The notes below the pieces were generated by a model. It did not search any database. It saw nothing but the letters and a program-made list of their open reading frames with translations, and had not been told where the DNA came from. The translations under genes were made by a program, and so were the position numbers. This document shows positions 1 through 64,000 of a DNA stretch of 64,000 nucleotides, piece by piece. The first letter of the stretch is position 1. Every line of letters starts with the position of its first letter. The stretch is from an uncultured bacterium (lineage in GTDB: Bacteria; Muiribacteriota; Ozemobacteria; Ozemobacterales; Ozemobacteraceae), in NCBI GenBank assembly GCA_937949615.1, contig CALEDQ010000008.1, positions 700,618 to 764,617 on the forward strand, in the 5' to 3' direction.

Positions 1-369
1 CTGATCGACAAATATTCAAAACAACATAAAATCGAACCGGAGATTATCAGACAACTTATTGTTGTAGCCTCGAATAATGATCCGAAAGCGGTGGGCCCAA
101 ATGGCAACCTTGGTCTGATGCAGTTAAAACCGAATGTTTTCGCTGACTCAGGCATGACCGACCCATTTGACCCAGAGCAGAACATCAGTGTCGGCACTCA
201 ACACCTCTCAAACATGCTGCAACGTAACGGCGGCAACCTGCCACTGGCTCTTGCCGCATATAATACAGACTCTGCAACCGTAAAAAGATTTGGTGGCGTG
301 CCGCCATTTGCCGACACCCAGGGGTTTGTCGGGCAGATATTGGGCGGGCTTGGAAAAACGGATAAATAA
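1..369 (+). CDS. Lytic transglycosylase (SLT/GH23-like) domain protein, C-terminal part; the 5' end lies outside the window
   Basis: Frame 1 is open from base 1 to TAA at 367-369. The translation ..RQLIVVASNNDPKAVGPNGNLGLMQLKPNVF..LALAAYNTDSATVKRFGG carries the SLT signatures GLMQL and AAYN at canonical spacing. The usual catalytic E-S dyad reads A-S. Confidence 0.7.
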   Translation: MIDKYSKQHKIEPEIIRQLIVVASNNDPKAVGPNGNLGLMQLKPNVFADSGMTDPFDPEQNISVGTQHLSNMLQRNGGNLPLALAAYNTDSATVKRFGGVPPFADTQGFVGQILGGLGKTDK

Positions 370-382
370 AAGGAATTGACCG

Positions 383-1270
383 ATGCCGGAAAATGAAGTC
401 AATCAGAGTAACCGACCACCTGCTGCCCAGGAAGACAACGAACAGGCGCAGGTAAGGCCGCCGTCGCGAATATATCTCGCCCTGAGCCGGATAATTTATA
501 TGTTTCTACTCGCGTCTCTTGGCGTGGCAACTTTTCTCACGGTTCTGACCCTGGATTTTCTTCAGATTTATCCATTCCGCTACAAAATCCCCGAAGAATA
601 CCGCAAATACTGGCCTCTCTCGGCATACTACGATTTCGTCCAGCTGCATCAGCTGCCTGAAGAAGAAAGGTATCAACAGCTTATCCTACAGGAGCAGGAA
701 CGTTTTAACCGGCTGATAACAGAAGGCAGCCGCGACCTTGAGCGCCGGGCCGTATCCCTCGAAGATTCCTACCGGGCTCTGATGCGCACCCAGAAAGAAC
801 AGCACCAGCGCGAACTGGAAGAACTGCGAAAGCAGCGTGAAACCATCGAACTTGAGAAAAAGAAGGTTGCCGACGACAGACAGGATCTGGAAAACCGCAA
901 AGTAGCAATTGATGAGCTATCGCAGCGCCTCGCCTCTGAAACGCTCAACATAGAATCAAGCCTGATCAGGTTTATGGAAAAGGAAAATCGACTCGACCAG
1001 GTGCGCAGTATTGCCGCACAGATGGAACCAAAAGCCCTCGCAAGAATTTTCGACGATGTGCCAGACGACCAGCTGATTTACGATATTCTTGGCGGACTGC
1101 AGCCATCACATTCAGGCAAGGTGCTTGGTGGCATGGACCCGGAAAAGGCCGGCCGCATCATGAAGCTTGGTAAAAGCCCGCTGTCCCTCCCTGAGCCTGG
1201 ACCATCACGAAATTATGTTCCGCCCAGCCTGCAGAACCTCATCAACGACACTCAGGCAAATCTGCGCTGA
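383..1270 (+). CDS. Membrane-anchored coiled-coil protein with a MotE/FlbB-like (MgtE-N-like) C-terminal region
   Basis: One TM segment (IYMFLLASLGVATFLTVLTL). A long charged coiled coil (ELEELRKQRETIELEKKKVADDRQDLENRK). The C-terminal PKALARIFDDVPDDQLIYDILGGLQPSHSGKVLGGMDPEKAGRIM resembles the MgtE-N/MotE fold signature. It starts 14 nt after the SLT gene. Confidence 0.55.
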   Translation: MPENEVNQSNRPPAAQEDNEQAQVRPPSRIYLALSRIIYMFLLASLGVATFLTVLTLDFLQIYPFRYKIPEEYRKYWPLSAYYDFVQLHQLPEEERYQQLILQEQERFNRLITEGSRDLERRAVSLEDSYRALMRTQKEQHQRELEELRKQRETIELEKKKVADDRQDLENRKVAIDELSQRLASETLNIESSLIRFMEKENRLDQVRSIAAQMEPKALARIFDDVPDDQLIYDILGGLQPSHSGKVLGGMDPEKAGRIMKLGKSPLSLPEPGPSRNYVPPSLQNLINDTQANLR

Positions 1271-1312
1271 AAAACTTGCCTCTTCGCTCAGAACGAATTA
1301 CTATGAGTTCTG

Positions 1313-3322
1313 ATGAGCAAGGCGTTCAACAACCCATATTCGCATGGTTTTTTCCGTTGCGCAGCGGCGCGACCGATAATCGCTATCGGCCAGCCCGAAG
1401 TCAATGCCCGACGTCAGATTGAGCTCATAAACCAGCTTAACCGGCAAAGAGCCGGCATTATTGTGTTTCCCGAGTTAAGCCTGACCGGCTACACACTTGG
1501 CGATCTTTTTCAGCAGAAAACCATTCTCGACGCAGCCATAGACGCCCTGCAAAGCGTTATCGAGGCCAGCGCCGACAAAGATTGTCTTATTGTCACCGGC
1601 CTGCCACTGTTTATTGATTGCCGCCTTTTCAACTGCGCGGCTGTCATTCACCGCGGCCAGCTTCTTGGTCTGGTGCCGAAAACCTGGCTGCCGGACCATC
1701 GCGAATTTTATGAAAAGCGCCAGTTCTGCAGCAGCCGCGAACTCGATGTCTGCGAAACAGTTCTGTCAGGGCAAAGAGTTCCGATCGGAACAAACCTGTT
1801 GTTTGCCTGCCGGCAGCTTGGACATGTTAAAATCGGTATCGAAATCTGCGAAGATCTCTGGGCCCCCCTGCAGCCATCAACTCTGGCGGCCATGGCAGGC
1901 GCAACACTTATCTGCAACCTGTCCGCCAGCAATATTGTGATTGGCAAGGCAGAATACCGACGTTTGCTCGTCAAAGCGTCTTCTGGCCGCAATATTTGTG
2001 GTTATATCTATTGTTCTGCCGGCGAAGGTGAATCGACAACCGACATGGCCTGGGACGGTCACACGATCATTGCCGAAAACGGTGCGATCATTGAGGAATC
2101 CGCAAGATTTTCGACTGAAAGCGAGTGCATTGTCACCGACCTCGACCTCGAAAAACTTCAATTCGAAAGACTTCGCAATAATTCCTTCAGAGACAGTGCT
2201 GCCGACTGCAGTCAGAACGACAGAAAATTCAGAACTGTCGAGTTTGATTTTTCCGAACCGGCGGCTGGCGAACTGCCAATCATGAGAAGGATTCCGCGTT
2301 TTCCTTATGTGCCTGACGAAGACAGCGAACGCAATGCACGCTGTGAAGAGGTTCTCAATATCCAGATACAGGGTCTTTGCACCAGACTGAAAGCAACCGG
2401 CATAAAAAAAGCCGTAATCGGCATTTCTGGGGGCCTCGATTCAACCCTCGCCCTTCTTGTCACCCACCGGGCTTTTGCCCGTCTGGGCCTGCCGGTCAAT
2501 GGCATCATTGCGGTTACTATGCCCGGGTTTGCAACTTCAGACCATACACGCAACATCGCCATCGATCTGATGCGCGCCCTGGCAGTCGATTACCGCGAAA
2601 TAGACATCAAGCCTTCATGTCTGCAGATGCTCAAAGATCTCGATCACCCGTTCGCAGCAGGCAAAAAACAGTATGACATCACCTTCGAAAATGTGCAGGC
2701 AGGTGAACGAACCTCGCACCTGTTTCGCATCGCCAACCATGAAAATGGCCTGGTCATAGGCACCGGTGACCTCAGTGAACTGGCGCTCGGCTGGTGCACC
2801 TATGGGGTTGGCGATCACATGTCGCATTACAACGTTAACGCCTCAGTGCCAAAAACTCTGGTTAAATTCCTTATTGGTCACCTGGCAGAAGTTTTTCCGA
2901 CCGGGAGCACCGCAGCAAGTACACTTCACAAGGTTCTCGCCGCAACCATTTCGCCTGAGCTGATTCCTGTCGAAAACGAAGAACAGGCTCCTCAACAGAC
3001 CGAGGCAACGGTTGGCCCCTATGAGTTGCAGGATCTGCACCTTTACTATATCAGCCGCTTCGGGTTCAAACCATCGAAGGTAGCTTATCTGTGCAGTCAG
3101 GCATGGCGTGGCTCAGATAAGTACAACCTGCCAGCCATAAAACGCTGGCTTAAAGTTTTTATCAAAAGATTTTTTGCCACATCACAATTCAAGCGCAGCT
3201 GTGTTCCTGATTCACCAAAGGTCGGATCAGGCGGTTCACTTTCTCCGCGAGGAGATTGGCGGGCTCCCAGTGATATGTCTGCCGAAACCTGGCTTGCAGA
3301 GCTCGAAAAAAATATTCCATGA
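1313..3322 (+). CDS. nadE: Glutamine-dependent NAD+ synthetase (CN-hydrolase glutaminase domain plus NAD synthetase domain)
   Basis: The N-terminal nitrilase-type domain shows FPELSLTGY and IGIEICEDLW. The C-terminal PP-loop is GISGGLDSTLALLV. The 669-aa length matches long-form NadE. Confidence 0.9.
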   Translation: MSKAFNNPYSHGFFRCAAARPIIAIGQPEVNARRQIELINQLNRQRAGIIVFPELSLTGYTLGDLFQQKTILDAAIDALQSVIEASADKDCLIVTGLPLFIDCRLFNCAAVIHRGQLLGLVPKTWLPDHREFYEKRQFCSSRELDVCETVLSGQRVPIGTNLLFACRQLGHVKIGIEICEDLWAPLQPSTLAAMAGATLICNLSASNIVIGKAEYRRLLVKASSGRNICGYIYCSAGEGESTTDMAWDGHTIIAENGAIIEESARFSTESECIVTDLDLEKLQFERLRNNSFRDSAADCSQNDRKFRTVEFDFSEPAAGELPIMRRIPRFPYVPDEDSERNARCEEVLNIQIQGLCTRLKATGIKKAVIGISGGLDSTLALLVTHRAFARLGLPVNGIIAVTMPGFATSDHTRNIAIDLMRALAVDYREIDIKPSCLQMLKDLDHPFAAGKKQYDITFENVQAGERTSHLFRIANHENGLVIGTGDLSELALGWCTYGVGDHMSHYNVNASVPKTLVKFLIGHLAEVFPTGSTAASTLHKVLAATISPELIPVENEEQAPQQTEATVGPYELQDLHLYYISRFGFKPSKVAYLCSQAWRGSDKYNLPAIKRWLKVFIKRFFATSQFKRSCVPDSPKVGSGGSLSPRGDWRAPSDMSAETWLAELEKNIP

Positions 3323-3329
3323 AACTGAC

Positions 3330-3357
3330 TTGCGGGTCGAAATTTTTCTGTTATAAT
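3330..3357 (+). promoter_or_regulatory. Candidate sigma70 promoter with extended -10
   Basis: TTGCGG (3330-3335), 16-nt spacer, TGtTATAAT (-10 at 3352-3357). It begins 8 nt after the nadE stop. No plus-strand ORF of useful length follows. Confidence 0.4.
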
Positions 3358-3363
3358 TAGACT

Positions 3364-3551
3364 ATACAAAAATGAGAAAAACGCAGCGAGGCTGCGTCAC
3401 GTGAAAACAAAACCGGGGAACAAAACTTATGCTTATTAAAGCCTTCTATCGGCCCTAACTGAAAAGTCGTCTTTTCAGTTCAGAGACCTTGCCAAAGGTC
3501 TTATAACCCAACAATATCCCTTTTGAGAGCTGATACCAGCTCTTTTTTTTT
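3364..3551 (+). ncRNA. Candidate small RNA or nadE 3'-UTR-derived transcript, family unknown
   Basis: About 190 nt bracketed by the promoter above and an intrinsic terminator. Only 9-10 codon ORFs without an SD. Several short hairpins: acgcagc-gag-gctgcgt at 3381-3397, ctgaaaag..cttttcag, and agacctt..aggtct. Confidence 0.3.
3526..3551 (+). terminator. Rho-independent terminator (plus strand)
   Basis: Stem agagctg / cagctct with loop atac, followed by a run of about 9 T. On the minus strand no T-run follows the hairpin, so it acts on the plus strand only. Confidence 0.6.
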
Positions 3552-3559
3552 GCCAGAAA

Positions 3560-4144
3560 TCACTGCATTCTGGCAATCTGGCGGCCAATCGAGGCGGCCT
3601 GGATTCTTGCGGTTCTCGTGGCCTGATAAACTCGCTGCCGAAGTTCTTCATAGCGTTTCGTTCGACTGTCATAAGAGTTCGAAGCCTGAGTCGATACAAG
3701 CATGACAGTCTGTGCCGGAACAGCCACCTGGCGATCCTCATACGGTTTTGCAACGGCAGAATTTGCCACTTTTGTCTCGGAAACTGCTACAGCGGCACTT
3801 TCGAGATTATCATCGATTGCCGGCGTCGTTTCTGAGTCGTGAAAAAGAACGGTTACGGCAACATCTTTGCGACTTTCGAGCTCTTCAACGATCTTTTCGC
3901 CTTTTACTTCAGGCTGTTCCAGAATCAACCCGGCAGCATCGTCGCCCGCGGAGGTATCAACCTTGACATTCCGCGACTGATAATTATGCAGTTTGTCTCT
4001 GAGTGCCTGAATTCTCTGATTCAGTTCGCGACCGGCAATCGTTTTCTGAGCCATGACCTGATCTGCTCCACCAAAAATCATAAACCCGGCAATTACCAGA
4101 CCACCAATGAACCTGCGCATCGAATAACCTCCAGAAAGCTTCAT
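3560..4144 (-). CDS. Hypothetical secreted protein, last gene of the beta-helix lipoprotein operon
   Basis: Signal-peptide-like N-terminus MRRFIGGLVIAGFMIFGGADQVMAQ. It lies 45 nt downstream of the preceding gene on the same strand. I recognise no family motif. Confidence 0.5.
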   Translation of the reverse strand: MKLSGGYSMRRFIGGLVIAGFMIFGGADQVMAQKTIAGRELNQRIQALRDKLHNYQSRNVKVDTSAGDDAAGLILEQPEVKGEKIVEELESRKDVAVTVLFHDSETTPAIDDNLESAAVAVSETKVANSAVAKPYEDRQVAVPAQTVMLVSTQASNSYDSRTKRYEELRQRVYQATRTARIQAASIGRQIARMQ

Positions 4145-4189
4145 TTCTGTTAAGGTTATCGACAGTTCAGCCCCACAAATTGAGAAAAA

Positions 4190-6172
4190 TCAACTGTCGC
4201 TGCCGTAGGCGCCCGGCTGCCCGGAACGGTCTGAGGAATTGATTACCGGTGAGTCAGCCCGCAGCCGGTAACTGTAATTTTCTTCGTCTCCTCCCACAAA
4301 AAGCGGGTCGAGGTTGATAATCGGAGCCCCGTTCTGATCGCAGTTCACCGTTGCCTGCGAAAATCCATAAATATTGTTGTATGGGTATGATCGGCCGGCA
4401 CCGCCCAGCTTGTCTTCAATACCAACACCGGTATTCTGATTTCCGCGATTAACAAGAATACAATTTTTGATCGTCGGCAGATCTGAACCTTCAACGATCA
4501 TGCCATTACCGGCATCGACAGTCAGATACTGCAGATTGGCTGCGGCAGCCCCGGTAATAACCCCGGTCTGCACAGATTGAATCAGACCGTTGCGAATCTT
4601 CGCCGGTTGCCGGTCAACGACCCGCAGACCTGTTCCGCGAACTTTTCTCAGATCGAATCTTGAGAATTCCAGGCCCGAGTTCCCGGCAAGGATAACCCCT
4701 TCTGCGACGTTCACGGCCTTAATGTCTGTTACAATACAGTTAAAAGTGTTCTCTACAGACAAAGCGGTCTGGCAGTCTTCAAGATTGAGACCTGAAATTA
4801 CTGTGCCGCTGGCCGTCTGCAAGGAAAAGCCGGTCTGACAGAATCTGACCGAAACGCTCGCAACTTCAACCGCTGAGCTGTAAATGGTAAAAGCTCTCTC
4901 GGCACCCGAAACTTCGATGTTTTTCAGCACGCTGCCCTGCTGCCCGGCAGCGGCTACCAGGCGGATGCCATCCCAATCCGTTCGTGACGGCACCCCTGAA
5001 GCAGAAATCATGCGAATCGGCTCGTTGTCGCTGCCGGCCGCAATGATGGTTCCTTCAACAATCAATTCACAAACATTCGGGCGAAAACCAGAACGGCCAT
5101 TGTCTTCGGCGGCAAAACGAACAACGCAGCCGGCCTCGATTGTCAAAGTCTTGCCGGCAGGAACTATCAGATCGCCATTGAGACTGATCGGGCTCCAGGC
5201 CTTTTTCCAGACAAGATCTTCAGCAATGCGCCCGCCGGCAACAATGTTTACCAGTGCGCTCATCGAAGAAACACTGCCATCGAGATCGACGGTCTGCATG
5301 CCATACTGATAAATGCGCCCCGGAACCGCGGTTTCATCGGCAAATGAATTCTGTGAGGCAAAAATTTCACTCTCAGCCTGAATCATTTTCAGAGTCCCGT
5401 AGTTTTCGCCCCTGAAAAGCCTGAAACCAGAGGCCGGGTCAAGCCCGGTGTAGCTCCAGCTGACAACAGGGCCGTTACTGCCCTGATCGACCTTCACATA
5501 GTCGACCGCACCAGGAGCACCCTGCAGATCACCAACCGGAACCGTTTTGAAAGAACCGGCTTCTGCGGTATAACGCCGCCCGTCAGTTGTGGTTCCCTGA
5601 AGGTCGTAAAGATACTCAGAACCGGCAAAAAGATTTGGCAGAATTATCTGATGTGAGGTCAGTGCAGCGGTAGGCGGCAGCTGAATTCTCGCCCCGGTCT
5701 TTTCACGCCAGCCAATCAGAATCGACATCGGCTCTTTGCAGGTCACGTCGATCACAGCCCGGTTGCTCTCACGAACTGCAACTTTGTGGGTAATCATATT
5801 ATCGACAGGCTCCACAACGATGCTGACACCCTCAAGAACCTGCCCATAGGTTATCTCGACTGTTTTCGACGCCAGATAGTAACCACTCCGCTGCACGCTC
5901 AGGCGGTGAGAACCGACATCGAGAGAAGTGAACTCGAAATGACCTTGCTTATCGGTTTCGGCCTTGAACAGAGAACGATGCGAGGTTATCACCGCACCGA
6001 CAACCGGGTTGTTAAGCGTATCGGTCACATTGCCGTTCACCGAACCGCGCTGTGTGTGCATTTTGTTTTCGCAGCCCGAAGCGGCAAAAAGAACCAGAAG
6101 CAGAAAGAAAGCCAGAAGCACTTTTCCAGAAGACATGGCGGCACTGACTGCGCGTTTAAACTGGCTGATCAT
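4190..6172 (-). CDS. Lipoprotein with a carboxypeptidase-regulatory-like domain, FN3-like domains and a right-handed parallel beta-helix (paralog 3 of 3 in transcription order)
   Basis: Lipobox LFAASGC. GSVNGNVTDTLNNPVVGAVITS..GHFEFTSLDVGSHRLSV is CarboxypepD_reg/PEGA-like. FN3-like segment SWSYTGLDPASGFRLFRGE..GRIYQYGMQTVD. Beta-helix rungs follow. C-terminal NNIYGF..DPLF..YSYRL. ATGA overlap with the upstream gene. Confidence 0.75.
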   Translation of the reverse strand: MISQFKRAVSAAMSSGKVLLAFFLLLVLFAASGCENKMHTQRGSVNGNVTDTLNNPVVGAVITSHRSLFKAETDKQGHFEFTSLDVGSHRLSVQRSGYYLASKTVEITYGQVLEGVSIVVEPVDNMITHKVAVRESNRAVIDVTCKEPMSILIGWREKTGARIQLPPTAALTSHQIILPNLFAGSEYLYDLQGTTTDGRRYTAEAGSFKTVPVGDLQGAPGAVDYVKVDQGSNGPVVSWSYTGLDPASGFRLFRGENYGTLKMIQAESEIFASQNSFADETAVPGRIYQYGMQTVDLDGSVSSMSALVNIVAGGRIAEDLVWKKAWSPISLNGDLIVPAGKTLTIEAGCVVRFAAEDNGRSGFRPNVCELIVEGTIIAAGSDNEPIRMISASGVPSRTDWDGIRLVAAAGQQGSVLKNIEVSGAERAFTIYSSAVEVASVSVRFCQTGFSLQTASGTVISGLNLEDCQTALSVENTFNCIVTDIKAVNVAEGVILAGNSGLEFSRFDLRKVRGTGLRVVDRQPAKIRNGLIQSVQTGVITGAAAANLQYLTVDAGNGMIVEGSDLPTIKNCILVNRGNQNTGVGIEDKLGGAGRSYPYNNIYGFSQATVNCDQNGAPIINLDPLFVGGDEENYSYRLRADSPVINSSDRSGQPGAYGSDS

Positions 6173-8154
6173 AAGCGAGAAACCCCATATCTGCCCAATT
6201 CTGAGCCATAAATATCCTGAAGTTTCAGAGTCGATTCCGGCAACAATCGATAGTCGTAAGGATTACCGGCAGCAAATTTAGGATCGATCGAAAGAGCACC
6301 GGTTGAGGCTGAACATCCCCGGTAATTTTCGGCGAAGCCATAAATATTGTTAAAGCCATATTCAGGTAAAAGCACGGTCAGGTTCTCAATGCCGACCGCC
6401 CCCCTCTGATAGCGGTCAACGATGATATTGTTCTGTATGGTAACGTTACCCGCTTTAACCAGAATGCCATTTCTCGCATCGACAGTTACATGATCGATAT
6501 AGTTGTCGTATGAATGCAGAATGTTGTCGCAGACAATGCCGCTACCTTCATGGCTCACAATCAGGGTCCTGATCACACGATTGCGGCCCCAGGTCCCTTT
6601 GATGCCAAACGAAGTTGCGTAGATATCGCAGTCTCTGACAATAATCTGGTCTTCATTTTTATCGGTTGAGGTAAGTATGCCGGTATGAACCTCAGAAAAA
6701 AGCCCATTTTCAATGGTCAATCTGCGGCAGTTCTTCAGTTCAAGAGCCACTGAGGCAATTTCGCTGAAACGGCATGAAGACAGGCTCATAACCTCGCGAA
6801 TACCATCGAGGCGCAAACCATGCTGCGAATATGATATCTCAAGATTGCTGATCCTCATGTTCAGGGCTGAAACATCGAGGGCATAACCACTGCAGCCGAA
6901 CAACCTGGCATGGCTGATGTCTGAAATGCCCGTCTGCGACGAAAGAATTCTGATACCGGCCCAGTGATCACGCCGGCCTGAACCGTTCAGCGGCGCAAAA
7001 ACCACTGGCGCTTCAGCGGTGCCACTGATCTCGATTCGCCCCTGAACAGTGATTTCAACTCGCTGTTCATCAGAACCGGCAGCGAGAGAATCGCTCTCAC
7101 TGACAAGAATTTCGGTGCCGGCTTCGAGCACCAGGCTTGCGCCGGCCGCCACGATCAGGTCAGAATAGAGCCTGACAGGTGAATCTGCAAGGGTTAGAAC
7201 CGTTGTCTGACTGATAACGCCAGGAACAAAAACCATTTCAGAAACGGTGGCATCTGATTCAGCCCCGAGGTTATTAACGGCTTTAACGGCATACCTGCAG
7301 AAACTGCCGGTGACTGCCGCCTTGTCGGCATAACTGACTGCCCGGGCATCGATACTGCTCTCATTGATTTTAAGCCAGTCGCCACCTTTAACCTGACGGT
7401 AAAGATTGTAACTGGCTGCCGGGAAACCTGAAGCGGCAGGCTGCCACTCAACTTCCACGGCACCAAGGTCCGTAAATGGGCGAATGTTAAGGCTGACCGG
7501 CGATGAGGGCCGATCGGCACCCTCGGTTTTGAACGAGTAATCATAAGAAAAATAACTGTCGTTGCTCTCGTCGAGATACTGCACCCTGAAATGATAAAGG
7601 GTTTCGGGCAGCAGATTTTCAATAACCAGACGATGCTCGTTGGCCGGCCTCAGTTCGCGAATCAGGCTGCCGTAAAAAATGGTTGTGCCATACTCGATAT
7701 TGCAGATTACGCTTTTATAGGTGTTCCAGGAAATCTCCGCACTGGTCGACGCCGTTTTTTCGACCTTCACGCTGCTGATACGATTCGGCGCGTTGGCCTT
7801 GTCGAGCCTGATAAAATCAAGAACTGTCGAGTCGCCTGATTTGATTTCAATCTGCCGTTCTTCGATGGCAAAATCAGGGTGAAGAATAACGATGTTGTTG
7901 ATTCCGGCCGGCAGTTCAGAAAGATAGAAGCCGCCGTCAAGGCCACTCAGAACCTTTTCACGTTCAGCAAAAATCGAAAAGACCTCGGCATTGACGACCG
8001 CATTGCCTGAGGCATCGATAACCCGGCTATGCAGACTGCCGGTCTGAGACTGCCGCATACCACAACCGGTCAGACTGGCCAGAGATGCGAAAATTGCCAG
8101 CAGAATCGCCGGCAAAAGAAGATTTCTGACGCTGATTTTTTCAGTCAGGAACAT
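6169..8154 (-). CDS. Lipoprotein with a carboxypeptidase-regulatory-like domain, FN3-like domains and a right-handed parallel beta-helix (paralog 2 of 3)
   Basis: Lipobox SLTGC. GSLHSRVIDASGNAVVNAEVFS..GGFYLSELPAGINNIVI. FN3-like ISWNTYKSV..TLYHFRVQY and VEWQPAASGF..YNLYRQ. C-terminal NNIYGF..DPKF..YDYRL. 14-nt overlap with the upstream gene. Confidence 0.75.
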   Translation of the reverse strand: MFLTEKISVRNLLLPAILLAIFASLASLTGCGMRQSQTGSLHSRVIDASGNAVVNAEVFSIFAEREKVLSGLDGGFYLSELPAGINNIVILHPDFAIEERQIEIKSGDSTVLDFIRLDKANAPNRISSVKVEKTASTSAEISWNTYKSVICNIEYGTTIFYGSLIRELRPANEHRLVIENLLPETLYHFRVQYLDESNDSYFSYDYSFKTEGADRPSSPVSLNIRPFTDLGAVEVEWQPAASGFPAASYNLYRQVKGGDWLKINESSIDARAVSYADKAAVTGSFCRYAVKAVNNLGAESDATVSEMVFVPGVISQTTVLTLADSPVRLYSDLIVAAGASLVLEAGTEILVSESDSLAAGSDEQRVEITVQGRIEISGTAEAPVVFAPLNGSGRRDHWAGIRILSSQTGISDISHARLFGCSGYALDVSALNMRISNLEISYSQHGLRLDGIREVMSLSSCRFSEIASVALELKNCRRLTIENGLFSEVHTGILTSTDKNEDQIIVRDCDIYATSFGIKGTWGRNRVIRTLIVSHEGSGIVCDNILHSYDNYIDHVTVDARNGILVKAGNVTIQNNIIVDRYQRGAVGIENLTVLLPEYGFNNIYGFAENYRGCSASTGALSIDPKFAAGNPYDYRLLPESTLKLQDIYGSELGRYGVSRL

Positions 8155-10153
8155 CTTCTGCTCCTATGGTTTCATAATCATAACCGGCGCCTTTAACCGG
8201 GCTTCCTGAAGACGGCTTATAGTTGAAGTCTTCGTTCAACTGGCTGGCAAACGGGTCGCCGCCCTGCAGGCCGGGGCCGGCAAGTTCGGTAAAACTGAGA
8301 TCGCCAGAATAGCCGGTCAGAGCCGTGCCATCAGAGTTGGCATATTTGCGGTTGCCGGCGGCGTTCCAGATGCCATTGTTCTGAATAAACTGGGTATTTG
8401 TTGCAGTAGAAGGGTTATATGGCACACTACCGCTGTACATAATGCCAACCCCATTGCGACTGTTGTCAGCAAGAACGAGATTGCTCCTGACCACCGCCTG
8501 GGCAGTCTCTTTGATTTCGATGCCAACATTGGCCTGAACCGTGTTGCGACGCACTTCATCTTTGCCGCGGCAGATGATGCCAATGCCGCCCGAACCATAA
8601 CCAATTACGTTATATCTGGCCTTTGAAGCTGTTTCAGTATTACCGAGATCGATACCACAGGCACCCGAAAGACCGATACGGTTGCGTTCGATTTCGGCCA
8701 GTTTGTTGCCGCGGCAGATGATGCTGTTTATACATCTGCTGATCTGACAGTCGAGAATCTGAACCTTAACCTGATTGTTCTGCAGATCGATGCCAGAACC
8801 GCAGGTCTCGATAGTCAGGCTGCGAAAAGCCTGGTCACGTCTAGCTGAGGTCATCTTAACCGCCGCCAGCCGGCAGCTGTTGAAAGACGACTCTTTAACC
8901 TCCGGCAGACCGGCCACGCCGTTGATGCCGTTTTGTGCATACGAAAGGCGCAGACCTTTGATCAGACTGGCCCCGAGATCTGAGACATTTTCGAAGGTAA
9001 TGCCGTTCCAGTCGCCCGGTTGCGGGGAAACTGCCGACGAAGTCATGGTGACCGGCTGCAGTGAAGTGCCCTGAACCATTAAAGTGCCCTGAACACTGAT
9101 ATCGATAAGGTCATCGGCAGAATCAGCATCCCACTGATCGCCTTTTGCAACCGCGACGGTAACCCCTTTGTCGAGAATCAGACTGGCATTGGCCGCAATC
9201 GTGAGATCACCGGTGAGATAATAGGGTGATTCCTGACTTGTCCAGACAGCGTTGGTGGTCATGACACCAGGCATCACAAATGCTTCGGTATTTGAGGGTG
9301 AAGATTCGTCACCAGACCCTGAAAGTCTGGTAACCCGGTAATAATATTTGCTGCCGGCCAGAACATCGTTATCAATATAAGTATTCTGGTTAGTCACCGT
9401 TCCAAGGCGGTTGAAGGGCCCCTGGGCCGTGTTCGATTTATAAACTGCAAACCCGGCAAAATCAGCACCGGAGTCAGAATTCCAGTTAAGTACGATCGCA
9501 TTGCTGTTGGCAGCTTTGCTGAGCTTCAGACCCACCGGTGGTTCACCACGTGTGGTGATGAGAGTGTTGAAAGTCTTTATTTCTGATTCAAGCCGTCGGC
9601 CGGTTTTGTCGGTGGCAACGCATTTGAATCTATAACTTGAAGCCGGATTCAGACCGGTCAAATCATACTGATGCAGAAAAATCAGCTCGGCATCAGTCGG
9701 AGTGGTTTTGTCGAAAAGGGCGTTAACTCCATAGCTGACGCTGGCCCGCGCCTGAAATTTTGTATAGAAGGTTATTATCGCCCGGCTCGAAGTAATTCCG
9801 CTGACCTGAATGTCATAGATTTCACTGTCAGCCGGCAGAGCGAAATTAACCCCCGAAACCGTCTCGCCGCTTACCACATCGATATTTTGTGTCTGCGTCT
9901 GATAGTTCTCGCGGGCAGCAGTGATTTCTGTAAGCTGCGGGGTCAGCGAAGTCAGGGCCCACTTGCCGTAAACATCAGAAAATGTCGAGGCTTCGGTGGT
10001 ATAAACCTTGACCGCGCTCAACGGGTTTCCTGACGAATCGGTGACAAGACCCGTAATACTGCCACGTGCCGGCGAATCAGTATTCATGCAGCCGGCATGT
10101 GACATGAGAGCAATAATCAATAAGAAAATGGCAATAAGTCTGATTTTTTTCAT
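8141..10153 (-). CDS. Lipoprotein with a carboxypeptidase-regulatory-like domain, FN3-like domains and a right-handed parallel beta-helix (paralog 1 of 3, first gene of the operon)
   Basis: Signal peptide ending SHAGC. GSITGLVTDSSGNPLSAVKVYT..GKWALTSL. FN3-like LNWNSDSGADFAGFAVYKS..SKYYYRVTR. Beta-helix rungs with repeated G-I/N-x-I patterns. Same length class (660-670 aa) as its two neighbours. Confidence 0.75.
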   Translation of the reverse strand: MKKIRLIAIFLLIIALMSHAGCMNTDSPARGSITGLVTDSSGNPLSAVKVYTTEASTFSDVYGKWALTSLTPQLTEITAARENYQTQTQNIDVVSGETVSGVNFALPADSEIYDIQVSGITSSRAIITFYTKFQARASVSYGVNALFDKTTPTDAELIFLHQYDLTGLNPASSYRFKCVATDKTGRRLESEIKTFNTLITTRGEPPVGLKLSKAANSNAIVLNWNSDSGADFAGFAVYKSNTAQGPFNRLGTVTNQNTYIDNDVLAGSKYYYRVTRLSGSGDESSPSNTEAFVMPGVMTTNAVWTSQESPYYLTGDLTIAANASLILDKGVTVAVAKGDQWDADSADDLIDISVQGTLMVQGTSLQPVTMTSSAVSPQPGDWNGITFENVSDLGASLIKGLRLSYAQNGINGVAGLPEVKESSFNSCRLAAVKMTSARRDQAFRSLTIETCGSGIDLQNNQVKVQILDCQISRCINSIICRGNKLAEIERNRIGLSGACGIDLGNTETASKARYNVIGYGSGGIGIICRGKDEVRRNTVQANVGIEIKETAQAVVRSNLVLADNSRNGVGIMYSGSVPYNPSTATNTQFIQNNGIWNAAGNRKYANSDGTALTGYSGDLSFTELAGPGLQGGDPFASQLNEDFNYKPSSGSPVKGAGYDYETIGAEDVPD

Positions 10154-10292
10154 TCAGACATACTTTTCGGTATTTTTTACACTAAACCTTAGAAACAAAA
10201 GATTGAAAGAAAAGGGTGATTAGAGTTACATTCTTTTGATACGCACGCTTGTAATTCGAGCATAATAAAGAATTCCGGAAAGGAAACTGGTA

Positions 10293-11531
10293 ATGAAGAA
10301 GATTTCTGTCAGAGCCCGCGACATGCAGGCATCACCAATCCGCAAGCTCATCCCACTCGCCGTAGCAGCACGCAAGAAGGGCGTAAACGTCTTCCCGCTC
10401 AATATCGGCCAGCCCGATATTCCGACCCCGAAACCAATCCGGGATGCAATTCGCAATTTCGACCAGGAAGTTCTCGCCTACAGTCCGTCTCAGGGTGAAG
10501 ATTTTCTCGTTGAAGCTTTTGCGGGTTATTATAAACAGAACAACATCGATATCGCCGCCGAAGATATCATCGTTACCACCGGTGGCAGCGAAGCCATCTT
10601 TTTTGCTTTTCTGTCGATCTGTGATGCCGGCGATGAAGTAATCGTCTTTGAACCATTCTACACCAACTATAACGGTATCGCCTTCGAAACCGGGGTCAAA
10701 CTCAAAGCTCTGACCACCTATGCCGAAGACGGCTTTCAGCTGCCACCGGCAGCCGCCATCGAAAAAGCAATTACAGACCGCACTCGCGCCATTCTCATCT
10801 GCAACCCCAACAACCCCACCGGCACGGTCTATTCACGCCAGACCCTCGAAGAACTTGCTGCCGTAGCCAAGAAGCACAATGTTTATGTAATCTCTGACGA
10901 AGTTTATCGCGAATTCACCTATGACGGCCTGCAGCACACTTCAATTCTGCAGATCCCAGGCATGGGTCAGCACGCGATTCTCATCGACAGCATCTCTAAG
11001 CGCTATTCGGCCTGCGGGGCCCGCATTGGTCTTGTCGCCAGCCGCAATCGCGAAGTCATGGGCGCCTGCATGAAGTTTGCCCAGGCCCGCCTCAGCTCGC
11101 CAACCATCGAGCAATGGGGTGCCAGAGCCGGCATCCTGATGGACCCCTCTTATTTTCAGCCCATTCTCGACGAATATCAGCGCCGCCGTGACGCGGTAAT
11201 GACCGGCCTGACCAAAATTCCCGACGTCGTCTGCAAAACTCCCACCGGAGCCTTCTATGTTATCGTAAAACTGCCGATAAAGAATGCAGACCGCTTTGCG
11301 GCATGGCTGCTGACTGACTTCGTACACGAAGGCAATTCGGTTCTGGTAGCCCCGGCTGCCGGGTTTTATGTAAATCCGGGTCTGGGCCTCGATGAAATAC
11401 GAATCAGCTATGTTCTCGAAGTCAGCAAGCTTGAAAAAGCCATGGATACCCTTGCGGTCGCAGTGAATCAGTTCCGGCGTCTCGAAGAAAAAGAAAACAA
11501 GCAGGAGAAATCTGCCTCTGCCAATGCCTGA
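10293..11531 (+). CDS. PLP-dependent class I/II aminotransferase (AspC-like)
   Basis: ICNPNNPTGTVY and the PLP-lysine motif SISKRYSACGARIG. SD-like ggaaagga lies upstream of the ATG. 8-nt overlap with dut. Confidence 0.85.
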   Translation: MKKISVRARDMQASPIRKLIPLAVAARKKGVNVFPLNIGQPDIPTPKPIRDAIRNFDQEVLAYSPSQGEDFLVEAFAGYYKQNNIDIAAEDIIVTTGGSEAIFFAFLSICDAGDEVIVFEPFYTNYNGIAFETGVKLKALTTYAEDGFQLPPAAAIEKAITDRTRAILICNPNNPTGTVYSRQTLEELAAVAKKHNVYVISDEVYREFTYDGLQHTSILQIPGMGQHAILIDSISKRYSACGARIGLVASRNREVMGACMKFAQARLSSPTIEQWGARAGILMDPSYFQPILDEYQRRRDAVMTGLTKIPDVVCKTPTGAFYVIVKLPIKNADRFAAWLLTDFVHEGNSVLVAPAAGFYVNPGLGLDEIRISYVLEVSKLEKAMDTLAVAVNQFRRLEEKENKQEKSASANA

Positions 11532-11976
11532 ACAGACAAGACCGACCGTCGAAATTCAGGTTGAACAGGCCCCTGGAGTGGCCATGCCCGCCATGGCCAC
11601 TTCGGGTTCAGCCGGTTATGACCTTTGCGCCAGCCGGCACATGATAATACAGCCCCACAAATTCGCAATGGTCCCGACCGGCCTGCGCATAGCCATGCCG
11701 CACGGCCTTGAGGCACAGGTCAGACCGAGATCAGGCCTGGCAGCCAAACACGGGGTTACGGTGCTGAATGCTCCCGGCACCATCGACAGCGATTATCGCG
11801 GCGAAATCTGTGTAATCCTGATCAATCACGGCGACAGTGAGTTTGTCATCGAACCGGGCATGCGTATTGCCCAGATGGTTTTTGCAAAAGTTACCGAGGT
11901 CGATTTTCGGGTCTGCAGCGAGCTGAGGTCTTCTGACCGGGGCGAGGGCGGGTTCGGATCAACCGGCGTCAGATAG
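11524..11976 (+). CDS. dut: dUTP diphosphatase
   Basis: AGYDL, PRSGLAAKHG, GTIDSDYRGE and C-terminal RGEGGFGSTG motifs. 150 aa. Confidence 0.9.
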   Translation: MPEQTRPTVEIQVEQAPGVAMPAMATSGSAGYDLCASRHMIIQPHKFAMVPTGLRIAMPHGLEAQVRPRSGLAAKHGVTVLNAPGTIDSDYRGEICVILINHGDSEFVIEPGMRIAQMVFAKVTEVDFRVCSELRSSDRGEGGFGSTGVR

Positions 11977-11994
11977 TCTAAAAACGAGGTAAAA

Positions 11995-12744
11995 ATGAAG
12001 CGAAAAAAAGTTGCAGTAATTGGTTGCGCAGGAAAAATGGGCCAGGTGGTCTGCAGATATCTGCTTTCTCACAACAACTACGAACTCGCTGCCGGCATCG
12101 ACAGCGGCCGCGCCGGCGATGATCTTGGTGCAGTTCTTGGTCTCGGCAGCACCGGCATCACCATTTCTTCAAATCTGCAGTCAACCATTTCCGAGTCGCA
12201 CATTGACATCGCTATCGATTTTACCACCCCTGATGCGGTTGTAGCCAATGCCGCAGTCTGTCTTCAGGCGAAGGTTCCGGTTCTGATCGGCACCACCGGT
12301 ATCAGCCAGGAAGACCAGGTTAAACTCGACAATCTCGCGCAGAAAATGAATACCGCAGTCATGATCGTTCCGAATTTTGCTATCGGAGCCATCCTGATGA
12401 TGGATTTCGCCAGAAGAGCCGCCCGCTACATGAAACAGGTTGAAATCATCGAACTGCATCACCCGCAGAAACTCGACAAGCCCTCCGGCACTGCGATTAA
12501 AACCCGTCAGGGAATTCTTGACGAACTCGGTATAAATGATGAATCAGCCGCTGAGCAGGTTCCGATACACTCAGTCAGACTGCCGGGTCTGGTTGCCCAC
12601 CAGGAAGTAATTTTTGGCGACATTGGGCAAACCCTCACCATCAGGCATGATTCACTGAACCGCGATTCATTTATGCCCGGAATTGGCCTGGCGCTTGGGC
12701 AGATGCATTCGTTCACCGGTCTGAAAGTCGGTCTGGATCTGTAA
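11995..12744 (+). CDS. dapB: 4-hydroxy-tetrahydrodipicolinate reductase
   Basis: N-terminal Rossmann VAVIGCAGKMG. The signature EIIELHHPQKLDKPSGTA. Confidence 0.9.
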   Translation: MKRKKVAVIGCAGKMGQVVCRYLLSHNNYELAAGIDSGRAGDDLGAVLGLGSTGITISSNLQSTISESHIDIAIDFTTPDAVVANAAVCLQAKVPVLIGTTGISQEDQVKLDNLAQKMNTAVMIVPNFAIGAILMMDFARRAARYMKQVEIIELHHPQKLDKPSGTAIKTRQGILDELGINDESAAEQVPIHSVRLPGLVAHQEVIFGDIGQTLTIRHDSLNRDSFMPGIGLALGQMHSFTGLKVGLDL

Positions 12745-12822
12745 AAATTTTCCTGTTAAAGCCTGCGAAGAATTGTGTCGATAGTTCCTCAGGAACATAA
12801 AAAGTTCAAAGGAGGCGCAAAC

Positions 12823-13062
12823 ATGATTCTTCCGAATACCCCGCTCTATCAGGCAAAGACCGATGCCGAATTCCGTATCAGAATGATCCAGCACATCAAA
12901 ACCGCATACAAAGACATTCTGGGAAAAGACGCCAATCTGCTCGATCTGCCCAATGGTCTCGAAATCGTTCAGGCAAAGATTCAGCAGAGACTGTATGACA
13001 TGAGCAACGGTCAGATCAATCTCTTCAGAGATGAAGATCGCCGCGAACAGCTCGCTGCCTGA
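12823..13062 (+). CDS. Hypothetical small protein (79 aa)
   Basis: ATG at 12823 is preceded by aaaggagg at about 7 nt. The ORF-track start at 12775 lacks an SD. I recognise no motif. A terminator follows. Confidence 0.45.
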   Translation: MILPNTPLYQAKTDAEFRIRMIQHIKTAYKDILGKDANLLDLPNGLEIVQAKIQQRLYDMSNGQINLFRDEDRREQLAA

Positions 13063-13102
13063 TGCCCTGAAAACAAGTTTCATCCCCCCTGTAAAGAAAA
13101 TG

Positions 13103-13136
13103 CCCCGGAGCCAATGGCTTCGGGGGTTTTCTTTTT
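13103..13136. terminator. Bidirectional intrinsic terminator between convergent genes
   Basis: Stem ccccggagcc / ggcttcgggg (one G-T pair), loop aat. It is flanked by an A-rich run upstream and ttttcttttt downstream. Confidence 0.65.
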
Positions 13137-13151
13137 ACGCAGTCAAAAAAG

Positions 13152-16130
13152 TCAGTCGGTTTCGAAAGGGTTATGGTCGTTGGTTCCGGCTGCATGAGCC
13201 CGGTCGGCAGTGAACAGTCTGACGAATTCGCCAGCCCAGAGAACCAGTGAAGTGCTGGCGATAATGATCAGCCACGTGGCAAGATCGAGCGGTTCAGTTC
13301 TGAACATGCTCCGACCATACTGAACGATCAGAAACTGACCAAGAATGATGGTCGGGAGAATAAAGATAAAACCCTTGTTCTCGGTTATACGATTGAATGC
13401 TGATTTTTTAAGCCCCAGAGCCCTGGCATTGAACATGTTCCAGACCTGCAGCATAACGAACACCGTGAAAAAGATCGAGAGTTCACGCACGCTGACATCG
13501 CCATCCTGCTGAAAATACTTGAGCAGACCGATGAGCACCAGGTAAAAAACCGCCCCCACCCCAAAAATATGTGTATACATCGGCCGGGAAACGATAAAGT
13601 CGTCGGGGCGTCTCGGGGTGCGGCTCATAACTTTCCAGTGCGGGGGTTCGGTTGCCAGCGCCAGAGCCGCGAAAGTATCCATAATCAGGTTAACCCAGAG
13701 CATCTGCACAACCGTCAGCGGCATTTTTATGCCAATAAAAGGGCCGGTCAGGGCGACAGCAAGTGCCACCACGTTGATGGTCAGCTGAAACATGACAAAG
13801 CGTTGAATATTTTCATAGAGAGAGCGCCCCCACATGATGCCCTTAACCACGCTGGGAAACGAATCGTCGAGAAGAATGATATCGCTGGCTTCCTTGGCAA
13901 CTGAAGTGCCGGTTTTGCCCATGGCCAGACCGACATTGGCATGGTTCAAAGCGGGCGCGTCATTGGTTCCGTCGCCGGTGACCGCCACGACATGATCACG
14001 CTGCTGCAGCAGTTTAACCATTTTCATCTTATCTGCCGGCCTGGCTCGCGACATTATCTTGATTTTTTCGACAGCTGCAAGCGCCTCTTTGTCATTGAGA
14101 GCCTGAAAATCGCTGCCGGTAATATGAACCTGGTTCTGCACATCGCCCTGATCGAGCAAGCCGATCTGATTTGCTATTTCCCAGGCGGTGTTTGAATTGT
14201 CGCCGGTAATCACCTTGACCTGTACACCGGCGCTGCGGCAGACATTGAGAGCCATCGGCACATCGGGCCTTATCGGGTCGGCAATGGCAACAAAGCCGAG
14301 CCAGGTCAGATTCTGAGCTATATTATGCAGATCGCCGTCAGGTGCACGATCGAAACCTCGCAAAAACGCAAATCCCAGGGTTCGCATACCTCTGGCCTGC
14401 TGATTGCGCAACTCTTCACTGATCTTTGCCGAAAAGATACCGATCGCCTGGAGTCCTTTATCGGTAAGAATTTCAGAGCATTTAGTCAGAACCAGCTCCG
14501 GAGCACCTTTAAAATACATGATTTTTTCTTTGCCAGCGCCAGAAAGCCCATAAGAAGCCATCATCTTGCGCTCGGTCGAGAAAGTCCACTGTTTTTCAAG
14601 CGAAAAAGCTTCGCGCAACGCCAGATAGTCGATACCAGAGTCTTCAAGCCACAGCAGGGTTGCCCCTTCAGTCGGATTGCCGAGAGTTGTAACCGACTCA
14701 CCCGGTTTGCGCGAAATATTTGCGGTACTGTTGGCGGCCATAGCTTCGGCGATGATTTTTTCGATATCACTTGCCATATCCCGGTTCAGACGTGAACCCT
14801 TCAACGCCGGAAAATGCACCGAGCTCATGACCATGCGATTCTGAGTCAGGGTTCCGGTTTTATCTGAGCAGATAACCGTAGCTGCACCTATGGTTTCGCA
14901 GGCATGCATACGCCGCACCAGATTGTTGGCAGCGGTCATTTTGCGCATGCTGTAGGCAAGACTCAGAGTAACGCTCATCGGCAGTCCCTCTGGCACAGCA
15001 ACAACGATGATGGTTACAGCAATCATGAAGAATTTGAGAAATTCACTGACTGCTTCACCGGTAAGCCACAGCGAGGGTTCTTCGGGTAAAAAGCCGGTCA
15101 AGATACCGGTAAGCGTACAAAGCCCACCAAACACGACCCCGGAAGAGACCACCTTAACCCATGATTTAAGATCAGAGCGGGTTATTATCTTAGGCAGGTG
15201 CAGATCGCGGCCGGCAAATTCAAAGCCGTCGGCCAGAATCGGCAGCCAGACCTTCGCCAGCGAAATCATGGCACTGAACATCAGAATCAGCGCAAAACCC
15301 CATTGCGAAGAGGTCAAAGTCAGCTCACCGACTGCATAATCACGGACAACAAGGGCAGTAAATGTAAGAAAAGCTATCGAAAAACCGACCACCCCGATCA
15401 GCTTGCTGAGTCGATCGAGCTGGCGGTTGAGCGGCGTTTCCTCATCACTGTCTTCTCCGGCTGCTCTGGCGGCTTTGCCGATCTCAGTAGCGTCACCGAC
15501 TGCAGTAACCAGCATTTTACCATGGCCATCATTGACCATCGTACTCCGCAGAAGCACATCAGCAGGGTATGCAGCCTCGTGTTCCGCCTGAAATGAGGCT
15601 GAGTCAGCTGCATATTTTGTGGCAGGCATCGATTCGCCCGTAAGTTTGGCCTCATCGACCTGCAGCGAAATGGATTCGATAACCCTGCCGTCAGCTGGAA
15701 TCTCTTCACCCGGCTCAAGCAGCACGACATCACCAACGACGATATCTTTTATCGGCACTGTGGTGAAAGCGCCATCGCGAATAACATTAACCGGCGCCTC
15801 GTCAGAAACCTGATTCAGAATGTCGAATTCTTTGCCGGCTTTGTATTCGTTGAGAAAAGCAAGGGTTGTGGCCAGAAGAATGGCAATTATGATGCCGATG
15901 CCTTCGAAATATTCGCCATTGATGAATCCGACAAGAATGGCAATGAATGCGGCAATCATCAGAATTCTAATTATCGGGTCATCGAATTTTTCGAGAAGAA
16001 GCCGCCACCATGGCTCACGTTCGGGCGGGGTAAGTATATTTGCGCCGAATTTGCGCCGATTCTCAACGACCTGCAACGATGTCAGGCCTTTGAGAGAATT
16101 GTTGTTTGTCTGCCCGGCGTCAGCCGTCAT
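13152..16130 (-). CDS. Calcium-translocating P-type ATPase, PMCA-like (P2B)
   Basis: LTGESMP, VVAVPEGLPMSVTLSLAYSMRKM, the phosphorylation site ICSDKTGTLTQN, KGAPE, DPIRPDV, and VAVTGDGTNDAPAL. From memory, the TM4 and post-TM4 sequence matches the PMCA pattern rather than the SERCA pattern. Confidence 0.9.
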   Translation of the reverse strand: MTADAGQTNNNSLKGLTSLQVVENRRKFGANILTPPEREPWWRLLLEKFDDPIIRILMIAAFIAILVGFINGEYFEGIGIIIAILLATTLAFLNEYKAGKEFDILNQVSDEAPVNVIRDGAFTTVPIKDIVVGDVVLLEPGEEIPADGRVIESISLQVDEAKLTGESMPATKYAADSASFQAEHEAAYPADVLLRSTMVNDGHGKMLVTAVGDATEIGKAARAAGEDSDEETPLNRQLDRLSKLIGVVGFSIAFLTFTALVVRDYAVGELTLTSSQWGFALILMFSAMISLAKVWLPILADGFEFAGRDLHLPKIITRSDLKSWVKVVSSGVVFGGLCTLTGILTGFLPEEPSLWLTGEAVSEFLKFFMIAVTIIVVAVPEGLPMSVTLSLAYSMRKMTAANNLVRRMHACETIGAATVICSDKTGTLTQNRMVMSSVHFPALKGSRLNRDMASDIEKIIAEAMAANSTANISRKPGESVTTLGNPTEGATLLWLEDSGIDYLALREAFSLEKQWTFSTERKMMASYGLSGAGKEKIMYFKGAPELVLTKCSEILTDKGLQAIGIFSAKISEELRNQQARGMRTLGFAFLRGFDRAPDGDLHNIAQNLTWLGFVAIADPIRPDVPMALNVCRSAGVQVKVITGDNSNTAWEIANQIGLLDQGDVQNQVHITGSDFQALNDKEALAAVEKIKIMSRARPADKMKMVKLLQQRDHVVAVTGDGTNDAPALNHANVGLAMGKTGTSVAKEASDIILLDDSFPSVVKGIMWGRSLYENIQRFVMFQLTINVVALAVALTGPFIGIKMPLTVVQMLWVNLIMDTFAALALATEPPHWKVMSRTPRRPDDFIVSRPMYTHIFGVGAVFYLVLIGLLKYFQQDGDVSVRELSIFFTVFVMLQVWNMFNARALGLKKSAFNRITENKGFIFILPTIILGQFLIVQYGRSMFRTEPLDLATWLIIIASTSLVLWAGEFVRLFTADRAHAAGTNDHNPFETD

Positions 16131-16173
16131 TTTATTTCTCCATAAAAATAAGAAAATGCAGAAAATTTTTGGA

Positions 16174-16202
16174 AAGGCGGTTAATTATATCCCTTCAGAC
16201 GA
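16174..16202 (-). promoter_or_regulatory. Candidate sigma70 promoter for the ATPase gene
   Basis: Minus strand TTGAAG, 17 nt, TATAAT, overlapping the 3' end of the cyclase gene. GGAG SD lies before the ATPase ATG. Confidence 0.35.
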
Positions 16203-19200
16203 ATAACTTCAAACATTTCGACTGCCGAGGTCTTGCCTTTAACGGCTGTTTCCGAAAGTTGTTCGACTTCTATCGCCTGTTCGACAAGGTCTAGAGTCGA
16301 ACGGCTGATGATTACACAAGTATGCCTGCCCAGCTTGCTCATACCCTCAAGACGGGAGGCAACGTTTACGGTATCACCGATTACGGTTCTGTCCATGCGG
16401 CCGGGCGAACCGATGTTACCGGCGATTACATCACCTGAATTTATGCCCACTCCGATTTTAATGGCAAACAGACCATGACTGAGGCGCTGCTGATTGAATT
16501 TATCGAGAGCATCCATCATTTCGAGCGCACATTTTACAGCATTAAGAGCGTAATCTGCCGGATTCTCTCCGGCTGGCGGAATAAACTGGGCCATAATTGC
16601 ATCGCCAATGAATTTATCGATATCACCACCGAATTTTTCGACCACTTCGTTCATGGCGGCAAAATATTCGTTAAGAAGACTGACAACGTCCTCGGCAGAA
16701 TTCGATTCTGAAATTGTTGTGAAGCTGCGGATATCCGAAAAAAGAATGGTCGCCGGCACTTTTTTACCGCCCATCTGCCGGTCTTCTCCCTTAACAACCG
16801 CATCGACAGCAGAACGCGACAGATAGCGAGTCATGCGTTCGCGCTCGTCGAGCCCCTGATTCATTTTATTGAAAGCCTGCGCCAGCTCGACAATTTCATC
16901 TTGCCCGGGCAGAAGCACTTCGGTCTGGTAATTTCCGCTTTCAACTTCTTCAACACCCCGGCGCAGGAGAACAACCGGTTCGATCAATGAACGGGCCATA
17001 ATACGCGCCAGAACCATTACAACAGCAAGAGAAACCAGAATTGACACAAAAATAAACTGCCAGAGAAATCTGAGTTCCTGTTCAATTTCGGCATAATTGA
17101 ACAGTGCAACCACCGTCTGCTGCTCGACACTGATTGGCCTGAAACTGTAAAACAGGCATTCTCGACCGCCTGTTTCGAGAGTAATCTTTTCTTTGACGCT
17201 GTTGCCATTCAAGCGGGTAGTTTCTGACAGGCGCCCGAGCCTCACAGAATCTGGACTGTCTGAAATATAATCGAACCATGGATCAGCCAGCGGAGTATCG
17301 TAAAAATAATGTGAAGTGCCGCAGTCGTTCTCACCAAAATATAATTGAATGCGATTTTTAAACTTCGGCTGGCTACAGATCTTTTCGATCATCATGCGCA
17401 GATACATTCTTTCAAAATGCGCGTCGCGCAACAGCATGACCATAATGAAAGTTTCACCGGGGAAGTTTCTTGAAACGAACTGCCCGATGTAAAAAATACT
17501 GCTGCGACCGCTGAATTTCATTTCAAAGGCACGATTTTCGCGGGCGTTAAGAATCGCCCTTATTTCTTCAAGGTTTGAGCCGCCGGTTGCCTCTACCACC
17601 AGGTCCATCAGGCTTACGTCAAGAACTTTTCCTCTGGTCTGAAGTTTACCCGAAGCCCTGAGTTTAATTTTGGCAAGCGACTGCACAAGCGGCATAAGAT
17701 TACTGCCTTCGCCTGTATCAAAATCCTGATCAGAGAACATGGTAACCAGCTCGGCATATGAGTTGAACAGGTAGGTATGAAGAATGTTAACTTGGTCGCC
17801 ATGCCTTCGCAGAATCTCATTTGCTTTATCTGTTCTGGCAAAACGCCCACTGCTGTCAAATTCGAGGTTCATCAGATCAGACCCGATTGCATCGGCAATC
17901 TTTTCAAGCTGCCGAAATGCATAACTCATGTTTTCATCGAGGTCCTTGCGTATCTGGTCAATTTCTTTGTAGGCATCGGCTTCAAAGGATTTCTGGCGAT
18001 CCTGAAGCAGTTCAAAACCAAGCTGAAACACCGCCACTGCTGGCAAAAGAACGGCAAAAACAAACAACCCGGTAATCTGAAAGCGGATGCTGAAAGCCAT
18101 ACCATCGTTACGACGCCCCGAAAAGATTATCAGGAGCGGCAGGACCGCAATAAAAAGAAAAAACAGAGACAAAAAGAAAACTTTTCTTTCATACTGCATT
18201 ATCAATGAGCGGGTGCCTGCAGCAGTAAGAATAATGAGGCCCTCGCCAGCACGCTTAACCGAGAACATTACCCCGCTGCGTTCATAAAGTCCATCTGGCT
18301 GAGAAACGATCTGCTCTGCCCATTTTTTTCCGTCAGCAGCCGGAAACGGGTATGGAAGATGATGCTGCCGAGCCCGGGTTTCAGCAATCCAACCGATGGA
18401 GAGCCCTGAGCCTTCCCACTCTTGCGATTTTCTTCTGATGAGGGTTTGGAGGCCAAACAATTCTGGCAGTTCCGTTTCAATAACAGCCAGAAAACCACCG
18501 GCGGTACGACGACTCGCATTCATATCGAATGTCTTTTCTGAATCCCAGAACATCATCAGCTTATTGCCCGCTGGATTGCCACATTCAAGAAGGTCGCCAG
18601 AATATTTCAAGAAATTGCCCAGACCTGAAGCTTCTGTAAAATAGCGGTTAAGCATCGGAACATATTCAAGATAGTCAAAAGCAGCACCGTGCCGCTGGCC
18701 TTTAGGATTGACACTGCGTATGATAGATTCAGCAAGCTTCTGGTATACCCACTTGGGCTTCAACTGGTCGCTGTCTGGGCGCTCACGCATATCGAGCCCC
18801 CACTTAACAAGCTTCACACCCGGCAACAGCTTTTTCAGCCTGATTTCATAATGTTTTTGCAGGGCAGCCAAAGCTGATTCACTTATTTTCAGCCCATCGA
18901 TCAGGTGTGGATGGCAACCGAATGCAAAGTCTTCAAGTAACTGTCTGAAAAAAGCGGCACTCTTTAAGGGTTCGTTGTATTTCTGGGTGAAATCTCTCAG
19001 AAGTTCTCTGACCTGAACAGACTTTCTGGCCTCAAAAGCCAGTCTGCTGGCAAGTTTTTCGACCTCCTGAGCTATTTCATTGCGGGCCATGGTGGCCGTA
19101 GTGGCAAAAGCCGCAGTCGCCTGCCTGAACAGAATGGCAAAAGGAATGCTCAAAAGCAGAAAAATTGCCGCGAGCCATTTCCACAATGGCAGTGGCGGCA

Positions 19201-19252
19201 ATCGCAAAGTTTTTTTCTGAAAGCTTTCGATATTGGTGGCCATTCTTTTCAA
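16181..19252 (-). CDS. Membrane receptor-type class III adenylate/guanylate cyclase with HAMP domain (all catalytic residues canonical)
   Basis: Four TM segments flank two approximately 300-aa non-cytoplasmic regions. HAMP (SLIEPVVLLRRGVEEVESGNYQ..). The CHD has ILFSDIRSFT, DKFIGDAIMAQF and IGDTVNVASRLEG. Confidence 0.85.
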   Translation of the reverse strand: MKRMATNIESFQKKTLRLPPLPLWKWLAAIFLLLSIPFAILFRQATAAFATTATMARNEIAQEVEKLASRLAFEARKSVQVRELLRDFTQKYNEPLKSAAFFRQLLEDFAFGCHPHLIDGLKISESALAALQKHYEIRLKKLLPGVKLVKWGLDMRERPDSDQLKPKWVYQKLAESIIRSVNPKGQRHGAAFDYLEYVPMLNRYFTEASGLGNFLKYSGDLLECGNPAGNKLMMFWDSEKTFDMNASRRTAGGFLAVIETELPELFGLQTLIRRKSQEWEGSGLSIGWIAETRARQHHLPYPFPAADGKKWAEQIVSQPDGLYERSGVMFSVKRAGEGLIILTAAGTRSLIMQYERKVFFLSLFFLFIAVLPLLIIFSGRRNDGMAFSIRFQITGLFVFAVLLPAVAVFQLGFELLQDRQKSFEADAYKEIDQIRKDLDENMSYAFRQLEKIADAIGSDLMNLEFDSSGRFARTDKANEILRRHGDQVNILHTYLFNSYAELVTMFSDQDFDTGEGSNLMPLVQSLAKIKLRASGKLQTRGKVLDVSLMDLVVEATGGSNLEEIRAILNARENRAFEMKFSGRSSIFYIGQFVSRNFPGETFIMVMLLRDAHFERMYLRMMIEKICSQPKFKNRIQLYFGENDCGTSHYFYDTPLADPWFDYISDSPDSVRLGRLSETTRLNGNSVKEKITLETGGRECLFYSFRPISVEQQTVVALFNYAEIEQELRFLWQFIFVSILVSLAVVMVLARIMARSLIEPVVLLRRGVEEVESGNYQTEVLLPGQDEIVELAQAFNKMNQGLDERERMTRYLSRSAVDAVVKGEDRQMGGKKVPATILFSDIRSFTTISESNSAEDVVSLLNEYFAAMNEVVEKFGGDIDKFIGDAIMAQFIPPAGENPADYALNAVKCALEMMDALDKFNQQRLSHGLFAIKIGVGINSGDVIAGNIGSPGRMDRTVIGDTVNVASRLEGMSKLGRHTCVIISRSTLDLVEQAIEVEQLSETAVKGKTSAVEMFEVIRLKGYN

Positions 19253-19351
19253 TCTTGTGAATTACCCGGTATTATATCATCTGACCTGAAATTGAATGAT
19301 TAATTTTTGCCGGTGTGCAAATTGTGATAATATGAAAAAAAGAGGACAAAA

Positions 19352-20116
19352 ATGCCCGCAAAACCCGCCATATTTCTGAAAAACCTCAACACCCTCGAAG
19401 TCGAGCAGCTGCTTCGCCGCGAAGCGCCGCTCTTTTTACCGATCGGCACCCTTGAAGCGCACGGTCGCCACCTTCCGGTAGGTACAGATACGCTCTGCGC
19501 CGAAAAAATTGCCGAACGTCTCAGTCTCGGCCTCGACGCCGCAGTTGCTCCAAGCCTCGAATACGGCATAACCAACGTTCTTGCCCAGACATCACCAGGC
19601 AGCTTCTTTTCAGAAGAACTTTTCGAAAACTTTGTCGAAAAAATAATCGACACTTTTCGGCTACAGGGTTTTAAAACCATCATCGTCGTAAATGGGCATG
19701 GCGGCAATCGTGATGCCCTCAAAAGAGTCGTCAGAAAACTTTCGCGCGTAAGACCGACCGGGCTCGCAGTCATCAACTGGTGGCTGATTTCAGAGCGCTT
19801 CGTCGAAAAGATTTATGGCGGCAAACCTGGTGGGCACGCAGCTGTCGAAGAAACTGCCGCCATTCTCAATTTTTTCCCTGAGCTGGTCAAAAAAGCGAAC
19901 TATCATCCGGAAAATGACGATTATATCCCGGACGAAGGCATCTGGATGTACCCGCCGCCGGGCGAGGTTATCATCGATCACCCAGGCAATGGGCAGCCCG
20001 ACTTTTCAGCCGAAAAAGCGGCCCGGTTCATCGATGCAACTATTGATGAATTGATGACAAAACTGCAGAGATGGTTAAAGTCGTTTAACCGTATCAGAGG
20101 AGGGCTCCGCCCTTGA
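19352..20116 (+). CDS. Creatininase-family amidohydrolase
   Basis: LPIGTLEAHGRHLPVGTDTL and VVNGHGGN motifs typical of the creatinine amidohydrolase family. Extended -10 (tgtgataat) lies upstream. Confidence 0.7.
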   Translation: MPAKPAIFLKNLNTLEVEQLLRREAPLFLPIGTLEAHGRHLPVGTDTLCAEKIAERLSLGLDAAVAPSLEYGITNVLAQTSPGSFFSEELFENFVEKIIDTFRLQGFKTIIVVNGHGGNRDALKRVVRKLSRVRPTGLAVINWWLISERFVEKIYGGKPGGHAAVEETAAILNFFPELVKKANYHPENDDYIPDEGIWMYPPPGEVIIDHPGNGQPDFSAEKAARFIDATIDELMTKLQRWLKSFNRIRGGLRP

Positions 20117-20346
20117 GCGAAATCGAAGCACCCATCTGGGTCAAATATGCCGGCGATATCTTTTTTCTGATTCTTTTTCTGGTGATTTTTTTCTTTATCA
20201 AGCCTGACCAGACAACAGAACTTCACGACAACAATGACTCAGAGGCGCCAAATCCTCTCGAAGCGATGCTGGTTACCGAAGAAAAGTCAGATGAAGAAAA
20301 TACTCCGAACGACGAAACCGGTAAACAGACCGGCGATAACGAGTAA
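20113..20346 (+). CDS. Hypothetical small membrane protein with an acidic tail
   Basis: TTG start overlaps the creatininase stop. One TM segment (IFFLILFLVIFFFI), then a D/E/N-rich tail. No family motif. Confidence 0.35.
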   Translation: MSEIEAPIWVKYAGDIFFLILFLVIFFFIKPDQTTELHDNNDSEAPNPLEAMLVTEEKSDEENTPNDETGKQTGDNE

Positions 20347-20363
20347 AACAAAGCTTTTCGGGC

Positions 20364-20391
20364 AAAAAAAAGGCCCCGGTTTCCCGGGGTG
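20364..20391 (-). terminator. Rho-independent terminator (minus strand)
   Basis: Minus strand reads ACCCCGG-GAAA-CCGGGGCC followed by TTTTTTTT. This is a GC-rich stem with a GNRA-type loop and an 8-T tract. Confidence 0.75.
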
Positions 20392-20561
20392 CTGTATTCT
20401 CAGCTCCTTTTAACCCAACCTTCCAGGGCAGCGTGTGTGATCTCTTATACTGCGGCAACACGTTAGCAGCCGTGTATCTGGCATTATCTGGAGAGACGCC
20501 AGGCCAGATTACCCGACGATACCATGAAGCAGAGCTGAAGAATTGCCTTTAACTCTACCTG
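20364..20561 (-). ncRNA. Candidate sigma54-dependent small RNA (about 195 nt), family unknown
   Basis: It lies between the sigma54-type promoter at 20573-20588 and the terminator at 20364-20391. There is no credible ORF; the best is 13 codons without an SD. The 5' TTCtTCAGCTC can pair with the 3' GAGCTGAGAA. An internal hairpin is atctggc..gccagat. Confidence 0.45.
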
Positions 20562-20572
20562 CCGGATTAATA

Positions 20573-20588
20573 AGCAATTTTAATGCCA
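20573..20588 (-). promoter_or_regulatory. Sigma54 (RpoN) -24/-12 promoter
   Basis: Minus strand TGGCAT-taaaa-TTGCT has exactly the TGGCAC-N5-TTGCW spacing, with GG and GC 10 nt apart. It sits in a 450-nt non-coding gap. Confidence 0.55.
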
Positions 20589-20660
20589 CAGCATGCGAAT
20601 ATGGTAGAACCCTCTATTGAAGCTATTTATAGAATCCATACAAGTTATGACTGAATTTTA

Positions 20661-20720
20661 GAGGTAAATTTGCCACAGATAAATCAGGGAAATTTATTTT
20701 TTCTGCGAGGTAAATCTGCC
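20661..20720. repeat. Direct repeats GAGGTAAATnTGCC (possible enhancer/UAS or helicase-promoter operator)
   Basis: gaggtaaatttgcc at 20661-20674 and gaggtaaatctgcc at 20707-20720 match 13/14. A degenerate third copy agataaatcag lies near 20678. The repeats are about 75-135 nt upstream of the sigma54 element and about 80-140 nt upstream of the helicase ATG. Confidence 0.5.
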
Positions 20721-20799
20721 TCACGTATTTTATATCTGGACAGCTGGCCCGGCGACGCATAAAATAATTGCAATTAAAAGAAGATGAAAGGTAAGAAAC

Positions 20800-22332
20800 A
20801 TGACCCAGGAACTGGCAACAGAACCAAACGAACAGATACAGCACGAAACTCCGGGCAGCTTTGTCGAAGTACTTCCTCCCTCAGCAATCCAGGATTTCAG
20901 CCAGGAATTGCAGGCCGCCGTCAGCCGCAGAGGCTGGAAAGAACTGATGCCGGTACAGGCGGGTGTTTCACCCTATCTGCTTGCCAACCGCGATGTAATC
21001 GTTCAGTCGAGAACCGGAAGCGGCAAAACCGCCGCATTTCTGCTGCCATTGTGCGAACGCCTCAAAAATGCGCCAAAAGGCTGCCATGCTCTGATCCTTG
21101 TGCCCACGCGCGAACTGGCGCAGCAGGTTTATAACGAATTTCAGCTGCTCACAACCGAAATGCAGATCAGCGCTGTCGCCGTCTATGGTGGAACTTCATA
21201 TCGCCCACAGCTCGAGGCTTTCAGAAACGGCGTCAATCTTATCATCGGCACGCCCGGTCGCCTTCTCGACCATCTGATCAAGGGCACTCTCAACCTTAAA
21301 ACTCTCAAATACCTTGTATTCGACGAAGCCGACGAAATGCTGTCGATGGGTTTCTATCGCGATATGGTAAGAATCGGTGAATTTCTGCCGACACGCCGCT
21401 GTGCAGCCATGTTTTCGGCAACCATGCCCGACAGCGTAAAAAGGCTGGCGGTTCAGTTTCTGCACAACCCTGATTTTTTGACTTTCAGCGGTGACGGCGT
21501 TCATGTTTCTGAAATGGACCACATTTTTTATGTCGTGGATCCAATGCAGAAAGACCGCGCCCTGATGCGCATCATCGAACTCGAAGACCCCGACAATGCC
21601 ATCATTTTCTGCAATACCCGCAACGAAGTTGAATATGTGGCCGCAATTCTCAAACGCTTCGGTTATGACGCCGATCAGATAAGCGGCGACCTCAGCCAGA
21701 ATGCCCGTGAACTGGTCATGGCGAAGCTCAAACAGAAAACCCTCAGGTTCCTGGTTGCGACAGATATTGCCGCCAGAGGCATAGACATAAGCAATCTCGA
21801 ATATGTTTTTATTTATGACATGCACAAAGATACCGACCAGTACATTCACCGGGCCGGCAGAACTGCACGGGCCGGCAATCGCGGGGTCGCCATAAGTCTG
21901 GTCAACCAGATCGAAGCCGTCGACCTCAAAAAGTTCGCAAAAAGGGCCGGCATTTCGCTGGAAGAACGGCCGCTGCCAACCGAAGAACACGTCAGACAGC
22001 GCCTCTCAGAAAAGCTTGCCGCCCATCTCGAAGGCAGTCTCAGAGATGCCTCGACCGCTGTCAGAGAGAGAATGAAACGCTACCATGGGCTGCTGTCTGA
22101 ACTCAACGACCATGAGCACGGCGAAGAAATGCTTCTGATGCTCATCGATTCATTCCATCAGCAGCTGATCAGAATCGGACGCGGCATCGATCACGAGCCT
22201 GTTGCAATACCGGTCTCACATGCCTCAACCCGAAGACCGGACCAGGACCGCCACCGCCCGCATGGCGGCGAGCGTGGTGGGCAGCGCGGTGGTGATCGCG
22301 GCGGCCAGCGTGGACCACGCCGGCGGAACTGA
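20800..22332 (+). CDS. DEAD-box ATP-dependent RNA helicase with an RGG-type C-terminal tail
   Basis: TGSGKTAAF, PTRELA, GTPGRL, VFDEADEML, SAT, ARGID and HRAGRTARAG motifs. The tail is GGERGGQRGGDRGGQRGPRRRN. Confidence 0.9.
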   Translation: MTQELATEPNEQIQHETPGSFVEVLPPSAIQDFSQELQAAVSRRGWKELMPVQAGVSPYLLANRDVIVQSRTGSGKTAAFLLPLCERLKNAPKGCHALILVPTRELAQQVYNEFQLLTTEMQISAVAVYGGTSYRPQLEAFRNGVNLIIGTPGRLLDHLIKGTLNLKTLKYLVFDEADEMLSMGFYRDMVRIGEFLPTRRCAAMFSATMPDSVKRLAVQFLHNPDFLTFSGDGVHVSEMDHIFYVVDPMQKDRALMRIIELEDPDNAIIFCNTRNEVEYVAAILKRFGYDADQISGDLSQNARELVMAKLKQKTLRFLVATDIAARGIDISNLEYVFIYDMHKDTDQYIHRAGRTARAGNRGVAISLVNQIEAVDLKKFAKRAGISLEERPLPTEEHVRQRLSEKLAAHLEGSLRDASTAVRERMKRYHGLLSELNDHEHGEEMLLMLIDSFHQQLIRIGRGIDHEPVAIPVSHASTRRPDQDRHRPHGGERGGQRGGDRGGQRGPRRRN

Positions 22333-22397
22333 AATTCCAGCAGACGCTTTTTCAGACCTGCAGCAGGCGGCATTTTTGTTTGCCGCGTGATGAGGTA

Positions 22398-22426
22398 TTG
22401 CACTTTTGATTATTTCTTGCTTAAAT
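22398..22426 (+). promoter_or_regulatory. Candidate sigma70-type promoter upstream of htpG
   Basis: TTGCAC, 17 nt, TTAAAT, about 45 nt upstream of the htpG ATG (SD aaaggag). I saw no CIRCE-like inverted repeat. Confidence 0.3.
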
Positions 22427-22471
22427 ATCAGCCTGAAATTCAAACCAAAATGCGAAAGGAGTTCATAGACA

Positions 22472-24427
22472 ATGACCAGTTCAACAACGCATGAATTCAA
22501 AACCGAGGCCCGTCAACTTCTTGACCTGATGATTCATTCAGTCTATTCGCACAAGGAAATTTTCCTGCGCGAGTTGATTTCTAACGCTTCTGACGCGCTT
22601 GACAAGCTCAGATTCGCCGCCCTGACCAACGAAAATCTTCGCAAACTTACCGACGACCTGCATATCAGGCTGTCAACCGATGGCAACAACCGTACCCTTA
22701 CCATAGCAGACAACGGCATCGGCATGACCCGTGACGAAATCATCAATTATATTGGCACGATCGCCAAATCAGGCACTGCCGAATTTGCCGACATGCTTAA
22801 AAAAGCAGCCGAAAAGAAGGAAAGCGACCCCGAACTGATCGGGCAATTCGGTGTCGGCTTTTATTCAAGCTTCATGGTCGCCGACAAGGTTGAACTGATC
22901 AGCCGTAAAGCTGGCGAAAACGAAGCCTGGCTCTGGTCTTCAAATGGTGAAGGCAGCTACACCATCTCAGAAAGCAACCGCGAAAACTGCGGCACAACGA
23001 TCACCCTGCATCTCAAGCCAGAAGACAAAGACGACGAAGACTTTCAGGATTTCACTCAGGAATGGGTGCTGCGCCAGGTCGTCAAAAAATATTCTGACTT
23101 CGTCGGTTACCCGATCAAAATGCAGATCGAACGCACCAGCATCGAGCGTGATGAAAACGGTAAACCCAAAGAAGGGGCGCAGGAACAGACGGTCATCGAA
23201 GACGAAACTCTCAACTCGATGAAGGCAATCTGGCTGAGACCGGAAAAAGAAGTAACCGAAGAAGAATACCGTGAATTCTACAAGCATATCAGCCACGACT
23301 GGAACAGCCCGCTTAAATGGCTGTCTTTCAAAGCAGAAGGCACTTCAAACGAGTTCAATGCCCTGCTCTTCATTCCTGAAAAACCCGGCTTCGACCTTTT
23401 CATGCCTAACTCAAAACGCGGCATCAATCTCTATGTTAAACGCGTTTTCATCATGAACGACTGCGAAGAACTGATTCCTGACTATCTGCGTTTCGTTAAG
23501 GGCGTCGTCGATTCAGAAAATCTCTCACTCAACATTTCGCGTGAGATTCTGCAGCATGACCGTCAGATCCAGACGATCCGAAAAACCGTTACCCGCAAGG
23601 TTCTCGATGCTCTCAAAAAAATGCTTGCCGATGACCGCGAAAAATATATCGCATTCTGGAAGCAGTTTGGCGCTGTAATTAAAGAGGGTCTGTTCAAAGA
23701 ACCGGGCAACAGTGAGAAGCTTTTCGAATGCTGCCTGTTCCAGAGCACCGCTTCGAGCAGCGACTACTACACCATGGCCGAGTATCTTGAACGCATGAAA
23801 CCAGAACAGGATAAGATTTTCTACCTGACCGGTGAATCACGCGAAGTCATCGAAAACAGCCCGCACCTTGAAGCATTCAGAGACAAGGGCTATGAAGTTC
23901 TGCTGCTGACCGACCCCGTTGATGAAGTCTGGGTACAGTATTGCAATGAATACAAGACCAAAAAAATCAAATCTGCGGCCCGCGGTGCCCTTGAACTCGG
24001 CTCTGAAGAAGAACGCAAAAAGACTACCGAAACCCTTAAGCAGAAAGAAGAAGAATGGAAATCTCTGCTCGAACTGATTCAGAAAAAGCTCGACCGGCAC
24101 ATCAAGGCCGTTAAGCTTTCTGGCCGCATGAGCACTTCTGCTGCCTGCCTGGTCAGTGAAGAAGGAGAAATGACCCCGCATCTCGAAGCTCTGCTGCGCG
24201 CCTCAGGCAAAGATGTGCCGCAGGTCAAGCGCACCCTTGAGCTGAATCCCGGGCACCCGCTGCTGAGCAAGATGCACGAGCTGTTTGCCCGCGACAATAA
24301 AAACCCGCGCCTCGAAGAATATGCCGAACTGCTGTTTGGTCAGGCACTTCTGGCTGAAGGTGGCCAGCTGCCGGACCCGGCCGGTTTCAACCGCAAGGTT
24401 GCCGAGCTGATGGCAGGAGCTCTGTAA
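22472..24427 (+). CDS. htpG: Molecular chaperone HtpG (Hsp90)
   Basis: FLRELISNASDALDKLRF, IGQFGVGFYSSF and NISREILQ signatures. 651 aa. Confidence 0.95.
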   Translation: MTSSTTHEFKTEARQLLDLMIHSVYSHKEIFLRELISNASDALDKLRFAALTNENLRKLTDDLHIRLSTDGNNRTLTIADNGIGMTRDEIINYIGTIAKSGTAEFADMLKKAAEKKESDPELIGQFGVGFYSSFMVADKVELISRKAGENEAWLWSSNGEGSYTISESNRENCGTTITLHLKPEDKDDEDFQDFTQEWVLRQVVKKYSDFVGYPIKMQIERTSIERDENGKPKEGAQEQTVIEDETLNSMKAIWLRPEKEVTEEEYREFYKHISHDWNSPLKWLSFKAEGTSNEFNALLFIPEKPGFDLFMPNSKRGINLYVKRVFIMNDCEELIPDYLRFVKGVVDSENLSLNISREILQHDRQIQTIRKTVTRKVLDALKKMLADDREKYIAFWKQFGAVIKEGLFKEPGNSEKLFECCLFQSTASSSDYYTMAEYLERMKPEQDKIFYLTGESREVIENSPHLEAFRDKGYEVLLLTDPVDEVWVQYCNEYKTKKIKSAARGALELGSEEERKKTTETLKQKEEEWKSLLELIQKKLDRHIKAVKLSGRMSTSAACLVSEEGEMTPHLEALLRASGKDVPQVKRTLELNPGHPLLSKMHELFARDNKNPRLEEYAELLFGQALLAEGGQLPDPAGFNRKVAELMAGAL

Positions 24428-24434
24428 TCGACTG

Positions 24435-24465
24435 CCGCCCGGGTAACCGGGCGGTTTTATTTTTA
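24435..24465 (+). terminator. Rho-independent terminator after htpG
   Basis: Stem ccgcccgg / ccgggcgg, loop gtaa, followed by ttttattttt. Confidence 0.7.
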
Positions 24466-24478
24466 TAAGGAAAAATTC

Positions 24479-25585
24479 ATGCAGGCAAATGTAAAAGCAC
24501 ATTCAAGTTACGTATCGATAGACATAAACATCAAGGTTAAAGGCAAGTTTCCAGCTGGCGACAGCCTTTACATAACCGGTAACACTGAAGAACTCGGCAG
24601 CTGGGACCCGACCGGGCTGAAATTGGCACGAAGTTCTGACGGTGGATATTTTCTTGCAATAACGGCAGAAAAAAACAGTATTGTCGAATTCAAGCTGACG
24701 CGCGGCGACTGGAAAACCCAGGCAATCTGCGATAAAAAGGTTATCCCCCCTGAAAACGTCGTGATCAAGGCCAGTCGCAGCAAAAAAATCAACCTGACGA
24801 TTTATGACTGGCTCGACCAGCAGGTTCTTGAGTCAGATCCGGTCAAAGGGCGTCTGCTGAGCTACAACGGCCTTGTCTGCAAAAAACTCAAATATCAGCG
24901 AACTATTCAGATATGGCTGCCTGAAGGCTACTCAGAAAAGGGCAAGCCCTGCTCAGTGATTTATATGCATGACAGTCAGAACCTTTTCGAGCCGGCAACC
25001 GCATTTGCCGGGGCAGACTGGAAAGTTGACGAAACCATCTCAGAAATGCTTGCCAAAAAGGAAATCAGACCATGCATCGTGGTGGGAATCCCCAATTCCC
25101 CCGACAGAATGAAGGAACTGAACCTGTTTACCTCTCAGGGCAAAGCCTACGCCGAATTCGTGGTTAAAGAGGTGAAGCCCTTTGTCGAAAGCCGCTTCAA
25201 TGTCTCTTCGCACCGGCATGACAACGCAATAATGGGTTCTTCGATGGGTGGCCTGATGTCGTTACAGATGCTTCTTGCTTACAGCGACGTATTCGCTCTT
25301 GCCGGCTGTCTTTCGAGTGCTTTCCAGCAAACCGCTGGCAAAATTTTCACTCAGATACGCAAAGCTGCCAAAATGCCGCTGGATTCGCGCATCTATCTCG
25401 ATACCGGTGAATTTGAACCACCCATTGCAGAAAGCTTTTTCGAAATGGTTGAGTTGCTGAAAGCCAAGGGCTATGAAGAAGACAAAAATCTTCTTGGCTT
25501 CTTCGATGCCGAAGCTACCCACAGCGAAGCAGCCTGGGCCAGAAGGCTGCATATTCCGCTGAAGTTTCTGCTCGGAAAAAATTAG
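24479..25585 (+). CDS. CBM20 (starch-binding-like) domain fused to an esterase-D/enterochelin-esterase-type alpha/beta hydrolase
   Basis: The N-terminal GDSLYITGNTEELGSWDPTG..EFKLTRGDW looks like CBM20. The C-terminal part has the nucleophile elbow GSSMGGL and YMHDSQN, typical of the 'putative esterase' family. Confidence 0.65.
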   Translation: MQANVKAHSSYVSIDINIKVKGKFPAGDSLYITGNTEELGSWDPTGLKLARSSDGGYFLAITAEKNSIVEFKLTRGDWKTQAICDKKVIPPENVVIKASRSKKINLTIYDWLDQQVLESDPVKGRLLSYNGLVCKKLKYQRTIQIWLPEGYSEKGKPCSVIYMHDSQNLFEPATAFAGADWKVDETISEMLAKKEIRPCIVVGIPNSPDRMKELNLFTSQGKAYAEFVVKEVKPFVESRFNVSSHRHDNAIMGSSMGGLMSLQMLLAYSDVFALAGCLSSAFQQTAGKIFTQIRKAAKMPLDSRIYLDTGEFEPPIAESFFEMVELLKAKGYEEDKNLLGFFDAEATHSEAAWARRLHIPLKFLLGKN

Positions 25586-25586
25586 T

Positions 25587-25614
25587 TTGACATTAAACTA
25601 ATCTGGTATAATAT
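25587..25614 (+). promoter_or_regulatory. Sigma70 promoter for the rhodanese gene
   Basis: Consensus TTGACA (25587-25592). The -10 is either TATAAT at 14 nt or TAATAT at 16 nt. SD aaggag lies before the ATG at 25657. Confidence 0.5.
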
Positions 25615-25656
25615 CAAATTAGATGTCACTAATTTAATATCAATAAGGAGATAAGT

Positions 25657-26232
25657 ATGAAAATTAAGTTTTTTCTGCTCGCAGTGATTTTAACCGCCAC
25701 CTTCGGCATCAATCTTTTTGCCGGTGAAGGCTGCTCCAGCTGCGAACACGACCACGGGACCGAAGTAAAAGCAGCCAGCGAAGCCAAAACTGAAGTAAAA
25801 GCCGACGATTCATGCCCGGATGGCACCTGTGCCTCCGATAAACACGAACACAAAGCCACCGAAGCTGCGGCTAAAGAACCCGCCAAAGAAACTGGTGATG
25901 CCCCGGCAACCGTAAATACTCTTGGCCTCAAAACCCTTATCAGCAGCGGCGTTCCTCTCACCATTCTCGATGCCAGAGCCGGCAAATACGATGATGGTAG
26001 AAGAATCCCAGGCGCCCAGTCTCTCAACGCTGAATCCAAGGCCGAAGATATCGCCAGGGTTCTGCCGAACAAAGAATCGCTGATCGTAACCTACTGCGCT
26101 AACCTTAACTGCCCGGCCAGTCACAAGCTATATACCCATCTGAAATCAATCGGTTACACTAACCTGATTGAATACCCAGAAGGAATCGACGGCTGGGTCG
26201 CCGCCGGCAACCCGGTTAATGCACCCAAATAA
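25657..26232 (+). CDS. Secreted rhodanese-domain protein with a Cys/His-rich N-terminal linker
   Basis: Signal peptide MKIKFFLLAVILTATFGINLFA. The linker holds CSSCEHDH and CPDGTCASDKHEH. The rhodanese fold has the active-site loop YCANLNCPAS. Confidence 0.7.
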   Translation: MKIKFFLLAVILTATFGINLFAGEGCSSCEHDHGTEVKAASEAKTEVKADDSCPDGTCASDKHEHKATEAAAKEPAKETGDAPATVNTLGLKTLISSGVPLTILDARAGKYDDGRRIPGAQSLNAESKAEDIARVLPNKESLIVTYCANLNCPASHKLYTHLKSIGYTNLIEYPEGIDGWVAAGNPVNAPK

Positions 26233-26250
26233 GCGTTAGACTTCTTTTAA

Positions 26251-26289
26251 CAGGCGCTGACCGCAGACCGGCAGCGCCTGTTTTATTTT
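26251..26289 (+). terminator. Rho-independent terminator after the rhodanese gene
   Basis: Stem caggcgctg / cagcgcctg followed by ttttatttt. Confidence 0.7.
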
Positions 26290-26378
26290 AGCATAAACGG
26301 TGATTCTTACAGATTTTGCTTTTAATCCATGCGGTTTATCACTATAATTGCAGCATACAAATCTGTCGGAGGCACACA

Positions 26379-28556
26379 TTGAAAACGATTATCAGAGCAT
26401 CCCTGCTGTGTTTCCTTTGTTTTCTCGTTCTGGTCAACACAGGAAATTCTGCAGTAGTAACCCTTTCAGACGGTTCTACTCAAGAAGCGGACAAAGTAAC
26501 CTACAGAAACGACACGGTCATCATGCAGCTTGGCTCTGAAACAGTCGAGCTTGCGAGAAATGACGTAAAGAACATCAGTTTCAGCGCCCGTCAGCAAAAA
26601 AAAGAAAACATGGCGACCGACAGCAGTGACCTCGCCGCTTTTATGCCCAGAGCTCTCGAACTTTTGAAAAAATTTCCCGATGCCCAGTCGATACTGGTCA
26701 GCGAAGAAGGCAACTACCAGCACCGCAAGGACGGCACGAACCTTTCGCGCTACCGAAGTATTTCTTATATCGCCAAAGAAGAAGCACTCTGGGAGGCTCA
26801 GGTTTCGCTCAGCTTCGACCCGAACCGAGAGCGCATCAGAGTTCTGCACGCCAGATGCCTGCTGCCTGACGGCACCGTTCACAACCTGCAGCCCGAACAG
26901 ATAAAAATTTCAAAGGGGACCTCTGGCAGCGTCTTCTTCGACCAGTATCAGGAGCTCAGCTTCACTATCCCTGAAGTTGCGGTCGGCAGCCTTGTCGATT
27001 ACTGCTACGAAACCGAAGAATACAACCCCTTCGATCCGAATCTTTTTCAGGGTCGCAACTACTTTCAGTGGAGCGCGCCGGTAGGTGAATCGATACTGCG
27101 CGTCAGCGTTCCGCACGAAAAAGAGCTGCATTATGTTGCCTATAACTGCCCGGCAGAACTGGCCAAACCTGAAAAAATCGAGGCGGTTGATTCGGTCGTT
27201 TACACCTGGAAAATGACCGATCTGCCTCCCGTAATTTCTGAACCGTTCATGCCACCCTACCGTGATGTCGTTCCGTGCGTTTATTACAGTCTGCACAAAG
27301 ACTTCACCTATGTTCACAACAAGCTCAGACCAATGTTAGAAAAACGCTTTCAACTGACCGACATGGTCAAGAAAAAGGTCGATGAACTCGTCGAAGGGGC
27401 TAAGGATCTGAACGAAAAAATAGCACGACTCTATCTTTTCTGCCAGAAAGAGATCAGATATATCTCAATCAAGGGCAACCTGGCAAGCAACCAGGTCGGG
27501 CACCCGGCTGAAGAGACCCTGAAAAACCGCTATGGCGATTGCACCGACAAAGGCATGCTGCTTGCCACCATGCTCAAACACATTGGCGTCGAAGCCTACC
27601 CGGTCGGCGTCAGAACCAACGATGCCGGTAAAGCCGTCAGAGATATCTCAGTGTTCGACGACAATCACTGCATCACCGAAGTGCATCTCGACGGCCGCAT
27701 CTTCTACCTCGACTCAACCGCAACAGATTATCGCTACCCCTACTTCAGATCTGATGATCACGACACGATTGCCGACAACACCATGCTTGGCACACGCAAC
27801 CAGGTGCCGCTTCCGCCGCCAGAAGACAATGCCGTGCACGTTACCCGCAACATTACTCTTTCAGCCGACGGTACGACCCACATCGACTTCGAGAGCACAC
27901 AGAACGGTTCTTCTGAAGCCAGTTTTCGCGAATCGGCGCGCAACCTGAAACCCGAAGAATACGAAAGGCAGATCAGAGAGTCGGTTTCGGCCCTGACCGC
28001 CGACTATGTTCTAGAAGTCGCCACTCACACTGATCCGCTCGACTTCAACACTCAGTTCAAGGCACGCTCAGCCTATACTCTCAACCGTTTTGCCACCAAA
28101 TCAGGGCGCTACATGATCTTCTCTGTGCCCTATTTCGAACTCGGGTTCTCTGAAGTAAGCCTGCAGAAAAGACGTTACGACATTCAATACAGTACCTCAC
28201 GCCTGCGAACCGATCAGGTCTCGATCAAGCTGCCCGAAACCTTCAACGTCAAATTTCTGCCACCGGCGCTCAGAGTTCAGAGCCCCTATGTCGAATTCGA
28301 AATCATTTATGACCAGCAGGGCGACACCATCAACATCAGCCGCAAGCTGGCCTTTCCGCGCAGAATCGTACCAGTGGCCGATTATCAGGCCTTCAAGAAC
28401 GATCTCGAAAAGATTGCTCATTCGTCAAAACAGAAAATCTTTCTTGAAGAAAATGAAGAAAAGGCTGAACCCGCTCAGAACGCATCAGAAACCACTGATA
28501 TTACTGACAATGCCTCTGCCACCGAACCAGTCACCAGTGAAGGAGACAGCAAATGA
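26379..28556 (+). CDS. Secreted DUF3857-like / transglutaminase-like cysteine-protease-fold protein (catalytic triad intact)
   Basis: Preferred start is TTG 26379 with GGAGG 6 nt upstream and a TATAAT at 26343-26348. The ORF-track start 26316 lies upstream of that -10. Signal peptide. Core motif RYGDCTDKGMLLATMLKHIGVEAYPV..DDNHCITEV..FYLDSTA supplies Cys, His and Asp. Confidence 0.75.
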   Translation: MKTIIRASLLCFLCFLVLVNTGNSAVVTLSDGSTQEADKVTYRNDTVIMQLGSETVELARNDVKNISFSARQQKKENMATDSSDLAAFMPRALELLKKFPDAQSILVSEEGNYQHRKDGTNLSRYRSISYIAKEEALWEAQVSLSFDPNRERIRVLHARCLLPDGTVHNLQPEQIKISKGTSGSVFFDQYQELSFTIPEVAVGSLVDYCYETEEYNPFDPNLFQGRNYFQWSAPVGESILRVSVPHEKELHYVAYNCPAELAKPEKIEAVDSVVYTWKMTDLPPVISEPFMPPYRDVVPCVYYSLHKDFTYVHNKLRPMLEKRFQLTDMVKKKVDELVEGAKDLNEKIARLYLFCQKEIRYISIKGNLASNQVGHPAEETLKNRYGDCTDKGMLLATMLKHIGVEAYPVGVRTNDAGKAVRDISVFDDNHCITEVHLDGRIFYLDSTATDYRYPYFRSDDHDTIADNTMLGTRNQVPLPPPEDNAVHVTRNITLSADGTTHIDFESTQNGSSEASFRESARNLKPEEYERQIRESVSALTADYVLEVATHTDPLDFNTQFKARSAYTLNRFATKSGRYMIFSVPYFELGFSEVSLQKRRYDIQYSTSRLRTDQVSIKLPETFNVKFLPPALRVQSPYVEFEIIYDQQGDTINISRKLAFPRRIVPVADYQAFKNDLEKIAHSSKQKIFLEENEEKAEPAQNASETTDITDNASATEPVTSEGDSK

Positions 28557-30775
28557 AAAAGCTGCTGATAACTCTCATTCTTGCTCTTACAGTCACTTTT
28601 GCAGCCAGCGCCGACGTTCTCTATCTCAACGAAGGTGAAGAAATAGTTGGTAGTCTCAAGGAGATCGCCGACGGCAGAATCGCTTTTGAAGAGCTCAACC
28701 ATGGCCCGCGCGAATTCAAAGAGGCAGAAGTCGCCCACATTCTCATTTCGAAAGTTCGCAAGGGCGACGAAATTGAAAACGTCGCCAGTATTACCGAACC
28801 GGTAGCGAGCGGCATTCTCAAGACCCTGCCCGACCCGGCGCTTTTTCAGAATGCTGATTACGTGACTCTTTACCGGCTGAATGACCTCGAATACGTTTCA
28901 GAAAACAAGCTGATCGTCCGAACCCGCGAGATAATACAGATTCTCAAAGAGCCCGGCCTGGAAATGGCCAACCAGTCTTTCTACTATTACACTGACCGCG
29001 AAGCCTGCGAACTTGAGTATGCCCACACTTACTCACCAGAAGGTCGGGTTTATCATGTTACCGACGATGCAATTTCTGATGAATCGCTTCTGTCGGGCAC
29101 TCCTGAATACGCCAGAATCAAAAAATTCAAAATGGCTCTGAAAAAAGTCGATATCGGCAGTATCATCGACTACAGTTTCGTTCGCGAGCTTTCTGGCATC
29201 GATGAAGTGCAGCCGTTTACTCTCTCAAACACCTTCGGTGAACGAGAACCGGTTCTGCATGAAGAGCTATCGGTAACTTTTCCGGCCAGCATGCAGCTGA
29301 ATAAACTGCAGATGCAATGGACCGGCGAAAATACCCCCAAATTTCTTGAAAAAACCCAGGGTGACAAAAAAGCCTGGAAATGGATTTTTTCTGATCCCAA
29401 AGGTTTCATTCCTGAACAGAATATGCTGGCGCGCAGCCGCATTTTCCCGCGAGTCGTAATTTATCAGCCATACAGCTGGGAAACAACCGCAAAAAAGCTT
29501 GCCGCAGCCTATGATGCCGCCCGCCCGACGCCAGCCCTGCTCGATGATTTTATCGCCAGAGCCAGACTTAACGATAAAATGACCACCTACCAGAAAGTCT
29601 GCCGACTCTACGAAACGATCAACAAAGACATTCGCGATGTCGGCATGGGAATTCCGCAGATGGGCAGCTTCAAACCGGTATCGACCAATGTGACCCTCAC
29701 CAAAAAATATGGTAACGTTCAATCGAATCTCGCCCTGCTGCATTTTGCACTGCAAAAGATCGGTGTCGAATCATACCCCGGTTTCACAGCTGGTAAACGA
29801 GAGCTGGTTACCGTCAAAGATCACAATAGTCTTGGTCTGGCCGATGAAACTATTTTGAAAATTATCATCGACGACCAGCCATTTTACACTGACGGCGGCT
29901 CGATTTATCTGCCTTTCTCGTATATTCCGACCTACCTGCAGGGCGCGGTTGCTGTTTTTCACGATGCGGCCGGCGGCAAATTCTTTTATGACAAACTGCC
30001 GCTCCAGACCTTCGACTGGAACCGCTTTGACCGCACGGTTATGGTAAAAATTCTCGAAAACGGCAACATGGACGTTCAGGAATCACTTCTCTATCGTGGC
30101 CCATACGAAGCCGGCATTCGCGAGCTGAAGTCGATCAAGGAAAAAGAAAAACAGAACTATGCCGAACGCCGTGTTAAAAAGGTTCACCCGCGCGCAGTTC
30201 TGCAGAGTTTCGGTTTTTCTGACATGAACGACCTCAACGGGCCAGCAGTGCTGACCCTGAAATACACGATACCTGAAGCAGCTCAGCTGGCCTCAGACAA
30301 AATCATGACCTTCACCAACTTCTGGGTAAACTACGATTCTGGTTCTGCCAGCCTTGCAACGCGAACATACCCGATGCAGTACTGGGCCACAGAAGAAAAT
30401 CAGCAGACCATAGTTTTTGAAATGCCGGAAAATTTCAACTGGGTTACCTGGAGCAAGCAGTATCAGCATGTGTCGCCGGCACTGACCTTCATGTCGAACC
30501 TCAATCAGAACGGGCGGCAGCTGATCTACTCAGACCGTTTCATCGCCAGAGCAGATGAATTCTTGAGCGACGCCGCCTATCAGAATTATCGCCAGTGCAT
30601 TCTGACGATGAGCGAACTGGCCAACCAGTGGATAATTCTTGAAAAAACGGAACCAGAAAAGAAAGAAGCGTCAGAACCAGCATCAGAAGCTGCAAAAAAA
30701 ACTGCCGAGTCTGCCAAAAACACTGAAGATTCAGCAGATGAAGACAATAAAGCAGAAACCGAAGATTCTGAATGA
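28553..30775 (+). CDS. Secreted paralog of the preceding transglutaminase-like protein that lacks the catalytic Cys and His (pseudoenzyme)
   Basis: ATGA overlap with the upstream gene. Signal peptide MKKLLITLILALTVTFAASA. The aligned core KKYGNVQSNLALLHFALQKIGVESYPG..LADETILKI..FYTDGGS has Val and Glu at the Cys and His positions. Confidence 0.7.
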   Translation: MKKLLITLILALTVTFAASADVLYLNEGEEIVGSLKEIADGRIAFEELNHGPREFKEAEVAHILISKVRKGDEIENVASITEPVASGILKTLPDPALFQNADYVTLYRLNDLEYVSENKLIVRTREIIQILKEPGLEMANQSFYYYTDREACELEYAHTYSPEGRVYHVTDDAISDESLLSGTPEYARIKKFKMALKKVDIGSIIDYSFVRELSGIDEVQPFTLSNTFGEREPVLHEELSVTFPASMQLNKLQMQWTGENTPKFLEKTQGDKKAWKWIFSDPKGFIPEQNMLARSRIFPRVVIYQPYSWETTAKKLAAAYDAARPTPALLDDFIARARLNDKMTTYQKVCRLYETINKDIRDVGMGIPQMGSFKPVSTNVTLTKKYGNVQSNLALLHFALQKIGVESYPGFTAGKRELVTVKDHNSLGLADETILKIIIDDQPFYTDGGSIYLPFSYIPTYLQGAVAVFHDAAGGKFFYDKLPLQTFDWNRFDRTVMVKILENGNMDVQESLLYRGPYEAGIRELKSIKEKEKQNYAERRVKKVHPRAVLQSFGFSDMNDLNGPAVLTLKYTIPEAAQLASDKIMTFTNFWVNYDSGSASLATRTYPMQYWATEENQQTIVFEMPENFNWVTWSKQYQHVSPALTFMSNLNQNGRQLIYSDRFIARADEFLSDAAYQNYRQCILTMSELANQWIILEKTEPEKKEASEPASEAAKKTAESAKNTEDSADEDNKAETEDSE

Positions 30776-32571
30776 CCTCAGAACCTGCCATCATTAACCG
30801 AATTACAGCACCACTGGCCGCCTGGCTGGTGGTGTTTGTTTTTCCTTTTCTGTATTTTTTCAGCGAACTGCATGCCACGTTTTTGCTTGAAATCGTCGTC
30901 GGAGCCGGGGCAACCTGGTTTGGCCTGCAGCTGTTGAGACGTCAGCTCTGCCTGAGCGTTCAGATCCGTTCCGTGATGTTTCTGGTTATGGTCTGGCTGT
31001 TTCTCGCTGCCAGAAGTGTCTGGGTGTCGGTTGACCCGACCGTTTCATGGCCGGTTTTTATCAAAGCCGCCGCTCTCGGTCTGGCAAGTCTGGTTATTTC
31101 TGCTCTTCTCGCATCTACAGATAATTATGTGGCATTTTACCGGGCAGCTGCCTGGGCCGGCATCATTCATGGCGTTATTGCGATTCACGAATATATCGAA
31201 GCACCGTCAATTCCTCTGACATGGCTCGATCCGGCGGCACGCAGCCTGTTTCGTACCAGATGTGCCGGTATTTTTACCGACCCGAATATTTTTGCCGCAT
31301 TTCTCGCTGCCCTATTCGTTTTCAGCCTCGGCCTGCTGCTCAATGCCGACAGTCGTTCTGAACGGGTTCTGGCAGCTGCTGCCCTTCTGGCTGAAGGGCT
31401 TGCCATTTTTACGACTCTGAGCCGCGGCGGCTGGATCGCTCTTACTGCCGGGCTTTTTACCGCTGCTATTCTTATAGCGCGGCATCGAGCACGTCTCAGC
31501 CATGGGTTCTGGCGGCCATTGCTGTTTGTTGGCCTGCTTCTTACTGCTGTCTTCTTTGTCGGACCATTCAAGATGCGCTTTTTGAGCATCGGCAATCCGC
31601 AGGATATGACTTTTGCACAACGCACTCTGATAAACAAAGGCATATTTGCGGCATTGAGGCGCTTTCCAATCGCCGGGCACGGTCTGCACAGTTTTAACCA
31701 GGTTTATCCCCGCTACCGCATTGTCGGCGGCGATTACCCGATGAATGCTCACAATGAATTCATTCACAGCATGATCGAAACCGGTTTTCTTTCGGCCGCC
31801 ATTCTTGCCCTGACAACGATTGTGCTGCTCAAAACCTCCTGGCAAAGCCAAACGAAACATACGCATCAGGCTCTCTTCACCGCTGTTTTTGTATCATTGC
31901 TGATTCATAATTTAAGCGGCTTTTCATCGCGAATTCTACCAACATCGCTTCTAGTATCGATTTCGATTGCGGGCATACTTGCCCCGCATTTCAGATGCAA
32001 GAAACAAAGCTCATCAAAACCTTTGGCAATAACAACCGGTACCGTCACCCTGCTCATGGCCGCAACACTTCTGGCAACAGCCCCGATCAGTCTGTGGCAG
32101 CAGACAACTCTTTCAGAGGCCGATATGCTTCTTCGCTCCGGTAACTTGCCCGCGGCCATCAGCCTGTTAGATAAATTTGTCAGGGAAAATCCCCGCAATG
32201 CCAATGCGCTTGCACTGCTCGCCGGCGCAACACTGGCTATCAATAAACCAGAAGCCGCTGCAGAATTTTTCAAAAAAGCGGCGGCACTGAATCCAAACGA
32301 AGCCCTGTTTTTTATAAGTCTGGCCAGACTGGCCAGAAGAAGCGATACTGCTGAGGCAGAAAGGTTATATCAGCAGGCTTTACAGCTCGACCCGGCTTCG
32401 GAACAGTTCAGACTTGAGTTTGCCCTTTTCCTGAAGATGGCCGGGAGAACCTCTGAAGCACTCGGGCAGGTTCTTATCGGGCTCACTTACTCGCCGGGTT
32501 TTCATGATGTCTATAAGGGCTTCAGAGAACTCGAAAAACTTAAAGCTGAATTGACTACACCGGGCCCCTGA
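30772..32571 (+). CDS. Polytopic Wzy_C / O-antigen-ligase-like membrane protein with C-terminal TPR repeats
   Basis: ATGA overlap with the upstream gene. At least 10 hydrophobic segments. Family-like segment GHGLHSFNQVYPRY..NAHNEFIHSMIETGFLS. C-terminal TPR-like repeats (NPRNANALALLAG.., LNPNEALFF.., LDPASEQFR..). Confidence 0.7.
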   Translation: MTSEPAIINRITAPLAAWLVVFVFPFLYFFSELHATFLLEIVVGAGATWFGLQLLRRQLCLSVQIRSVMFLVMVWLFLAARSVWVSVDPTVSWPVFIKAAALGLASLVISALLASTDNYVAFYRAAAWAGIIHGVIAIHEYIEAPSIPLTWLDPAARSLFRTRCAGIFTDPNIFAAFLAALFVFSLGLLLNADSRSERVLAAAALLAEGLAIFTTLSRGGWIALTAGLFTAAILIARHRARLSHGFWRPLLFVGLLLTAVFFVGPFKMRFLSIGNPQDMTFAQRTLINKGIFAALRRFPIAGHGLHSFNQVYPRYRIVGGDYPMNAHNEFIHSMIETGFLSAAILALTTIVLLKTSWQSQTKHTHQALFTAVFVSLLIHNLSGFSSRILPTSLLVSISIAGILAPHFRCKKQSSSKPLAITTGTVTLLMAATLLATAPISLWQQTTLSEADMLLRSGNLPAAISLLDKFVRENPRNANALALLAGATLAINKPEAAAEFFKKAAALNPNEALFFISLARLARRSDTAEAERLYQQALQLDPASEQFRLEFALFLKMAGRTSEALGQVLIGLTYSPGFHDVYKGFRELEKLKAELTTPGP

Positions 32572-32619
32572 TTTTTTATTCAGGTCAGAACCTGCATCTG
32601 CCGATATTATTCCTGAATC

Positions 32620-35600
32620 ATGATAAAGAGAATAATAAAGGCAACGATCCTCCTTGCTTTTCTGCTGCCGGTGCATCTGCCGGCGGCAATGGACTTTATT
32701 TTCGAAGAAAGCATCTCGCAGTCACTGACGCGAATGGAATCTCTCTATACCGCCGGCAAATGGGATGAAGCAATGAATGTCGGGCGCGGTATCATCAAGG
32801 ATGCCCCGAAGGATCACCCGGCAGCCAGGCGCGCTCAGGATCTTATCGTGCTCTCGATCGACGGGCGCAATCACGAAATCCTTGCCAACCAGAGCCGCGA
32901 CCAGCAGAAAAAGCAGCAGGAAACCGCTCAACAGCTGGTAACCGAAGGCAGCAAACTGCTGACCGAAAAAAGTTACCCGGCGGCGGCTGAAAAGTTTGCC
33001 AGAGCTGTGCGTCTGCACGGCGGTGACGCCCAGAGCTACTTTTTGCTGGGATATGCCAGTCTTAAGGCCGACAAGCGCAAAGAAGCCTATAATGCTCTGC
33101 GGCAGTGCCTCAAGCTCAACCCGGCGCATGAGCGGGCCCTGTTTCATATCGCCGGCCTCAGTTATGAATTCAATCACAGCACCGAAGCCGAAGACTATGC
33201 CGCCCGTCTGATCGAGGCCATCGAAAAAAAGATTAACGAATACCGCGACATTTTTCTCGATCAGCGATCAAAAGGCATGAATGATCAGGCGGTGGCAACT
33301 GCCCGCAAAATGGCGGCCCTGCGCAGCAATCTTGCGCAAGCTTCCTTTATGCATGGTGTTCTCACCTATAAGCGCAAAGATTTTAAGGCTGCGGTCGTTT
33401 CGTTCGAAAAAGCTACCAAGCTCAATCCATCTTCTGCTGACAACTGGTTCAGACTCGGCAGTACTTTTCTGCAGCTTAAAGTCTATCACCAGGCGACAGT
33501 CGCCATTGAACAGGCAATTCTGATCAGAGAAACACTGCTCAAGGATCTTGCCGCCAATGCCGGGCGCCTTCTCGATGCCGGTAAAAGCGATGAGGCAGTC
33601 GAGGCCGAGTTGAAAACGCGCAAGCTTAAAGATGAGATTGCCCGTTCCCTTTATGTTCTTGCGATTGCCAATGGCCGCAAAAAAGAGACCGATTCAGCGA
33701 TACGCAATATTGAACGGGCACTCGAACTGAAACCGGATTTTGTTCAGGGGCGTTATACGCGCGCCATTCTTCTCGCCGAAAAGAACTATCTTGAAGAAGC
33801 TCTCGAACAGATGCGGCAGGTGCTGAAAGACAGCCCGCCTAAAAGCGAACAGGCCAAAAAAGCTATCAGAACCATCACCTTTCTGATGGATCAGATTGCC
33901 CGCCGTGATAACCCTTCTGAAGTTGCTGCTGTTGCAAAGACTGAAAAAATGATCGAAGTCGAGCAATATGTCAAGGATATGCCAGGTATCGGCGGCAAAG
34001 AAGCAGAAACCAGGCTTGAAGATGTGTTTCCGAAACTGCGCGAAGTTAATCAGCTTGTGACGATGCGCAACCACGCCGAAGCGGTGCGAAGACTGCTGTA
34101 TCTGCGCACTCAGCACCCTGATATTGCAGAAATTCATGCAATTCTTGGCCACTGTTATATGGAAATGGGGCGAATCGACGATGCGGCAAAATGCTTCGAA
34201 GAAGCTATAGCCGTTCAACCTGATCATGCCGAAGCTCTCAACGGCCTGGCCTACATCATGGCTACCAAAGTCGAAAATCTCGACATGGCGCTTAAATACA
34301 TCAGGCAGGCGTTGGCCATTGACGGACTGCGCCCCGAGTTTTATCACACGCTCGGCTGGGTTCATTTCAAGACCGGCGAAGTACAGAAGGCAATCGACGC
34401 CTTCAGCCGAGCTCTTGAAATCAAGCCGAACTATCTGCTTGCCCGTTACAACCTCGGCCTGGCCAATTACATAACCCAGAACTATCAGGCGGCAATAGCG
34501 GCTTTTAATGCTGTTATCGCCCAGAATCCAGCACATCACAAGGCTCTGCTTTTCAAGTCGATCAGCCTGGCCAAAACTCAGAATGCCGAAGAAGCCATCG
34601 CCACTCTCGAAAATCTGCGTGGCAAGCTCACTGAAAAGTCAGTTCTGCAAAAAGTGGTCGTCGACCTTCATGCAAAGCTGAAATTAGCCTATGAACGCCA
34701 TGCCGAACTGCCGGTACCCGAAATCAAGTCACCGGCACCGATCGAGAAACTGATGGCAGAAGCACAGGCATTCAGAGCCAAAGGACTGGTTACCCGTGCC
34801 AAAGAAAAATATCTTGAATGCCAGCGCCTTGCCCCCGAAAGATTCGAACCTCACTTTGCCCTCGGGCAGATGTATGCCGAAGCCGGTTTGAATCTGCCGG
34901 CTCTGGCCGCCTGGGAAAGAGCAGAAAAACTTAAAACCGATCATTTCCCGCTGCAGATGAGCCTGGGGAAAATGCATCACAAGCTTGGTAAAGCCGAAAA
35001 AGCCAGAGAATACTTTGACCGGGCGCAGGCGCTTAATGAAAAAGACCCTGAACCCCGTTATTATCTGGGTCTGCTTGCCTACGAAGAAAAACGCTTCGAA
35101 TCAGCCGAAAGCTACGCTCTGGCGGCCCTGCGTCTGAAGCCTGATTACTACAAAAGCATGGCACTGCTCGGCATGACCCGTATTCGCCTCAACCGGCTCA
35201 AACCAGCCCGTGATATCTACGAAACTCTTTATGCAAAAGCTCCTGCCGATTCTTCAATCCGCCGCCATGCCCGCAAAAAAATCTGGGAAATTACCAAAAT
35301 GATGGCCCCGGCACAGTATCCATCAGTAGAAGACGCTCTTGAAGTCAAAAACCAGATGGTCAGAAAAGCTACCGATGCCGACCGCAAGGTAGAGGTCAAG
35401 CCACGCCCCGAAGAAGAACTGGCAATTGCCGAATACGGCAAAAACACCATGACTCTCGAAGACAAAATGTGGGTTCTCAAGCAGCTCGAAAGATTCGGCA
35501 ATGTTTCAACACCGACGCCGATTTCACCGCTGCGGCGTGAAGTCACCGCTCAGACTCTTACAAACAGAGACAAACAGTGGGTAGTAAAAAAACTGCAGGG

Positions 35601-36345
35601 TCTCGGTGACCGCAGCAGCAAATATTCTCTGCCGGCTGAACTCAAAGCGGAAAAATTTTCTCTGAAAACCACCGAAAAAAAGGTAGAACGGAAGGCAGAC
35701 CCGGCCGACAGCTTCGTTATCAAAGCACTTGAATCGGCAGAACGCGGTTTCATTACAGAAGCGGTTATCGAGCTCAACAAAGCCCGCCAGGAATATCCGA
35801 AAAACCTCGATATTCTTCTGAACCTCGGTTTTATGCACACTGTCCAGGGCAATTTTAAAGACGCTTTCGAAGCCTACGCCAATGCAACCGTCAGCTACCC
35901 GAAAGAGTCACTCGCCCGTCTGGCTCTCGGTAACCTCTACTGGCTTGGCGGCCAGGCCGACAAAGCCGTTGAACAATGGCGACTGATCAAGGGTCAGCCG
36001 AAACCAGACACACAGTTCAATATTCTTGGGCGCACTGAAAAAATCTGGCAGCGCATGCTTGAAGTCGACCCGATGGATGTCGATGCCCATTCAAATCTTG
36101 GCCTTGTCTACATGTTCTCCGGCGAATATCGCAAGGCTCTCGCCGAGTTTCAGGCAGTCACAAAAATCGAACCTTCGCGGCGCGAACATGAGTTCTATCA
36201 GGCCCAGATCAACGTGCTTATGTATCTGCAGAAAAACAATGCCAGCAACCGCAAAGAAGCACAGAAGATTCTGCAGGGACTGGCGCAGGGTCCCGAAGCA
36301 TTCCCCCATTCAGAAAGGCTGAAAAACTTTGTTGCCAATCTGTAA
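32620..36345 (+). CDS. Large secreted TPR-repeat protein (1241 aa)
   Basis: Signal peptide MIKRIIKATILLAFLLPVHLPAA. Dozens of 34-residue TPR-type repeats (A..Y..Al.l.P....a pattern throughout). Confidence 0.8.
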   Translation: MIKRIIKATILLAFLLPVHLPAAMDFIFEESISQSLTRMESLYTAGKWDEAMNVGRGIIKDAPKDHPAARRAQDLIVLSIDGRNHEILANQSRDQQKKQQETAQQLVTEGSKLLTEKSYPAAAEKFARAVRLHGGDAQSYFLLGYASLKADKRKEAYNALRQCLKLNPAHERALFHIAGLSYEFNHSTEAEDYAARLIEAIEKKINEYRDIFLDQRSKGMNDQAVATARKMAALRSNLAQASFMHGVLTYKRKDFKAAVVSFEKATKLNPSSADNWFRLGSTFLQLKVYHQATVAIEQAILIRETLLKDLAANAGRLLDAGKSDEAVEAELKTRKLKDEIARSLYVLAIANGRKKETDSAIRNIERALELKPDFVQGRYTRAILLAEKNYLEEALEQMRQVLKDSPPKSEQAKKAIRTITFLMDQIARRDNPSEVAAVAKTEKMIEVEQYVKDMPGIGGKEAETRLEDVFPKLREVNQLVTMRNHAEAVRRLLYLRTQHPDIAEIHAILGHCYMEMGRIDDAAKCFEEAIAVQPDHAEALNGLAYIMATKVENLDMALKYIRQALAIDGLRPEFYHTLGWVHFKTGEVQKAIDAFSRALEIKPNYLLARYNLGLANYITQNYQAAIAAFNAVIAQNPAHHKALLFKSISLAKTQNAEEAIATLENLRGKLTEKSVLQKVVVDLHAKLKLAYERHAELPVPEIKSPAPIEKLMAEAQAFRAKGLVTRAKEKYLECQRLAPERFEPHFALGQMYAEAGLNLPALAAWERAEKLKTDHFPLQMSLGKMHHKLGKAEKAREYFDRAQALNEKDPEPRYYLGLLAYEEKRFESAESYALAALRLKPDYYKSMALLGMTRIRLNRLKPARDIYETLYAKAPADSSIRRHARKKIWEITKMMAPAQYPSVEDALEVKNQMVRKATDADRKVEVKPRPEEELAIAEYGKNTMTLEDKMWVLKQLERFGNVSTPTPISPLRREVTAQTLTNRDKQWVVKKLQGLGDRSSKYSLPAELKAEKFSLKTTEKKVERKADPADSFVIKALESAERGFITEAVIELNKARQEYPKNLDILLNLGFMHTVQGNFKDAFEAYANATVSYPKESLARLALGNLYWLGGQADKAVEQWRLIKGQPKPDTQFNILGRTEKIWQRMLEVDPMDVDAHSNLGLVYMFSGEYRKALAEFQAVTKIEPSRREHEFYQAQINVLMYLQKNNASNRKEAQKILQGLAQGPEAFPHSERLKNFVANL

Positions 36346-37297
36346 AAAACTCAACCCAATAAAAGCTTTAAACCTGTTCCTGGCCGGGCTTTTGTCTGCC
36401 AGCCTTTTTCTGACTTCGCCTCAGGCAGCGGCAGCAACAGGTTATAATCAAGCTTTCTCAGACTACGAAATATATTCGCTTGGCGATTATAAGCCCCAAA
36501 CGGTGAAAAAACCAGGCCTACTCAAGCCTTCACCGCGCAACGCTCTCAATTCAGAAGGGCTTGGGGGCTTTTTTGTCGGGGTCACCGCCGATAAATTCGA
36601 ATCTGATCAGATCATTCTCAGTTCAAGATACAAGTATCACAAGCTCACCAGCAACCTGGGCACCAGCTTTCACTCGACCGAGAAAGGCTCGGTTTCAACC
36701 TTCGAGTCATCGGTTAACTGGGTCGGCAAATGGGCAGAATGGGCGATAACTGTACCGATTCACGACTGGGAACTCAGTGCTCCAAGAACTTTCGGCGGTT
36801 ATGCCGACAGCAATACCGGCCTCGGAAATATGAAAATCGGCGTAAAAGCAACCTATCTGCCCGACAAAAGCTATTATCGCTTTGCCTATGGGGCTGTGAC
36901 AACCGTTACCACAGGGAATCCCGACAATATGCTGCCGGCCGGCTCAAAAAACAGTGATGAACTCAAACTTTTCGGCTGCGTTACCACCAGCGAAACTGAC
37001 CGCGCGACCGGCAACCTTGAACTGGGCACCGTTATTGATTCAGAAGGTGAAGACGATCGTTTTCTTTACCGCATGGGGCTGAGTTACGAGGCAACCAAAC
37101 ATGTTTCGGTCGTTGGCGAAATTGCCGGAGAAGTGCTTGGTGGCGACGACAAAGACACCCTCGACATGATCCTCGGAATCAGGCTGGCGCCCGGCGAAAA
37201 ATTTACCCTTGAATTCGCCTGGTATCGCAACCTGAGAACTTATCGCAACTACGGCTGGGATGACCAGCTGCAGGCCGGCTACAGTCTGCGCTGGTAA
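36329..37297 (+). CDS. Putative outer-membrane beta-barrel protein
   Basis: Signal peptide ..LFLTSPQAAAA. Alternating-hydrophobicity strands. GLGNMKIGVK-type motif. C-terminal ..AGYSLRW ends in an aromatic residue, as OM barrels do. Non-ATG (TTG) start overlaps the TPR gene by 17 nt, so the start is uncertain. Confidence 0.55.
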   Translation: MLPICKKLNPIKALNLFLAGLLSASLFLTSPQAAAATGYNQAFSDYEIYSLGDYKPQTVKKPGLLKPSPRNALNSEGLGGFFVGVTADKFESDQIILSSRYKYHKLTSNLGTSFHSTEKGSVSTFESSVNWVGKWAEWAITVPIHDWELSAPRTFGGYADSNTGLGNMKIGVKATYLPDKSYYRFAYGAVTTVTTGNPDNMLPAGSKNSDELKLFGCVTTSETDRATGNLELGTVIDSEGEDDRFLYRMGLSYEATKHVSVVGEIAGEVLGGDDKDTLDMILGIRLAPGEKFTLEFAWYRNLRTYRNYGWDDQLQAGYSLRW

Positions 37298-37303
37298 AGC
37301 AGT

Positions 37304-38896
37304 TCAGCGCACGCGCTTTTTCAGCTCGGCAATCATTTCCTGAGCAACCGCCCATTCACGCGAGTTTGCTGGTGCTTTGGCAAAAATCTTTTCAAACCGT
37401 GCAAGGGCCATTTTTCCGGCTTCCTGGTCACCTTTGAGAAGCAGCATGTCGGTATAGGCATTCGCGCTTTTCATCAGCAGCTGCAGATCGTCAGGTGATG
37501 AAGCCAGACCGGTTTCAAGAACAGCCACCGCATCAGAAAGTCGGCTTTCACGGCTGAGACGGTCTGCCTCTTCAACAATCTGTTCGACGCTCATGCGCTT
37601 GAGAACAAAATCGCTGGGTCGCGGCCGGTCTGTTTCTTCGCTGCCGCTGGCAACCGGCGTCTGAGCTGCCGCAGCCATCTGAGCAGCAGTCAGAGCATCT
37701 GCCCGTTCTTTGGCTTTTGCTTCGCGCTCGGCCTGTTCTGCCTCATAGCGTTCGACAATTCTTGAAGCTTCTTCGACAAATTGCGAATTTGCATTTTTTT
37801 TCGCACCGCCACTGGTTTCGAGAAAGCTTTTTAAATCCGGGACAGCCAGATCGAGGTTACCCGAAATATAAATCAGCAAACCACGATAAAACTGACCGTT
37901 TGCCATGCGATTCGGGCGTTCCTTGAGGTATTCAAGCCCTTTTTTGATCAGACCGTTTTCAGGCTCGGCAAGAAAATCACGCTCGGCAAGAATACAGGCG
38001 ACATATAGCTCAAGGGCTTTTTCAACATTGCCGGCATCCAGCTCATCCATGGCCTGATTAAAAATACTTGCACCGGCGCCCTTGCGGGTAGTGCGAAATT
38101 TTTTGCCTTCTTTGCTCTTTTCTTTCTCTTTGGCAAGGCGATCAGAGATTTTTTCAGCCGGTTCTGGCGGCTTCTGCAGATCTGGTTTGGGAGTAGCTGC
38201 AATCTGGGCTGGTTTTTCCGGCTCTGGTTTCGTGTCGGCGGCCGGCTGCCCGCCATAGGCTTTTGGCTGACTGGTTGCCGAATCAACCAGATAAATCTGC
38301 GATTCTTCAAGGCCCGGGAGCAGAGGAACATTGTCACCGCCCTCAGAAAGAGCTCGCAGACGCTGCAAAGCCTGGGCAAACGAAGGGTTCAGCGACAGGG
38401 CTCTGCCGTAACTTTCACGGGCTTCCTGCATACGCCCCATAGCTTCATAGCACAGGCCCATATTGTAGGGAACCCAGTAAGAATCCGGGTTAATTCGTTC
38501 AGCCTGCTTGTAGCAGTGCAGGCTGTCGCGATACTGGCCACTCTTTTTATAAAGAATGCCAAGATTGTTATAGGCATGAAAATTGTCAGGATCGATTCTC
38601 AACAGCACAAAATAAGCCTCGACCGCTTTGACAAAGTTGTTGGCAAGGCTGTATTCCATCGCCAGATTCAGATGCGCCTCGATATCACGGGGGTTATCGA
38701 TAAGTCGCTGCTGCAACTGGTAAATGCGCCCAGCATTGATTGAAGCCTCAAGGCTTACCGGCTGCATCAGAAGACAAAAGCACACCGCGAGAATAAAACT
38801 GCTCGCGGTGTTGGCGAGTCTGAACAGAAGCAATATCAGATCAGATTCAGCGCGCTTCGACAAGAAATTTGATTGCTGTTTTTTCGTTTCCATCAA
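37304..38896 (-). CDS. Membrane-anchored TPR-repeat protein
   Basis: N-terminal hydrophobic segment SSFILAVCFCLLMQP. TPR repeats (NPRDIEAHLNLAMEY.., DPDNFHAYNNLGILY.., NPDSYWVPYNMGLCY.., NPSFAQALQRL). A K/E/P-rich linker. The ATG start overlaps the spoVS 3' end by 50 nt, so the start is uncertain. Confidence 0.7.
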   Translation of the reverse strand: MMETKKQQSNFLSKRAESDLILLLFRLANTASSFILAVCFCLLMQPVSLEASINAGRIYQLQQRLIDNPRDIEAHLNLAMEYSLANNFVKAVEAYFVLLRIDPDNFHAYNNLGILYKKSGQYRDSLHCYKQAERINPDSYWVPYNMGLCYEAMGRMQEARESYGRALSLNPSFAQALQRLRALSEGGDNVPLLPGLEESQIYLVDSATSQPKAYGGQPAADTKPEPEKPAQIAATPKPDLQKPPEPAEKISDRLAKEKEKSKEGKKFRTTRKGAGASIFNQAMDELDAGNVEKALELYVACILAERDFLAEPENGLIKKGLEYLKERPNRMANGQFYRGLLIYISGNLDLAVPDLKSFLETSGGAKKNANSQFVEEASRIVERYEAEQAEREAKAKERADALTAAQMAAAAQTPVASGSEETDRPRPSDFVLKRMSVEQIVEEADRLSRESRLSDAVAVLETGLASSPDDLQLLMKSANAYTDMLLLKGDQEAGKMALARFEKIFAKAPANSREWAVAQEMIAELKKRVR

Positions 38897-39107
38897 TTTC
38901 TATTTTGGCAAAGGCAATCATTGTATAAAGCTCAATGCCCTTTGGTGCGACATAACCTCTGGTTACTGCAATTGATTTTACTGCCTGATTCACGGCCCCT
39001 GCCCCCACTGCCAGCAGTTCTACCTGTTTATCCTGTTCGAGAACTGCAGCAATGGCACCGGCAACCGACTTCGGATTCGACGATGATGCGACTCTGAGTA
39101 TTTCCAT
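38847..39107 (-). CDS. spoVS: SpoVS-family protein
   Basis: MEILRVASSSNPKSVAGAIAAVLEQDKQVELLAVGAGAVNQAVKSIAVTRGYVAPKGIEL..IEIDGNEKTAIKFLVEAR is collinear with the Bacillus SpoVS sequence as I remember it. 86 aa. SD aaaggagag. Confidence 0.85.
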   Translation of the reverse strand: MEILRVASSSNPKSVAGAIAAVLEQDKQVELLAVGAGAVNQAVKSIAVTRGYVAPKGIELYTMIAFAKIEIDGNEKTAIKFLVEAR

Positions 39108-39170
39108 CTTGAGCCTCTCCTTTAGCTATGTTAAAAACCCAACAACCTCTTCACACTAAAATTATAAACA

Positions 39171-39200
39171 AAAAAGGCATTAATATGCAAACGCTTTATT
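39171..39200 (-). promoter_or_regulatory. Candidate sigma70 promoter for spoVS
   Basis: Minus strand TTGCAT, 17 nt, TTATAAT, about 60 nt upstream of the spoVS ATG. Confidence 0.45.
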
Positions 39201-39297
39201 GATTGCGCGTACAATCTGAGACGGCCTCCGATTTTTCCATACCCACAAACCCCCATGGCGAGCGGTTTTCAGAGCCGCGCTCAACAAACAGTCAGAA

Positions 39298-39340
39298 ATA
39301 AAAAACAGGGGCTGCCTCACTCAATTGTGAAACAGCCCCT
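39298..39340 (-). terminator. Rho-independent terminator after fabF
   Basis: Minus strand stem aggggctg / cagcccct followed by gtttttt. It lies 16 nt after the fabF stop. Confidence 0.65.
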
Positions 39341-39355
39341 TTAGAATCATTGAAT

Positions 39356-40594
39356 TTATTCTGGCTTTACAAACAAAACGCTGGCGTTCTGGCCGCCGAA
39401 ACCGAATGAGTTGACCAGGCCACCGTCAATCTGCTTGTTCTTGGCAGAAAGTGGCGCAAGATCAAGATCCTGCAGTTCAGGATCGACATTTTCAAGGTTG
39501 ATGGTCGGGTGAATGAAGCCCTGCTGCATCTGCAGAATTGTAGCGACTGAGCCTACCGCCCCGGCGGCACCGAGCAAATGTCCGATCATCGACTTGGTTG
39601 AATTGATGGTAATATTGCCAACTTTGTCGCCAAAAACGCGGCGTACGGCTTTCATTTCGGCCAGATCGCCAATCGGGGTACTGGTTCCATGAGCGTTAAC
39701 ATAATTGATACGCTCGATCGGGAAATTCATAAAATTGATTGCCTTCATCATGGCACGATATCCACCTTCACCCTCTGGATGAGGGGCGGTCAGGTGGTAA
39801 GCATCTGCAGTTGCACCATAACCCTTTATTTCGGCAAGAACTCTGGCCCCGCGACGGCGGGCGCTTTCTTCGCTCTCGATAACGAGAACGCCGGCCCCTT
39901 CGCCCATGACAAAACCATCACGGTCTTTATCGAAAGGTCTTGAGGCTCTTTCTGGTTCGCCGTTGCGCGTAGACAGGGCTTTCATCTTGGCAAAACCCGC
40001 AACGGTCAGAGGGGTAATCGCTGATTCAGCACCACCGCAGACCATAATGTCACATTCATCATGAATAATCTTGAGAAAAGCTTCACCGATACCATGCAGA
40101 CCAGAGGCACAGGCAGAGACTACGCAATAATTCGGGCCATTGAAGCCATATTCCATGGCGATGCAGCCGGCTGATATATTGCAGATCATCATCGGAACCA
40201 GAAATGGACTGACACGGCTCGGACCACTGGTGCGACAGGTTTCAAATTCTTCTTCAAACGTATGAATGCCGCCAATACCGGTTGACACAGTAACACCGAC
40301 CCTGAAAGAATCATAATTCTTCTCTTTGAGACCGGCCATATCAACGGCCATAGCAGCGGCCGACATCGCGAACTGTGAATAGCGATCATGACGGCGCACT
40401 TCTTTTTTATTCATATACTGCTCAGGATCAAAATTCTTCACCTGGCCGGCAATCTGAACCGAATGCTTTGATGCATCAAAACAGCTGATCGGACTGACGC
40501 CGCTTTTGCCCTGTCTGAGGCTTTCTGCAAGCTGGTCGACTCCGATGCCAATCGGGGTCACTGCCCCAATGCCTGTGACAAAAACGCGTTTCAT
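39356..40594 (-). CDS. fabF: 3-oxoacyl-ACP synthase II
   Basis: Active-site VVSACASGLH, plus HGTSTPIGD and GHLLGAAG (Cys-His-His triad context). 412 aa. Confidence 0.9.
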   Translation of the reverse strand: MKRVFVTGIGAVTPIGIGVDQLAESLRQGKSGVSPISCFDASKHSVQIAGQVKNFDPEQYMNKKEVRRHDRYSQFAMSAAAMAVDMAGLKEKNYDSFRVGVTVSTGIGGIHTFEEEFETCRTSGPSRVSPFLVPMMICNISAGCIAMEYGFNGPNYCVVSACASGLHGIGEAFLKIIHDECDIMVCGGAESAITPLTVAGFAKMKALSTRNGEPERASRPFDKDRDGFVMGEGAGVLVIESEESARRRGARVLAEIKGYGATADAYHLTAPHPEGEGGYRAMMKAINFMNFPIERINYVNAHGTSTPIGDLAEMKAVRRVFGDKVGNITINSTKSMIGHLLGAAGAVGSVATILQMQQGFIHPTINLENVDPELQDLDLAPLSAKNKQIDGGLVNSFGFGGQNASVLFVKPE

Positions 40595-40722
40595 TTTGTT
40601 GTCCTCCTGAGTCTGTCTAAAAAAGTTACAAAAGGTTTGTACCAGAGTTGAGCTGTTGAGTCAATAGCAAATCACCGGAAACCCGGCAAAGTGAAAACTA
40701 GTTAAAAAGAGAGTTTTGTCGC

Positions 40723-41673
40723 TTAATTGCGATATTCGAGACCTTTGAAAAACATCTCGAAAATTTCTGCGACCGAAAGAATCTCGTTAATGCGGTAAAC
40801 ATGTTCTCCGGCGAAAACGAGACCTTTTTCAAGATCACCGGCCCTGGCATCGATCAGGGCCTGAATAATACAGAAACGTCTTGAGCACTTCTTGAGGCAG
40901 CTGATACATTTCGGGTGATGCGCCTTGTCGGCGGCGACCTTGTCGGTGAAAGGTGTCGGAAGTGCGTTGCCCCAGAGACCAACCGGGCTCATGATGCGAA
41001 AAACATCGCCTTTTTTGGCTTTCAGGTAGGTATCATGAAATGGCTTTTCAACATTGGCTTCGAAACTTGCGGCAAAACGGGTACCAACCTGAACGCCGTC
41101 AGCACCGAAATTGAAAGCGTCGATAATGTCCTGCTGATCGATGATGCCGCCGGCAAGAAGAACCGGAATGCTCACGGCCTTTTTCACTTCAGGAAAAATG
41201 TCTCTGGCCAGGCGCTCGGTTCCGAGGTGGCCGCCGGCTTCACTGCCTTCGACAACTACGGCAGAAGCCCCCAGTTTTTCAGCGAGGGCAGCGACACGGT
41301 CACTCGAAACAATCGGCACTACCGGAATATCGAAGTCGCGGCCAATGTCGAAGATATCGCGGGAAAAGCCAGCGCCGGCAATCAAAGCATCGATTCCGGC
41401 CTCAGCGGCGGCTTTCATTACCGGAGCGAATCCTGATGCTGCCACCATGGTGTTGATACCAACTATACCGCCATTGGCAATACTTCTGGCAATTTTGATC
41501 TCATTGCGCACTTCTTCTGGCTCCATGCCTGAACCAGCGATAAGGCCAATGCCTCCTTCGCGGGCTACCGATCCGGCAAGCTTGCCGGTAGAGACACGAA
41601 TAGCCATGCCCCCCTGCATGAGTGGGTATTTTGGCTGCAATTTACCAATTTTGAGTCGTGGCAGAATTTTCAC
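40723..41673 (-). CDS. NMO/2-nitropropane-dioxygenase-family FMN oxidoreductase (FabK-like) with a Cys-rich C-terminal segment
   Basis: YPLMQGGMAIRVS and EGSEAGGHLG motifs. CISCLKKCSRRFC lies near the C-terminus. Preferred GTG start at 41673 with GGAG upstream. The ORF-track ATG at 41724 is also possible. Confidence 0.7.
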   Translation of the reverse strand: MKILPRLKIGKLQPKYPLMQGGMAIRVSTGKLAGSVAREGGIGLIAGSGMEPEEVRNEIKIARSIANGGIVGINTMVAASGFAPVMKAAAEAGIDALIAGAGFSRDIFDIGRDFDIPVVPIVSSDRVAALAEKLGASAVVVEGSEAGGHLGTERLARDIFPEVKKAVSIPVLLAGGIIDQQDIIDAFNFGADGVQVGTRFAASFEANVEKPFHDTYLKAKKGDVFRIMSPVGLWGNALPTPFTDKVAADKAHHPKCISCLKKCSRRFCIIQALIDARAGDLEKGLVFAGEHVYRINEILSVAEIFEMFFKGLEYRN

Positions 41674-41738
41674 CTGAATCTCCAGTAACACTGCCGGCCG
41701 GTTTAAACAAAAACCGGCCGGCAAGCTTATGTTTTCTA

Positions 41739-41975
41739 TCAGCCTTTTTTGTTGGTAATGTAATCAACCGCGTCTTTAACGGTTTTCAGTTTTTCGGCAT
41801 CTTCATCGGGAATTTCGATTTCGAAATGCTCTTCGAGGTCCATTACCAGCTCAACAGTGTCAAGACTGTCGGCGCCAAGATCTTCAATAAAACTGGCTTC
41901 AAGGGTGACCTGTTTTTCATCGACCTGGAGCTTGTCAACAACGATTCTTTTGATTTCTTCAAAATAGTTACTCAT
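41739..41975 (-). CDS. acpP: Acyl carrier protein
   Basis: [18 protein letters not shown] phosphopantetheine-attachment motif. 78 aa. Confidence 0.95.
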
Positions 41976-42007
41976 TTAATAATTCCTCCTGAAAATTTGC
42001 GGACGGG

Positions 42008-42769
42008 TCAGGACATTACCATGCCGCCATCGACGGTCAGTACCTGCCCTGTGATATACGATGCCTTGTCTGAGGCCAGAAAAACCACGGCGTTGGCGAC
42101 GTCGCGGGGATTTCCAAAACTGTTTAACGGAATCTGTGCCAGCATCTGTTCTTTAACCTTCTCGGGAAGAACAGCAGTCATATCAGAATTGATGAAACCA
42201 GGAGCAATTGCATTCGAACGAATGCCCTTGCGACCGAATTCTTTGGCGAAGCTCTTGGTGAAACCAATGATGCCAGCCTTGCTGGCCGCATAATTTGCCT
42301 GACCGGCGTTACCCATCAGACCAATAACGGATGCGATGTTGATTACCGAACCGCCCTTCTGCTTCAACATGGTTCTGACAACAGCCTTTGACATCAAAAA
42401 AGTGCCCTTGAGGTTGATTTTGAGAACCAGGTCCCAGGCGTCTTCATCCATGCGCATCAGCAGACCGTCACGAGTAATGCCGGCATTGTTCACCAGCACG
42501 TCAATGCGACCAAAAGCCGCAACGGCAGCTTCGGTAAGCTTTTCGGCATCTTCGGATTTGGATACGTCAGCTTTGCATGTTGCGACGGTCATCTTTGCAG
42601 CTTCAAGTTCGGCTTTTGCCTTGGCAAGGCCCTCTTCATTGATATCAGAGAGAACGACACGATAACCGGCTTCACCCATGGCACGGGCAATTTCAAGACC
42701 GATCCCGCGGGCAGAACCAGTTACAATCGCGACTGGCCTTTCTGCTGCAGTGTTTTCTGAACTGTTCAT
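42008..42769 (-). CDS. fabG: 3-oxoacyl-ACP reductase
   Basis: TGSARGIG, NNAGITRD and YAASKAG (Y-x3-K) SDR motifs. Position between fabD and acpP. Confidence 0.9.
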   Translation of the reverse strand: MNSSENTAAERPVAIVTGSARGIGLEIARAMGEAGYRVVLSDINEEGLAKAKAELEAAKMTVATCKADVSKSEDAEKLTEAAVAAFGRIDVLVNNAGITRDGLLMRMDEDAWDLVLKINLKGTFLMSKAVVRTMLKQKGGSVINIASVIGLMGNAGQANYAASKAGIIGFTKSFAKEFGRKGIRSNAIAPGFINSDMTAVLPEKVKEQMLAQIPLNSFGNPRDVANAVVFLASDKASYITGQVLTVDGGMVMS

Positions 42770-42797
42770 GCTTACCTCGTATAAACTATTGTAATTA

Positions 42798-42817
42798 AAT
42801 AACAGGTGGCTGTTATT
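42798..42817. promoter_or_regulatory. Perfect 8-bp inverted repeat in the fabD-fabG gap (operator or attenuator hairpin candidate)
   Basis: aataacag-gtgg-ctgttatt. On the minus strand it sits just downstream of a TTGACA-containing promoter-like sequence (cttgacaaactcacactaaaagctgtaat). Confidence 0.3.
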
Positions 42818-42851
42818 ACAGCTTTTAGTGTGAGTTTGTCAAGCCTGATTT

Positions 42852-43784
42852 TCAGAAAGCCTGATTTGCCTGCAACAGTTGTTCAAGAGTCTGCGGGTCG
42901 GCAGCAAAAGAGGTATTCACCGAAGGCGCAATTTTCTTATTCAGCCCGGCAAGAACTTTTCCGGGACCGACTTCAACGAACTCAGACACGCCGTGAGTCA
43001 GCATATTGTTGACAGCATCTTCATAACGCACCGAACCGGTAATCTGATCGAGCAGCTTTCTTTTCAGTTCTGAAGCAGAAACTGTCGGCTGAGCATCGAC
43101 GTTACAGAAAACCGGAACCCTGGCATTACTGAAGCTTATCTTTTCAAGCTCAACAGCAACCTGGTCGCGAGCCTTCTGCATCAGGGGCGAATGAAATGGC
43201 CCCGAAACTTCAAGCGAAACGACCTTGCGGGCGCCTCTGGCAGTAGCCAGTTCACCAGCTTTTTTGACCGCAGCGGTCAGACCAGAAATAACCAGCTGCC
43301 CCGGGCAATTGTAATTGGCAATCTGGCAGGTACCTTCAGCTGAAGCTTCACGACAGACCTGTTCGAGCTCCTCGCGGCCAAGCATCATGACAGCACTCAT
43401 GGCACCGGTTCCTGCCGGGCAGGCTTCTTCCATGGCACGGGCGCGCACATCAACCAGTCTGATCAAATCTTCAAAAGAAGCAACACCGGCAGCAAAAAGC
43501 GCATTATACTCGCCAAGACTATGGCCGGCAGTAGCACCGTATTCCCAGCTGTTTTTTCTCAGCCATTCAGTGAGAATGGCCGAGGTAAGAAAAATCGCCG
43601 GCTGCGTGTTAACCGTTTTTTTAAGCTCTTCTTCCGGGCCGTTATAACAGATTTCGCTGAGACGACGGCCAAGAATTGCATCGGCGCGGGCAGCCATTTC
43701 AGCAGCCCACGGAAAAGTTTCAACCATGGCTTTTGCCATACCGACTTTCTGAGAGCCCTGACCAGGAAAAATCAATGCTTTCAT
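42852..43784 (-). CDS. fabD: Malonyl-CoA:ACP transacylase
   Basis: FPGQGSQ and GHSLGEYNAL active-site motifs. Confidence 0.9.
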   Translation of the reverse strand: MKALIFPGQGSQKVGMAKAMVETFPWAAEMAARADAILGRRLSEICYNGPEEELKKTVNTQPAIFLTSAILTEWLRKNSWEYGATAGHSLGEYNALFAAGVASFEDLIRLVDVRARAMEEACPAGTGAMSAVMMLGREELEQVCREASAEGTCQIANYNCPGQLVISGLTAAVKKAGELATARGARKVVSLEVSGPFHSPLMQKARDQVAVELEKISFSNARVPVFCNVDAQPTVSASELKRKLLDQITGSVRYEDAVNNMLTHGVSEFVEVGPGKVLAGLNKKIAPSVNTSFAADPQTLEQLLQANQAF

Positions 43785-43799
43785 GCTTCTACTCCCGTA

Positions 43800-44756
43800 T
43801 CAGCTTTTTTTGACGGGCCGAAACTGCTGGAGACGCTCGAAAACCTTGTAATAATCAGTTTCGATACTCTGAATGATCTCGGCGGCGGTCTCTTCACGAT
43901 TCAACATGCCGCTGATCTGGCCGGCCATAACCGAACCTTCTTCAGTATTTCCGTCGACAACTGACATTTTGAGACGGCCACGACCAAGTTCTTCTAGTTC
44001 TTCAGGTGAAGCACCTTTATATTCTTTTTCAAGATACTCTTTGGTCAGCCGGTTGCGAATAACACGCACCGGGTGCCCGAGAGTCACACCAGTCGTGACT
44101 GTGTCGCGATCTTTGGCCTTAAGAACCGATTCTTTGTAATTCGGGTGTGCGTGGCACTCTTTGGCAAGAATGAATCTGGTGCCCATCTGAACGGCTTCGG
44201 CACCAAGTGCAAAAGCAGCCGCAACACCGCGACCATCCGCAATGCCGCCGGCAGCAATCACCGGAATTGAAACCGCATCGACAATCTGTGGAATCAGAAC
44301 CATGGTGGTAATTTCACCAACATGCCCGCCAGATTCATGGCCTTCGGCAATCAGAGCGTCGACGCCCGACCGTTCAAGGCGTTTTGCCAGAGCGACAGAA
44401 GAAACAACCGGAATTACCTTGATGCCTTCGTCTTTAAAACGCTTAACCAGCGGCCCGGGATTACCGGCACCGGTAGTGACGACCGGAACTTTTTCCTGAA
44501 GACAAACTTCGACGACTCCAGGAGCGGTTGGCATCATCAACATGATATTGACACCAAACGGTTTGTCGGTAAGACTTTTGATCTTGTGAATTTCCTGACG
44601 CACAAGTTCGGGGTCAAGCGAACCTGAGCCGAAAACACCGAGACCACCAGCGTTGCTGACGGCCGCAACAAGATTGGCTGAGCTGACCCAGGCCATACCG
44701 CCCTGAAAAATGGGATATTTGATGCCAAGAAGCTTGGTAATTCTGGTTTCTATCAT
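43800..44756 (-). CDS. fabK: Enoyl-ACP reductase II (FMN-dependent)
   Basis: From memory it is collinear with streptococcal FabK: ITKLLGIKYPIFQGGMAWVS, KPFGVNIML, VVTTGAGNP, AEGHESGGHVG, IPVIAAGGIADGRG, AEAVQMGTRF, HPNYKE. Confidence 0.85.
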   Translation of the reverse strand: MIETRITKLLGIKYPIFQGGMAWVSSANLVAAVSNAGGLGVFGSGSLDPELVRQEIHKIKSLTDKPFGVNIMLMMPTAPGVVEVCLQEKVPVVTTGAGNPGPLVKRFKDEGIKVIPVVSSVALAKRLERSGVDALIAEGHESGGHVGEITTMVLIPQIVDAVSIPVIAAGGIADGRGVAAAFALGAEAVQMGTRFILAKECHAHPNYKESVLKAKDRDTVTTGVTLGHPVRVIRNRLTKEYLEKEYKGASPEELEELGRGRLKMSVVDGNTEEGSVMAGQISGMLNREETAAEIIQSIETDYYKVFERLQQFRPVKKS

Positions 44757-44814
44757 AATCGCAGAGAATCTCCCTTGAAAAAATCAGCAGGCCCCGACTG
44801 AATGGCTCTCCTGC

Positions 44815-45825
44815 CTATGCTGGTGCCCCCGATTCATTCATCTGGCCTTCTTTTTCGACCTGACTGTGGATCAGATTGATAACACCGGTTGAGGCACAAC
44901 TGGCTGCCAGAGTCAAAGCATTCGCAATCACCGGAGCTTTTGATTTGCCATGGCAGACAATTGAGACGCCGTTAATACCCAGTAATGGGGCGGCGCTGTA
45001 TTCAGGAGCATCTGGACTGAATTTTTTCAGCCCGGCCTTAAGAGCCATCAATTTTTCCGGGGCAATTTCTGCCCCCTTTGCGGCCTTGAAAAGGGCTCCC
45101 TGAATCAGTTCTGAAATACTCTCACTGGCTTTGAGCAGCACATTGCCGACAAAACCATCGCAAACCACCACATGGGCCTTGCCATAGTAGAGATGATCTG
45201 CTTCAACGTTACCGATAAAGTTCAGCGAACTATGCTTGAGAGATTCGAATACACTCTTGGTCAGTTCGTTTCCCTTTGATTCTTCTTCGCCAATGCTCAA
45301 AACACCGACTTTCGGTTTTTTGATACCGCAGACCTTTTCATAATAAGCGGCACCCATCAGAGCAAACTGCAGAAGATGCGGCGCCCGGCTGTCAACATTA
45401 GCACCAACATCGAGCAGCAGAACCCCGTAATTTTCTGAGGTCGGAAGCATTACTGCAATTGCAGGACGCTCGACACCAGGAATACGCCCGATTTCAAGCA
45501 GAGAGGCGGCCATCTGGGCGCCGGTACTGCCAGCCGAAAGAAGCGCATCAGCCTTGCCTTCGCGTACAAGACGAGCCGCCACTGCAATAGAGGCATTCTT
45601 CTTTTTACGAAGAGCCTGCAGCGGCGCCTCACCCATCTCTACCACTTCGGATGTGTCGTAAATCTCACATCCGGCCGGCAGTTCTGGCATGATCTCGCGA
45701 ATGGCCGATTCTTTTCCGACAAGTATCAGACTGGCGGTCCCGCCTGAGGTCAGATACGATCGAGCTCCCGATACCAGTTCCTGGGGGGCGTAGTCCCCAC
45801 CCATGACATCAACGGCGATTTTCAT
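44815..45825 (-). CDS. plsX: Phosphate acyltransferase
   Basis: MKIAVDVMGGDYAP N-terminal signature. Position directly after rpmF. Confidence 0.9.
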   Translation of the reverse strand: MKIAVDVMGGDYAPQELVSGARSYLTSGGTASLILVGKESAIREIMPELPAGCEIYDTSEVVEMGEAPLQALRKKKNASIAVAARLVREGKADALLSAGSTGAQMAASLLEIGRIPGVERPAIAVMLPTSENYGVLLLDVGANVDSRAPHLLQFALMGAAYYEKVCGIKKPKVGVLSIGEEESKGNELTKSVFESLKHSSLNFIGNVEADHLYYGKAHVVVCDGFVGNVLLKASESISELIQGALFKAAKGAEIAPEKLMALKAGLKKFSPDAPEYSAAPLLGINGVSIVCHGKSKAPVIANALTLAASCASTGVINLIHSQVEKEGQMNESGAPA

Positions 45826-45842
45826 TCGCTATTTTACCGGTA

Positions 45843-46031
45843 TTATTCTTTTTCGACTTCGAGAACCTTAACTTTTTTGCCGTAATAACCACAGGCCGGG
45901 CATACTCTGTGCGGCTGCTTCAGTTCAAAGCACTGTGCGCATTTTGCCAGAGCAACAGGAGCTGCTTTGTAGTGAGTTCTGCGTTTGCGGCCTCTGAGTT
46001 TTGAAACTCTATTTTTTGGACATGCACCCAT
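45843..46031 (-). CDS. rpmF: 50S ribosomal protein L32
   Basis: MGACPKNRVSKLRGRKRRTHYK...CAQCFELKQPHRVCPACGYY (Zn-ribbon form). ATG at 46031 is preceded by GGAGGA. The longer ORF-track start covers the promoter. Confidence 0.85.
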   Translation of the reverse strand: MGACPKNRVSKLRGRKRRTHYKAAPVALAKCAQCFELKQPHRVCPACGYYGKKVKVLEVEKE

Positions 46032-46065
46032 TTTGACTTCCTCCGGGATTGAAATAAGTTTGGTG

Positions 46066-46094
46066 AGTATAGCAGATAATATAATGAGAGTCAA
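46066..46094 (-). promoter_or_regulatory. Sigma70 promoter for rpmF-plsX-fab
   Basis: Minus strand TTGACT, 17 nt, TATACT. It lies 35 nt upstream of the rpmF ATG. Confidence 0.5.
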
Positions 46095-46143
46095 TCACAA
46101 TAAGCAAAAGCGTTTACGGGTGTACACCGGACCGCGGAAAGGC

Positions 46144-46878
46144 TTAAAGAGGTTTTTCTACTGCAAGACCACATTTACGCGGGTAACGCTCAGACACAGC
46201 GCAGGTTTTGCGAAGAATCAGAAAATTTCTTTCAAACGGTAACTCGGGTGGAGCAAGCCGCAAAATTTCAACATTCTCGACGGCAACAGAAAAAACTGCA
46301 AAGGCATTAACCGATTCTGAAAGCTCCTCGTCAAGCTTCGGACCTTTATAATACAGCGCATAGCCGCCAGTACGGGTCAGAGGCATGGTATATTCAACCA
46401 GAGTTCTGACTGCCGATAATGCCCGGCAGACAACCAGATCGGCCTGCTCTCTGAACTTGGCATCGCGGCCGATCTCTTCTATGCGGGCGTGATGAGTCTC
46501 TATATTGGTAAGACCGGCAGCGGCAGCCATTCTTGCCACAAACTCAACAGACTTCTGCCTGGAGTCGATCGCGACGATCCTGCTGTGCGGCAAAGCCACC
46601 GCCAGCGGTAACGACGGAAACCCGCCACCCGTACCAAGATCAACAATTTTCGCCGATTTCCAGAGTGGAAGATTGAAGCAGACAGGCGCCAGACTGTCGA
46701 GAAAGTGCTTCATTGCCATTTCATGCGGGTCAAATATTTTCGAAACACTTTTATACATAGGGTCGGATAGCATGGCCGATGCAAGCCTGTCGAGCTGCCC
46801 ATACTGCTCTTCAGACAGCCTGATCTTGAGTTTTTCGAGACAGGGAAAAAGAAATTCTCTGATTCTTACCTCATTCAT
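46144..46878 (-). CDS. rsmG: 16S rRNA (guanine527-N7)-methyltransferase
   Basis: SAM motif IVDLGTGGGFPSLPLA. 8-nt overlap with mnmG upstream. Confidence 0.85.
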   Translation of the reverse strand: MNEVRIREFLFPCLEKLKIRLSEEQYGQLDRLASAMLSDPMYKSVSKIFDPHEMAMKHFLDSLAPVCFNLPLWKSAKIVDLGTGGGFPSLPLAVALPHSRIVAIDSRQKSVEFVARMAAAAGLTNIETHHARIEEIGRDAKFREQADLVVCRALSAVRTLVEYTMPLTRTGGYALYYKGPKLDEELSESVNAFAVFSVAVENVEILRLAPPELPFERNFLILRKTCAVSERYPRKCGLAVEKPL

Positions 46879-48760
46879 TGCTTCTACCCCTATTTGTCTG
46901 TCGTTTACGAAGATTCATCAGAATAACTGCCAGATCTGATGCTCTGACCCCGGGAATTCTCGCAAGCGCCCCAACCGTAGCCGGCCTTACCGCCAGAATT
47001 TTCATTCTGGCTTCGCGGCTGACAGCCGCAGGTATAGCCGCAAAGAACTCTTCATCGAGCTCTTCTGCCTGCATGCTTTCACGCAGCGAAAATTCACGTT
47101 CCTGCTGTTCAATATAACCAGAATACTTAATTCGCGCCTCAATCTCCAGAACACCGAGATGATCGAGACCGGAAATTTCCGGGATATAACGGGAAAATCT
47201 GGCCGGAGAAGCATCTGGTCGTCGCAGGAGCTGAGCAAGAGAAACGCTTGAAGCCGGCATTGGGTCTGCGAATTCCGGTAATTGCTCTTTTAACTGAGCT
47301 GGCGTCAAACGAGTTTCTTCTAATCGTTTCTGAATGTCGGCAAGCAGACCATGTCGGGCATTAATACCATTCATCTTGTCAGATGCAAGGGAGCCAAAGT
47401 CGAAAGCTTTTTGCGAAAGCCTCTCTTCGGCGTTGGTCATGCGCAGATTCAGCCTGAAAGGCGAACGTGAAGTAAAAACCCTGTATGGCTCACGAATCCC
47501 GAGGGTGGTAATCTCTTCGACCATAAGCCCGAGATAAGACTGATCGGCATCGAGCACCAGTGGTGTGCGGCCAAGAACGGCGGCAGCCGCGTTGATACCG
47601 GCAAGAATGCCCTGTGCAGCTGCCTCTTCATAGCCAGAGGTGCCATTTATCTGGCCGGCCAGAAAAAGATTCGGAATAGACCTCGACATAAGCGTCGGGT
47701 GCAGGTCAATCGGATCGACGATGTCATACTCGATGCCGTAGCCCGGGCGGGTAATACGCGCGTTTTCGAGCCCCGGCAGAGTTGCAACGTAAGCTTCCTG
47801 AACATCTTCAGGCAGGCTGGTCGAAAGTCCCTGCAGATAAATCTCGTTACTGAACGCCCCTTCGGGTTCAAGAAAAACCTTGTGGGTCTCCTTGTCAGGA
47901 AATTTATTGAGCTTATCTTCGATCGATGGACAATAGCGGGCACCGGTACCGGTTATCAGGCCGGCGATCAAAGCCGAACGCCCGAAGTTTTCTTTGATAA
48001 CCCGGTGCGTTTCTTCTGTAGTGCGGGTAATAAAACACGCCCGACTGGGAAACCGCCTCTCAGCTTTTGACCATAATGAAAATGGCGGAGTTTCCGGGTC
48101 TTCTTCCTGCATTTCGAGACCGGCAAAATTAATCGTGGCAATATCAACCCTCGGTGGGGTACCTGTTTTAAAACGCATAACCGGCAGCCCGATACGCTCA
48201 AGGGCAGCCCCCAGATCGTTGGCAGCCGGCTCCCCTGCCCTGCCGGCAGAAAAACTGACATCACCGATATGGATTTTTCCGCGCAGAAAGGTGCCGGTTG
48301 TAAGAATTACCGCCGGGGCAGACCAGATCTGACCAGAAATTGCCCTGACACCCGCAAGCCTGCCATTTTCAAAATGCAGATCAGAAACCATCGCCTGCAG
48401 AAGCTTTAAATTTGGCTGCAGCATCAGCGACTGCAACATGCGCCGACTGTAAGCCTCTTTATCGGACTGAAAACGATTGGCCTGCACGGCAATCCCTTTT
48501 CGGGTGTTCAGACGCCGTCTCTGAATACTGGTTTCATCGGCGACAATGCCCATTTCTCCGCCGAGAGCATCGACTTCGCGAACCAGCTGGCCTTTACCCT
48601 GGCCACCAATAGACGGGTTACATGGAAGAGCGGCAACCGTGTCGAGATTTATCGTTAAAAGCAGAGTCTGCAGCCCAACACGGGCCGCGGCCAGGGCGGC
48701 TTCACAACCGGCGTGACCGGCGCCAACGACAATAACCTGAAATTCGTTTTTTGCTTTCAC
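46871..48760 (-). CDS. mnmG: tRNA uridine 5-carboxymethylaminomethyl modification enzyme MnmG (copy A)
   Basis: VVGAGHAGCEAALAAAR, PCNPSIGG, GRAGEP, RFKTGTPPRV, RYCPSIEDK and the canonical C-terminal ..VRPATVGALARIPGVRASDLAVIL. Confidence 0.9.
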   Translation of the reverse strand: MKAKNEFQVIVVGAGHAGCEAALAAARVGLQTLLLTINLDTVAALPCNPSIGGQGKGQLVREVDALGGEMGIVADETSIQRRRLNTRKGIAVQANRFQSDKEAYSRRMLQSLMLQPNLKLLQAMVSDLHFENGRLAGVRAISGQIWSAPAVILTTGTFLRGKIHIGDVSFSAGRAGEPAANDLGAALERIGLPVMRFKTGTPPRVDIATINFAGLEMQEEDPETPPFSLWSKAERRFPSRACFITRTTEETHRVIKENFGRSALIAGLITGTGARYCPSIEDKLNKFPDKETHKVFLEPEGAFSNEIYLQGLSTSLPEDVQEAYVATLPGLENARITRPGYGIEYDIVDPIDLHPTLMSRSIPNLFLAGQINGTSGYEEAAAQGILAGINAAAAVLGRTPLVLDADQSYLGLMVEEITTLGIREPYRVFTSRSPFRLNLRMTNAEERLSQKAFDFGSLASDKMNGINARHGLLADIQKRLEETRLTPAQLKEQLPEFADPMPASSVSLAQLLRRPDASPARFSRYIPEISGLDHLGVLEIEARIKYSGYIEQQEREFSLRESMQAEELDEEFFAAIPAAVSREARMKILAVRPATVGALARIPGVRASDLAVILMNLRKRQTNRGRSNE

Positions 48761-50997
48761 TTTTGCAATTGCAGCGCTTTTTCAGCCAGAGACCTGACCG
48801 TTTCATTCGGGTCGGTGGTCAGGCGCTGAAGAAGCTGGAGTGCGTCTGGAGTTTTTTTGCGTGATAACAGCTTGACTGCAGCAATTCTGCAGCTTTCGTC
48901 AGCCAGCTCGGCTGCCTTGTTGATAAGAATCGTCTGGTCATCGCCCATCACGAATGCGAGATCTCTGGCACCCGCTCTTTGATCGTCGATGCTGGCAGAG
49001 CAGAGCTTTGCGTAAATCTCCGCAGACCTTGGCTTGGCAAAAGCCGGCATGCCGGGAATACTGGCCTGAGGAGGAGAAGATACCGGCCTTGCCGGAACAG
49101 ACGGTTTCTGAATACCCGCAGACGGCGTACTGGCAGACGGCAGTCGGCGATCAGGAATGTTCAAAGGTTTCGACTGCATGGCTGAAGATGACGGAGCCGT
49201 CGAAACAGCTGGAACAACCGGGGGTAGAGAAGTTGCAGGTCTGGCAGAGGCAATCGGAGCAACCGGCTGTCTCGGCGCAACCGGCACAGTTACTTGAGAC
49301 GGCGCGTCTTCTACTGGTGGCAAAGATGGCTCGACCGGCGCCAGATCTGGAATCTTCAGACTGCCTGCAGAAGGCAGAGAAGGCTCTGGGGCGGCAGGCG
49401 AAATTTCGGGCAGTACCGGTTCAGGCGCAGATGGGGCTGATGGCCGGGTCGGCTCAACCGGCGAAGAGACTTGCACCGGCGCCACCGGTCGTGGTTGAAC
49501 GGCAGCCGGAGGCGGCTGAACCGGTCTTGGCGGCGCTGCCTGGGGGAATGGTGCGGCCGGTTTCATCTCTTCGCGCATAGGCGTATCTTTGATTTTTTCG
49601 AAAAGCGAAGCCGCAACCTGAGCAACGACCGGGTCAGGATCACCGCAGGCGGCTTTAAGCACCTGACGTGAAGTGTTGTTGTTAATTCTGGCCAGAGCTT
49701 TGAGAACGCTGAGCCTGATACCCTGGTTCGGATCTTTGAGAGCAGCCTTGAGCAGGGTTAAAGATGGCTGATCACCGATTTCTCCGAGGGCAAAAATAAC
49801 ACTGTCGCGCAGCCATACTTCTTGAGATACCAGCATCGAACGAAGGGTGAGAAATGCCTGCTGAAAACCGTTTTTAACAAGATATTTGGCGGCATTGACC
49901 TTAACGCGGTTTTCAGGGTCTTCGAGCAATTGAACGATGTTCTGCTCGCATCCCCTTATGTTCTGTTCCTCGATGACTTCGACGGTATTGGCCCTGACTC
50001 TTGGGTCTTCATCCTGCAGGCAGCGAATCAGAGTTTCAAGGCCGCCTTCGCGGCTGCTTCTGGCAAAAACCTTTACCAGCCCAGACTTAACGATAACATC
50101 CTTTTCTTTGAGCAGAATGCTTTCGAGCATTGCCGGATTGAGTTCGACATCGGGTTCCATGATAATTTTCAACATGAGAAAGCGCCGCTGTGAAGAAAAC
50201 TGCTCGTCTGCGAGCATGAACGGGATCTGTGGCGGAACCCGGCGGTCTTTCAAATTAAACAGCGTCTGCAGAGCCGTCAACGCCACCTCTTCGAGCATGC
50301 TGCGCGCCAGCTGCAGAAGCTGAGTTACATGCCCCGAAGGCTTTTTGACTCCGAGAGTCTTGATATGCTGCAGAAGAGTCGAGATATCGGTGATTTTCTT
50401 AAGATCCGGCAGAGATGGATCGACCGGGTCGTCAAGTTCTGGGGGAGCTGCGGGCACAACGTTCGAGGCTACCGAAGGCTGGGCAGAACCATGAGAAAAG
50501 CTGCCAGATACTGCTGCAGGTGAAGGGGTCGCCGGCAATGGCTGAGAAGGGCGTGGCAAGGTGGCTGGCGATGCACTGGCAGGCATGCTTGGTTGAAAGG
50601 ACCTGGCAGCAGGCGGCAAAGTCTGAGACTGGCCAGGCAGAGGGCCGACCGACGGTTTTACCGGCAAAACCGGAGCCGCCGGCGGATTAACGGCAGGCTG
50701 CTCATCTGGCGGTGCTACCGGTGCTGGCGGTGCTACTGGCGCCGACGGTGCCACAAAAGCAGGCTCTGGAATCTGCAACTTTGCTTCACCATCGCCACTC
50801 AGCTTTGCCAATGCCGCCTGGGCAGCATTGCGAACGCTCTCGTCAGAATCGCCGAGAACCTTCTGAATACAGGCAATTTTTTCGTTGACAGGCATGGCAG
50901 GCAGATTAACCAGTTGTTCAATGGACATGCATCGAACCTCAGCAGAAATTGAGCGGAGATTCTGAATAATCAATTCCTGACGTTTCTTGTTAATCAT
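48757..50997 (-). CDS. HEAT-repeat protein with two long proline-rich linkers
   Basis: HEAT/PBS-lyase-like units (DSDESVRNAAQAAL, DEDPRVRANTVEVI, DPENRVKVNAAKYL, DPNQGIRLSVLKAL, DPDPVVAQVAASL, DPNETVRSLAEKAL). They are separated by P/A/S/V-rich stretches (APVAPPAPVAPP..). ATGA overlaps at both ends with the mnmG copies. Confidence 0.75.
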   Translation of the reverse strand: MINKKRQELIIQNLRSISAEVRCMSIEQLVNLPAMPVNEKIACIQKVLGDSDESVRNAAQAALAKLSGDGEAKLQIPEPAFVAPSAPVAPPAPVAPPDEQPAVNPPAAPVLPVKPSVGPLPGQSQTLPPAARSFQPSMPASASPATLPRPSQPLPATPSPAAVSGSFSHGSAQPSVASNVVPAAPPELDDPVDPSLPDLKKITDISTLLQHIKTLGVKKPSGHVTQLLQLARSMLEEVALTALQTLFNLKDRRVPPQIPFMLADEQFSSQRRFLMLKIIMEPDVELNPAMLESILLKEKDVIVKSGLVKVFARSSREGGLETLIRCLQDEDPRVRANTVEVIEEQNIRGCEQNIVQLLEDPENRVKVNAAKYLVKNGFQQAFLTLRSMLVSQEVWLRDSVIFALGEIGDQPSLTLLKAALKDPNQGIRLSVLKALARINNNTSRQVLKAACGDPDPVVAQVAASLFEKIKDTPMREEMKPAAPFPQAAPPRPVQPPPAAVQPRPVAPVQVSSPVEPTRPSAPSAPEPVLPEISPAAPEPSLPSAGSLKIPDLAPVEPSLPPVEDAPSQVTVPVAPRQPVAPIASARPATSLPPVVPAVSTAPSSSAMQSKPLNIPDRRLPSASTPSAGIQKPSVPARPVSSPPQASIPGMPAFAKPRSAEIYAKLCSASIDDQRAGARDLAFVMGDDQTILINKAAELADESCRIAAVKLLSRKKTPDALQLLQRLTTDPNETVRSLAEKALQLQK

Positions 50998-52901
50998 CTG
51001 GTTTCCTCATGCCTTTCTTGTCTATCGCCATCTTCAGAAAGAACCGATAAAAGAATAGCAATTTCCGACCGCGTAAGGCAATGTTTTCTTACCATCTGAC
51101 TCAGATCGTCGAATCTGGAAGAACCAAGAATCTGCCTGGCCTGGTCTGATAACGCATGTAGTCGATGATCAGAGGTTTCCAGCGGCAGCCTGACTTTTTC
51201 AAGAAAACTTGTCTGAACAATCTTTTCTGCTTCGCGATCTGCATAACCCCGATATTTTATCTCGGTTTCGAGCGCATAAACTTCATCGACCGCAGTCAAC
51301 CTTGAATTTTCTGGCTGCTGCAGAAGATCCATTACATTGTTATAGGTGACCCCCGGGCGCTGCAGAAGTTCTGCTCCCGAAGCAGGTTTTTTAAGATCGC
51401 CGGTTGCCAGTCTGGCAAGTCGTTCACGCGCCTCGCCACTAGGCAGAAGACTCAGAGCCGAAAGCCGGGTGATTTCCCCTTCGATTCGAGCCGACCATTC
51501 AAAAATCGTAGAAAACCGTTTCTGATCGACAAGCCCAATACGAAAGCCATCGGCTGCCAGACGCCGTTCTGCGGAATCATCGCGCAAGGTCAGCCTGAAT
51601 TCTGCATGGCCCGGTGTAATACGGTATGGCTCAGGTTTTTCCCAGGTTGAGAGGTCGTCGACAAGCACTCCCAGATAACTGCGTGTTCTGGATGGCCAGT
51701 AGGGGGCCTGTTTTCTCAGGGCAAGAACTGCGTTAATACCCGCAATAAGGCCCTGGCCGGCAGCTTCTTCATAGCCAGAAGTACCATTGAGCTGCCCGGC
51801 GGTATAAAGCCCCTCGATGACTCGGCTTTCCATGGTTTTTCTGATCTGGCCGGGTGCCAGTGCATCGTATTCGATTGCATAGCCATATCTGAGAATCACG
51901 GCATTTTCAAGGCCGGCAACGCTGCCAACGATATCCTGTTGAGCTGCAGGCGGCATTCCGGTGGTAAGCCCCTGCAGGTAAAGTTCCTGCGATTCCCAGC
52001 CTTCGGGCTCAACAAAAACCTGGTGCTTCACCATATCAGGAAATTTGATGATTTTGCGATCGATTGAAGGACAATGTTTCGGGCCATCATCGGTTATGTT
52101 CTCAAGAACAAGGGGACTCTCGCTCAGATTTCTTCTGACAGCCTCAACCGAGCGCTCATCGGTAAAAGTCAGATAACAGGAAATCTGCTTCTCATAGCGC
52201 CTGAGACGGTTTTCCCAGAGAAACCCGCCGGCATCGACGTCACCGGGCAATTCAGTCATAAGATTGAGGTCGACCGAACTTTTAAGAATTCTTGGCGGGG
52301 TAGCAGTCTGCAGGCGGCGAAGCTTGACTCCGGCCGCGGTAAGAGAATCAGACAATCCGACAGCCGGGCTCTGATTCTGAGGTCCCCCAGGCCAGGTTGC
52401 CCGCCCGAGAATAATACGGCTGTTAAGATAAGTACCAGAGGTCAGAATAAGCTTTTCGCAGCCAAACACAAGACCGGTTTCGAGTCTGACACCTTTTACA
52501 CGGCCTGATTCAACAAGCAGACCAGTGACATGCCCCTGCCGAAGAGTCAGATTCGGAGTAGCAAACAACGTCTGCAGCATTCTCTGCCGATAGAGATATT
52601 TGTCTGCCTGAGCCCTTCTTGAACGAACTGCCGGCCCTTTCGAAGTGTTGAGCCATTTCATCTGCACACAGGTTTCATCGATACATCGTGGCATTTCACC
52701 GCCAAGAGCACCGATTTCTCTGACCAGATGACCTTTGCCCGGCCCACCGATACTTGGGTTACAGGGCATCAAAGCAACCGTCGAAATATTCATCGTTATC
52801 AGCAGAGTCTCTGCTCCAAGTCTGGCAGCAGCCAGAGCAGCTTCACAACCGGCATGGCCGGCTCCGATTACGATTACTGCATATTCTTTTTTCTGACTCA
52901 T
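50994..52901 (-). CDS. mnmG: MnmG paralog (copy B, divergent tRNA-binding and C-terminal segments)
   Basis: VIGAGHAGCEAALAAAR, PCNPSIGG, NTSKGPAVRSRRAQADK and KHCPSIDRK are conserved. GRAGEP is replaced by GGPQNQ. The C-terminal helical motif is divergent (RFDDLSQMVRKHCLTRSEIAILL). Confidence 0.85.
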   Translation of the reverse strand: MSQKKEYAVIVIGAGHAGCEAALAAARLGAETLLITMNISTVALMPCNPSIGGPGKGHLVREIGALGGEMPRCIDETCVQMKWLNTSKGPAVRSRRAQADKYLYRQRMLQTLFATPNLTLRQGHVTGLLVESGRVKGVRLETGLVFGCEKLILTSGTYLNSRIILGRATWPGGPQNQSPAVGLSDSLTAAGVKLRRLQTATPPRILKSSVDLNLMTELPGDVDAGGFLWENRLRRYEKQISCYLTFTDERSVEAVRRNLSESPLVLENITDDGPKHCPSIDRKIIKFPDMVKHQVFVEPEGWESQELYLQGLTTGMPPAAQQDIVGSVAGLENAVILRYGYAIEYDALAPGQIRKTMESRVIEGLYTAGQLNGTSGYEEAAGQGLIAGINAVLALRKQAPYWPSRTRSYLGVLVDDLSTWEKPEPYRITPGHAEFRLTLRDDSAERRLAADGFRIGLVDQKRFSTIFEWSARIEGEITRLSALSLLPSGEARERLARLATGDLKKPASGAELLQRPGVTYNNVMDLLQQPENSRLTAVDEVYALETEIKYRGYADREAEKIVQTSFLEKVRLPLETSDHRLHALSDQARQILGSSRFDDLSQMVRKHCLTRSEIAILLSVLSEDGDRQERHEETR

Positions 52902-52903
52902 TG

Positions 52904-54280
52904 TTATTTTCCGATACAGAACCGTTCAAAAATCAGGTCAAGCGTGTTTACGTCGACCGTCTCGCCATTAACCCGCCCAAGCTCCCTGACGGCCTCTTCA
53001 AGGTCGATTGCCAGCATATCCTGGTAAATATTACCAATGCCGCGATCAGCTCTTTCAAGAGCAGTAAGAGCCTTGTCAAGAGCTACTGACTGCTGGGCGC
53101 CAAGCAGTATCATCTCTTCATAGCCAGAAAGACCACTTTCGGCGATAATCTGGGAAATCGCTTTCTGCAACTCAGGGAGCCCCTGCCCTTTCAGGGCTGA
53201 AACGCTCAATTGCCTGAGTCCGGCAAAAATTTCCGGGTTGATCTGCTGCGGCAGATCAGACTTATTGAGAACGGCTATGACAGGCTTTCCTGACTGCCTC
53301 AGACGGTTCAGAACAATCTCGTCTTCTGCTTTCACAGGCTGCGAACCGTCAAAAACGCCAATCAGCGCAAAAGCTTCGTCGGCTGCCTTTGAGGTTCTCT
53401 CGATGCCGATTGCCTCAATACGGTCACCGGGTTGACGCATTCCGGCCGTATCAATTATTTTAACCGGGTATTCTCCGACCATCAGCGTTTCTTCAAGGGT
53501 GTCTCTTGTGGTGCCGGCGATTTCTGTAACAATGGCCCGGTCGCGACCAAGCATATAGTTCATCAGGCTTGATTTGCCAGAATTCGGCCGCCCGAGCAGA
53601 GCAATCTTCAGTCCGTCGGCAACCAGTGCGCCGCTTCTCGCATTTCTGGCAAAAATTTCAAGTTCAGCAAGAATCTTTTTAATTTCACGAGCCAACAGAT
53701 GTTCGTCTATAGCCTCAATCGCGTCTTCAGGAAAATTCAGACTTGCTTCAAGCTGTACCAGATGATGCATAATCCGGTCACGAATTCTTGCGACAAACTG
53801 CGAAGGCAGGCCATCGAGCTGATTCAATGCCAGCCGGGCCTGCGAAGAGGTATTGGCAGAAAGCAGCTGCGAAACAGCCTCAACTTCGAGCAAATCCATT
53901 TTTCCGTTCAGAAAAGCTCTTCTGGTAAACTCACCGGCCTCAGCAGCACGGGCACCATGTTTTAAAAGCAGCTGCAGCACCCGGCTGACTACCAGTGGAT
54001 TACCATGTGTCGAAACTTCCGCCAGGTCTTCGCCTGTGTATGATCTTGGCGCCGGAAATGTCGTGACCAGGCACTTATCTGCTACTAACCCGGTATCAGG
54101 CTCAATCACCGAACCGAAATAAACAGAATAAGGCAGGGGGAAAGCTTTCTTTCCCCCTGTGATAAACAATTTCTTCAGGATTTTGAAGGTATCAGGCCCA
54201 GAAACCCTGATCAGGCTGATCGCCGACCTGCCGGCAGGTGTTGAAACTGCGGCGATCGTGTCAATCTTCGGTTTAGACAT
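52904..54280 (-). CDS. mnmE: tRNA modification GTPase MnmE
   Basis: MSKPKIDTIAAVSTPAGRSAISLIRVSG, G-domain motifs GRPNSGKSSLMN / DTAGMR / NKSDL, and the terminal FCIGK. The ATG at 54280 has GGAGGAAG upstream and overlaps the jag stop (ATGTCTAA). The ORF-track start 54373 is rejected. Confidence 0.9.
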   Translation of the reverse strand: MSKPKIDTIAAVSTPAGRSAISLIRVSGPDTFKILKKLFITGGKKAFPLPYSVYFGSVIEPDTGLVADKCLVTTFPAPRSYTGEDLAEVSTHGNPLVVSRVLQLLLKHGARAAEAGEFTRRAFLNGKMDLLEVEAVSQLLSANTSSQARLALNQLDGLPSQFVARIRDRIMHHLVQLEASLNFPEDAIEAIDEHLLAREIKKILAELEIFARNARSGALVADGLKIALLGRPNSGKSSLMNYMLGRDRAIVTEIAGTTRDTLEETLMVGEYPVKIIDTAGMRQPGDRIEAIGIERTSKAADEAFALIGVFDGSQPVKAEDEIVLNRLRQSGKPVIAVLNKSDLPQQINPEIFAGLRQLSVSALKGQGLPELQKAISQIIAESGLSGYEEMILLGAQQSVALDKALTALERADRGIGNIYQDMLAIDLEEAVRELGRVNGETVDVNTLDLIFERFCIGK

Positions 54281-55322
54281 CTTCCTCCATGAACATCGGT
54301 ACAGCGCTTGAAGTCTCAAGCTTTTCTGAAAAATCAGAATCGCCTTCGTCTGCAACCGGCTGCCACTCGGCATTCATGCCACCTTTTTTCTTGCGCATCG
54401 GCGAAATGACGACACGACGCATTGGTTCGGTTCCCTTTGAGAAAGTTTCGATATCGGTGCGGTCTTTCAGAGCCATGTGAATTGTGCGGCGATCAAGGGT
54501 CGACATTGGCTCGAGTTCGACCTGGCGGCGGCTCGAAACTGCCTTTTTGCACATGCGCTGTGCCAGCATGATGAGATTGCGGTAACGCTTTTCGCGGTAT
54601 CCCTGAGCATCGAGAACCAGCTTGATGCGATCGTCATTGCCCTTGTTAAGAATAATATTCATGAGATACTGAAGAGAATCGAGCGTGCGCCCGCGCTTGC
54701 CAATAAGCTGTGAAACATTCTCGCCGCTGGCTTCGATAACCCAGGCGCCATCGCGCATAAAATCAACGAGATCAAGCTGCTCGATGCCAACATTGGCGGC
54801 CACATCACGAATCAGCGAGAAAATCTCGTTATACTCCGGATGTGCCTTAACTTCGGCTGTAACAGGCTCTCTTGGGCGTTCAGGAAGGTGAATTTCGACT
54901 TCTTCGGCACCTTCACCTGCTTCAGAATAATTGCGACGCGGCGGGCGATTGCGGTTCTGCCGTCTGGGCGGTCTTGACTGGCGCCGTGGTGGCATTGCAT
55001 CGCGTTCATCGGCATTATTATCTTCATTACTGAAATCATCAACCTTTGCAGGTCTGGCGGCTCTTTCGACCCGCGGCTCATCGAGCGGCCGGCGTTCGGC
55101 AATTTTTTCGGTTCTTTCGACTTTGGGTGCCGGAGCGGGCTTTTCACCAATGGTAAAGCGAATCTTGTATTCCTGCTTGCCGACGAAACCAAAAATGCCA
55201 CGGGCCGGGGCAGACAGAACTTCAGTAGCCACAATCATTTCATTACCATTAAGTTCGCCGTTGGCAATGCCTTTGGCTTCCTCTTCAGTTTTTGCAATAA
55301 TCTCGATAGTTCTTGTAGACAC
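54273..55322 (-). CDS. jag: Jag/KhpB RNA-binding protein (Jag_N, KH and R3H domains)
   Basis: Jag_N-like MSTRTIEIIAKTEEEAKGIA. KH-type IGKRGRTLDSLQYL. R3H-type ELEPMSTLDRRTIHMAL. An R/P-rich insert RRQSRPPRRQNRNRPPRR. Confidence 0.8.
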   Translation of the reverse strand: MSTRTIEIIAKTEEEAKGIANGELNGNEMIVATEVLSAPARGIFGFVGKQEYKIRFTIGEKPAPAPKVERTEKIAERRPLDEPRVERAARPAKVDDFSNEDNNADERDAMPPRRQSRPPRRQNRNRPPRRNYSEAGEGAEEVEIHLPERPREPVTAEVKAHPEYNEIFSLIRDVAANVGIEQLDLVDFMRDGAWVIEASGENVSQLIGKRGRTLDSLQYLMNIILNKGNDDRIKLVLDAQGYREKRYRNLIMLAQRMCKKAVSSRRQVELEPMSTLDRRTIHMALKDRTDIETFSKGTEPMRRVVISPMRKKKGGMNAEWQPVADEGDSDFSEKLETSSAVPMFMEEDV

Positions 55323-55324
55323 AA

Positions 55325-56944
55325 TTATTCCTCCTTAATGGCAGCCGCGATGCGGTTAGCCTGTAACTGCTGAAGTAATCCGAGAACGCTGCTGGCAAAC
55401 CAGTATACCAGCAGACCGGCCGGCAGTGACCAGGTGATGACAAACATGAACATCGGCATGAAAGCCATCATCTGCTGCTGTTGCGGGTCGGTCATTTTGC
55501 CCTGCTGATAATACATCAGAAGAGCAATCGCAATCGGCAGGATAAGTAACGGGTCGCCCTTGGAAAGGTCGGCGATCCAGAGAAAAGGCGTTTTTCTAAG
55601 TTCAACCGCAATTCTGATAGTGTTGTAAAGAGCGATCAGAATCGGCAGCTGAAGCAACAACGGCAGACAACCGCCAAGCGGGTTGACATTATTTTTCTGA
55701 TAAAGTTTGAGAACTTCTTCATTGAACTTCTGCGGATTATCTTTATAGCGGTCTTTGAGATCCTGCACTTTAGGCTGCATCTTCTGCATCTGTGCCATCG
55801 ATTTCGTCTGTTTGAGAGTCAGCGGGTAAAGAACTGCCCGCACCAAAATCGTCATAAGAATAATCGCCAGCCCATAGTTCGGAAAAAGGCCATAAAAGAA
55901 CTGCAGCACTCTTAACAGAATGGTACTGAGAAAGCCATATTCAGAGACCTGGCCACGATTGATGCTGGTAAGTTGATCGAGAATCATCGGACCGGCATAA
56001 ACGCGAAACTTGAATGTTCTTGTCTCTCGCGCGCCAAGATTGAACTTTGGCACTACACAACTGATGTTGAAACCCTTATGAGGTTTGTGGCGCTGGTCGG
56101 TTGAAGAGACTTCATAGGCAGTAGCCCCGACTCTTGCCGACTCATCGGCTTCGAGGAGAACACAGAAATACTGATCCCGTAATCCAACTCCATTATAGGC
56201 GCCGGCGACAGCACCTTTTCCATTAAAATCCTTAACGTCAGAAAACTTTTCGACAGCTCCGGGTTTTAGACCGAGCAGGCTCATCGGACCATATGGATCG
56301 AGAAAAACGCCGGGCCCGAAGCTCATTGCCAGCGAACCACTCTCGTCATTACCAACACTGACCAGTTGGTCTCTAAGGTTGCTGACAATGTGTTCAACAT
56401 TAAAATGATAAGCATTTTCGTGGAAGGTGAAACGCTTGGTGAGAGACAATCCCTGGCTGGCAGAAGCGTTTGCTTCTGCCAGTGAAACATTGGCAGTAGC
56501 TCTGATAACAACAGCTTCAGCTGTCTGCTCTTCAACCTCGACAGTATAACCCGAGGCATTTAATGGCTGACTGACCAGCTCGCTCAAGAATGGCCGCAGA
56601 TTTTCTGCCGGAATGTTGTAGCCGAGGTCTTGAATTACGGGCGGGTAAAGGTTCTCTTCAAAACTTGCTCCCTTGAGGTAGTAGACACTCGGGCTGCCAG
56701 TCCGACTCGAAAGAATTACACGAAGCAGGCGGGTTTCCAGCGAAGCATCTTTGAGACCATCTCCATCGACATCTTCGACCTTAACAGTCATTGGCACGGT
56801 ATTTTGAGCAGACACCGGGGTCTGAGCCAACAGGAGATTTGCATGGCAACAAAAAAGAACCAATAACAGAAACGAGCAGAAAAGCCTGCCCGTCAAAAAA
56901 TTAAAGCTAAAATTCATTTTTCTGGTCAGGCCTGTTCTAGTCAT
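55325..56944 (-). CDS. yidC: Membrane protein insertase YidC (long form with a periplasmic P1 domain)
   Basis: The C-terminal 60-kDa-IMP core has YGLAIILMTILVRAVLYPLTLKQTKSMAQMQKMQPK, NPLGGCLPLLLQLPILIALY and PAGLLVYWFASSV. It is preceded by a periplasmic domain of about 300 aa. Confidence 0.9.
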   Translation of the reverse strand: MTRTGLTRKMNFSFNFLTGRLFCSFLLLVLFCCHANLLLAQTPVSAQNTVPMTVKVEDVDGDGLKDASLETRLLRVILSSRTGSPSVYYLKGASFEENLYPPVIQDLGYNIPAENLRPFLSELVSQPLNASGYTVEVEEQTAEAVVIRATANVSLAEANASASQGLSLTKRFTFHENAYHFNVEHIVSNLRDQLVSVGNDESGSLAMSFGPGVFLDPYGPMSLLGLKPGAVEKFSDVKDFNGKGAVAGAYNGVGLRDQYFCVLLEADESARVGATAYEVSSTDQRHKPHKGFNISCVVPKFNLGARETRTFKFRVYAGPMILDQLTSINRGQVSEYGFLSTILLRVLQFFYGLFPNYGLAIILMTILVRAVLYPLTLKQTKSMAQMQKMQPKVQDLKDRYKDNPQKFNEEVLKLYQKNNVNPLGGCLPLLLQLPILIALYNTIRIAVELRKTPFLWIADLSKGDPLLILPIAIALLMYYQQGKMTDPQQQQMMAFMPMFMFVITWSLPAGLLVYWFASSVLGLLQQLQANRIAAAIKEE

Positions 56945-56986
56945 TATGTAATCGTTTCTCCGAAACCGGGATTATATTTCTGTCTG

Positions 56987-57229
56987 CTATCTGACAGGAT
57001 CGTCGCCACCGCGACAAAATGGGTTGCATCGGCATATCCGCCAGGCTCCCATCAAAGACCCCTTAACAAGGCCGTATTTTTCGATAGCCTCATAGGTATA
57101 TCTTGAGCAGCTGGGGTTAAACCTACATGCAGCGCCGATAATCGGCGACAAAAAGCGCTGATAAAGTCGTATCAACATCAGCCCCGACCTTGCGGGCAGC
57201 GTGCCTATCTGGTTAGTTCTCATCAACAT
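56987..57229 (-). CDS. yidD: Membrane protein insertion efficiency factor YidD
   Basis: [49 protein letters not shown]. Confidence 0.85.
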
Positions 57230-57594
57230 GAAGAAACTGCCATATCTGGCAATTTAACTCGAGAAATACGGGCAAACGCCCATTCGCAGGTTTCTTTCAA
57301 AATCTCATAGGTCAATTCACAGCAGGGCTTGCTGACGCAAAAAACTATTTCAGCATAATCCGGCAACGTCGCACTGTTTCTGACAATTTCCTTCAGTCGA
57401 CGCCGCACCTTATTTCTTTCAACAGCTTTGCCAAAGCGTTTCGGAATTGAAACCCCAAAACGGAATTCAACCCCAAAAGCCTTCCGATAGCAAAAACCCA
57501 GCCCATTCCGAAACAGCCGGGTCTTTGCAGCAAAGACCCGCTGAAACTCGGAATGAGCACACAAAGTCAACCGACCAGTGACACGGCCATCCAC
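57223..57594 (-). CDS. rnpA: Ribonuclease P protein component
   Basis: [27 protein letters not shown] signature. Position between rpmH and yidD. The GTG start is uncertain. Confidence 0.8.
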
Positions 57595-57603
57595 ATTCGT
57601 GGA

Positions 57604-57738
57604 TCAGAGACAGATGTTCTTGCGGCCGTGGCGTCTGCGTCTTTTGAGAACATTGCGACCGCTGACAGTGGCCATTCTTTTTCTGAAGCCGTGGGTTTTG
57701 GCACGTTTGCGTTTGTTAGGATTATAAGTAAAGCTCAT
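57604..57738 (-). CDS. rpmH: 50S ribosomal protein L34 (44 aa; below the ORF-track length cut-off)
   Basis: Hand translation of the minus strand gives [44 protein letters not shown] then stop. SD aggaga lies upstream. Confidence 0.9.
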
Positions 57739-57777
57739 GGTTTATCTCCTGAGATTAAAATCTGAATAGAGGTAACC

Positions 57778-57806
57778 ACTATATACCATAACCTTAAGTT
57801 TGTCAA
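57778..57806 (-). promoter_or_regulatory. Sigma70 promoter for rpmH-rnpA
   Basis: Minus strand consensus TTGACA, 17 nt, TATAGT. It lies about 40 nt upstream of the rpmH ATG. Confidence 0.55.
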
Positions 57807-57871
57807 CAGCCAGACGAAGCAACTTCTGAGCGTATTTGGCGAGAGCGCACATCAATGCGATGTACACTCTG

Positions 57872-60800
57872 TCATCCCTGGTACAATTCTGTGTTCAAAG
57901 CAAAAGCCTCGACCGCCTGTTTCTTTCCTTTAATTACCAGATCTGGCAATCTGACAGCATTTCTGGCATATTCCTCACCATCGGCAGACGCTTTCTGCAA
58001 CGCCGCCCACGTAGCTGAGCAGAGAACAATTTCTTTACCGGTATCAAGAGAACAAAGCCGGGCAGCAAGATTAACCACATCACCGATAACTGCTTGTTCA
58101 AGCCTGGTTGTTTCTGAACCAATAATTCCGGATCTGACCGTTCCAGTAGTGATACCGGCTCTAATTTTTATAGATCCGTCAAGAAATTTATGCCGACGCA
58201 GACGATCCAGAACCACAAGAACTGATTTTACAGCCGCCCCAGCCTTTGTGCCAGCCTCATCCTCTGAATCGACAAAAAAGGTTACCATCGCCTTTTCTGC
58301 AATGAACTTGCTGACCTCACCACCATTCTGCTTAACACTGCTGCAAACAGCTGAAAAGAACCGATTAAGCTCCGCAACCATCTGTGCAGCGGCATTTTCT
58401 TTAAAAGCGTCGGTGACTCCGGCCACCCTGATGAACATGATTACCGCTTTTCGCGACTGCAAAGCCCCCTTTCGATCAATCTTTTCTGAAGCAGTTATTG
58501 TCTGAAGCGCCCCATCGGAAACAAATTTGCGCAAAATCCGTCCCGTCTCGACATCAGCTGCCACCTGATTGAAGCTTCTGGCAATCTGGCAGAATTCCTC
58601 ATCAGACCAGTCTTCATCCATCCTGACCGAGAGATCTCCATCTATGAGCTTTTCTGCAGTTTCAGCAAAGCATTTAACCGGAACAACGAAGCCTGATGCC
58701 ATTTTCCAGCCAATGTAACCACAGAGAATAAAAATAAGCACCATCGACAGTCGCAGTTCTGATTGAAAACGCCGATAATTTTGAATGTTACCAGATACCG
58801 GAATCAGCGCCGAAAGCTGATAATCAACCAAATCAGAACCGGGGAAAGTGGCAAAGAACCACTTTTGCTCTTCCCAGTCGAGTTCAAGCACCAGAGGCTC
58901 GGCCGCATAACTGCTCAAATGAGCCATCAAGGCAATTTTATCGGGCAGCAGTCCGTAAACAAAACGCATCAGACCAAACTTGCCGCCAGTGGCGACACGC
59001 CCGAAAGGAGCCTTCAAATACCATCCGGGAGCGTTCTTTTTCTTGATCAGCCAGATTGGCTGAAACGAGCTTCGATAGAAATTGGCCACCCAGCGGTTGA
59101 AAGCAACACACTCGAGCGAAGGAGGGTAAACAGCGACAAGCAAAGCACCATTTACTGATGATTCTTCCCGCAGGAAGCGATGATAAAGAAATGCCTGGTC
59201 ACCAAACCCGCTAAATTTTGTCAGATGTGTGTAGGTATGTGCCATGGCAGGAAATATCTCAGGCAACAGAACACTGCTCATAATTCCAAGAACCTCTTCA
59301 GCCTGAGCCTTGAGCAGTACATCTTTTTCATCAGCTTTGCCAAGAGCAGGATTCATCGCCTGAAGAGTTGGCAGAAAAATACTGGCACCCAGATGCTGAA
59401 AGAATTTCTCTTCAGAACTGTTGCTGCCGGCAAACCGCGATACGATATGGCCCCGATCGCCTACCAGCAGAACATTTTTCATGACCACTCCATTGGCAAT
59501 AAAAGTGTCGAGAAAACTGCCAAGCCATTCTTTTTTGTCGTAGTCAGACATTTCACCAAGTTTGATTTCAGCTTCATGACTTTCTGCGTGATGAATCAGA
59601 TTCTCTGCAAGAGAACAGATACGAGTTCTAAAGAGTTTGATCGACTTATCGAAAGCATCGAGAGCTTCTTCGCTTTCAGACCTTATTCTCTGCAGCGAAG
59701 AATTCATGGTCGAATCCAGATAACGCTCAAGGCTTACTGTTGCAAGAAGGAACGGTGGAAGAAGAAAAATTGAAACAAGAGCTGCAAGCTGTGCTCTAAG
59801 ACCGACCCGAATTTTTTTGCGCATGATCAGGTGATTACCGCAGAAGTAAACAATCAGGGCAAACCAGGCAAGCAGAAGACTGAAAACAGTTTTTCGCAAC
59901 AGCTTTATCGAAGGCATCTCGTCCAAAGCCGGCCTGGCAATGACAATCCTGCGATTACTCAGATCAGACAGTTCTGTCTGCACATAGAGCCACTTTCCTG
60001 TTCGCACAATGCCTCCGGCATTAAGCCTTCTCGCTTCGGTAAGCTCGGGGTATTTATCAAAGTCACGGCTTTGAATCCATCCGGAACGCCTTTTACCCTC
60101 TCTTGGCGGCGAAAGCGCAATACTGGCCCCAAGACGGCCAAAATTATCGACAAGCCCCTTTGCAAAACGTTCTCCACAGGCCCGGCGATAATTATCTTCA
60201 TCAAACACAATGACAACGAGAGCCGCAATCTGGCTCAATCCCTGGGCATTACCGGCGGTATCGGGTTTAATTGCCGACATAAGGTTTTCTGACTCTGCAT
60301 ATCTGCCATTTTTCAGAATCGGAAACCACATGAAATGAAACTGACGGTTGTCGATAAAACAAGGCTGGAAACACCTGACAGCAGAGCAGATAAACCTTGT
60401 CATCTCCGCATCGGCTTTATCGTCGAGATAGCTTTTGAATTTTCTACTGCTCTCTTCTCTAAATTCATAGGAAATGTTCATATCCGCCAGATAAGACAAT
60501 CCTCTGTAAGCCAGAAGACGCAAAATTTCTGTTTCAATCCCATCGTTTTCGCCAGAAGAAAATTTTTCCTGAAGCTCATTTCCGACAATAAGCATATTTG
60601 CAGGTTGCGAGGCTACCGTCAGCAGCGTCCAGCGGTATCGGCCAGGCAAAGATACTGATCCGGAACTTAAAACGGTGGCAAAATCAGCAATCGTATCTTC
60701 CTGAATGCCGGCTTTTTCAATTATTCCCTTAAAGCTTTCCGTAAGCTCCGCCGCAATGTCGAAGCCGACATGAAGCTTTCTTAGAGCTGCTCGCTGAGCA

Positions 60801-60970
60801 AACTTCAAGTCATTCAACAAGTATCTTCTAATAACCGAATCGGTTTGCTCGGCACTGGCCGCGGCATAGCGTTTGAAACTCGCCCAGACTGACAGAGATA
60901 TCAACATGGCGGCAAGTATTACTGCCGCAGCCAGCATAAAACCAGTCTTATTTTTTTCAGGATTCAGCAA
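57872..60970 (-). CDS. Membrane receptor with HAMP and a class III cyclase-homology domain that lacks both metal-binding Asp residues ('C2-like' half)
   Basis: Same 4-TM, double-ectodomain layout as its neighbour. HAMP (FVVPVKCFAETAEKLIDGDLSV..). The CHD reads IMFIRVAGVT (Asp->Arg) and SKFIAEKAMVTF (Gly-Asp->Ala-Glu). It keeps the Lys of KFI and the Asn/Arg of IGDVVNLAARL. Confidence 0.8.
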   Translation of the reverse strand: MLNPEKNKTGFMLAAAVILAAMLISLSVWASFKRYAAASAEQTDSVIRRYLLNDLKFAQRAALRKLHVGFDIAAELTESFKGIIEKAGIQEDTIADFATVLSSGSVSLPGRYRWTLLTVASQPANMLIVGNELQEKFSSGENDGIETEILRLLAYRGLSYLADMNISYEFREESSRKFKSYLDDKADAEMTRFICSAVRCFQPCFIDNRQFHFMWFPILKNGRYAESENLMSAIKPDTAGNAQGLSQIAALVVIVFDEDNYRRACGERFAKGLVDNFGRLGASIALSPPREGKRRSGWIQSRDFDKYPELTEARRLNAGGIVRTGKWLYVQTELSDLSNRRIVIARPALDEMPSIKLLRKTVFSLLLAWFALIVYFCGNHLIMRKKIRVGLRAQLAALVSIFLLPPFLLATVSLERYLDSTMNSSLQRIRSESEEALDAFDKSIKLFRTRICSLAENLIHHAESHEAEIKLGEMSDYDKKEWLGSFLDTFIANGVVMKNVLLVGDRGHIVSRFAGSNSSEEKFFQHLGASIFLPTLQAMNPALGKADEKDVLLKAQAEEVLGIMSSVLLPEIFPAMAHTYTHLTKFSGFGDQAFLYHRFLREESSVNGALLVAVYPPSLECVAFNRWVANFYRSSFQPIWLIKKKNAPGWYLKAPFGRVATGGKFGLMRFVYGLLPDKIALMAHLSSYAAEPLVLELDWEEQKWFFATFPGSDLVDYQLSALIPVSGNIQNYRRFQSELRLSMVLIFILCGYIGWKMASGFVVPVKCFAETAEKLIDGDLSVRMDEDWSDEEFCQIARSFNQVAADVETGRILRKFVSDGALQTITASEKIDRKGALQSRKAVIMFIRVAGVTDAFKENAAAQMVAELNRFFSAVCSSVKQNGGEVSKFIAEKAMVTFFVDSEDEAGTKAGAAVKSVLVVLDRLRRHKFLDGSIKIRAGITTGTVRSGIIGSETTRLEQAVIGDVVNLAARLCSLDTGKEIVLCSATWAALQKASADGEEYARNAVRLPDLVIKGKKQAVEAFALNTELYQG

Positions 60971-63900
60971 GACTTTTCACCTCAAAAAATCTGGAATCAC
61001 CTAGAATTGGAGCATATTCGAATCTGCTGACAGAATTTTTGAGATCTTCAGTGACTACGATACCTGTAAACGCACCTAATTTTGAGGCCGTTTCCGCATC
61101 TTCAGCCACATGCAGGGTATCGCCCGCAATCGTATAGTCAAGCCTTACTCCTGAATTTCCCATGATTCCGGCAAGGATTTCACCGCGGGCAAGCCCGACA
61201 CCGATGTCAACCACGAACAAACCCGCTGCAATCCGTTCTTGCTGAATGCGCTGATGCAATCTTTTCATCTCGATCGCTGCATTCATAGCAGAACTACACA
61301 TCGGCCCGGCGTCTTCATAAAAAATAGCCCAAACCGCGTCGCCGACAAAGCGGTCGATAACACCGCCGTTTTTTTCTATTACCGCTGCCATGGCGCTCAA
61401 ATGATGATTAACCATATCAAAAACATCTTCTGCCCGAAATTCTTCTGAAATAGTTGTGAAAGAGCGGATATCGGAAACAAGAACAATCGCTTTTCTTATT
61501 GTGCCGGCACCGGCCTTGATGAAGTTACTCGCGAGAACCTGATTGACAGCCTGTGGTGCAACAAATCTCTTTATTTTTTCCCGTTCCCTTATCCAGTCAG
61601 ACATTTTTTGAATAGACCCGGCAGTAGCAGCAATTTCATCTTCTCTACCAGCAAGTCCATCTGCAGAGATATAACCGGTCCCAATTTTTTCAAGCGCGGG
61701 AATGAATGATCGTAAAGGGTTACCTATCCAGATAGAAACGAATATTGAACCAGAAATAACGACAACCAGCAAAAGCAGCATGGTAATCACCATGCTGAAC
61801 TGTTCGAAAAAAATCATCATTTCTACGTGATAAGCAGGTAATCTGGCGACGAACACATATCCCGGCATGCGTTGCGATGGCACCATTATACTGGCATAAT
61901 CAGCATCAAAAACATAGGCAGTCCTCTCAGCCGGCAACTGAGTCAACTTGTCAAAACCACCGGTATGGCCGGTTGCCTCAACAAGTTTTGGCTGTCCACC
62001 AGTGTTTTTATAAACCGCAATATCTGGAGAATAACCCGCAGCTCTGCGATAGTTAACTGCCTCCTGCGGCAGACTCAACCGCAAAATTTTCTGAAACATG
62101 GTTTCGGGGCGTAAAAGAACCATGAATACGGCAAACGGCCTTCCAGCAAGATTTATCTGATGCAGATAGCTCAAGGCAAAATCGTTGCCGGTAAAAACAT
62201 CCGATACGCTCTCAAATCTCTCTTTTGCAAGACCGAAATTCTCCTGAACCCTGAAGTCTGAAGTTGTCGTTATTGCAGGCACCCTTCTCTCAGCGTCGGA
62301 ATATCTTGAAGAAGGTGAATATTTCTGGTAAAGATCAGCATCGACCTGCTTCAGATACTTATCAAGTATCGACCCGAACAAGGCCCGGCATGACCTGCGA
62401 TAACTGGCAGAACTGTCTTTCAGAAAAGAACTGAAGCACCAGCCACCCTGAGTGACCAGGATAACTGCCGCAGGGTCAATACCCCGACGCTGGAATTCAG
62501 AACGTGCAAAATCCAGAAGCTTTGTATCTAATTCTGGTTCTGTCGGCAATTTGAAAGCTTCATTGATAATTTGTCTATCAGAAGTGATTTTGGCGGCAGC
62601 GTCAGAAAAAACCTCTGAAACTCCTGCCATCTCAGATTCAACCTGAAGCACCAGCTGATGCAGGTCACGATGCAGCCCAGAAATTTTAACTTCACGGAGA
62701 TCCTGAAGGGTTGCCGCAAGAGAACCAATGGTGAGCCCGGCCGGAAAAGCTGCAAAAGCAGAAAACCACAAAAGAACCCTGATCTGAATTCTTATCGTTG
62801 GCAGACGGCGAAAGATAAGGCTTCTGATCAGAAAAATCGACCAGATGCCGGACAAAATGGCAAAATACCATTTAACCGCCTCCTGACGAGGCGAGAGCGG
62901 AATCTGGGGCATTTCTCCAAGCAACAGCACAGCAAAGCCGCTGGTTGGATCTGAATAACATATGCGTGCGATTTTGCTGCCGAGCGGAAAAGCTTTCCCC
63001 ATAAGTTCTACAGGCAGCTGCAGGTGTGACTGTTCGCTATTCAGAGACTTTTCCGGAAAGTTTTTTTGAAAAAAGTTCCAGATATCTGCAACTGTCCGGG
63101 CATCTGCAAACATTGGATGCACAATCAGAGATTTATCAGAATCTTTCCGGTAATTCAACATGGCCGGCCAGCATGTTCCATCAGCCTTGACATGTCGACT
63201 GACAACAGACCAGCCACTGACAATCCTTTCTGCCAGGCCATTTTCTCTCGAAAAGCTGACAGGCAGCAGCATAAAAAAACCGGCGCGGGCTTTCCCTCCT
63301 TCCGGCTTCAACATCATTTCCCAGGTAAAATAATAATTGCGACCCTGGAAAATTACCGGAACCGGCTTGAGGCGAAAATCTGGCAGAAACATCTCAATAA
63401 AAGCCATTTTGCCGAAAAGAGTTCGAATGCGCTGTTCCCAGTTGCTTCCAGACAATTCCGATGTTCCATTTTCAACATGATCAACTATCTGCCTGAATAA
63501 TTGCCGAAAAAGATAGCCAGAAACGCGGCGATCAGTGCAATTCATCGCCCATTCACCGTTTTTCGGAAAAAACTGCATGATTATCGGCCGGTCTTTTTCT
63601 TTTTGAAAAAGCAGTTCAGCTGCCTGTTCAAGCGCCAGCTGATAATCGGAAGTTTTTGCAGCCAGCGCCTGACTGGTATTAAAATACTCGATGGCCATTT
63701 CACGACACCAGAACTCAGGCGAAGTTGCCTGAAACATACGCTCGGCCAGAGCGTCGTTCTTTTTGAACCAACCGGAAAATATCTGGCGGCGAGCCCAGAC
63801 GTCTTCCCCGTCAGGGTGCCAGTCCCATGCAATAATCAAACCAGGCGCCAGACTGAGAAGAAAAATCATCAACCAGCTGTAATAGTGGTTGAAAGACATG

Positions 63901-63983
63901 TCAGACCGTTGCCTGCCGTTAACTGCGTCAGAACTCATCTGATTTTTATTCCCTTTAAAATGTCGAGCCCTCTGCTGCGGCAA
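60957..63983 (-). CDS. Membrane receptor with HAMP and a class III cyclase-homology domain that keeps the metal Asp residues but lacks Lys/Asn/Arg ('C1-like' half)
   Basis: The CHD reads VLVSDIRSFT and DRFVGDAVWAIF, so both Asp are present and the specificity Lys is Arg. AGDTLHVAEDAE replaces the canonical GDtVNvAsRlE (Asn->His, Arg->Asp). 14-nt overlap with the downstream cyclase gene. Confidence 0.8.
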   Translation of the reverse strand: MPQQRARHFKGNKNQMSSDAVNGRQRSDMSFNHYYSWLMIFLLSLAPGLIIAWDWHPDGEDVWARRQIFSGWFKKNDALAERMFQATSPEFWCREMAIEYFNTSQALAAKTSDYQLALEQAAELLFQKEKDRPIIMQFFPKNGEWAMNCTDRRVSGYLFRQLFRQIVDHVENGTSELSGSNWEQRIRTLFGKMAFIEMFLPDFRLKPVPVIFQGRNYYFTWEMMLKPEGGKARAGFFMLLPVSFSRENGLAERIVSGWSVVSRHVKADGTCWPAMLNYRKDSDKSLIVHPMFADARTVADIWNFFQKNFPEKSLNSEQSHLQLPVELMGKAFPLGSKIARICYSDPTSGFAVLLLGEMPQIPLSPRQEAVKWYFAILSGIWSIFLIRSLIFRRLPTIRIQIRVLLWFSAFAAFPAGLTIGSLAATLQDLREVKISGLHRDLHQLVLQVESEMAGVSEVFSDAAAKITSDRQIINEAFKLPTEPELDTKLLDFARSEFQRRGIDPAAVILVTQGGWCFSSFLKDSSASYRRSCRALFGSILDKYLKQVDADLYQKYSPSSRYSDAERRVPAITTTSDFRVQENFGLAKERFESVSDVFTGNDFALSYLHQINLAGRPFAVFMVLLRPETMFQKILRLSLPQEAVNYRRAAGYSPDIAVYKNTGGQPKLVEATGHTGGFDKLTQLPAERTAYVFDADYASIMVPSQRMPGYVFVARLPAYHVEMMIFFEQFSMVITMLLLLVVVISGSIFVSIWIGNPLRSFIPALEKIGTGYISADGLAGREDEIAATAGSIQKMSDWIREREKIKRFVAPQAVNQVLASNFIKAGAGTIRKAIVLVSDIRSFTTISEEFRAEDVFDMVNHHLSAMAAVIEKNGGVIDRFVGDAVWAIFYEDAGPMCSSAMNAAIEMKRLHQRIQQERIAAGLFVVDIGVGLARGEILAGIMGNSGVRLDYTIAGDTLHVAEDAETASKLGAFTGIVVTEDLKNSVSRFEYAPILGDSRFFEVKSLAES

Positions 63984-64000
63984 TCATTAATATCTACCGA

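Follow-up and report, generated by a model that had tools for sequence, protein, structure and literature searches.

The regulatory logic in which a sensor acts through an enhancer-binding protein (bEBP) and sigma-54 on a small RNA (sRNA) is known from Proteobacteria. The Qrr RNAs of Vibrio, about 100 nt long, are driven by LuxO and sigma-54, and NrsZ of Pseudomonas aeruginosa and Pxr of Myxococcus are single RpoN-dependent sRNA genes under a -24/-12 promoter. GlmY is a decoy for a protein, RapZ, and is controlled together with GlmZ by GlrR/QseF, the GlrR site being TGTCN10GACA; CrcZ sequesters Hfq/Crc. The GlmY and GlmZ genes of Enterobacteriaceae have a sigma-54 promoter with repeated activator sites at about -100 to -230 (PMC3045617, PMC6075780), CrcZ and CrcY of Pseudomonas depend on CbrB and sigma-54 (PMC6296734, PMC8871633), and CJnc230 of Campylobacter jejuni is an RpoN-dependent sRNA encoded downstream of a flagellar gene (PMC11187230). 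Riboregulation in never-cultured candidate phyla is essentially unmapped, and our search of the literature for Riflebacteria sRNAs or sigma-54 control in this group found none.

Here we describe the likely gene of a regulatory, non-coding RNA of ~200 nt that occurs throughout Candidatus Riflebacteria; we propose that the RNA depends on a bEBP and sigma-54 and works in trans. The kind of system is familiar and the finding is solid rather than surprising; it offers a test case of the above logic far outside the Proteobacteria, in which a complete regulatory module (activator sites, -24/-12 promoter, RNA and terminator) can be read from sequence, recurs across the phylum and is accompanied by RNA in wastewater reactors. 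The gene lies in the 64-kb window (the whole stretch of DNA analysed, 64,000 nt), within a gap first put at about 450 nt and measured at 453 nt, from the stop of a 77-aa ORF (20346) to the start of a DEAD-box helicase gene (20800; Table 1). The window derives from a genome of Candidatus Riflebacteria (Ozemobacteraceae-like): the helicase is 97% and 96% identical to those of Candidatus Riflebacteria/Ozemobacteraceae MAGs, followed by a graded series of Riflebacteria loci down to ~69%. Searches with the helicase (one genome per species) and with the 77-aa protein in metagenomes, the latter yielding at least five further loci, gave a comparison set of 20 distinct homologous loci, each carrying the same module on the same strand. 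All DNA runs that contain the stretch are wastewater, sludge or bioreactor metagenomes.

Table 1. Coordinates of the features at the sRNA locus, numbered within the window; negative positions in the remarks are relative to the predicted transcript start.
Feature	Position	Strand	Remarks
77-aa ORF	20113-20346	+	4-nt overlap with the end of the creatininase-family gene
Intrinsic terminator, CCCCGG-GAAA-CCGGGG, CC, U8	20389-20364	-	hairpin 20389-20374, T8 20371-20364
P1 3' strand, GGAGCUGAGAAU	20407-20396	-	pairs with AUUC-u-UCAGCUCU
Motif AAGGUUGG, within GCUGCCCUGGAAGGUUGGG	20415-20422	-	proposed functional site: seed or protein-binding
P1 5' strand, AUUC-u-UCAGCUCU	20543-20531	-	
Observed molecule end	20547	-	X7: Illumina adaptor read directly after 20547; X7/X8 contigs end at 20546/20547
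Predicted primary transcript, 199 nt, non-coding	20562-20364	-	+1 from promoter geometry, 3' end from U-tract
Sigma-54 type promoter TGGCAT-N5-TTGCT, TGGCATtaaaaTTGCT	20588-20573	-	GG at -25/-24, GC at -13/-12
Box TAGAGGGTT	20608-20616	-	~-50 from predicted start; judged by eye
Proximal dyad GAGGTAAATTTGCCAC	20661-20676	+ as written	centred ~-106, 46 bp from distal dyad; putative bEBP site
Distal dyad GAGGTAAATCTGCCTC	20707-20722	+ as written	centred ~-152; putative bEBP site
DEAD-box helicase gene	20800-22332	+	

Every Riflebacteria locus has kept the 77-aa ORF, always in convergent orientation to the sRNA gene; its product, for which Pfam gave no match, combines a single hydrophobic helix with an acidic tail and a PNPLE motif that does not vary. 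Two of the contigs carry unexpected titles, 'Candidatus Methylomirabilis sp.' (L013) and 'Erysipelotrichia bacterium' (L007), and are probably mis-binned or mislabelled, since both hold a Riflebacteria-type helicase, the 77-aa ORF and the sRNA.

The sequence-only reading from which this work started had recognised no RNA family at the locus, and that judgement stands. A scan of the whole window with 4,227 Rfam models, including Qrr, GlmY, GlmZ, CrcZ, NrsZ, Pxr, 6S and RsmY/Z, gave no match at the gathering threshold; the best regional score was that of RsmY (13 bits against a threshold of 57, E = 1.1), and scans of the region and six relatives at E-value thresholds returned noise only. We rejected 6S RNA, suggested by size and paired ends, given the lack of a match to the 6S model and a sigma-54 promoter that would be odd for 6S, and likewise a CsrA/RsmY-like sponge, suggested by the weak RsmY match, given that the RNA has a single copy of the motif and no conserved GGA.

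Compared with the described systems, the predicted gene resembles Qrr in its orphan sigma-54 promoter, its upstream activator sites, its short terminator-ended RNA without an ORF and a highly conserved stretch presumed to contact the target. It differs in length (~200 against ~100 nt), in being single copy per locus, in its activator site and in its phylum, and the negative Rfam scan shows no similarity of sequence or structure. To GlmY/GlmZ it is alike in its ~200 nt, in what appears to be processing to a shorter form and in a conserved single-stranded stretch before the terminator; however, the sequence is unrelated (no Rfam match), there is no link to glmS, processing here is apparently 5', and the dyad GNGGYAAATTTRCCNC differs from the GlrR site. 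With CrcZ/CrcY, the output of a two-component system, it would share the dependence of a non-coding RNA on a bEBP and sigma-54, but CrcZ is ~400 nt long with several A-rich repeats that sequester Hfq, whereas the Riflebacteria RNA is free of repeats and its one invariant motif is G/U-rich. CJnc230, NrsZ and Pxr are similar as single sRNA genes under a -24/-12 promoter and show no homology, as judged for NrsZ and Pxr by the negative Rfam scans only. The dyad also differs from the known activator sites of the Qrr, GlmY/GlmZ, CrcZ and CJnc230 systems. The locus offers annotation a new RNA family, one with no matching Rfam entry, and the dyad offers a handle on a sigma-54 signalling pathway with which the activator and its regulon could be found.

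The minus-strand -24/-12 element is present with the exact spacing originally described and is the sole exact match to TGGCAY-N5-TTGCW in the 64-kb window; allowing up to one mismatch, the pattern gives three matches against 6.9 expected, weak statistics for the window alone. The case for a module beyond chance is instead made by its conservation in the related loci. An exact TGGCA(C/T)-N5-TTGC(T/A/G) is found on the strand opposite the 77-aa ORF in all 20 distinct loci, that is, wherever a Riflebacteria locus extends into the sequence downstream of this ORF. When the 20 promoters are stacked on this anchor, positions -26 to -22 (TGGCA) and -15 to -12 (TTGC) reach 2.0 bits and are the only invariant positions between -66 and +34, flanks and spacer being variable. 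A divergent contig in run X9 aligns with the window over 20352-20563 only, and its unlike flank still reads TGGCATTAAACTTGCT. This pattern is, as judged from the aligned loci, the phylogenetic footprint of a -24/-12 promoter, and the sequence-only reading, which had staked its proposal on conservation of the element in homologous loci, is supported by an element kept exactly while the surrounding bases vary.

Motifs of the activator and sigma factor (GAFTGA, Walker and RpoN box) are absent from the window and from 23 loci, and neither contains an rpoN, bEBP, Hfq or CsrA gene near the sRNA, so that we infer the presence of sigma-54 in the organism from the promoter only; the RNA would likewise be dependent on sigma-54 and on a bEBP. 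Upstream of the promoter, the box TAGAGGGTT may be a site for a DNA-bending protein or a second regulator. It is kept in L081 and in a divergent contig of run X8, and L003 has TAGAGAGTT in its place; it was found in close relatives only and not in more distant groups.

Further upstream, two direct repeats had been noted in the region where sites for an enhancer-binding protein normally sit. Two near-identical 16-mers are indeed there, but they are better described as dyads than as plain direct repeats, each being an imperfect 16-bp palindrome. The consensus is GNGGYAAA·TTTRCCNC, with one or two 16-bp dyads per locus. Within the window, the dyad pattern has two matches against 0.49 expected, a number reached by 9 of 100 shuffled sequences. 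Across the loci a dyad is present in 19 of the 19 that have enough upstream sequence: groups A and B and locus L007 have two, near -152 and -106/-109 and 42-46 bp apart, group C has a single one at about -97, and the pairs of L008 and L009 lie at -362/-320 and -414/-371. A loose form of the pattern occurs 4.3 times per kb upstream of sRNA starts against 0.09 per kb in the remaining 198 kb, an enrichment of ~47-fold for the interval 60-450 nt upstream of sRNA starts over the rest of the loci. Although the divergent gene is a galT-like one in L014 and an unrelated ORF of 189 aa in L008 instead of the helicase, the dyads keep their place next to the sRNA promoter, and hence belong to this promoter rather than to the helicase. 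Their position, symmetry and spacing point to binding by a bEBP. Elsewhere in the window, a palindrome at 53023-53035 (GGTAAATATTACC) looks like the dyad core with an additional base in its centre; it is single and has no -24/-12 match nearby.

Sequence conservation among close relatives sets in again precisely at the predicted +1 and runs as far as the U-tract. The predicted transcripts of the homologous loci measure 134-222 nt and have a variable middle part. Their ends had been noted as able to pair, and this pairing forms a closing stem, P1, with the general form UCAGCUCU/GGAGCUGA; in the window it is AUUC-u-UCAGCUCU with GGAGCUGAGAAU. P1 is present in 17 of 20 loci, a pair table over 17 loci shows compensatory changes (C-G to U-G or U-A, A-U to G-U, U-G to C-G or U-A), and both of its strands are jointly absent from L005 and L006. 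P1 and the terminator together are 96.4% paired across the loci, and in four pairs both partners have changed; sliding the partner columns as a control lowers the paired fraction to 25-57%. The alignment behind this count is a composite of the P1 5' segment and the 3' module with the variable middle cut out, and the 5' segments were picked by eye, which favours pairing. RNAalifold recovers P1 independently from unedited group B sequences; it does not return P1 for group A, because L005 and L006 lack it. The folding energy of the whole RNA is unexceptional (z about -1.2). The terminator, with its GAAA loop and eight T, lies where it was first seen, and its stem is kept by compensatory change across groups (UA/CG, GC/AU), followed by T7-T9 in all loci.

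The 3' part of the RNA forms a shared block, G(C/G)UK(C/U)C(C/U)CWRR-AAGGUUGG, GGAGCUGA, a GC hairpin and U7-9. The motif AAGGUUGG is invariant in 18 of 20 loci, the remaining two having a one-U insertion, and is single copy in the window; thermodynamic prediction gives it an accessibility only slightly higher than that of the RNA as a whole (0.48-0.55 against an average of 0.40). Single, invariant and standing just 5' of the 3' strand of P1, with the terminator and its long U-tail following, the motif is the obvious candidate for the functional site, and the RNA would act through it. A second conserved block, AAGGCG(U)CU, occurs in groups A and C and in L007 (at ~20497-20489 in the window; also in L014). 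By eye, group C offers it a partner, AGCGCC, immediately 3' of P1, with which it could form an extra outer helix; no partner was seen in group A. A group B covariance model recovers groups B and C, L007 and L006, but not group A (E <= 1), and detected no second copies of the RNA.

Metatranscriptomes were searched as assembled contigs, which are strandless and give only a crude depth. Contigs from five studies (runs X7, X8, X39, X40, X16 and X14) fall within 20242-20563, mostly starting from 20362, and cover the predicted RNA; the promoter and dyad region (20564-20750) has no contig cover in any run. The activated-sludge runs X7 and X8 have contigs in 19800-21180 over 20421-20546 only, with no cover of the upstream plus-strand operon. 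Contigs from relatives span 20362-20513 (X39, starting at the end of the U-tract), 20367 to ~20498 (X40), 20344-20505 (X16) and 20242-20563 (X14). The two adaptor read-throughs, of read-1 type in X7 and read-2 type in X40, would indicate different strands were both libraries dUTP-stranded. Contig ends that lie at the U-tract or close to the predicted start are in keeping with a minus-strand RNA, and we assign the RNA to this strand by inference. The molecule end observed at 20547 lies 15 nt downstream of the predicted +1 and suggests 5' processing, to a form that would begin GGCAAUUC. The X7 contigs span exactly 20547-20421, and the other end falls inside the invariant motif, between GGAA and GGUUGG; this may be a cleavage or processing site or only the end of an assembly.

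The best reading of these data is a new family of trans-acting sRNAs dependent on a bEBP and sigma-54, much as the sequence-only reading had proposed, and the conserved promoter, dyads, RNA and terminator support it. In the mechanism that we propose, a dimeric enhancer-binding protein, not encoded nearby, would bind the 16-bp dyads near -152 and -106 and switch on sigma-54 RNA polymerase held at TGGCAT-N5-TTGCT. Minus-strand transcription would start near 20562 and stop at the hairpin and U8, and the RNA, probably trimmed at its 5' end to G20547, would fold with its closing stem and act in trans. How it acts is the more tentative part of the proposal. Pairing of AAGGUUGG with mRNAs that carry CCAACCUU is the mode that we favour, at slightly less than even odds; the alternative is binding of a protein at the motif. 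The exact complement, CCAACCTT, was found in the 64-kb window and the neighbouring genes of the loci only in the sRNA gene itself, and RNAduplex predictions against the 38 translation-initiation regions of the window gave long, loose and uninformative duplexes.

In the protein-binding alternative, the RNA would be a decoy or sponge for an RNA-binding protein, as GlmY is for RapZ or CrcZ for Hfq/Crc, and AAGGUUGG next to P1 would be the binding site. In its favour, a complementary target is not found locally, in window or loci, the motif is invariant at every base even where pairing would tolerate G-U changes, and the stop of the X7 contig within it resembles a cleavage site. Known sponges, however, carry several copies of their motif where this RNA has one, the lack of a conserved GGA makes CsrA unlikely, and a candidate protein was not found in the window or loci. 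We regard decoy action as rather unlikely, and base pairing as the preferred mode. Somewhat less likely again is a more specific reading, that one Riflebacteria signalling pathway has this RNA as its sole dedicated output, its bEBP acting mainly or only on this promoter in the manner of LuxO-Qrr or GlrR-GlmY, and that the RNA works in the processed form with AAGGUUGG as both recognition element and cleavage site. If this holds, it would be the first riboregulatory circuit to be described for any uncultured candidate phylum, and its mechanism might be the non-canonical one of a protein decoy.

The molecule end mapped to 20547 could also be read as a genuine start, 4-5 nt after a TAGAGT (20557-20552) that would serve as the -10 element of a sigma-70 type promoter, the sigma-54 match remaining unused. 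Such a promoter would have no acceptable -35 element, TTGCTT being only 14 nt away, and no sigma-70 site on the minus strand appears in a promoter scan; groups B and C lack TAGAGT, while TGGCA and TTGC are universal, and positions 20562-20548 are conserved among close relatives, as expected if they are transcribed. We therefore consider a sigma-70 start improbable and retain the start near 20562 from the sigma-54 type promoter.

A still smaller probability attaches to the view that the operon of the creatininase-family gene and the 77-aa ORF, on the plus strand, has its 3' UTR and a bidirectional terminator in the conserved block, the -24/-12 match being incidental. The hairpin does score as a weak plus-strand terminator, and a contig in X14 runs from inside the 77-aa ORF to 20563 in RNA data that carry no strand, but the U8 tract is on the minus strand, and the block stands 120-250 nt from the 77-aa ORF in L003 and L012. 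The contigs are unlike an operon 3' UTR, since they end at the U-tract (where those of X39 and X40 begin) or near the predicted start and, in X7 and X8, leave the operon uncovered. Nor would an incidental promoter match have been kept unaltered in all 20 loci while its flanks varied.

The RNA is non-coding. As first noted, no ORF with a Shine-Dalgarno sequence lies between promoter and terminator, and the only sizeable minus-strand ORF of the gap, a 62-codon GTG ORF at 20273-20461, reads through the terminator; none is conserved among relatives, in which starts, frames and lengths differ. Indels of 1 nt also separate the relatives, and those bases of the motif that would be wobble positions in a reading frame do not vary. 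The least probable of all the readings, a small protein expressed from the sigma-54 promoter, finds some encouragement in several homologues with ORFs of 12-45 codons in which the motif is translated as (E/K)-G-W, but we reject it: that frame lacks a start codon in the window and in most loci, its stops and lengths vary, indels of 1-2 nt fall between motif and stop, third-codon positions are invariant while first positions vary, and no Shine-Dalgarno and start arrangement is conserved. One such ORF, of 31 codons in the L010 homologue (which lies at 3510-3643, minus strand), runs from an AUG at +7 to the UGA of GAGCUGA and is taken as chance because no sibling keeps it.

Beyond the gap, the minus strand at 13152-19252 encodes two adjacent ORFs of ~1000 aa, one of which (16181-19252) has HAMP and adenylate/guanylate cyclase domains, and tandem runs of similar-sized ORFs recur in the window at 4190-10153, 46871-52901 and 57872-63983.

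Follow-up and report, generated by a model that had tools for sequence, protein, structure and literature searches.

A conserved pair of MnmG paralogs behind mnmE in Riflebacteria, with a family-specific HEAT-repeat gene between them

MnmE and MnmG form a nearly universal machine for tRNA wobble modification, and mitochondrial disease results from defects in GTPBP3 and MTO1, their counterparts in humans. A bacterium of the Riflebacteria has two mnmG genes between mnmE and rsmG, with a gene for a HEAT-repeat protein lying between the copies. We analysed a 64,000-nt stretch of its DNA (the window; coordinates below are positions in it), and comparison with other genomes shows a conserved MnmG system of two paralogs at this locus, in which a B-type mnmG directly follows mnmE and a canonical A-type mnmG follows B. 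Here copy A is mnmG-A, of the canonical type, and copy B is mnmG-B, of a B-type subfamily defined in this analysis; f1 is the Riflebacteria family of the window bacterium, and f2, f3, f5-f7, f9 and f10 are other Riflebacteria families.

Organisation of the locus

The open reading frames place mnmE, mnmG-B, the HEAT gene, mnmG-A and rsmG in this order on the minus strand, preceded by yidC and jag, an upstream order that is common to the Riflebacteria and Firmicutes loci.

55325..56944, minus strand: yidC, upstream gene of the conserved cluster (Pfam 60KD_IMP/YidC_periplas)
54273..55322, minus strand: jag/khpB, upstream gene of the conserved cluster (Pfam Jag_N/KH/R3H)
52904..54373, minus strand: mnmE, tRNA U34 modification GTPase (TIGR00450, 379.5 bits, cut-off 252.6)
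50994..52901, minus strand: mnmG-B, 635 aa, ATG start, full length (TIGR00136, 661.0 bits)
48757..50997, minus strand: HEAT-repeat gene, 746 aa, ATG start, orphan family (PF13646, 3.7e-37)
46871..48760, minus strand: mnmG-A, canonical-type MnmG, 629 aa, GTG start (TIGR00136, 702.8 bits)
46144..46878, minus strand: rsmG, 16S rRNA m7G527 methyltransferase (TIGR00138, 109.7 bits, cut-off 99.5)

Open reading frames, Pfam and NCBIfam thus bear out the first-pass annotation, which had described mnmG genes of 629 and 635 codons around a HEAT gene of 746. The mnmE product closes with the conserved FCIGK motif; its longest reading frame runs about 100 nt into jag, so that the true start is probably further downstream. 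Read directly, the junctions are tight. The mnmE stop is followed by CA and then the ATG of B, giving a 2-nt spacer; B and the HEAT gene overlap by 4 nt (ATGA), as do the HEAT gene and A (GTGA, the start codon of A being GTG); and rsmG starts 8 nt inside the end of mnmG-A (ATGAATGA). The ATGA junction after B and the 8-nt overlap into rsmG had been reported correctly in the earlier reading, and only its second ATGA has to be replaced by GTGA.

In run X2, contigs from an RNA library span each of the 30 bins of the stretch, and in runs X14 and X15 they span parts of it (two studies); with DNA carry-over possible, this weakly suggests that the stretch is expressed. Among the RNA-library contig pieces listed, none bridges the B/HEAT junction and only run X13, probably DNA, bridges the HEAT/A junction. 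A scan for promoters and terminators returned consensus matches only, the best promoter-like site on the minus strand being at 46094-46066, past rsmG.

Two intact MnmG copies and the B-type subfamily

Both copies are recognised by the GIDA family in Pfam (PF01134; A 1.1e-152, B 1.8e-138) and score above the 524.85-bit cut-off of the MnmG equivalog TIGR00136 in NCBIfam, covering model positions 1-615 and 1-614 of 616. Against E. coli MnmG, copy A aligns with 535 bits and copy B with 504 bits over residues 7-625 (chains 9hip/3cp2), while A and B are 39% identical to each other (249/634, E 5e-137). Models of TrmFO gave 48-75 bits against cut-offs of 262-429, and this identity was rejected for both. 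The window genome contains exactly two full-length MnmG genes, a third, shorter gene of the GIDA family elsewhere, and one MnmE match above cut-off; from the single mnmE adjoining the pair, formation of cmnm5/nm5 U34 together with MnmE is the predicted role. Every motif quoted in the earlier reading was found in the copy to which it had been assigned: PCNPSIGG and CPSI in both, NTRKGIAVQANRFQSD in A, and GGPQNQ, QTATPPR and a divergent C-terminal segment in B. The C-terminal domain PF13932 is matched by A (1.3e-7) and not by B, and of the residues of the C-terminal bundle A retains E585 and K589, where the B of the window has Q585 and I589.

The residues known from mutagenesis (Table S3 of PMC12397908) are kept in both types. 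C47, N48, K56, R96, T199, T201, C277, K283, Y308, Y377, R427 and R436 are retained in 19/19 Riflebacteria B copies and each in 17/18 or 18/18 of the A copies, R436 being M in one A. In the FAD-binding GxGxxG motif, G13 is present in 19/19 B and 17/18 A copies (the eighteenth has a gap), and G15, together with the catalytic cysteines C47 and C277, is present in all 19 B and all 18 A copies. Even within the changed QTATPPR and CPSIDRK motifs, which are canonical in A, B retains T199, T201, C277 and K283. At dS of 0.58-0.87, dN/dS is 0.026-0.040 for mnmG-B and 0.042-0.049 for mnmG-A, compared with 0.063-0.080 for mnmE (dS 0.17-0.72). Both copies are old, intact and under strong purifying selection.

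What distinguishes B is a set of four substitutions. K198Q is found in 19/19 upstream Riflebacteria copies (canonical K in 136/137 proteins), G200A in 18/19 (G in 134/137), E281D in 19/19 (E in 137/137) and D282R in 19/19 (D in 120/137). Copy B of the window has all four (Q198, A200, D281, R282), in two short segments:

52290..52310, minus strand: B-type signature 1, QTATPPR, residues 198-204 (canonical KTGTPPR)
52053..52073, minus strand: B-type signature 2, CPSIDRK, residues 277-283 (canonical CPSIEDK), inside MnmG-specific motif 1

The DNA pattern used for signature 2 matched contig positions 752670-752690, which are window positions 52053-52073. Among 157 unrelated representatives the signature is all or none, with all four residues in 12 and none in 145. 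The MnmG phylogeny that had been proposed at first pass was run, and it places the B-types in a clade of their own (SH-aLRT 98% in a 93-row tree, 99% in a 75-row tree) that includes the B of the window and, in the 75-row tree, the Firmicutes B proteins. Judged by signature and tree, the B-type is a discrete MnmG subfamily and the pair in the window is not a local duplication. One B-type representative, the MAG protein P0137, is labelled Fusobacteriota. The changes found in every B-type all cluster in insertion domain 2, within and beside motif 1, and Q198, A200, D281 and R282 sit in the tunnel toward the flavin. In the E. coli complex described in PMC12397908, motif 1 lines the entrance to FAD, is the proposed site of NADH binding, and docks MnmE's C-terminal helix.

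The pair is widespread in the phylum. At least two MnmG genes are present in 32/41 related genomes, and of six genomes with a single match five have a cut or partial one. The B signature occurs in 68/87 genomes of the phylum and in 41/44 of those of high quality (the reversed pattern, used as a control, gave 0 matches). Among the two-copy Riflebacteria genomes fetched, 16/17 have the order mnmE-B-(HEAT)-A-rsmG or B-A, the exception being G028, in which the two mnmG genes lie on separate contigs. By longest-ORF calls, B and A overlap or stand at most 2 nt apart in 7/8 Riflebacteria loci outside f1. Genome G036 (100% complete) has a single canonical mnmG and no B, and the signature pattern was found in none of six f9/f10 genomes (70-84% complete). 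Outside the phylum, yidC-jag-mnmE-B-A-rsmG recurs in 4/4 Orenia-like metagenome loci and in 12/12 fetched genomes from the phylum of G087, shorter contigs showing the part that fits; these Firmicutes-type pairs include proteins named Orenia metallireducens, Natroniella and Sporohalobacter salinus, and genomes G094-G389. In the contiguous loci examined, which cover most Riflebacteria families and 16/16 Firmicutes-type loci, B always lies between mnmE and a canonical mnmG, and no B-type lacking a canonical neighbour was found among the loci and genomes compared. A second full mnmG copy was found in 0/80 other bacterial loci, which served as a control (ordinary MnmG genes returned through a generic pattern in the B-alignment search of genome contigs), and in 0/75 remaining metagenome loci. 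The B-A pair is known here from two phyla, the Riflebacteria and the Firmicutes type. No paper on a duplicated bacterial mnmG was found in the literature searched, in which subscription journals are thinly covered.

Compared with the reference system, the MnmG (GidA) homodimer of E. coli in its MnmE-MnmG alpha2beta2/alpha4beta2 complexes (PDB 9HIP/9HIQ/9HIR, 3CES, 3CP2; PMC12397908), A and B of the window align end to end with E. coli MnmG, keep the FAD site, C47, C277 and K283 of motif 1, and likewise adjoin rsmG and an mnmE whose product ends in FCIGK. Unlike E. coli, however, the window has two genes for non-identical MnmG subunits, and its B departs from the E. coli protein at the four signature positions, which are 98-100% conserved in canonical MnmG (88% for D282). 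In f1, moreover, B has neither E585/K589 nor the signature of the PF13932 bundle, and A is changed at S87, P90, E434 and R554, which lie in segments that touch MnmE in the structure from E. coli. The Firmicutes pairs resemble the window in signature and gene order (16/16 loci), but they have no HEAT gene between the copies, their B keeps R174/G176, R432, E585, K589, P595 and G606, and their canonical partner has D282 replaced by S, G, T or A in 12/16, whereas the Riflebacteria A keeps D282 in 18/18.

These comparisons bear on the proposal, made at first pass, that the two copies have diverged in a complementary manner. Of 124 conserved positions, f1 has lost 15 in B and 10 in A, whereas in six loci of f3, f5, f6 and f7 copy A lost one and copy B four; most of the divergence is thus f1-specific drift. 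The f1-specific fixed differences, 14 in A and 15 in B, are scattered across every domain and form no clear hot spot for binding. Loss of E585, K589, P595 and G606 from the C-terminal bundle of B is specific to f1, apart from E585, which is also lost in 2/3 f2 B copies. The B of Orenia, Natroniella and Sporohalobacter keeps all known MnmE- and tRNA-binding residues except the four signature positions. Nor are the segments emphasised earlier the marks of B, which are K198Q, G200A, E281D and D282R: GGPxN is not tied to B, since the Orenia-like pairs have it in their A-type copy. With A canonical in the six loci outside f1 and f2, and GGPxN changing partner, complementary degeneration was rejected as a general rule.

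The HEAT-repeat gene

The protein encoded between the two copies matches HEAT_2 (PF13646; 126.9 bits against a cut-off of 27.7, E 3.7e-37, in six stretches) and also HEAT_PBS (PF03130). An AF2 model predicts all-helical modules joined by disordered linkers:

50791..50997, minus strand: N-module, aa 1-69, 4 helices in the AF2 model
50443..50790, minus strand: linker 1, Pro/Ala-rich, aa 70-185, predicted disordered (pLDDT about 40)
49570..50442, minus strand: core, aa 186-476, about 16 predicted helices (pLDDT 87-98)
49057..49569, minus strand: linker 2, Pro-rich, aa 477-647, predicted disordered (pLDDT about 40-50)
48760..49056, minus strand: C-module, aa 648-746, 6 predicted helices, slightly basic (pLDDT 89-96)

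The predicted helices of the N-module (residues 2-13, 19-30, 37-45 and 53-66, pLDDT mostly 77-95) belong to a region that is conserved in two ortholog alignments (A2, A3). The core measures 291-295 aa in 66/66 orthologs and holds 70 of the 81 columns that are invariant over 66 sequences, and the C-module is 96-99 aa long in 66 orthologs, with a median pI of 9.2. Linker 1 varies from 34 to 207 aa across 65 orthologs (median 22% Pro) and linker 2 from 39 to 263 aa (median 26% Pro). Charge analysis gave a neutral core and a mildly basic C-module, a result that favours neither tRNA binding nor tRNA mimicry. By Foldseek the modelled core is closest to alphaRep/PBS-HEAT solenoids (E 3.5e-8 to 3.4e-5), with a TM-score by target length of 0.57-0.74 against alphaRep and YibA chains, and Foldseek and the ESM Atlas returned generic HEAT solenoids only and no functional lead. 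The predicted fold is that of the PBS-lyase-type HEAT proteins (the alphaRep scaffold family, E. coli YibA 1OYZ, NblB, the PP2A A subunit), from which the protein differs in its three modules, its proline-rich linkers of 34-263 aa, its fixed place between two mnmG genes and its restriction to f1. Identity as NblB or a bilin lyase was rejected (62.6 bits against 300, NF045915), as were phycobilin lyases (20.8 against 330, NF058502; 23.1 against 600, NF058505).

A homologue search returned 80 orthologs at E <= 6.3e-104, the next match falling to 1.7e-23. A full-length or nearly full-length ortholog is present in 45/50 other f1 genomes, and the gene lies between B and A in 8/8 contiguous f1 loci from six genera, with an overlap or gap of no more than 7 nt on either side in most of these loci. 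At a dN/dS of 0.12-0.13, it evolves faster than the flanking genes. The B-A pair occurs without it in other families of the Riflebacteria and in Firmicutes, so the HEAT protein is not integral to the paralog system. The insertion of the gene was late and is limited to a single Riflebacteria family, f1, and the recurrence of mnmG-HEAT-mnmG in relatives, suggested as a check at first pass, holds within f1, the pair standing elsewhere without HEAT. The literature searched, where coverage of subscription journals is thin, yielded no paper describing a HEAT protein as a partner of MnmEG.

Possible arrangements of the two MnmG subunits

The reading that we favour, at a probability of roughly 0.5, is that both MnmGs would join MnmE in xm5U34 synthesis, most likely as an A·B heterodimer, with the HEAT protein as an f1-specific accessory. 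The heterodimer would replace the usual MnmG homodimer and could offer active sites or docking faces of two non-equivalent kinds. In f1 the gene for the HEAT protein, with its three folded modules on long proline-rich tethers, was inserted later, its stop and start codons overlapping those of the mnmG genes, and the protein would serve as adaptor or tether and not as a core part. In the E. coli alpha2beta2 complex, as described in PMC12397908, just one MnmG subunit binds MnmE and FAD, the MnmE and tRNA sites overlap, and a single tRNA is bound per dimer; by analogy, such half-of-sites behaviour would provide a mechanistic rationale for an A·B heterodimer. A heterodimer or two specialised enzymes had been named at first pass as the choices, aptly so, as A and B are tightly coupled.

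Several observations weigh against this reading. With A canonical in the six f3/f5/f6/f7 loci and the Orenia, Natroniella and Sporohalobacter B keeping its MnmE and tRNA residues except the signature, either protein could be a self-sufficient homodimer; the G028 genes are non-adjacent; and B is not universal in the phylum. It is possible, if somewhat doubtful, that separate homodimers A2 and B2 share MnmE and differ in chemistry through the altered tunnel of B (K198Q, G200A, E281D, D282R), in which case B would differ in its amine (glycine, ammonium or another), its reductant, or its set of tRNA or RNA substrates. The replacement of Asp by Arg in the proposed NADH motif is reminiscent of switches from NADH to NADPH. 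When paralogs of a homodimer are co-expressed, they tend to form heteromers unless selection acts against it, and this tendency counts against separate homodimers. In favour of separate homodimers, the changes common to all B-types cluster in insertion domain 2, no MnmE- or tRNA-contact residue is lost in the basal B-types, copy A outside f1 and f2 is of the canonical type, two amines are already used by E. coli MnmEG (PMC3936742), and RlmFO, a paralog in the TrmFO family, switched from tRNA to 23S rRNA (PMC4081110). TrmFO and RlmFO, being short GidA-family flavoenzymes, offer a precedent for a new paralog substrate, whereas A and B are full-length MnmGs. Yet strictly adjacent genes that keep B before A and overlap at stop and start codons in two phyla point to subunits produced in equal numbers more than to independent enzymes, and every B-type found had a canonical neighbour. 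That either copy is merely a spare, is decaying, or acts as a regulator without catalysis is very improbable and already largely refuted: the conserved positions lost in f1 (15/124 in B, 10/124 in A) would fit it, but the catalytic and FAD residues are all retained in both copies, both align end to end with TIGR00136, their dN/dS of 0.03-0.05 is equal to or below that of mnmE, and the pair is kept in two phyla. An assembly artefact or recent local duplication has a negligible chance of being correct; nothing was found in its favour, and the earlier denial of it is upheld by an identity of 39% and by recurrence of the pair in 32/41 related genomes, as well as in other phyla whose assemblies are independent.

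The accessory role of the HEAT protein has its own competing explanation, since the gene could be an unrelated passenger that landed in the f1 ancestor and was kept by a well-expressed operon, with no part in tRNA modification. This is a tenable suggestion towards which we do not lean. Its absence from the same pair in other Riflebacteria families and Firmicutes, its merely generic HEAT similarity, its faster evolution (dN/dS 0.12-0.13) and the absence of a clear f1-specific hot spot on A or B all agree with it. On the other hand, position is fixed in the 8/8 contiguous f1 loci from six genera, with tight junctions in most, orthologs occur in 45/50 other f1 genomes, the core is extremely constrained (291-295 aa in 66/66, 70 invariant columns), and it is in f1 alone that B lost E585, K589, P595 and G606 together, in the bundle that contacts MnmE in E. 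coli. Complex prediction for the HEAT N-module and core with full-length B scored 0.00 twice with controls not folded, and counts neither way. A bolder extension of the heterodimer, which we regard as unlikely, is that an obligate, asymmetric A·B dimer hard-wires half-of-sites behaviour, with MnmE and FAD on one subunit and tRNA handled by the other; the tunnel residues of B would set a different chemistry at one of the two sites, and the tethered three-module HEAT protein would be a new MnmEG subunit that in Ozemobacteraceae-like Riflebacteria makes up for the MnmE-contact elements lost by each copy.

The E. coli work leaves open the way in which a single MnmG dimer, with surfaces that overlap, combines MnmE docking, flavin loading and tRNA binding (PMC12397908). 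Here one MnmG of a pair has substitutions at four residues of the flavin entrance that are invariant otherwise, and the HEAT insertion is a candidate extra component without precedent in the literature searched. The pair is also found in proteins of the Halanaerobiales genera Orenia, Natroniella and Sporohalobacter, so that cultured strains, or their genes expressed in E. coli, could be used in place of uncultured Riflebacteria. If the favoured A·B reading is true, this would be a natural system with two non-identical MnmG subunits, whose halves could be mutated and labelled separately.

Organisation and expression of the cluster

The cluster holding the two mnmG genes comprises, in window positions:

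55325-56944, minus strand: yidC
54273-55322, minus strand: jag
52904-54373, minus strand: mnmE
50994-52901, minus strand: mnmG-B, the upstream copy (635 aa)
48757-50997, minus strand: HEAT-repeat gene (746 aa)
46871-48760, minus strand: mnmG-A, the downstream copy (629 aa, GTG start)
46144-46878, minus strand: rsmG
downstream of rsmG, minus strand: plsX, fabK and fabD

Both mnmG products score above the curated equivalog cut-off of TIGR00136 (524.85 bits), at 702.8 bits for A and 661.0 bits for B, and each can be aligned over its whole length with MnmG chains of E. coli (A 535 bits, B 504 bits); identity between A and B is just 39% (249/634). By the organism names that NCBI gives to its closest proteins, this genome belongs to Candidatus Riflebacteria, near Ozemobacteraceae. 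It contains two full-length MnmG genes in all and a single MnmE above cut-off, and a third GIDA-family gene, shorter and distant from the cluster, has a size that fits a TrmFO-like protein. Read from the sequence, 2 nt separate the mnmE stop from the ATG of mnmG-B, and stop and start overlap as ATGA between B and the HEAT gene, as GTGA between the HEAT gene and A, and by 8 nt between A and rsmG. The overlapping junctions of the first-pass annotation were correct, save that mnmG-A starts with GTG, which makes the second overlap GTGA.

The longest ORF of mnmE shares about 100 nt with the end of jag (window 54273-54373). Its TrmE_N domain begins at residue 39, mnmE orthologs are 437-489 aa long, and on the minus strand the true start is probably further downstream than 54373. 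The region's best sigma-70-like match is a consensus match only (46066-46094, minus strand; TTGACT, 17 nt, TATACT, upstream TG). Situated between the rsmG and plsX genes, it may be where a separate plsX-fabK-fabD unit begins.

Pairwise Nei-Gojobori comparison of the window with three close relatives (two of the three for rsmG)
Gene; dS; dN/dS
mnmG-B; 0.61-0.87; 0.026-0.040
mnmG-A; 0.58-0.70; 0.042-0.049
HEAT gene; 0.70-0.81; 0.119-0.130
mnmE; 0.17-0.72; 0.063-0.080
rsmG; 0.61-0.78; 0.045-0.067

Contigs of at least 95% likeness from metatranscriptome run X2 lie over all 30 bins of 46144-54373, and 14/30 and 12/30 bins are covered in runs X14 and X15, the three runs coming from two studies. RNA libraries can contain DNA, and this coverage gives a slight indication that the cluster is expressed. 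Among the listed RNA-library pieces the rsmG/A and B/mnmE junctions are bridged and none lies across the HEAT junctions, which gives a single transcript no support.

Outside the window, contig C16 of the same genome (G000) carries on its minus strand (L200:1330-3336) a 668-aa ORF with a full tRNA-guanine transglycosylase at residues 3-337 (Tgt, TIGR00430, 429 bits) and a C-terminal MnmC2-like methyltransferase region at residues 383-611 (NF033855, 55.5 bits, below the cut-off of 136). Judged by these domain matches, it may join in one protein two activities that modify position 34 of tRNA.

A B-type subfamily of MnmG and its distribution

An alignment was made of 196 MnmG proteins, comprising the two of the window, 36 from fetched loci, E. 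coli MnmG (whose numbering is used) and 157 representatives or near hits. The 31 entries of Table S3 of PMC12397908 give 33 residue positions as functionally important in MnmG. G13, G15, C47, N48, G52, G53, K56, G68, R96, G156, T199, T201, C277, K283, Y308, Y377, R427 and R436 are kept in A and B, with at most one Riflebacteria sequence as an exception. The 19 upstream copies differ from 137 canonical proteins at four positions, namely K198Q (19/19 upstream copies; K in 136/137 canonical proteins), G200A (18/19; G in 134/137), E281D (19/19; E in 137/137) and D282R (19/19; D in 120/137). Among the 157 outside proteins this signature is all or none, 12 having all four residues and 145 none. B-type proteins form a single clade with SH-aLRT support of 98% (93 rows, LG+C20 PMSF quick search) and 99% (75 rows), which FastTree also supports. 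Two metagenome proteins, P0206 and P0181, fall in or beside this clade without the signature (KKEH and NGEE at the four positions); they may represent reverted or intermediate forms, or long branches that the trees misplace.

All four signature residues are situated in insertion domain 2, and residues 281 and 282 lie within 'MnmG-specific motif 1' (273-287). The passages of PMC12397908 that concern this motif describe it, from cryo-EM of the E. coli complex, as turning ordered when MnmE binds and as the docking place of the MnmE C-terminal FCIGK helix at the flavin entrance, and mention an earlier proposal that it binds NADH.

At least two MnmG matches were found in 32 of 41 related genomes, one in 6 and none in 3. 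Four of the single matches have a contig break beside the gene and one is partial, so that G036 (100% complete) is the sole genome with a lone copy, canonical in type, not explained in these ways. From 19 genomes, 20 stretches were fetched and annotated by BLASTP against the window proteins. The mnmG-HEAT-mnmG arrangement, for which a check of recurrence had been proposed, recurs within the window's own family f1, where the order mnmE, B, HEAT gene, A, rsmG is found in 8/8 contiguous loci of six genera; it does not extend to families f2, f3, f6 and f7, in whose eight loci A follows B directly and the HEAT gene is absent. By longest-ORF calls, B and A overlap or are separated by at most 2 nt in seven of these eight loci and by a 338-nt gap in the other, and in the f5 genome G028 they are on separate contigs. 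One f3 genome has its B copy in two pieces (G040:C210:1059-3097; model positions 1-339 and 321-614) beside an intact downstream copy, which reflects either a broken gene or an assembly frameshift.

A DNA pattern for the B-type motif CPSIDRK was matched in 68/87 genomes of the phylum and in 41/44 high-quality ones, with no control matches. By family the matches were f1 44/50, f2 9/10, f3 9/9, f5 2/2, f6 1/4, f7 1/1 and f11 1/1, with none in f4, f8, f9 and f10; these are undercounts, as an f6 locus (L017) is B-type by alignment yet lacks the pattern. Neither an MnmG match at E <= 1e-50 nor the B-type pattern was found in the f4 genomes G027 (91% complete) and G033 (94%), and the MnmEG pathway may be wholly absent from this family.

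The pair is also found outside Riflebacteria. Profile A1, built from 22 B-type proteins, retrieved proteins that have the B signature and carry the names Natroniella sulfidigena, N. acetigena, Natroniella sp., Sporohalobacter salinus and Orenia metallireducens, and 68/119 checked proteins from this search have the four signature residues (QADR). With the Orenia protein as query, 79 loci were obtained on metagenome contigs. The order (yidC-jag-)mnmE, B-type mnmG, canonical mnmG, rsmG is shared by the four closest (100, 97, 72 and 72% identity); 73 loci have one canonical mnmG and 2 have one gene in two pieces. In the phylum of G087, the genome that holds locus L110 and is titled Neomoorella sulfitireducens, the CPSIDRK DNA pattern was found in 15 of 301 sampled genomes and a reversed control in 2. 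The 12 whose letters encode CPSIDRK were fetched, leaving out G303, G296 and G348 (middle codon R, T or W), and G296, with CPTIDRK, may carry a variant of the signature. All 12 have the order yidC, jag, mnmE, B-type mnmG, canonical mnmG, rsmG; as a control, 80 mnmG loci of other bacteria were compared, and none had another mnmG inside roughly 6 kb. D282 of the A partner is replaced by S, G, T or A in 12/16 Firmicutes-type pairs (including loci L116-L117 and L210-L219), a count that rests on related organisms, and is kept in 18/18 Riflebacteria A proteins. Its loss may represent co-variation with R282 in B-type partners.

The 75-row tree joins the A partners of Orenia-like pairs to Clostridia-type canonical MnmG (SH-aLRT 90%), and together these are the sister of the B-type clade (89%). 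The B proteins of Riflebacteria together make up one subclade (99%), which branches from within the non-Riflebacteria B-types, and Riflebacteria A proteins are placed elsewhere among the canonical proteins (92%). These placements are consistent with the B-type having arisen near Firmicutes and been transferred to an early Riflebacterium, landing between mnmE and the resident mnmG. With tree supports below 95%, the B-type may instead stem from an old duplication followed by many losses.

The HEAT protein and changes peculiar to its family

In the 87 phylum genomes a strong match to the HEAT protein (E <= 4e-70) was found in 45/50 other f1 genomes; of the others, two have contig-end fragments and three (64-85% complete) have no match. 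Outside f1 the same search gave generic HEAT hits only, in unrelated places (E 1e-21 to 1e-28). A collection of 5.8 billion proteins contained 80 relatives at E <= 6.3e-104, the next match being at 1.7e-23, and all 13 that are organism-named belong to Riflebacteria, Rifleibacteriota or Ozemobacteraceae. An AlphaFold2 model (mean pLDDT 74.8, pTM 0.48) has three all-helical folded modules (aa 1-69, 186-476 and 648-746; pLDDT mostly 87-98), between which are two proline- and alanine-rich linkers, predicted to be disordered. In an alignment of 66 orthologs the core is 291-295 aa long in 66/66, and the linkers span 34-207 aa and 39-263 aa. By Foldseek the protein resembles alphaRep/PBS-HEAT solenoids, E. 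coli YibA and the PP2A A subunit, and the ESM Atlas gave generic HEAT clusters only. Identity as an NblB or a bilin lyase was rejected, the NCBIfam models scoring far under their cut-offs. The modelled fold suggests a binder and nothing further. It is somewhat probable that the protein is an accessory of the MnmEG machine; that its gene is a passenger is a less likely, though appreciable, possibility.

Conserved positions lost, out of 124 columns at least 90% conserved in the 137 canonical proteins
Copy; f1; f2; f3, f5, f6 and f7 together
B; 15; 15; 4
A; 10; 4; 1

The divergence of A and B that had been described as complementary is real but family-specific, with few losses in f3, f5, f6 and f7. 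In f1 the losses in B include R275K, T430P, S431G, R432H, E585, P595 and G606, K589 becomes hydrophobic and the PF13932 match is absent. Those in A include R405, D415, D416, E434P and D442, with S87R, P90I/L and R554Q at less conserved sites. Several of the f1 changes map to segments through which E. coli MnmG contacts MnmE (82-92, 427-431, 434-437, 548-555 and 608-622). The GGPxN variant (P174, N176) does not mark B as such; among Orenia-like pairs the A partner carries it.

How the pair may work

MnmG, MnmE and HEAT repeats are all already known. A literature search covering few subscription journals found neither a conserved second, signature-bearing MnmG nor a HEAT gene fixed between two mnmG genes. 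The organism has two intact, selected and non-equivalent MnmG proteins and one MnmE; their gene order is fixed and their coupling tight across two phyla, and the HEAT insertion is restricted to one family.

The main rival explanation is that A and B are two homodimeric enzymes differing in amine, reductant or RNA substrate. In its favour, the flavin entrance is where the four signature residues are placed, and basal B-types are otherwise canonical in character; we regard it as rather unlikely. Co-expressed paralogs of a homodimer tend to pair, and because of this tendency, the invariable adjacency and order of the genes and the finding of no B-type without a canonical neighbour, we propose instead that A and B would work together with MnmE to make xm5U34, most likely in the form of an A·B heterodimer (probability about 0.5). 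In the account of the E. coli complex within PMC12397908, MnmE and FAD are bound by a single MnmG subunit, the site for MnmE overlaps that for tRNA, and there is one tRNA per dimer. By analogy, this asymmetry would agree with an A·B heterodimer.

Follow-up and report, generated by a model that had tools for sequence, protein, structure and literature searches.

Two overlapping genes on the minus strand of a 64,000-nucleotide stretch of DNA (hereafter the window) from an uncultured member of the Riflebacteria raise the question of whether a bacterial class III cyclase can be divided between two receptor proteins, neither of which carries a complete active site. A first-pass annotation, made from the sequence alone, had proposed that the two catalytic domains are reciprocally degenerate and that the proteins form an obligate heterodimer resembling mammalian C1/C2. 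We found both open reading frames at the coordinates given there, gene B upstream (60957..63983, C1-like subunit) and gene A downstream (57872..60970, C2-like subunit), and both encode intact class III cyclase receptors. A and B are likely to be the partner subunits of a single heteromeric receptor cyclase, most probably an adenylate cyclase; heterodimerisation, activity and ATP specificity are inferred.

Architecture and catalytic residues of the two receptors

The longest open reading frame of B encodes 1008 amino acids, but translation probably begins at ATG 63938, giving a 993-residue protein (P0011); residue numbers for B are given on the 1008-residue numbering. A encodes 1032 residues from a TTG start or 1021 from the ATG at 60937. 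Both proteins scored above the 21.9-bit gathering threshold of Pfam PF00211 (A 49.3 bits, B 34.8 bits) and matched cyclases in the PDB, A at 1e-12 and B at 1e-19. By hydropathy, each has four transmembrane (TM) helices and two ectodomains of about 320 residues; a HAMP-like linker then leads to the cyclase homology domain (CHD).

All features described here lie on the minus strand. In B, ectodomain 1 (62868..63821, approximately residues 55–372) lies between TM1 and the TM2/TM3 hairpin and ectodomain 2 (61794..62723, approximately residues 421–730) between TM3 and TM4. The HAMP-like linker and cyclase-transducer helix (61497..61727, including EREKIKRFVAPQAV), which align to the HAMP and linker of A and of the paralogue C described below, precede the CHD (60960..61496), the putative donor of the metal-binding Asp pair. 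In A, ectodomain 1 (59906..60883, approximately residues 30–355) and ectodomain 2 (58757..59725, approximately residues 416–738), both delimited by hydropathy, are followed by the HAMP-like region and cyclase-transducer helix (58457..58675, GRILRKFVSDGALQTI) and by a CHD (57875..58456) that would donate the substrate Lys, the transition-state Asn and Arg and the KGK Lys. As a reference we used a canonical paralogue in the same window (C, 16181..19252), which has the same layout of four TM helices, two ectodomains, HAMP and CHD.

The Pfam HAMP model matched C at 1.9e-8 and A at 0.006, under the cutoff, and the same region of A was matched by NCBIfam histidine-kinase HAMP-region models. B gave no significant Pfam HAMP match, yet its linker is collinear with the linkers of both A and C, as well as with the HAMP regions of histidine kinases. 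The earlier claim that A and B share a double-ectodomain sensor layout held for topology; in BLASTP only the last TM helix, the linker and the CHD aligned, at 22% identity, with a weak extension into ectodomain 2 in profile comparison. Identity to C was 28% for A and 36% for B. The distance from TM4 to the first metal-binding position was 107 residues in A, B and C alike, and with equal spacing between TM4 and the CHD, A and B would be compatible as subunits.

Catalytic positions were mapped by HMMER alignment to the solved cyclases OaPAC (5x4t) and CyaB (3r5g), by MAFFT and by hmmalign to a CHD profile, and all mappings agreed. In A the first metal-binding Asp (Asp1) is replaced by R848 and the second (Asp2) by E892, while K888, N967, R971 and the KGK lysines K1014/K1016 are retained; the second specificity residue is A960 instead of Thr. 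B shows the opposite pattern, retaining D838, D882 and T951, with the substrate Lys replaced by R878, Asn by H958 and Arg by D962, and with KGK absent. All seven catalytic residues are present in the alignment of C. Thus the set needed for self-sufficiency (both Asp, Lys, Asn and Arg in one chain) is incomplete in A and in B.

The reciprocity of the residues is therefore established, and every motif quoted by the first-pass annotation was found. Alignment with the solved cyclases and with a CHD profile placed no Asp at either metal position of A and no Asn or Arg at the transition-state positions of B. Two details were modified: the statement that both Asp positions are lost in A held only in part, Asp2 being a conservative Glu rather than a wholesale loss, and the six catalytic positions originally considered were extended by a seventh, the KGK lysine, which is also reciprocal.

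Thr occupies the second specificity position of B, of C, of those A orthologues that are more diverged and of all 67 C2-like domains in the fused relatives described below; the A clade of the window has Ala. By the Thr, the A/B system fits the class IIIb subclass. ATP specificity is inferred from the class IIIb type combination of Lys and Thr, and the choice of substrate is less certain because A of this clade has Ala at the Thr position.

Structure prediction was of limited help, since the monomer models were weak (mean pLDDT 64 for B and 54 for A). The CHD of the A model matched the folds of CyaC, CyaB and RhGC with TM-scores of 0.65–0.77, and soluble guanylyl cyclase beta chains were also among its matches; the CHD of B was poorly resolved (pLDDT below 50). 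Ectodomain 1 of B reached pLDDT values mostly of about 60–88 in the AF2 model, which suggested a dCache-like alpha/beta fold. Foldseek with the B model returned the dCache ligand-binding domains of Tlp3, TlpQ, McpH, PctA and DctB (probability 1.00, TM-score about 0.4–0.5), a match that was not assigned to either one of the two ectodomains. Pfam Cache models gave no match in the ectodomains even at E = 10, and the Pfam search as a whole found nothing for ectodomain 1 of either protein and nothing meaningful for ectodomain 2 of B. At least one B ectodomain is likely to be dCache-like, as predicted by the model and without Pfam support.

Conservation of the reciprocal pattern and of the gene pair

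The reciprocal pattern was kept over about 14 A and about 15 B orthologues, the retained residues being invariant while the degenerate positions drifted. In the A family Lys, the Glu at Asp2, Asn, Arg and KGK were invariant, with R, K or I at Asp1. In the B family the invariant residues were Asp1, Asp2, Thr and the Arg at the Lys position, with H or Q in place of Asn and D or E in place of Arg. Every B orthologue of the window's clade had an acidic residue at the transition-state Arg position and had lost the KGK Lys. One diverged B orthologue (L018) still has both Asn and Arg, so B is not degenerate throughout the family. Identity between clades was 49–50% for the A CHD and 63–72% for the B CHD, and the B linker was about 64% identical across B orthologues. 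Ectodomain 1 of A was the most variable region (28–30% between clades); ectodomain 2 of A was 54–57% identical.

These alignments bear on the possibility that B is weakly active as a homodimer, with Arg, His and Asp serving for Lys, Asn and Arg, and that A is an inhibitory or regulatory partner. In its favour, B has both Asp residues and the Thr, the change from Lys to Arg is conservative, and L018 has Asn and Arg. Against it, the transition-state Arg is acidic in all B orthologues of the clade and the KGK Lys is gone, and the conservation of a full C2-type set in A would be left unexplained. We consider this reading very improbable.

The pairing of the genes is conserved as well. Complementary partners were found in 14 of the 14 independent two-gene loci that we typed, with the genes overlapping or abutting, and in one locus (L026) the gene order was reversed and the partners were still complementary. 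Synteny of A and B persisted across lineages down to about 32% identity. Both the pair and its reciprocal substitutions are thus conserved in related genomes.

The 14-nt overlap reported by the first-pass annotation holds only if A starts at TTG 60970; in the source assembly, gene calling had placed the start at ATG 60937 instead, 19 nt past the B stop. At the junction (60957..60983) a Shine-Dalgarno-like GAGGTG (60983..60978) lies 7 nt upstream of the TTG (60970..60968), within conserved Glu-Val codons of B and ahead of the B stop codon TGA (60959..60957). Such a motif is present for 17 of the 25 genes of the window. Orthologous pairs have candidate overlapping A starts (ATG, GTG or TTG) at 14–23 nt, and GAGGT was found 7–9 nt upstream of the A start in the window and in L004, L006, L008 and L010; it was not found at these distances in L001/L011. 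We prefer the TTG because of the upstream motif and the overlapping starts in orthologues. The genes are inferred to be co-transcribed, and translation of A would probably be coupled to that of B through the overlapping start and the Shine-Dalgarno motif inside the end of B. Overlap and coupling are likely, and remain inferences that rest on a start the source annotation did not choose.

Single-chain relatives and the proposed heterodimer

An exhaustive profile search with clustering at 50% identity recovered 67 relatives of about 2,000 residues in which both modules are present in one chain, establishing that natural fusions of the two exist. They are annotated HAMP-CHD-HAMP-CHD and have eight TM helices, four per module. 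The B-like module comes first and the A-like module second, and their catalytic residues are reciprocal in the same way. In the N-terminal CHD, Asp1 was present in 66/67 and Asp2 in 67/67, while Asn (7/67), Arg (4/67) and the KGK Lys (2/67) were rare; the C-terminal CHD had Lys, Thr and Asn in 67/67, Arg in 66/67 and the KGK Lys in 58/67, with Asp1 in only 2/67. In BLASTP against one fusion (P0066), B matched the N-terminal half (25% over 860 residues, E = 1e-66) and A the C-terminal half (24% over 808 residues, E = 1e-44). This homology runs through the ectodomains, whereas matches to the wrong half were far weaker and limited to the C-terminal HAMP/CHD region. A further 76 single-CHD matches to the A profile were also C2-like (Asp1 in 2/76, Asn and Arg in 76/76). 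The profile matches at least 109 clusters formed at 50% identity, and the named members of the family are all Riflebacteria. The A/B pair is the split version of this family, which occurs as single chains of about 2,000 residues with eight TM helices as well. Orthologue conservation and the fused relatives together show that the reciprocal pattern is under selection. The division of residues that marks heterodimeric or pseudoheterodimeric class III cyclases is present across the 14 split loci and the 67 fusions.

A second rival reading is that A, B or both are catalytically dead pseudo-cyclases, whose homodimers signal or act as scaffolds but produce no cyclic nucleotide. The catalytic set is incomplete in both proteins, and degenerate CHDs serve as regulatory modules in eukaryotes. 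However, dead domains would not be expected to preserve exactly the complementary catalytic residues without change through long divergence (in A, Lys, Asn, Arg and KGK; in B, both Asp), and the same partition is seen again in the 67 fusions and the 76 single proteins. There is little to recommend this explanation.

A third possibility is that A and B pair mainly with canonical paralogues like C, as modulatory subunits that would replace a homodimer with two sites by a heterodimer with one. C shares their topology and TM4-to-Asp1 spacing, A and B are each nearer to C than to one another, and an A+C or B+C dimer would also hold one complete site. On the other hand, A and B are neighbours that overlap and keep their synteny across lineages, while C lies 38 kb off beside unrelated genes, and the fusions join a B-like to an A-like module, with two canonical domains in only one of the 67 (P0091). 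We regard this reading as unlikely, though less so than the other two.

The preferred reading remains that of an obligate, C1/C2-like heterodimer of A and B with one complete site, as the first-pass annotation had proposed. It is supported by the asymmetric conservation, the conserved overlapping pair and the Rosetta-stone fusions, and all the evidence points in its direction. We consider it likely; interaction and enzyme activity are inferred from sequence alone. In this scheme the HAMP-like linkers and transducer helices would pair in parallel and the two CHDs would pack head to tail. B would give the metal-binding D838 and D882, and A the substrate-binding K888, the transition-state residues N967 and R971 and the KGK Lys, so that the heterodimer would contain one catalytic site only. 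The other, pseudo-symmetric site, formed by R848/E892 of A and R878/T951/H958/D962 of B, would be degenerate and may be structural or allosteric. Little or no activity is predicted for a homodimer of either A or B. In class III cyclases C1 supplies the metal-binding Asp pair and C2 the substrate and transition-state residues, and a C2 homodimer is inactive (PMC4174876).

On balance we lean, without great confidence, towards a bolder reading, that the Riflebacteria evolved an asymmetric C1/C2-type class III lineage apart from eukaryotes, comprising coupled two-gene heterodimers and eight-TM single-chain pseudoheterodimers. If so, as many as four ectodomains, of which at least one is dCache-like by model, would feed into each catalytic unit, and the unit would still contain a degenerate pocket with a possible allosteric role. 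The view that bacterial class III cyclases are homodimers would need qualifying, and the family would offer a prokaryotic model for the asymmetry, membrane-domain sensing and second site of mammalian-type enzymes. No description of such a cyclase family was found in the literature searched, which agrees with the earlier remark that no bacterial two-gene paradigm has been described; yet A/B is not a singleton but belongs to a sizeable family.

Comparison with known cyclases

The mammalian membrane adenylyl cyclases (class IIIa, TM1-C1-TM2-C2) divide the residues in the same way, C1 carrying the metal Asp pair and C2 the Lys, Asn, Arg and KGK-type Lys (PMC4174876). They too have one active site and a degenerate pocket, a C1-like domain followed by a C2-like one, and a separate membrane module ahead of each CHD. 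In contrast, A and B are two polypeptides or, in relatives, a fused bacterial chain; they are IIIb-like, with Thr rather than Asp at the second specificity position, and combine 4+4 TM helices, where the mammalian enzymes have 6+6, with sizeable ectodomains and HAMP-like linkers. There is no G-protein or forskolin biology for A/B. Membership of the class IIIa lineage was ruled out by the Thr/Ala position, the four TM helices per module and the bacterial best PDB matches. These were the class IIIb-type OaPAC, CyaB and bPAC, and mammalian C2 was matched only weakly (1e-3) and only by A. The asymmetry of A/B probably arose independently. Schultz 2022 placed the mammalian-type fusion in an early eukaryote and described bacterial class III cyclases as homodimers (PMC9552081).

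Soluble guanylyl cyclase is made of two class III subunits, alpha and beta, which come from separate genes, function only as a heterodimer and form one catalytic site and one degenerate one. It differs from A/B in being eukaryotic, soluble and GTP-specific, with a haem-NOX/PAS/coiled-coil sensor, whereas A and B are membrane receptors of the Lys/Thr, ATP type. Chytrid NeoR with RGC1 or RGC2 provides clustered, two-gene, obligately heterodimeric receptor cyclases in which two sensors share one catalytic core (PMC8815786). These are eukaryotic proteins with rhodopsin sensors, and RGC1 and RGC2 keep all catalytic residues (PMC8815786); their heterodimerisation was ascribed to other regions and not to reciprocal loss (PMC8815786).

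Among bacterial enzymes, the homodimeric HAMP-linked class IIIb receptor cyclases (mycobacterial Rv1319c/Rv3645 type, and C) share with A/B a TM sensor, a HAMP or HAMP-like linker, a transducer helix and a class IIIb CHD. Each of their chains has the full complement of six or seven catalytic residues (alignment of C and P0026–P0030), unlike A and B. Rv1625c (M. tuberculosis Cya) is likewise a bacterial membrane class III cyclase with its sites across the dimer interface, but it is a class IIIa enzyme with a 6TM anchor, it occurs naturally as a homodimer whose two sites are equivalent (PMC9552081, PMC9433096), and its heterodimers are artificial. Rv1625c point mutants lacking the Asp residues or the Asn/Arg set are reported to be inactive alone and to complement each other (Guo et al. 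2001), and the A/B pair resembles a natural equivalent of these complementing mutants.

Catalytic positions and architecture of the paired genes

We analysed two adjacent long open reading frames, gene B (60957..63983 (-), upstream) and gene A (57872..60970 (-), downstream), together with a third copy, the fully canonical paralogue C (16181..19252 (-)). Matches to the class III cyclase catalytic domain (PF00211) scored 34.8 bits for B and 49.3 bits for A, both above the Pfam gathering score of 21.9 bits, and 95 bits for C, which also had a clear HAMP domain. By hydropathy, all three proteins shared one topology: a first transmembrane helix (TM1), ~320 aa, a TM2/TM3 hairpin, ~320 aa, TM4, a linker and the cyclase homology domain (CHD), with 107 residues between TM4 and the first metal position in each case. 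C (in 13152..19252 (-)) stands alone beside a P-type cation ATPase, without a partner gene, and shows that the 4TM/two-ectodomain architecture also exists in this genome in a presumably homodimeric form.

Catalytic positions were mapped by HMMER alignments to the solved cyclases OaPAC (5x4t) and CyaB (3r5g), by MAFFT alignment with the canonical copy and by hmmalign to the CHD profile; the four mappings were concordant. B (1008-aa numbering) has D838 and D882 at metal positions Asp1 and Asp2 and T951 at the specificity Thr, with R878 at the substrate Lys, H958 at the transition-state Asn, D962 at the transition-state Arg and no KGK Lys. A has K888, N967, R971 and the KGK lysines K1014/K1016, with R848 at Asp1, E892 at Asp2 and A960 at the Thr position. 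We refer to donors of the Asp pair as C1-like and to donors of Lys/Asn/Arg as C2-like. The first-pass annotation had read the same motifs as reciprocally degenerate, predicting an obligate heterodimer. The motifs and their meaning held on alignment, with three refinements: the Asp2 position of A is Glu, so the loss there is not wholesale; the KGK lysine is a seventh reciprocal position; and the A clade of the window additionally lacks the Thr. Ala (A960, within QAVIGD) occupies the class IIIb Thr specificity site in this clade; A orthologues of greater divergence keep the Thr, as does every fused C2-like domain described below (67/67).

When A and B were compared by BLASTP, only the last TM helix, linker and CHD aligned, at 22% identity; a profile comparison extended this collinearly into ectodomain 2 with low confidence. 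Pfam scans of the six ectodomains, run at E = 10, yielded no meaningful match. Monomer models of A and B rested on alignments that were too shallow; they were unreliable in the B CHD and in A ectodomain 2 and served for fold assignment only. The B model (ectodomain pLDDT mostly ~60–88) was matched by Foldseek to ligand-binding domains of the dCache type from chemoreceptors and kinases (probability 1.00, TM-score up to ~0.5), an assignment no firmer than the moderate confidence of the model. The A model was weaker, but its CHD matched solved cyclases.

The reading frame of A is already open ahead of the B stop, and every lineage offers candidate A starts that reach 14–23 nt into the end of B. 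In the window and in four related loci (L004, L006, L008, L010), such a start is preceded at 7–9 nt by a GAGGT(G) motif, which falls within the conserved C-terminal Glu-Val codons of B; SD-like motifs precede 17 of the 25 window genes. The gene caller of the source assembly placed the A start at an ATG 19 nt past the B stop. An A/B overlap of 14 nt, as originally proposed, is therefore probable but not certain, since the gene caller preferred the later ATG. The two genes are adjacent whichever start is used. A is apparently the last gene of its transcription unit, because a near-consensus sigma-70-type promoter (TTGACA-17-TATAGT, 11/12; 57778..57806 (-)) lies between the A stop and rnpA. This promoter also suggests that rnpA-yidC-jag-mnmE is transcribed apart from the cyclase pair.

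Conservation of the pair and its fused relatives

Going by the names on close homologues, the window belongs to Candidatus Riflebacteria (Ozemobacteraceae/Rifleibacterium), which is represented by metagenome-assembled genomes only. In an index of 5.8 billion proteins, close homologues numbered only about nine for A and about a dozen for B. In A orthologues (down to 45% identity) the Lys, the Glu at Asp2, the Asn, the Arg and KGK are invariant, and the Asp1 position varies between R, K and I. B orthologues (down to ~50% identity) invariantly have both Asp, Arg at the Lys position and Thr, with H or Q at the Asn position and D or E at the Arg position. Such a pattern is expected if A works through its Lys/Asn/Arg and B through its Asp pair, with the remaining positions out of use. 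Invariant Asn, Arg and KGK would serve no purpose in a homodimer of A. Between clades, CHD identity was 49–50% for A and 63–72% for B, with linkers at ~64%. A directly followed B in every locus long enough to show both genes. The first-pass annotation had proposed searching related genomes for the gene pair and the reciprocal substitutions, and both were found to be conserved.

The wider family was revealed when 1.84 billion representatives were searched exhaustively with a profile of the A alignment, giving 109 clusters at E ≤ 1e-30. A metagenome scan with the A profile added just one locus, and a word-index search restricted to the CHD recovered canonical fragments for the most part. Within the top 150 hits of the exhaustive search were 67 two-CHD proteins of ~1,600–2,400 aa, and both CHDs of each were typed. 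The N-terminal CHD had Asp1 in 66/67 and Asp2 in 67/67, Lys in 16/67 (Arg in 50), Thr in 27/67, Asn in 7/67, Arg in 4/67 and the KGK Lys in 2/67. The C-terminal CHD had Asp1 in 2/67 (otherwise G, A, S, T or Q) and Asp2 in 36/67 (Glu in 28); Lys, Thr and Asn were each present in 67/67, Arg in 66/67 and the KGK Lys in 58/67. There were two exceptions: in P0091 both CHDs are fully canonical, and in P0188 the C2-like module comes first and the C1-like second. The fused proteins checked by hydropathy looked roughly like a doubled four-TM module, P0170 having eight predicted helices.

In one such fusion, P0066 / MBF0499219.1, the N-terminal half aligned with B along 860 residues, ectodomains included (E = 1e-66), and the C-terminal half with A along 808 residues (E = 1e-44). 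Matches of A or B to the opposite half were far weaker and limited to the C-terminal HAMP/CHD region. The fusions thus stand in a classical Rosetta-stone relationship to the gene pair, with the same module order, and we regard them as the decisive evidence for pairing, itself an inference from sequence alone. A frameshift in a fused gene was rejected as the origin of the pair: the stop/start overlaps vary by lineage and are kept in independent assemblies, and in P0066, the fusion examined, a linker of ~85–110 aa separates the first CHD from the following TM helix and has no counterpart in the split pair.

The single-CHD hits (n=76) were also C2-like, with Asp1 in 2/76 and both Asn and Arg in 76/76. 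Every one of them with retrievable context (L018, L021, L022, L023, L024, L025, L026) has an overlapping C1-like partner; in L026 (5001-10912) the order is reversed, C2-like then C1-like, and the two are still complementary. Organism-named members were all Riflebacteria, save one MAG labelled Clostridiales. A neighbour-joining tree and a parsimony count suggest repeated transitions between split and fused states, possibly from a fused ancestor. This outcome is tentative, as the tree lacks support values and some "single" proteins may be truncated. One Riflebacteria contig (L020:386-19870) carries three tandem fused double-cyclase genes (2140, 2130 and 2125 aa), each HAMP-CHD-HAMP-CHD with a C1-like then a C2-like domain, an array that indicates massive paralogue expansion.

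Gene neighbourhood

B and A are the last two genes of a conserved cluster of five, whose upstream part lies beyond the window end (64000). The order is a MoxR-type AAA+ ATPase, a 274–314-aa protein without a Pfam match, a 699–704-aa TgpA_N/transglutaminase-core membrane protein, B and A (L013:6006-10004, L001:4012-8004, L004:1047-5039, L018:1-3050, L021:50-4036). The TgpA stop and B start overlap by 4 nt in most of these five loci, and the cluster is kept even where downstream genes differ (L021). A bifidobacterial PFNA cluster likewise links MoxR-DUF58-Tgm with a signalling kinase (PMC8430577). In a second clade of split C1-like/C2-like pairs (L022:4114-12922, L025:2098-11070), the pair is directly followed by a gamma-glutamyltranspeptidase and transglutaminase-core fusion of ~765 aa and a Secretin_N protein. 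The linkage to a transglutaminase core is thus seen in two independent pair clades.

Other window genes were noted. Another transglutaminase-core module lies at 26316..36345 (+). It comprises a pair of neighbouring DUF3857 paralogues, of which the first additionally carries a transglutaminase core and DUF3858, and, after them, a Wzy_C O-antigen-ligase-like/TPR protein and a TPR protein of 1241 aa. Three tandem overlapping genes at 4190..10153 (-) encode proteins of ~660 aa each with CarboxypepD_reg and a right-handed beta-helix, and with fn3 and purple-acid-phosphatase-N domains too in two of the three; they are probably secreted or surface paralogues. At 46871..52901 (-), a 746-aa HEAT-repeat gene (48757..50997) separates two GidA/MnmG-like genes, the first (46871..48760 (-)) matching PF01134 at E = 1e-152 and the second (50994..52901 (-)) typed via the annotation of the identical locus L013.

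A putative one-site heterodimer and its relation to known cyclases

In class III cyclases two CHDs pair head to tail. An arrangement with one active site and one pseudo-site is established, in which C1 provides the metal Asp pair and C2 the residues for substrate and transition state, the C2 homodimer being inactive (PMC4174876). A B·A heterodimer is predicted to have one complete site, to which B would donate D838 and D882 and A would donate K888, N967, R971 and a KGK Lys; heterodimerisation and catalysis are both inferred, without a multimer model. The second pocket would be degenerate, formed by R848/E892 of A and R878/T951/H958/D962 of B, and each heterodimer would combine four different ectodomains. 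It remains possible that A or B pairs with C, the canonical paralogue. For the B·A heterodimer, Lys with Thr is the ATP-type, class IIIb combination, and cAMP is the likely product because this combination is present in the ancestral A state and in every fused C2-like domain; the Ala at the Thr site in the window's A clade lowers our confidence.

The invariant Arg and Thr of B hint that the degenerate pocket may retain a ligand or structural role, which is inference only. Across the family, the C2-like Asp1 position is basic in 10 pairs and the C1-like Asn position in 31, and the two never coincide in one pair (Fisher p = 0.005, without correction for phylogeny); this mutual exclusion may reflect a cross-subunit contact in the degenerate pocket. 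A cross-subunit salt bridge between a basic residue at the Asp1 position of A and an acidic one at the Arg position of B was considered and remains a weak lead only, as the Rifleibacterium orthologue has Ile at the former.

Bacterial class III cyclases are described as homodimers, and the tmAC fusion has been placed in an early eukaryote (specialist review, PMC9552081). One-site heterodimeric class III cyclases (tmAC, sGC) are regarded as eukaryotic; the A/B locus suggests otherwise. Bacteria appear to have found the one-site solution too, apparently many times within one phylum, with separate and fused states and even both gene orders present in this family. An asymmetric membrane cyclase occurring naturally in bacteria, as two genes or as a single chain, is not described in the literature searched, which did not take in older speculation on mycobacterial heterodimers; this absence is no proof. 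The case for A/B rests on sequence evidence only, from an uncultured organism. The family offers a natural series in which to follow the division of functions between duplicated catalytic domains and their later fusion or splitting, and A/B a simple system, expressible in E. coli, for the role of a degenerate second site. A need for two different sensor chains to make one active site would amount to a built-in coincidence detector. The labels "adenylate/guanylate cyclase domain-containing protein" and "HAMP domain-containing protein" may mask subunits that would be unable to work alone.

Judged from sequence alone, A/B are functionally alike to the C1/C2 pair of tmAC and to sGC alpha/beta. Complementing mutants of Rv1625c have reportedly been engineered (Guo et al. 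2001), and the A/B pair would be their natural counterpart. A and B are not members of the class IIIa tmAC lineage: the specificity position is Thr (Ala in A) and not Asp, each module has four TM helices and a HAMP-like linker, and the best matches are bacterial IIIb-type enzymes.
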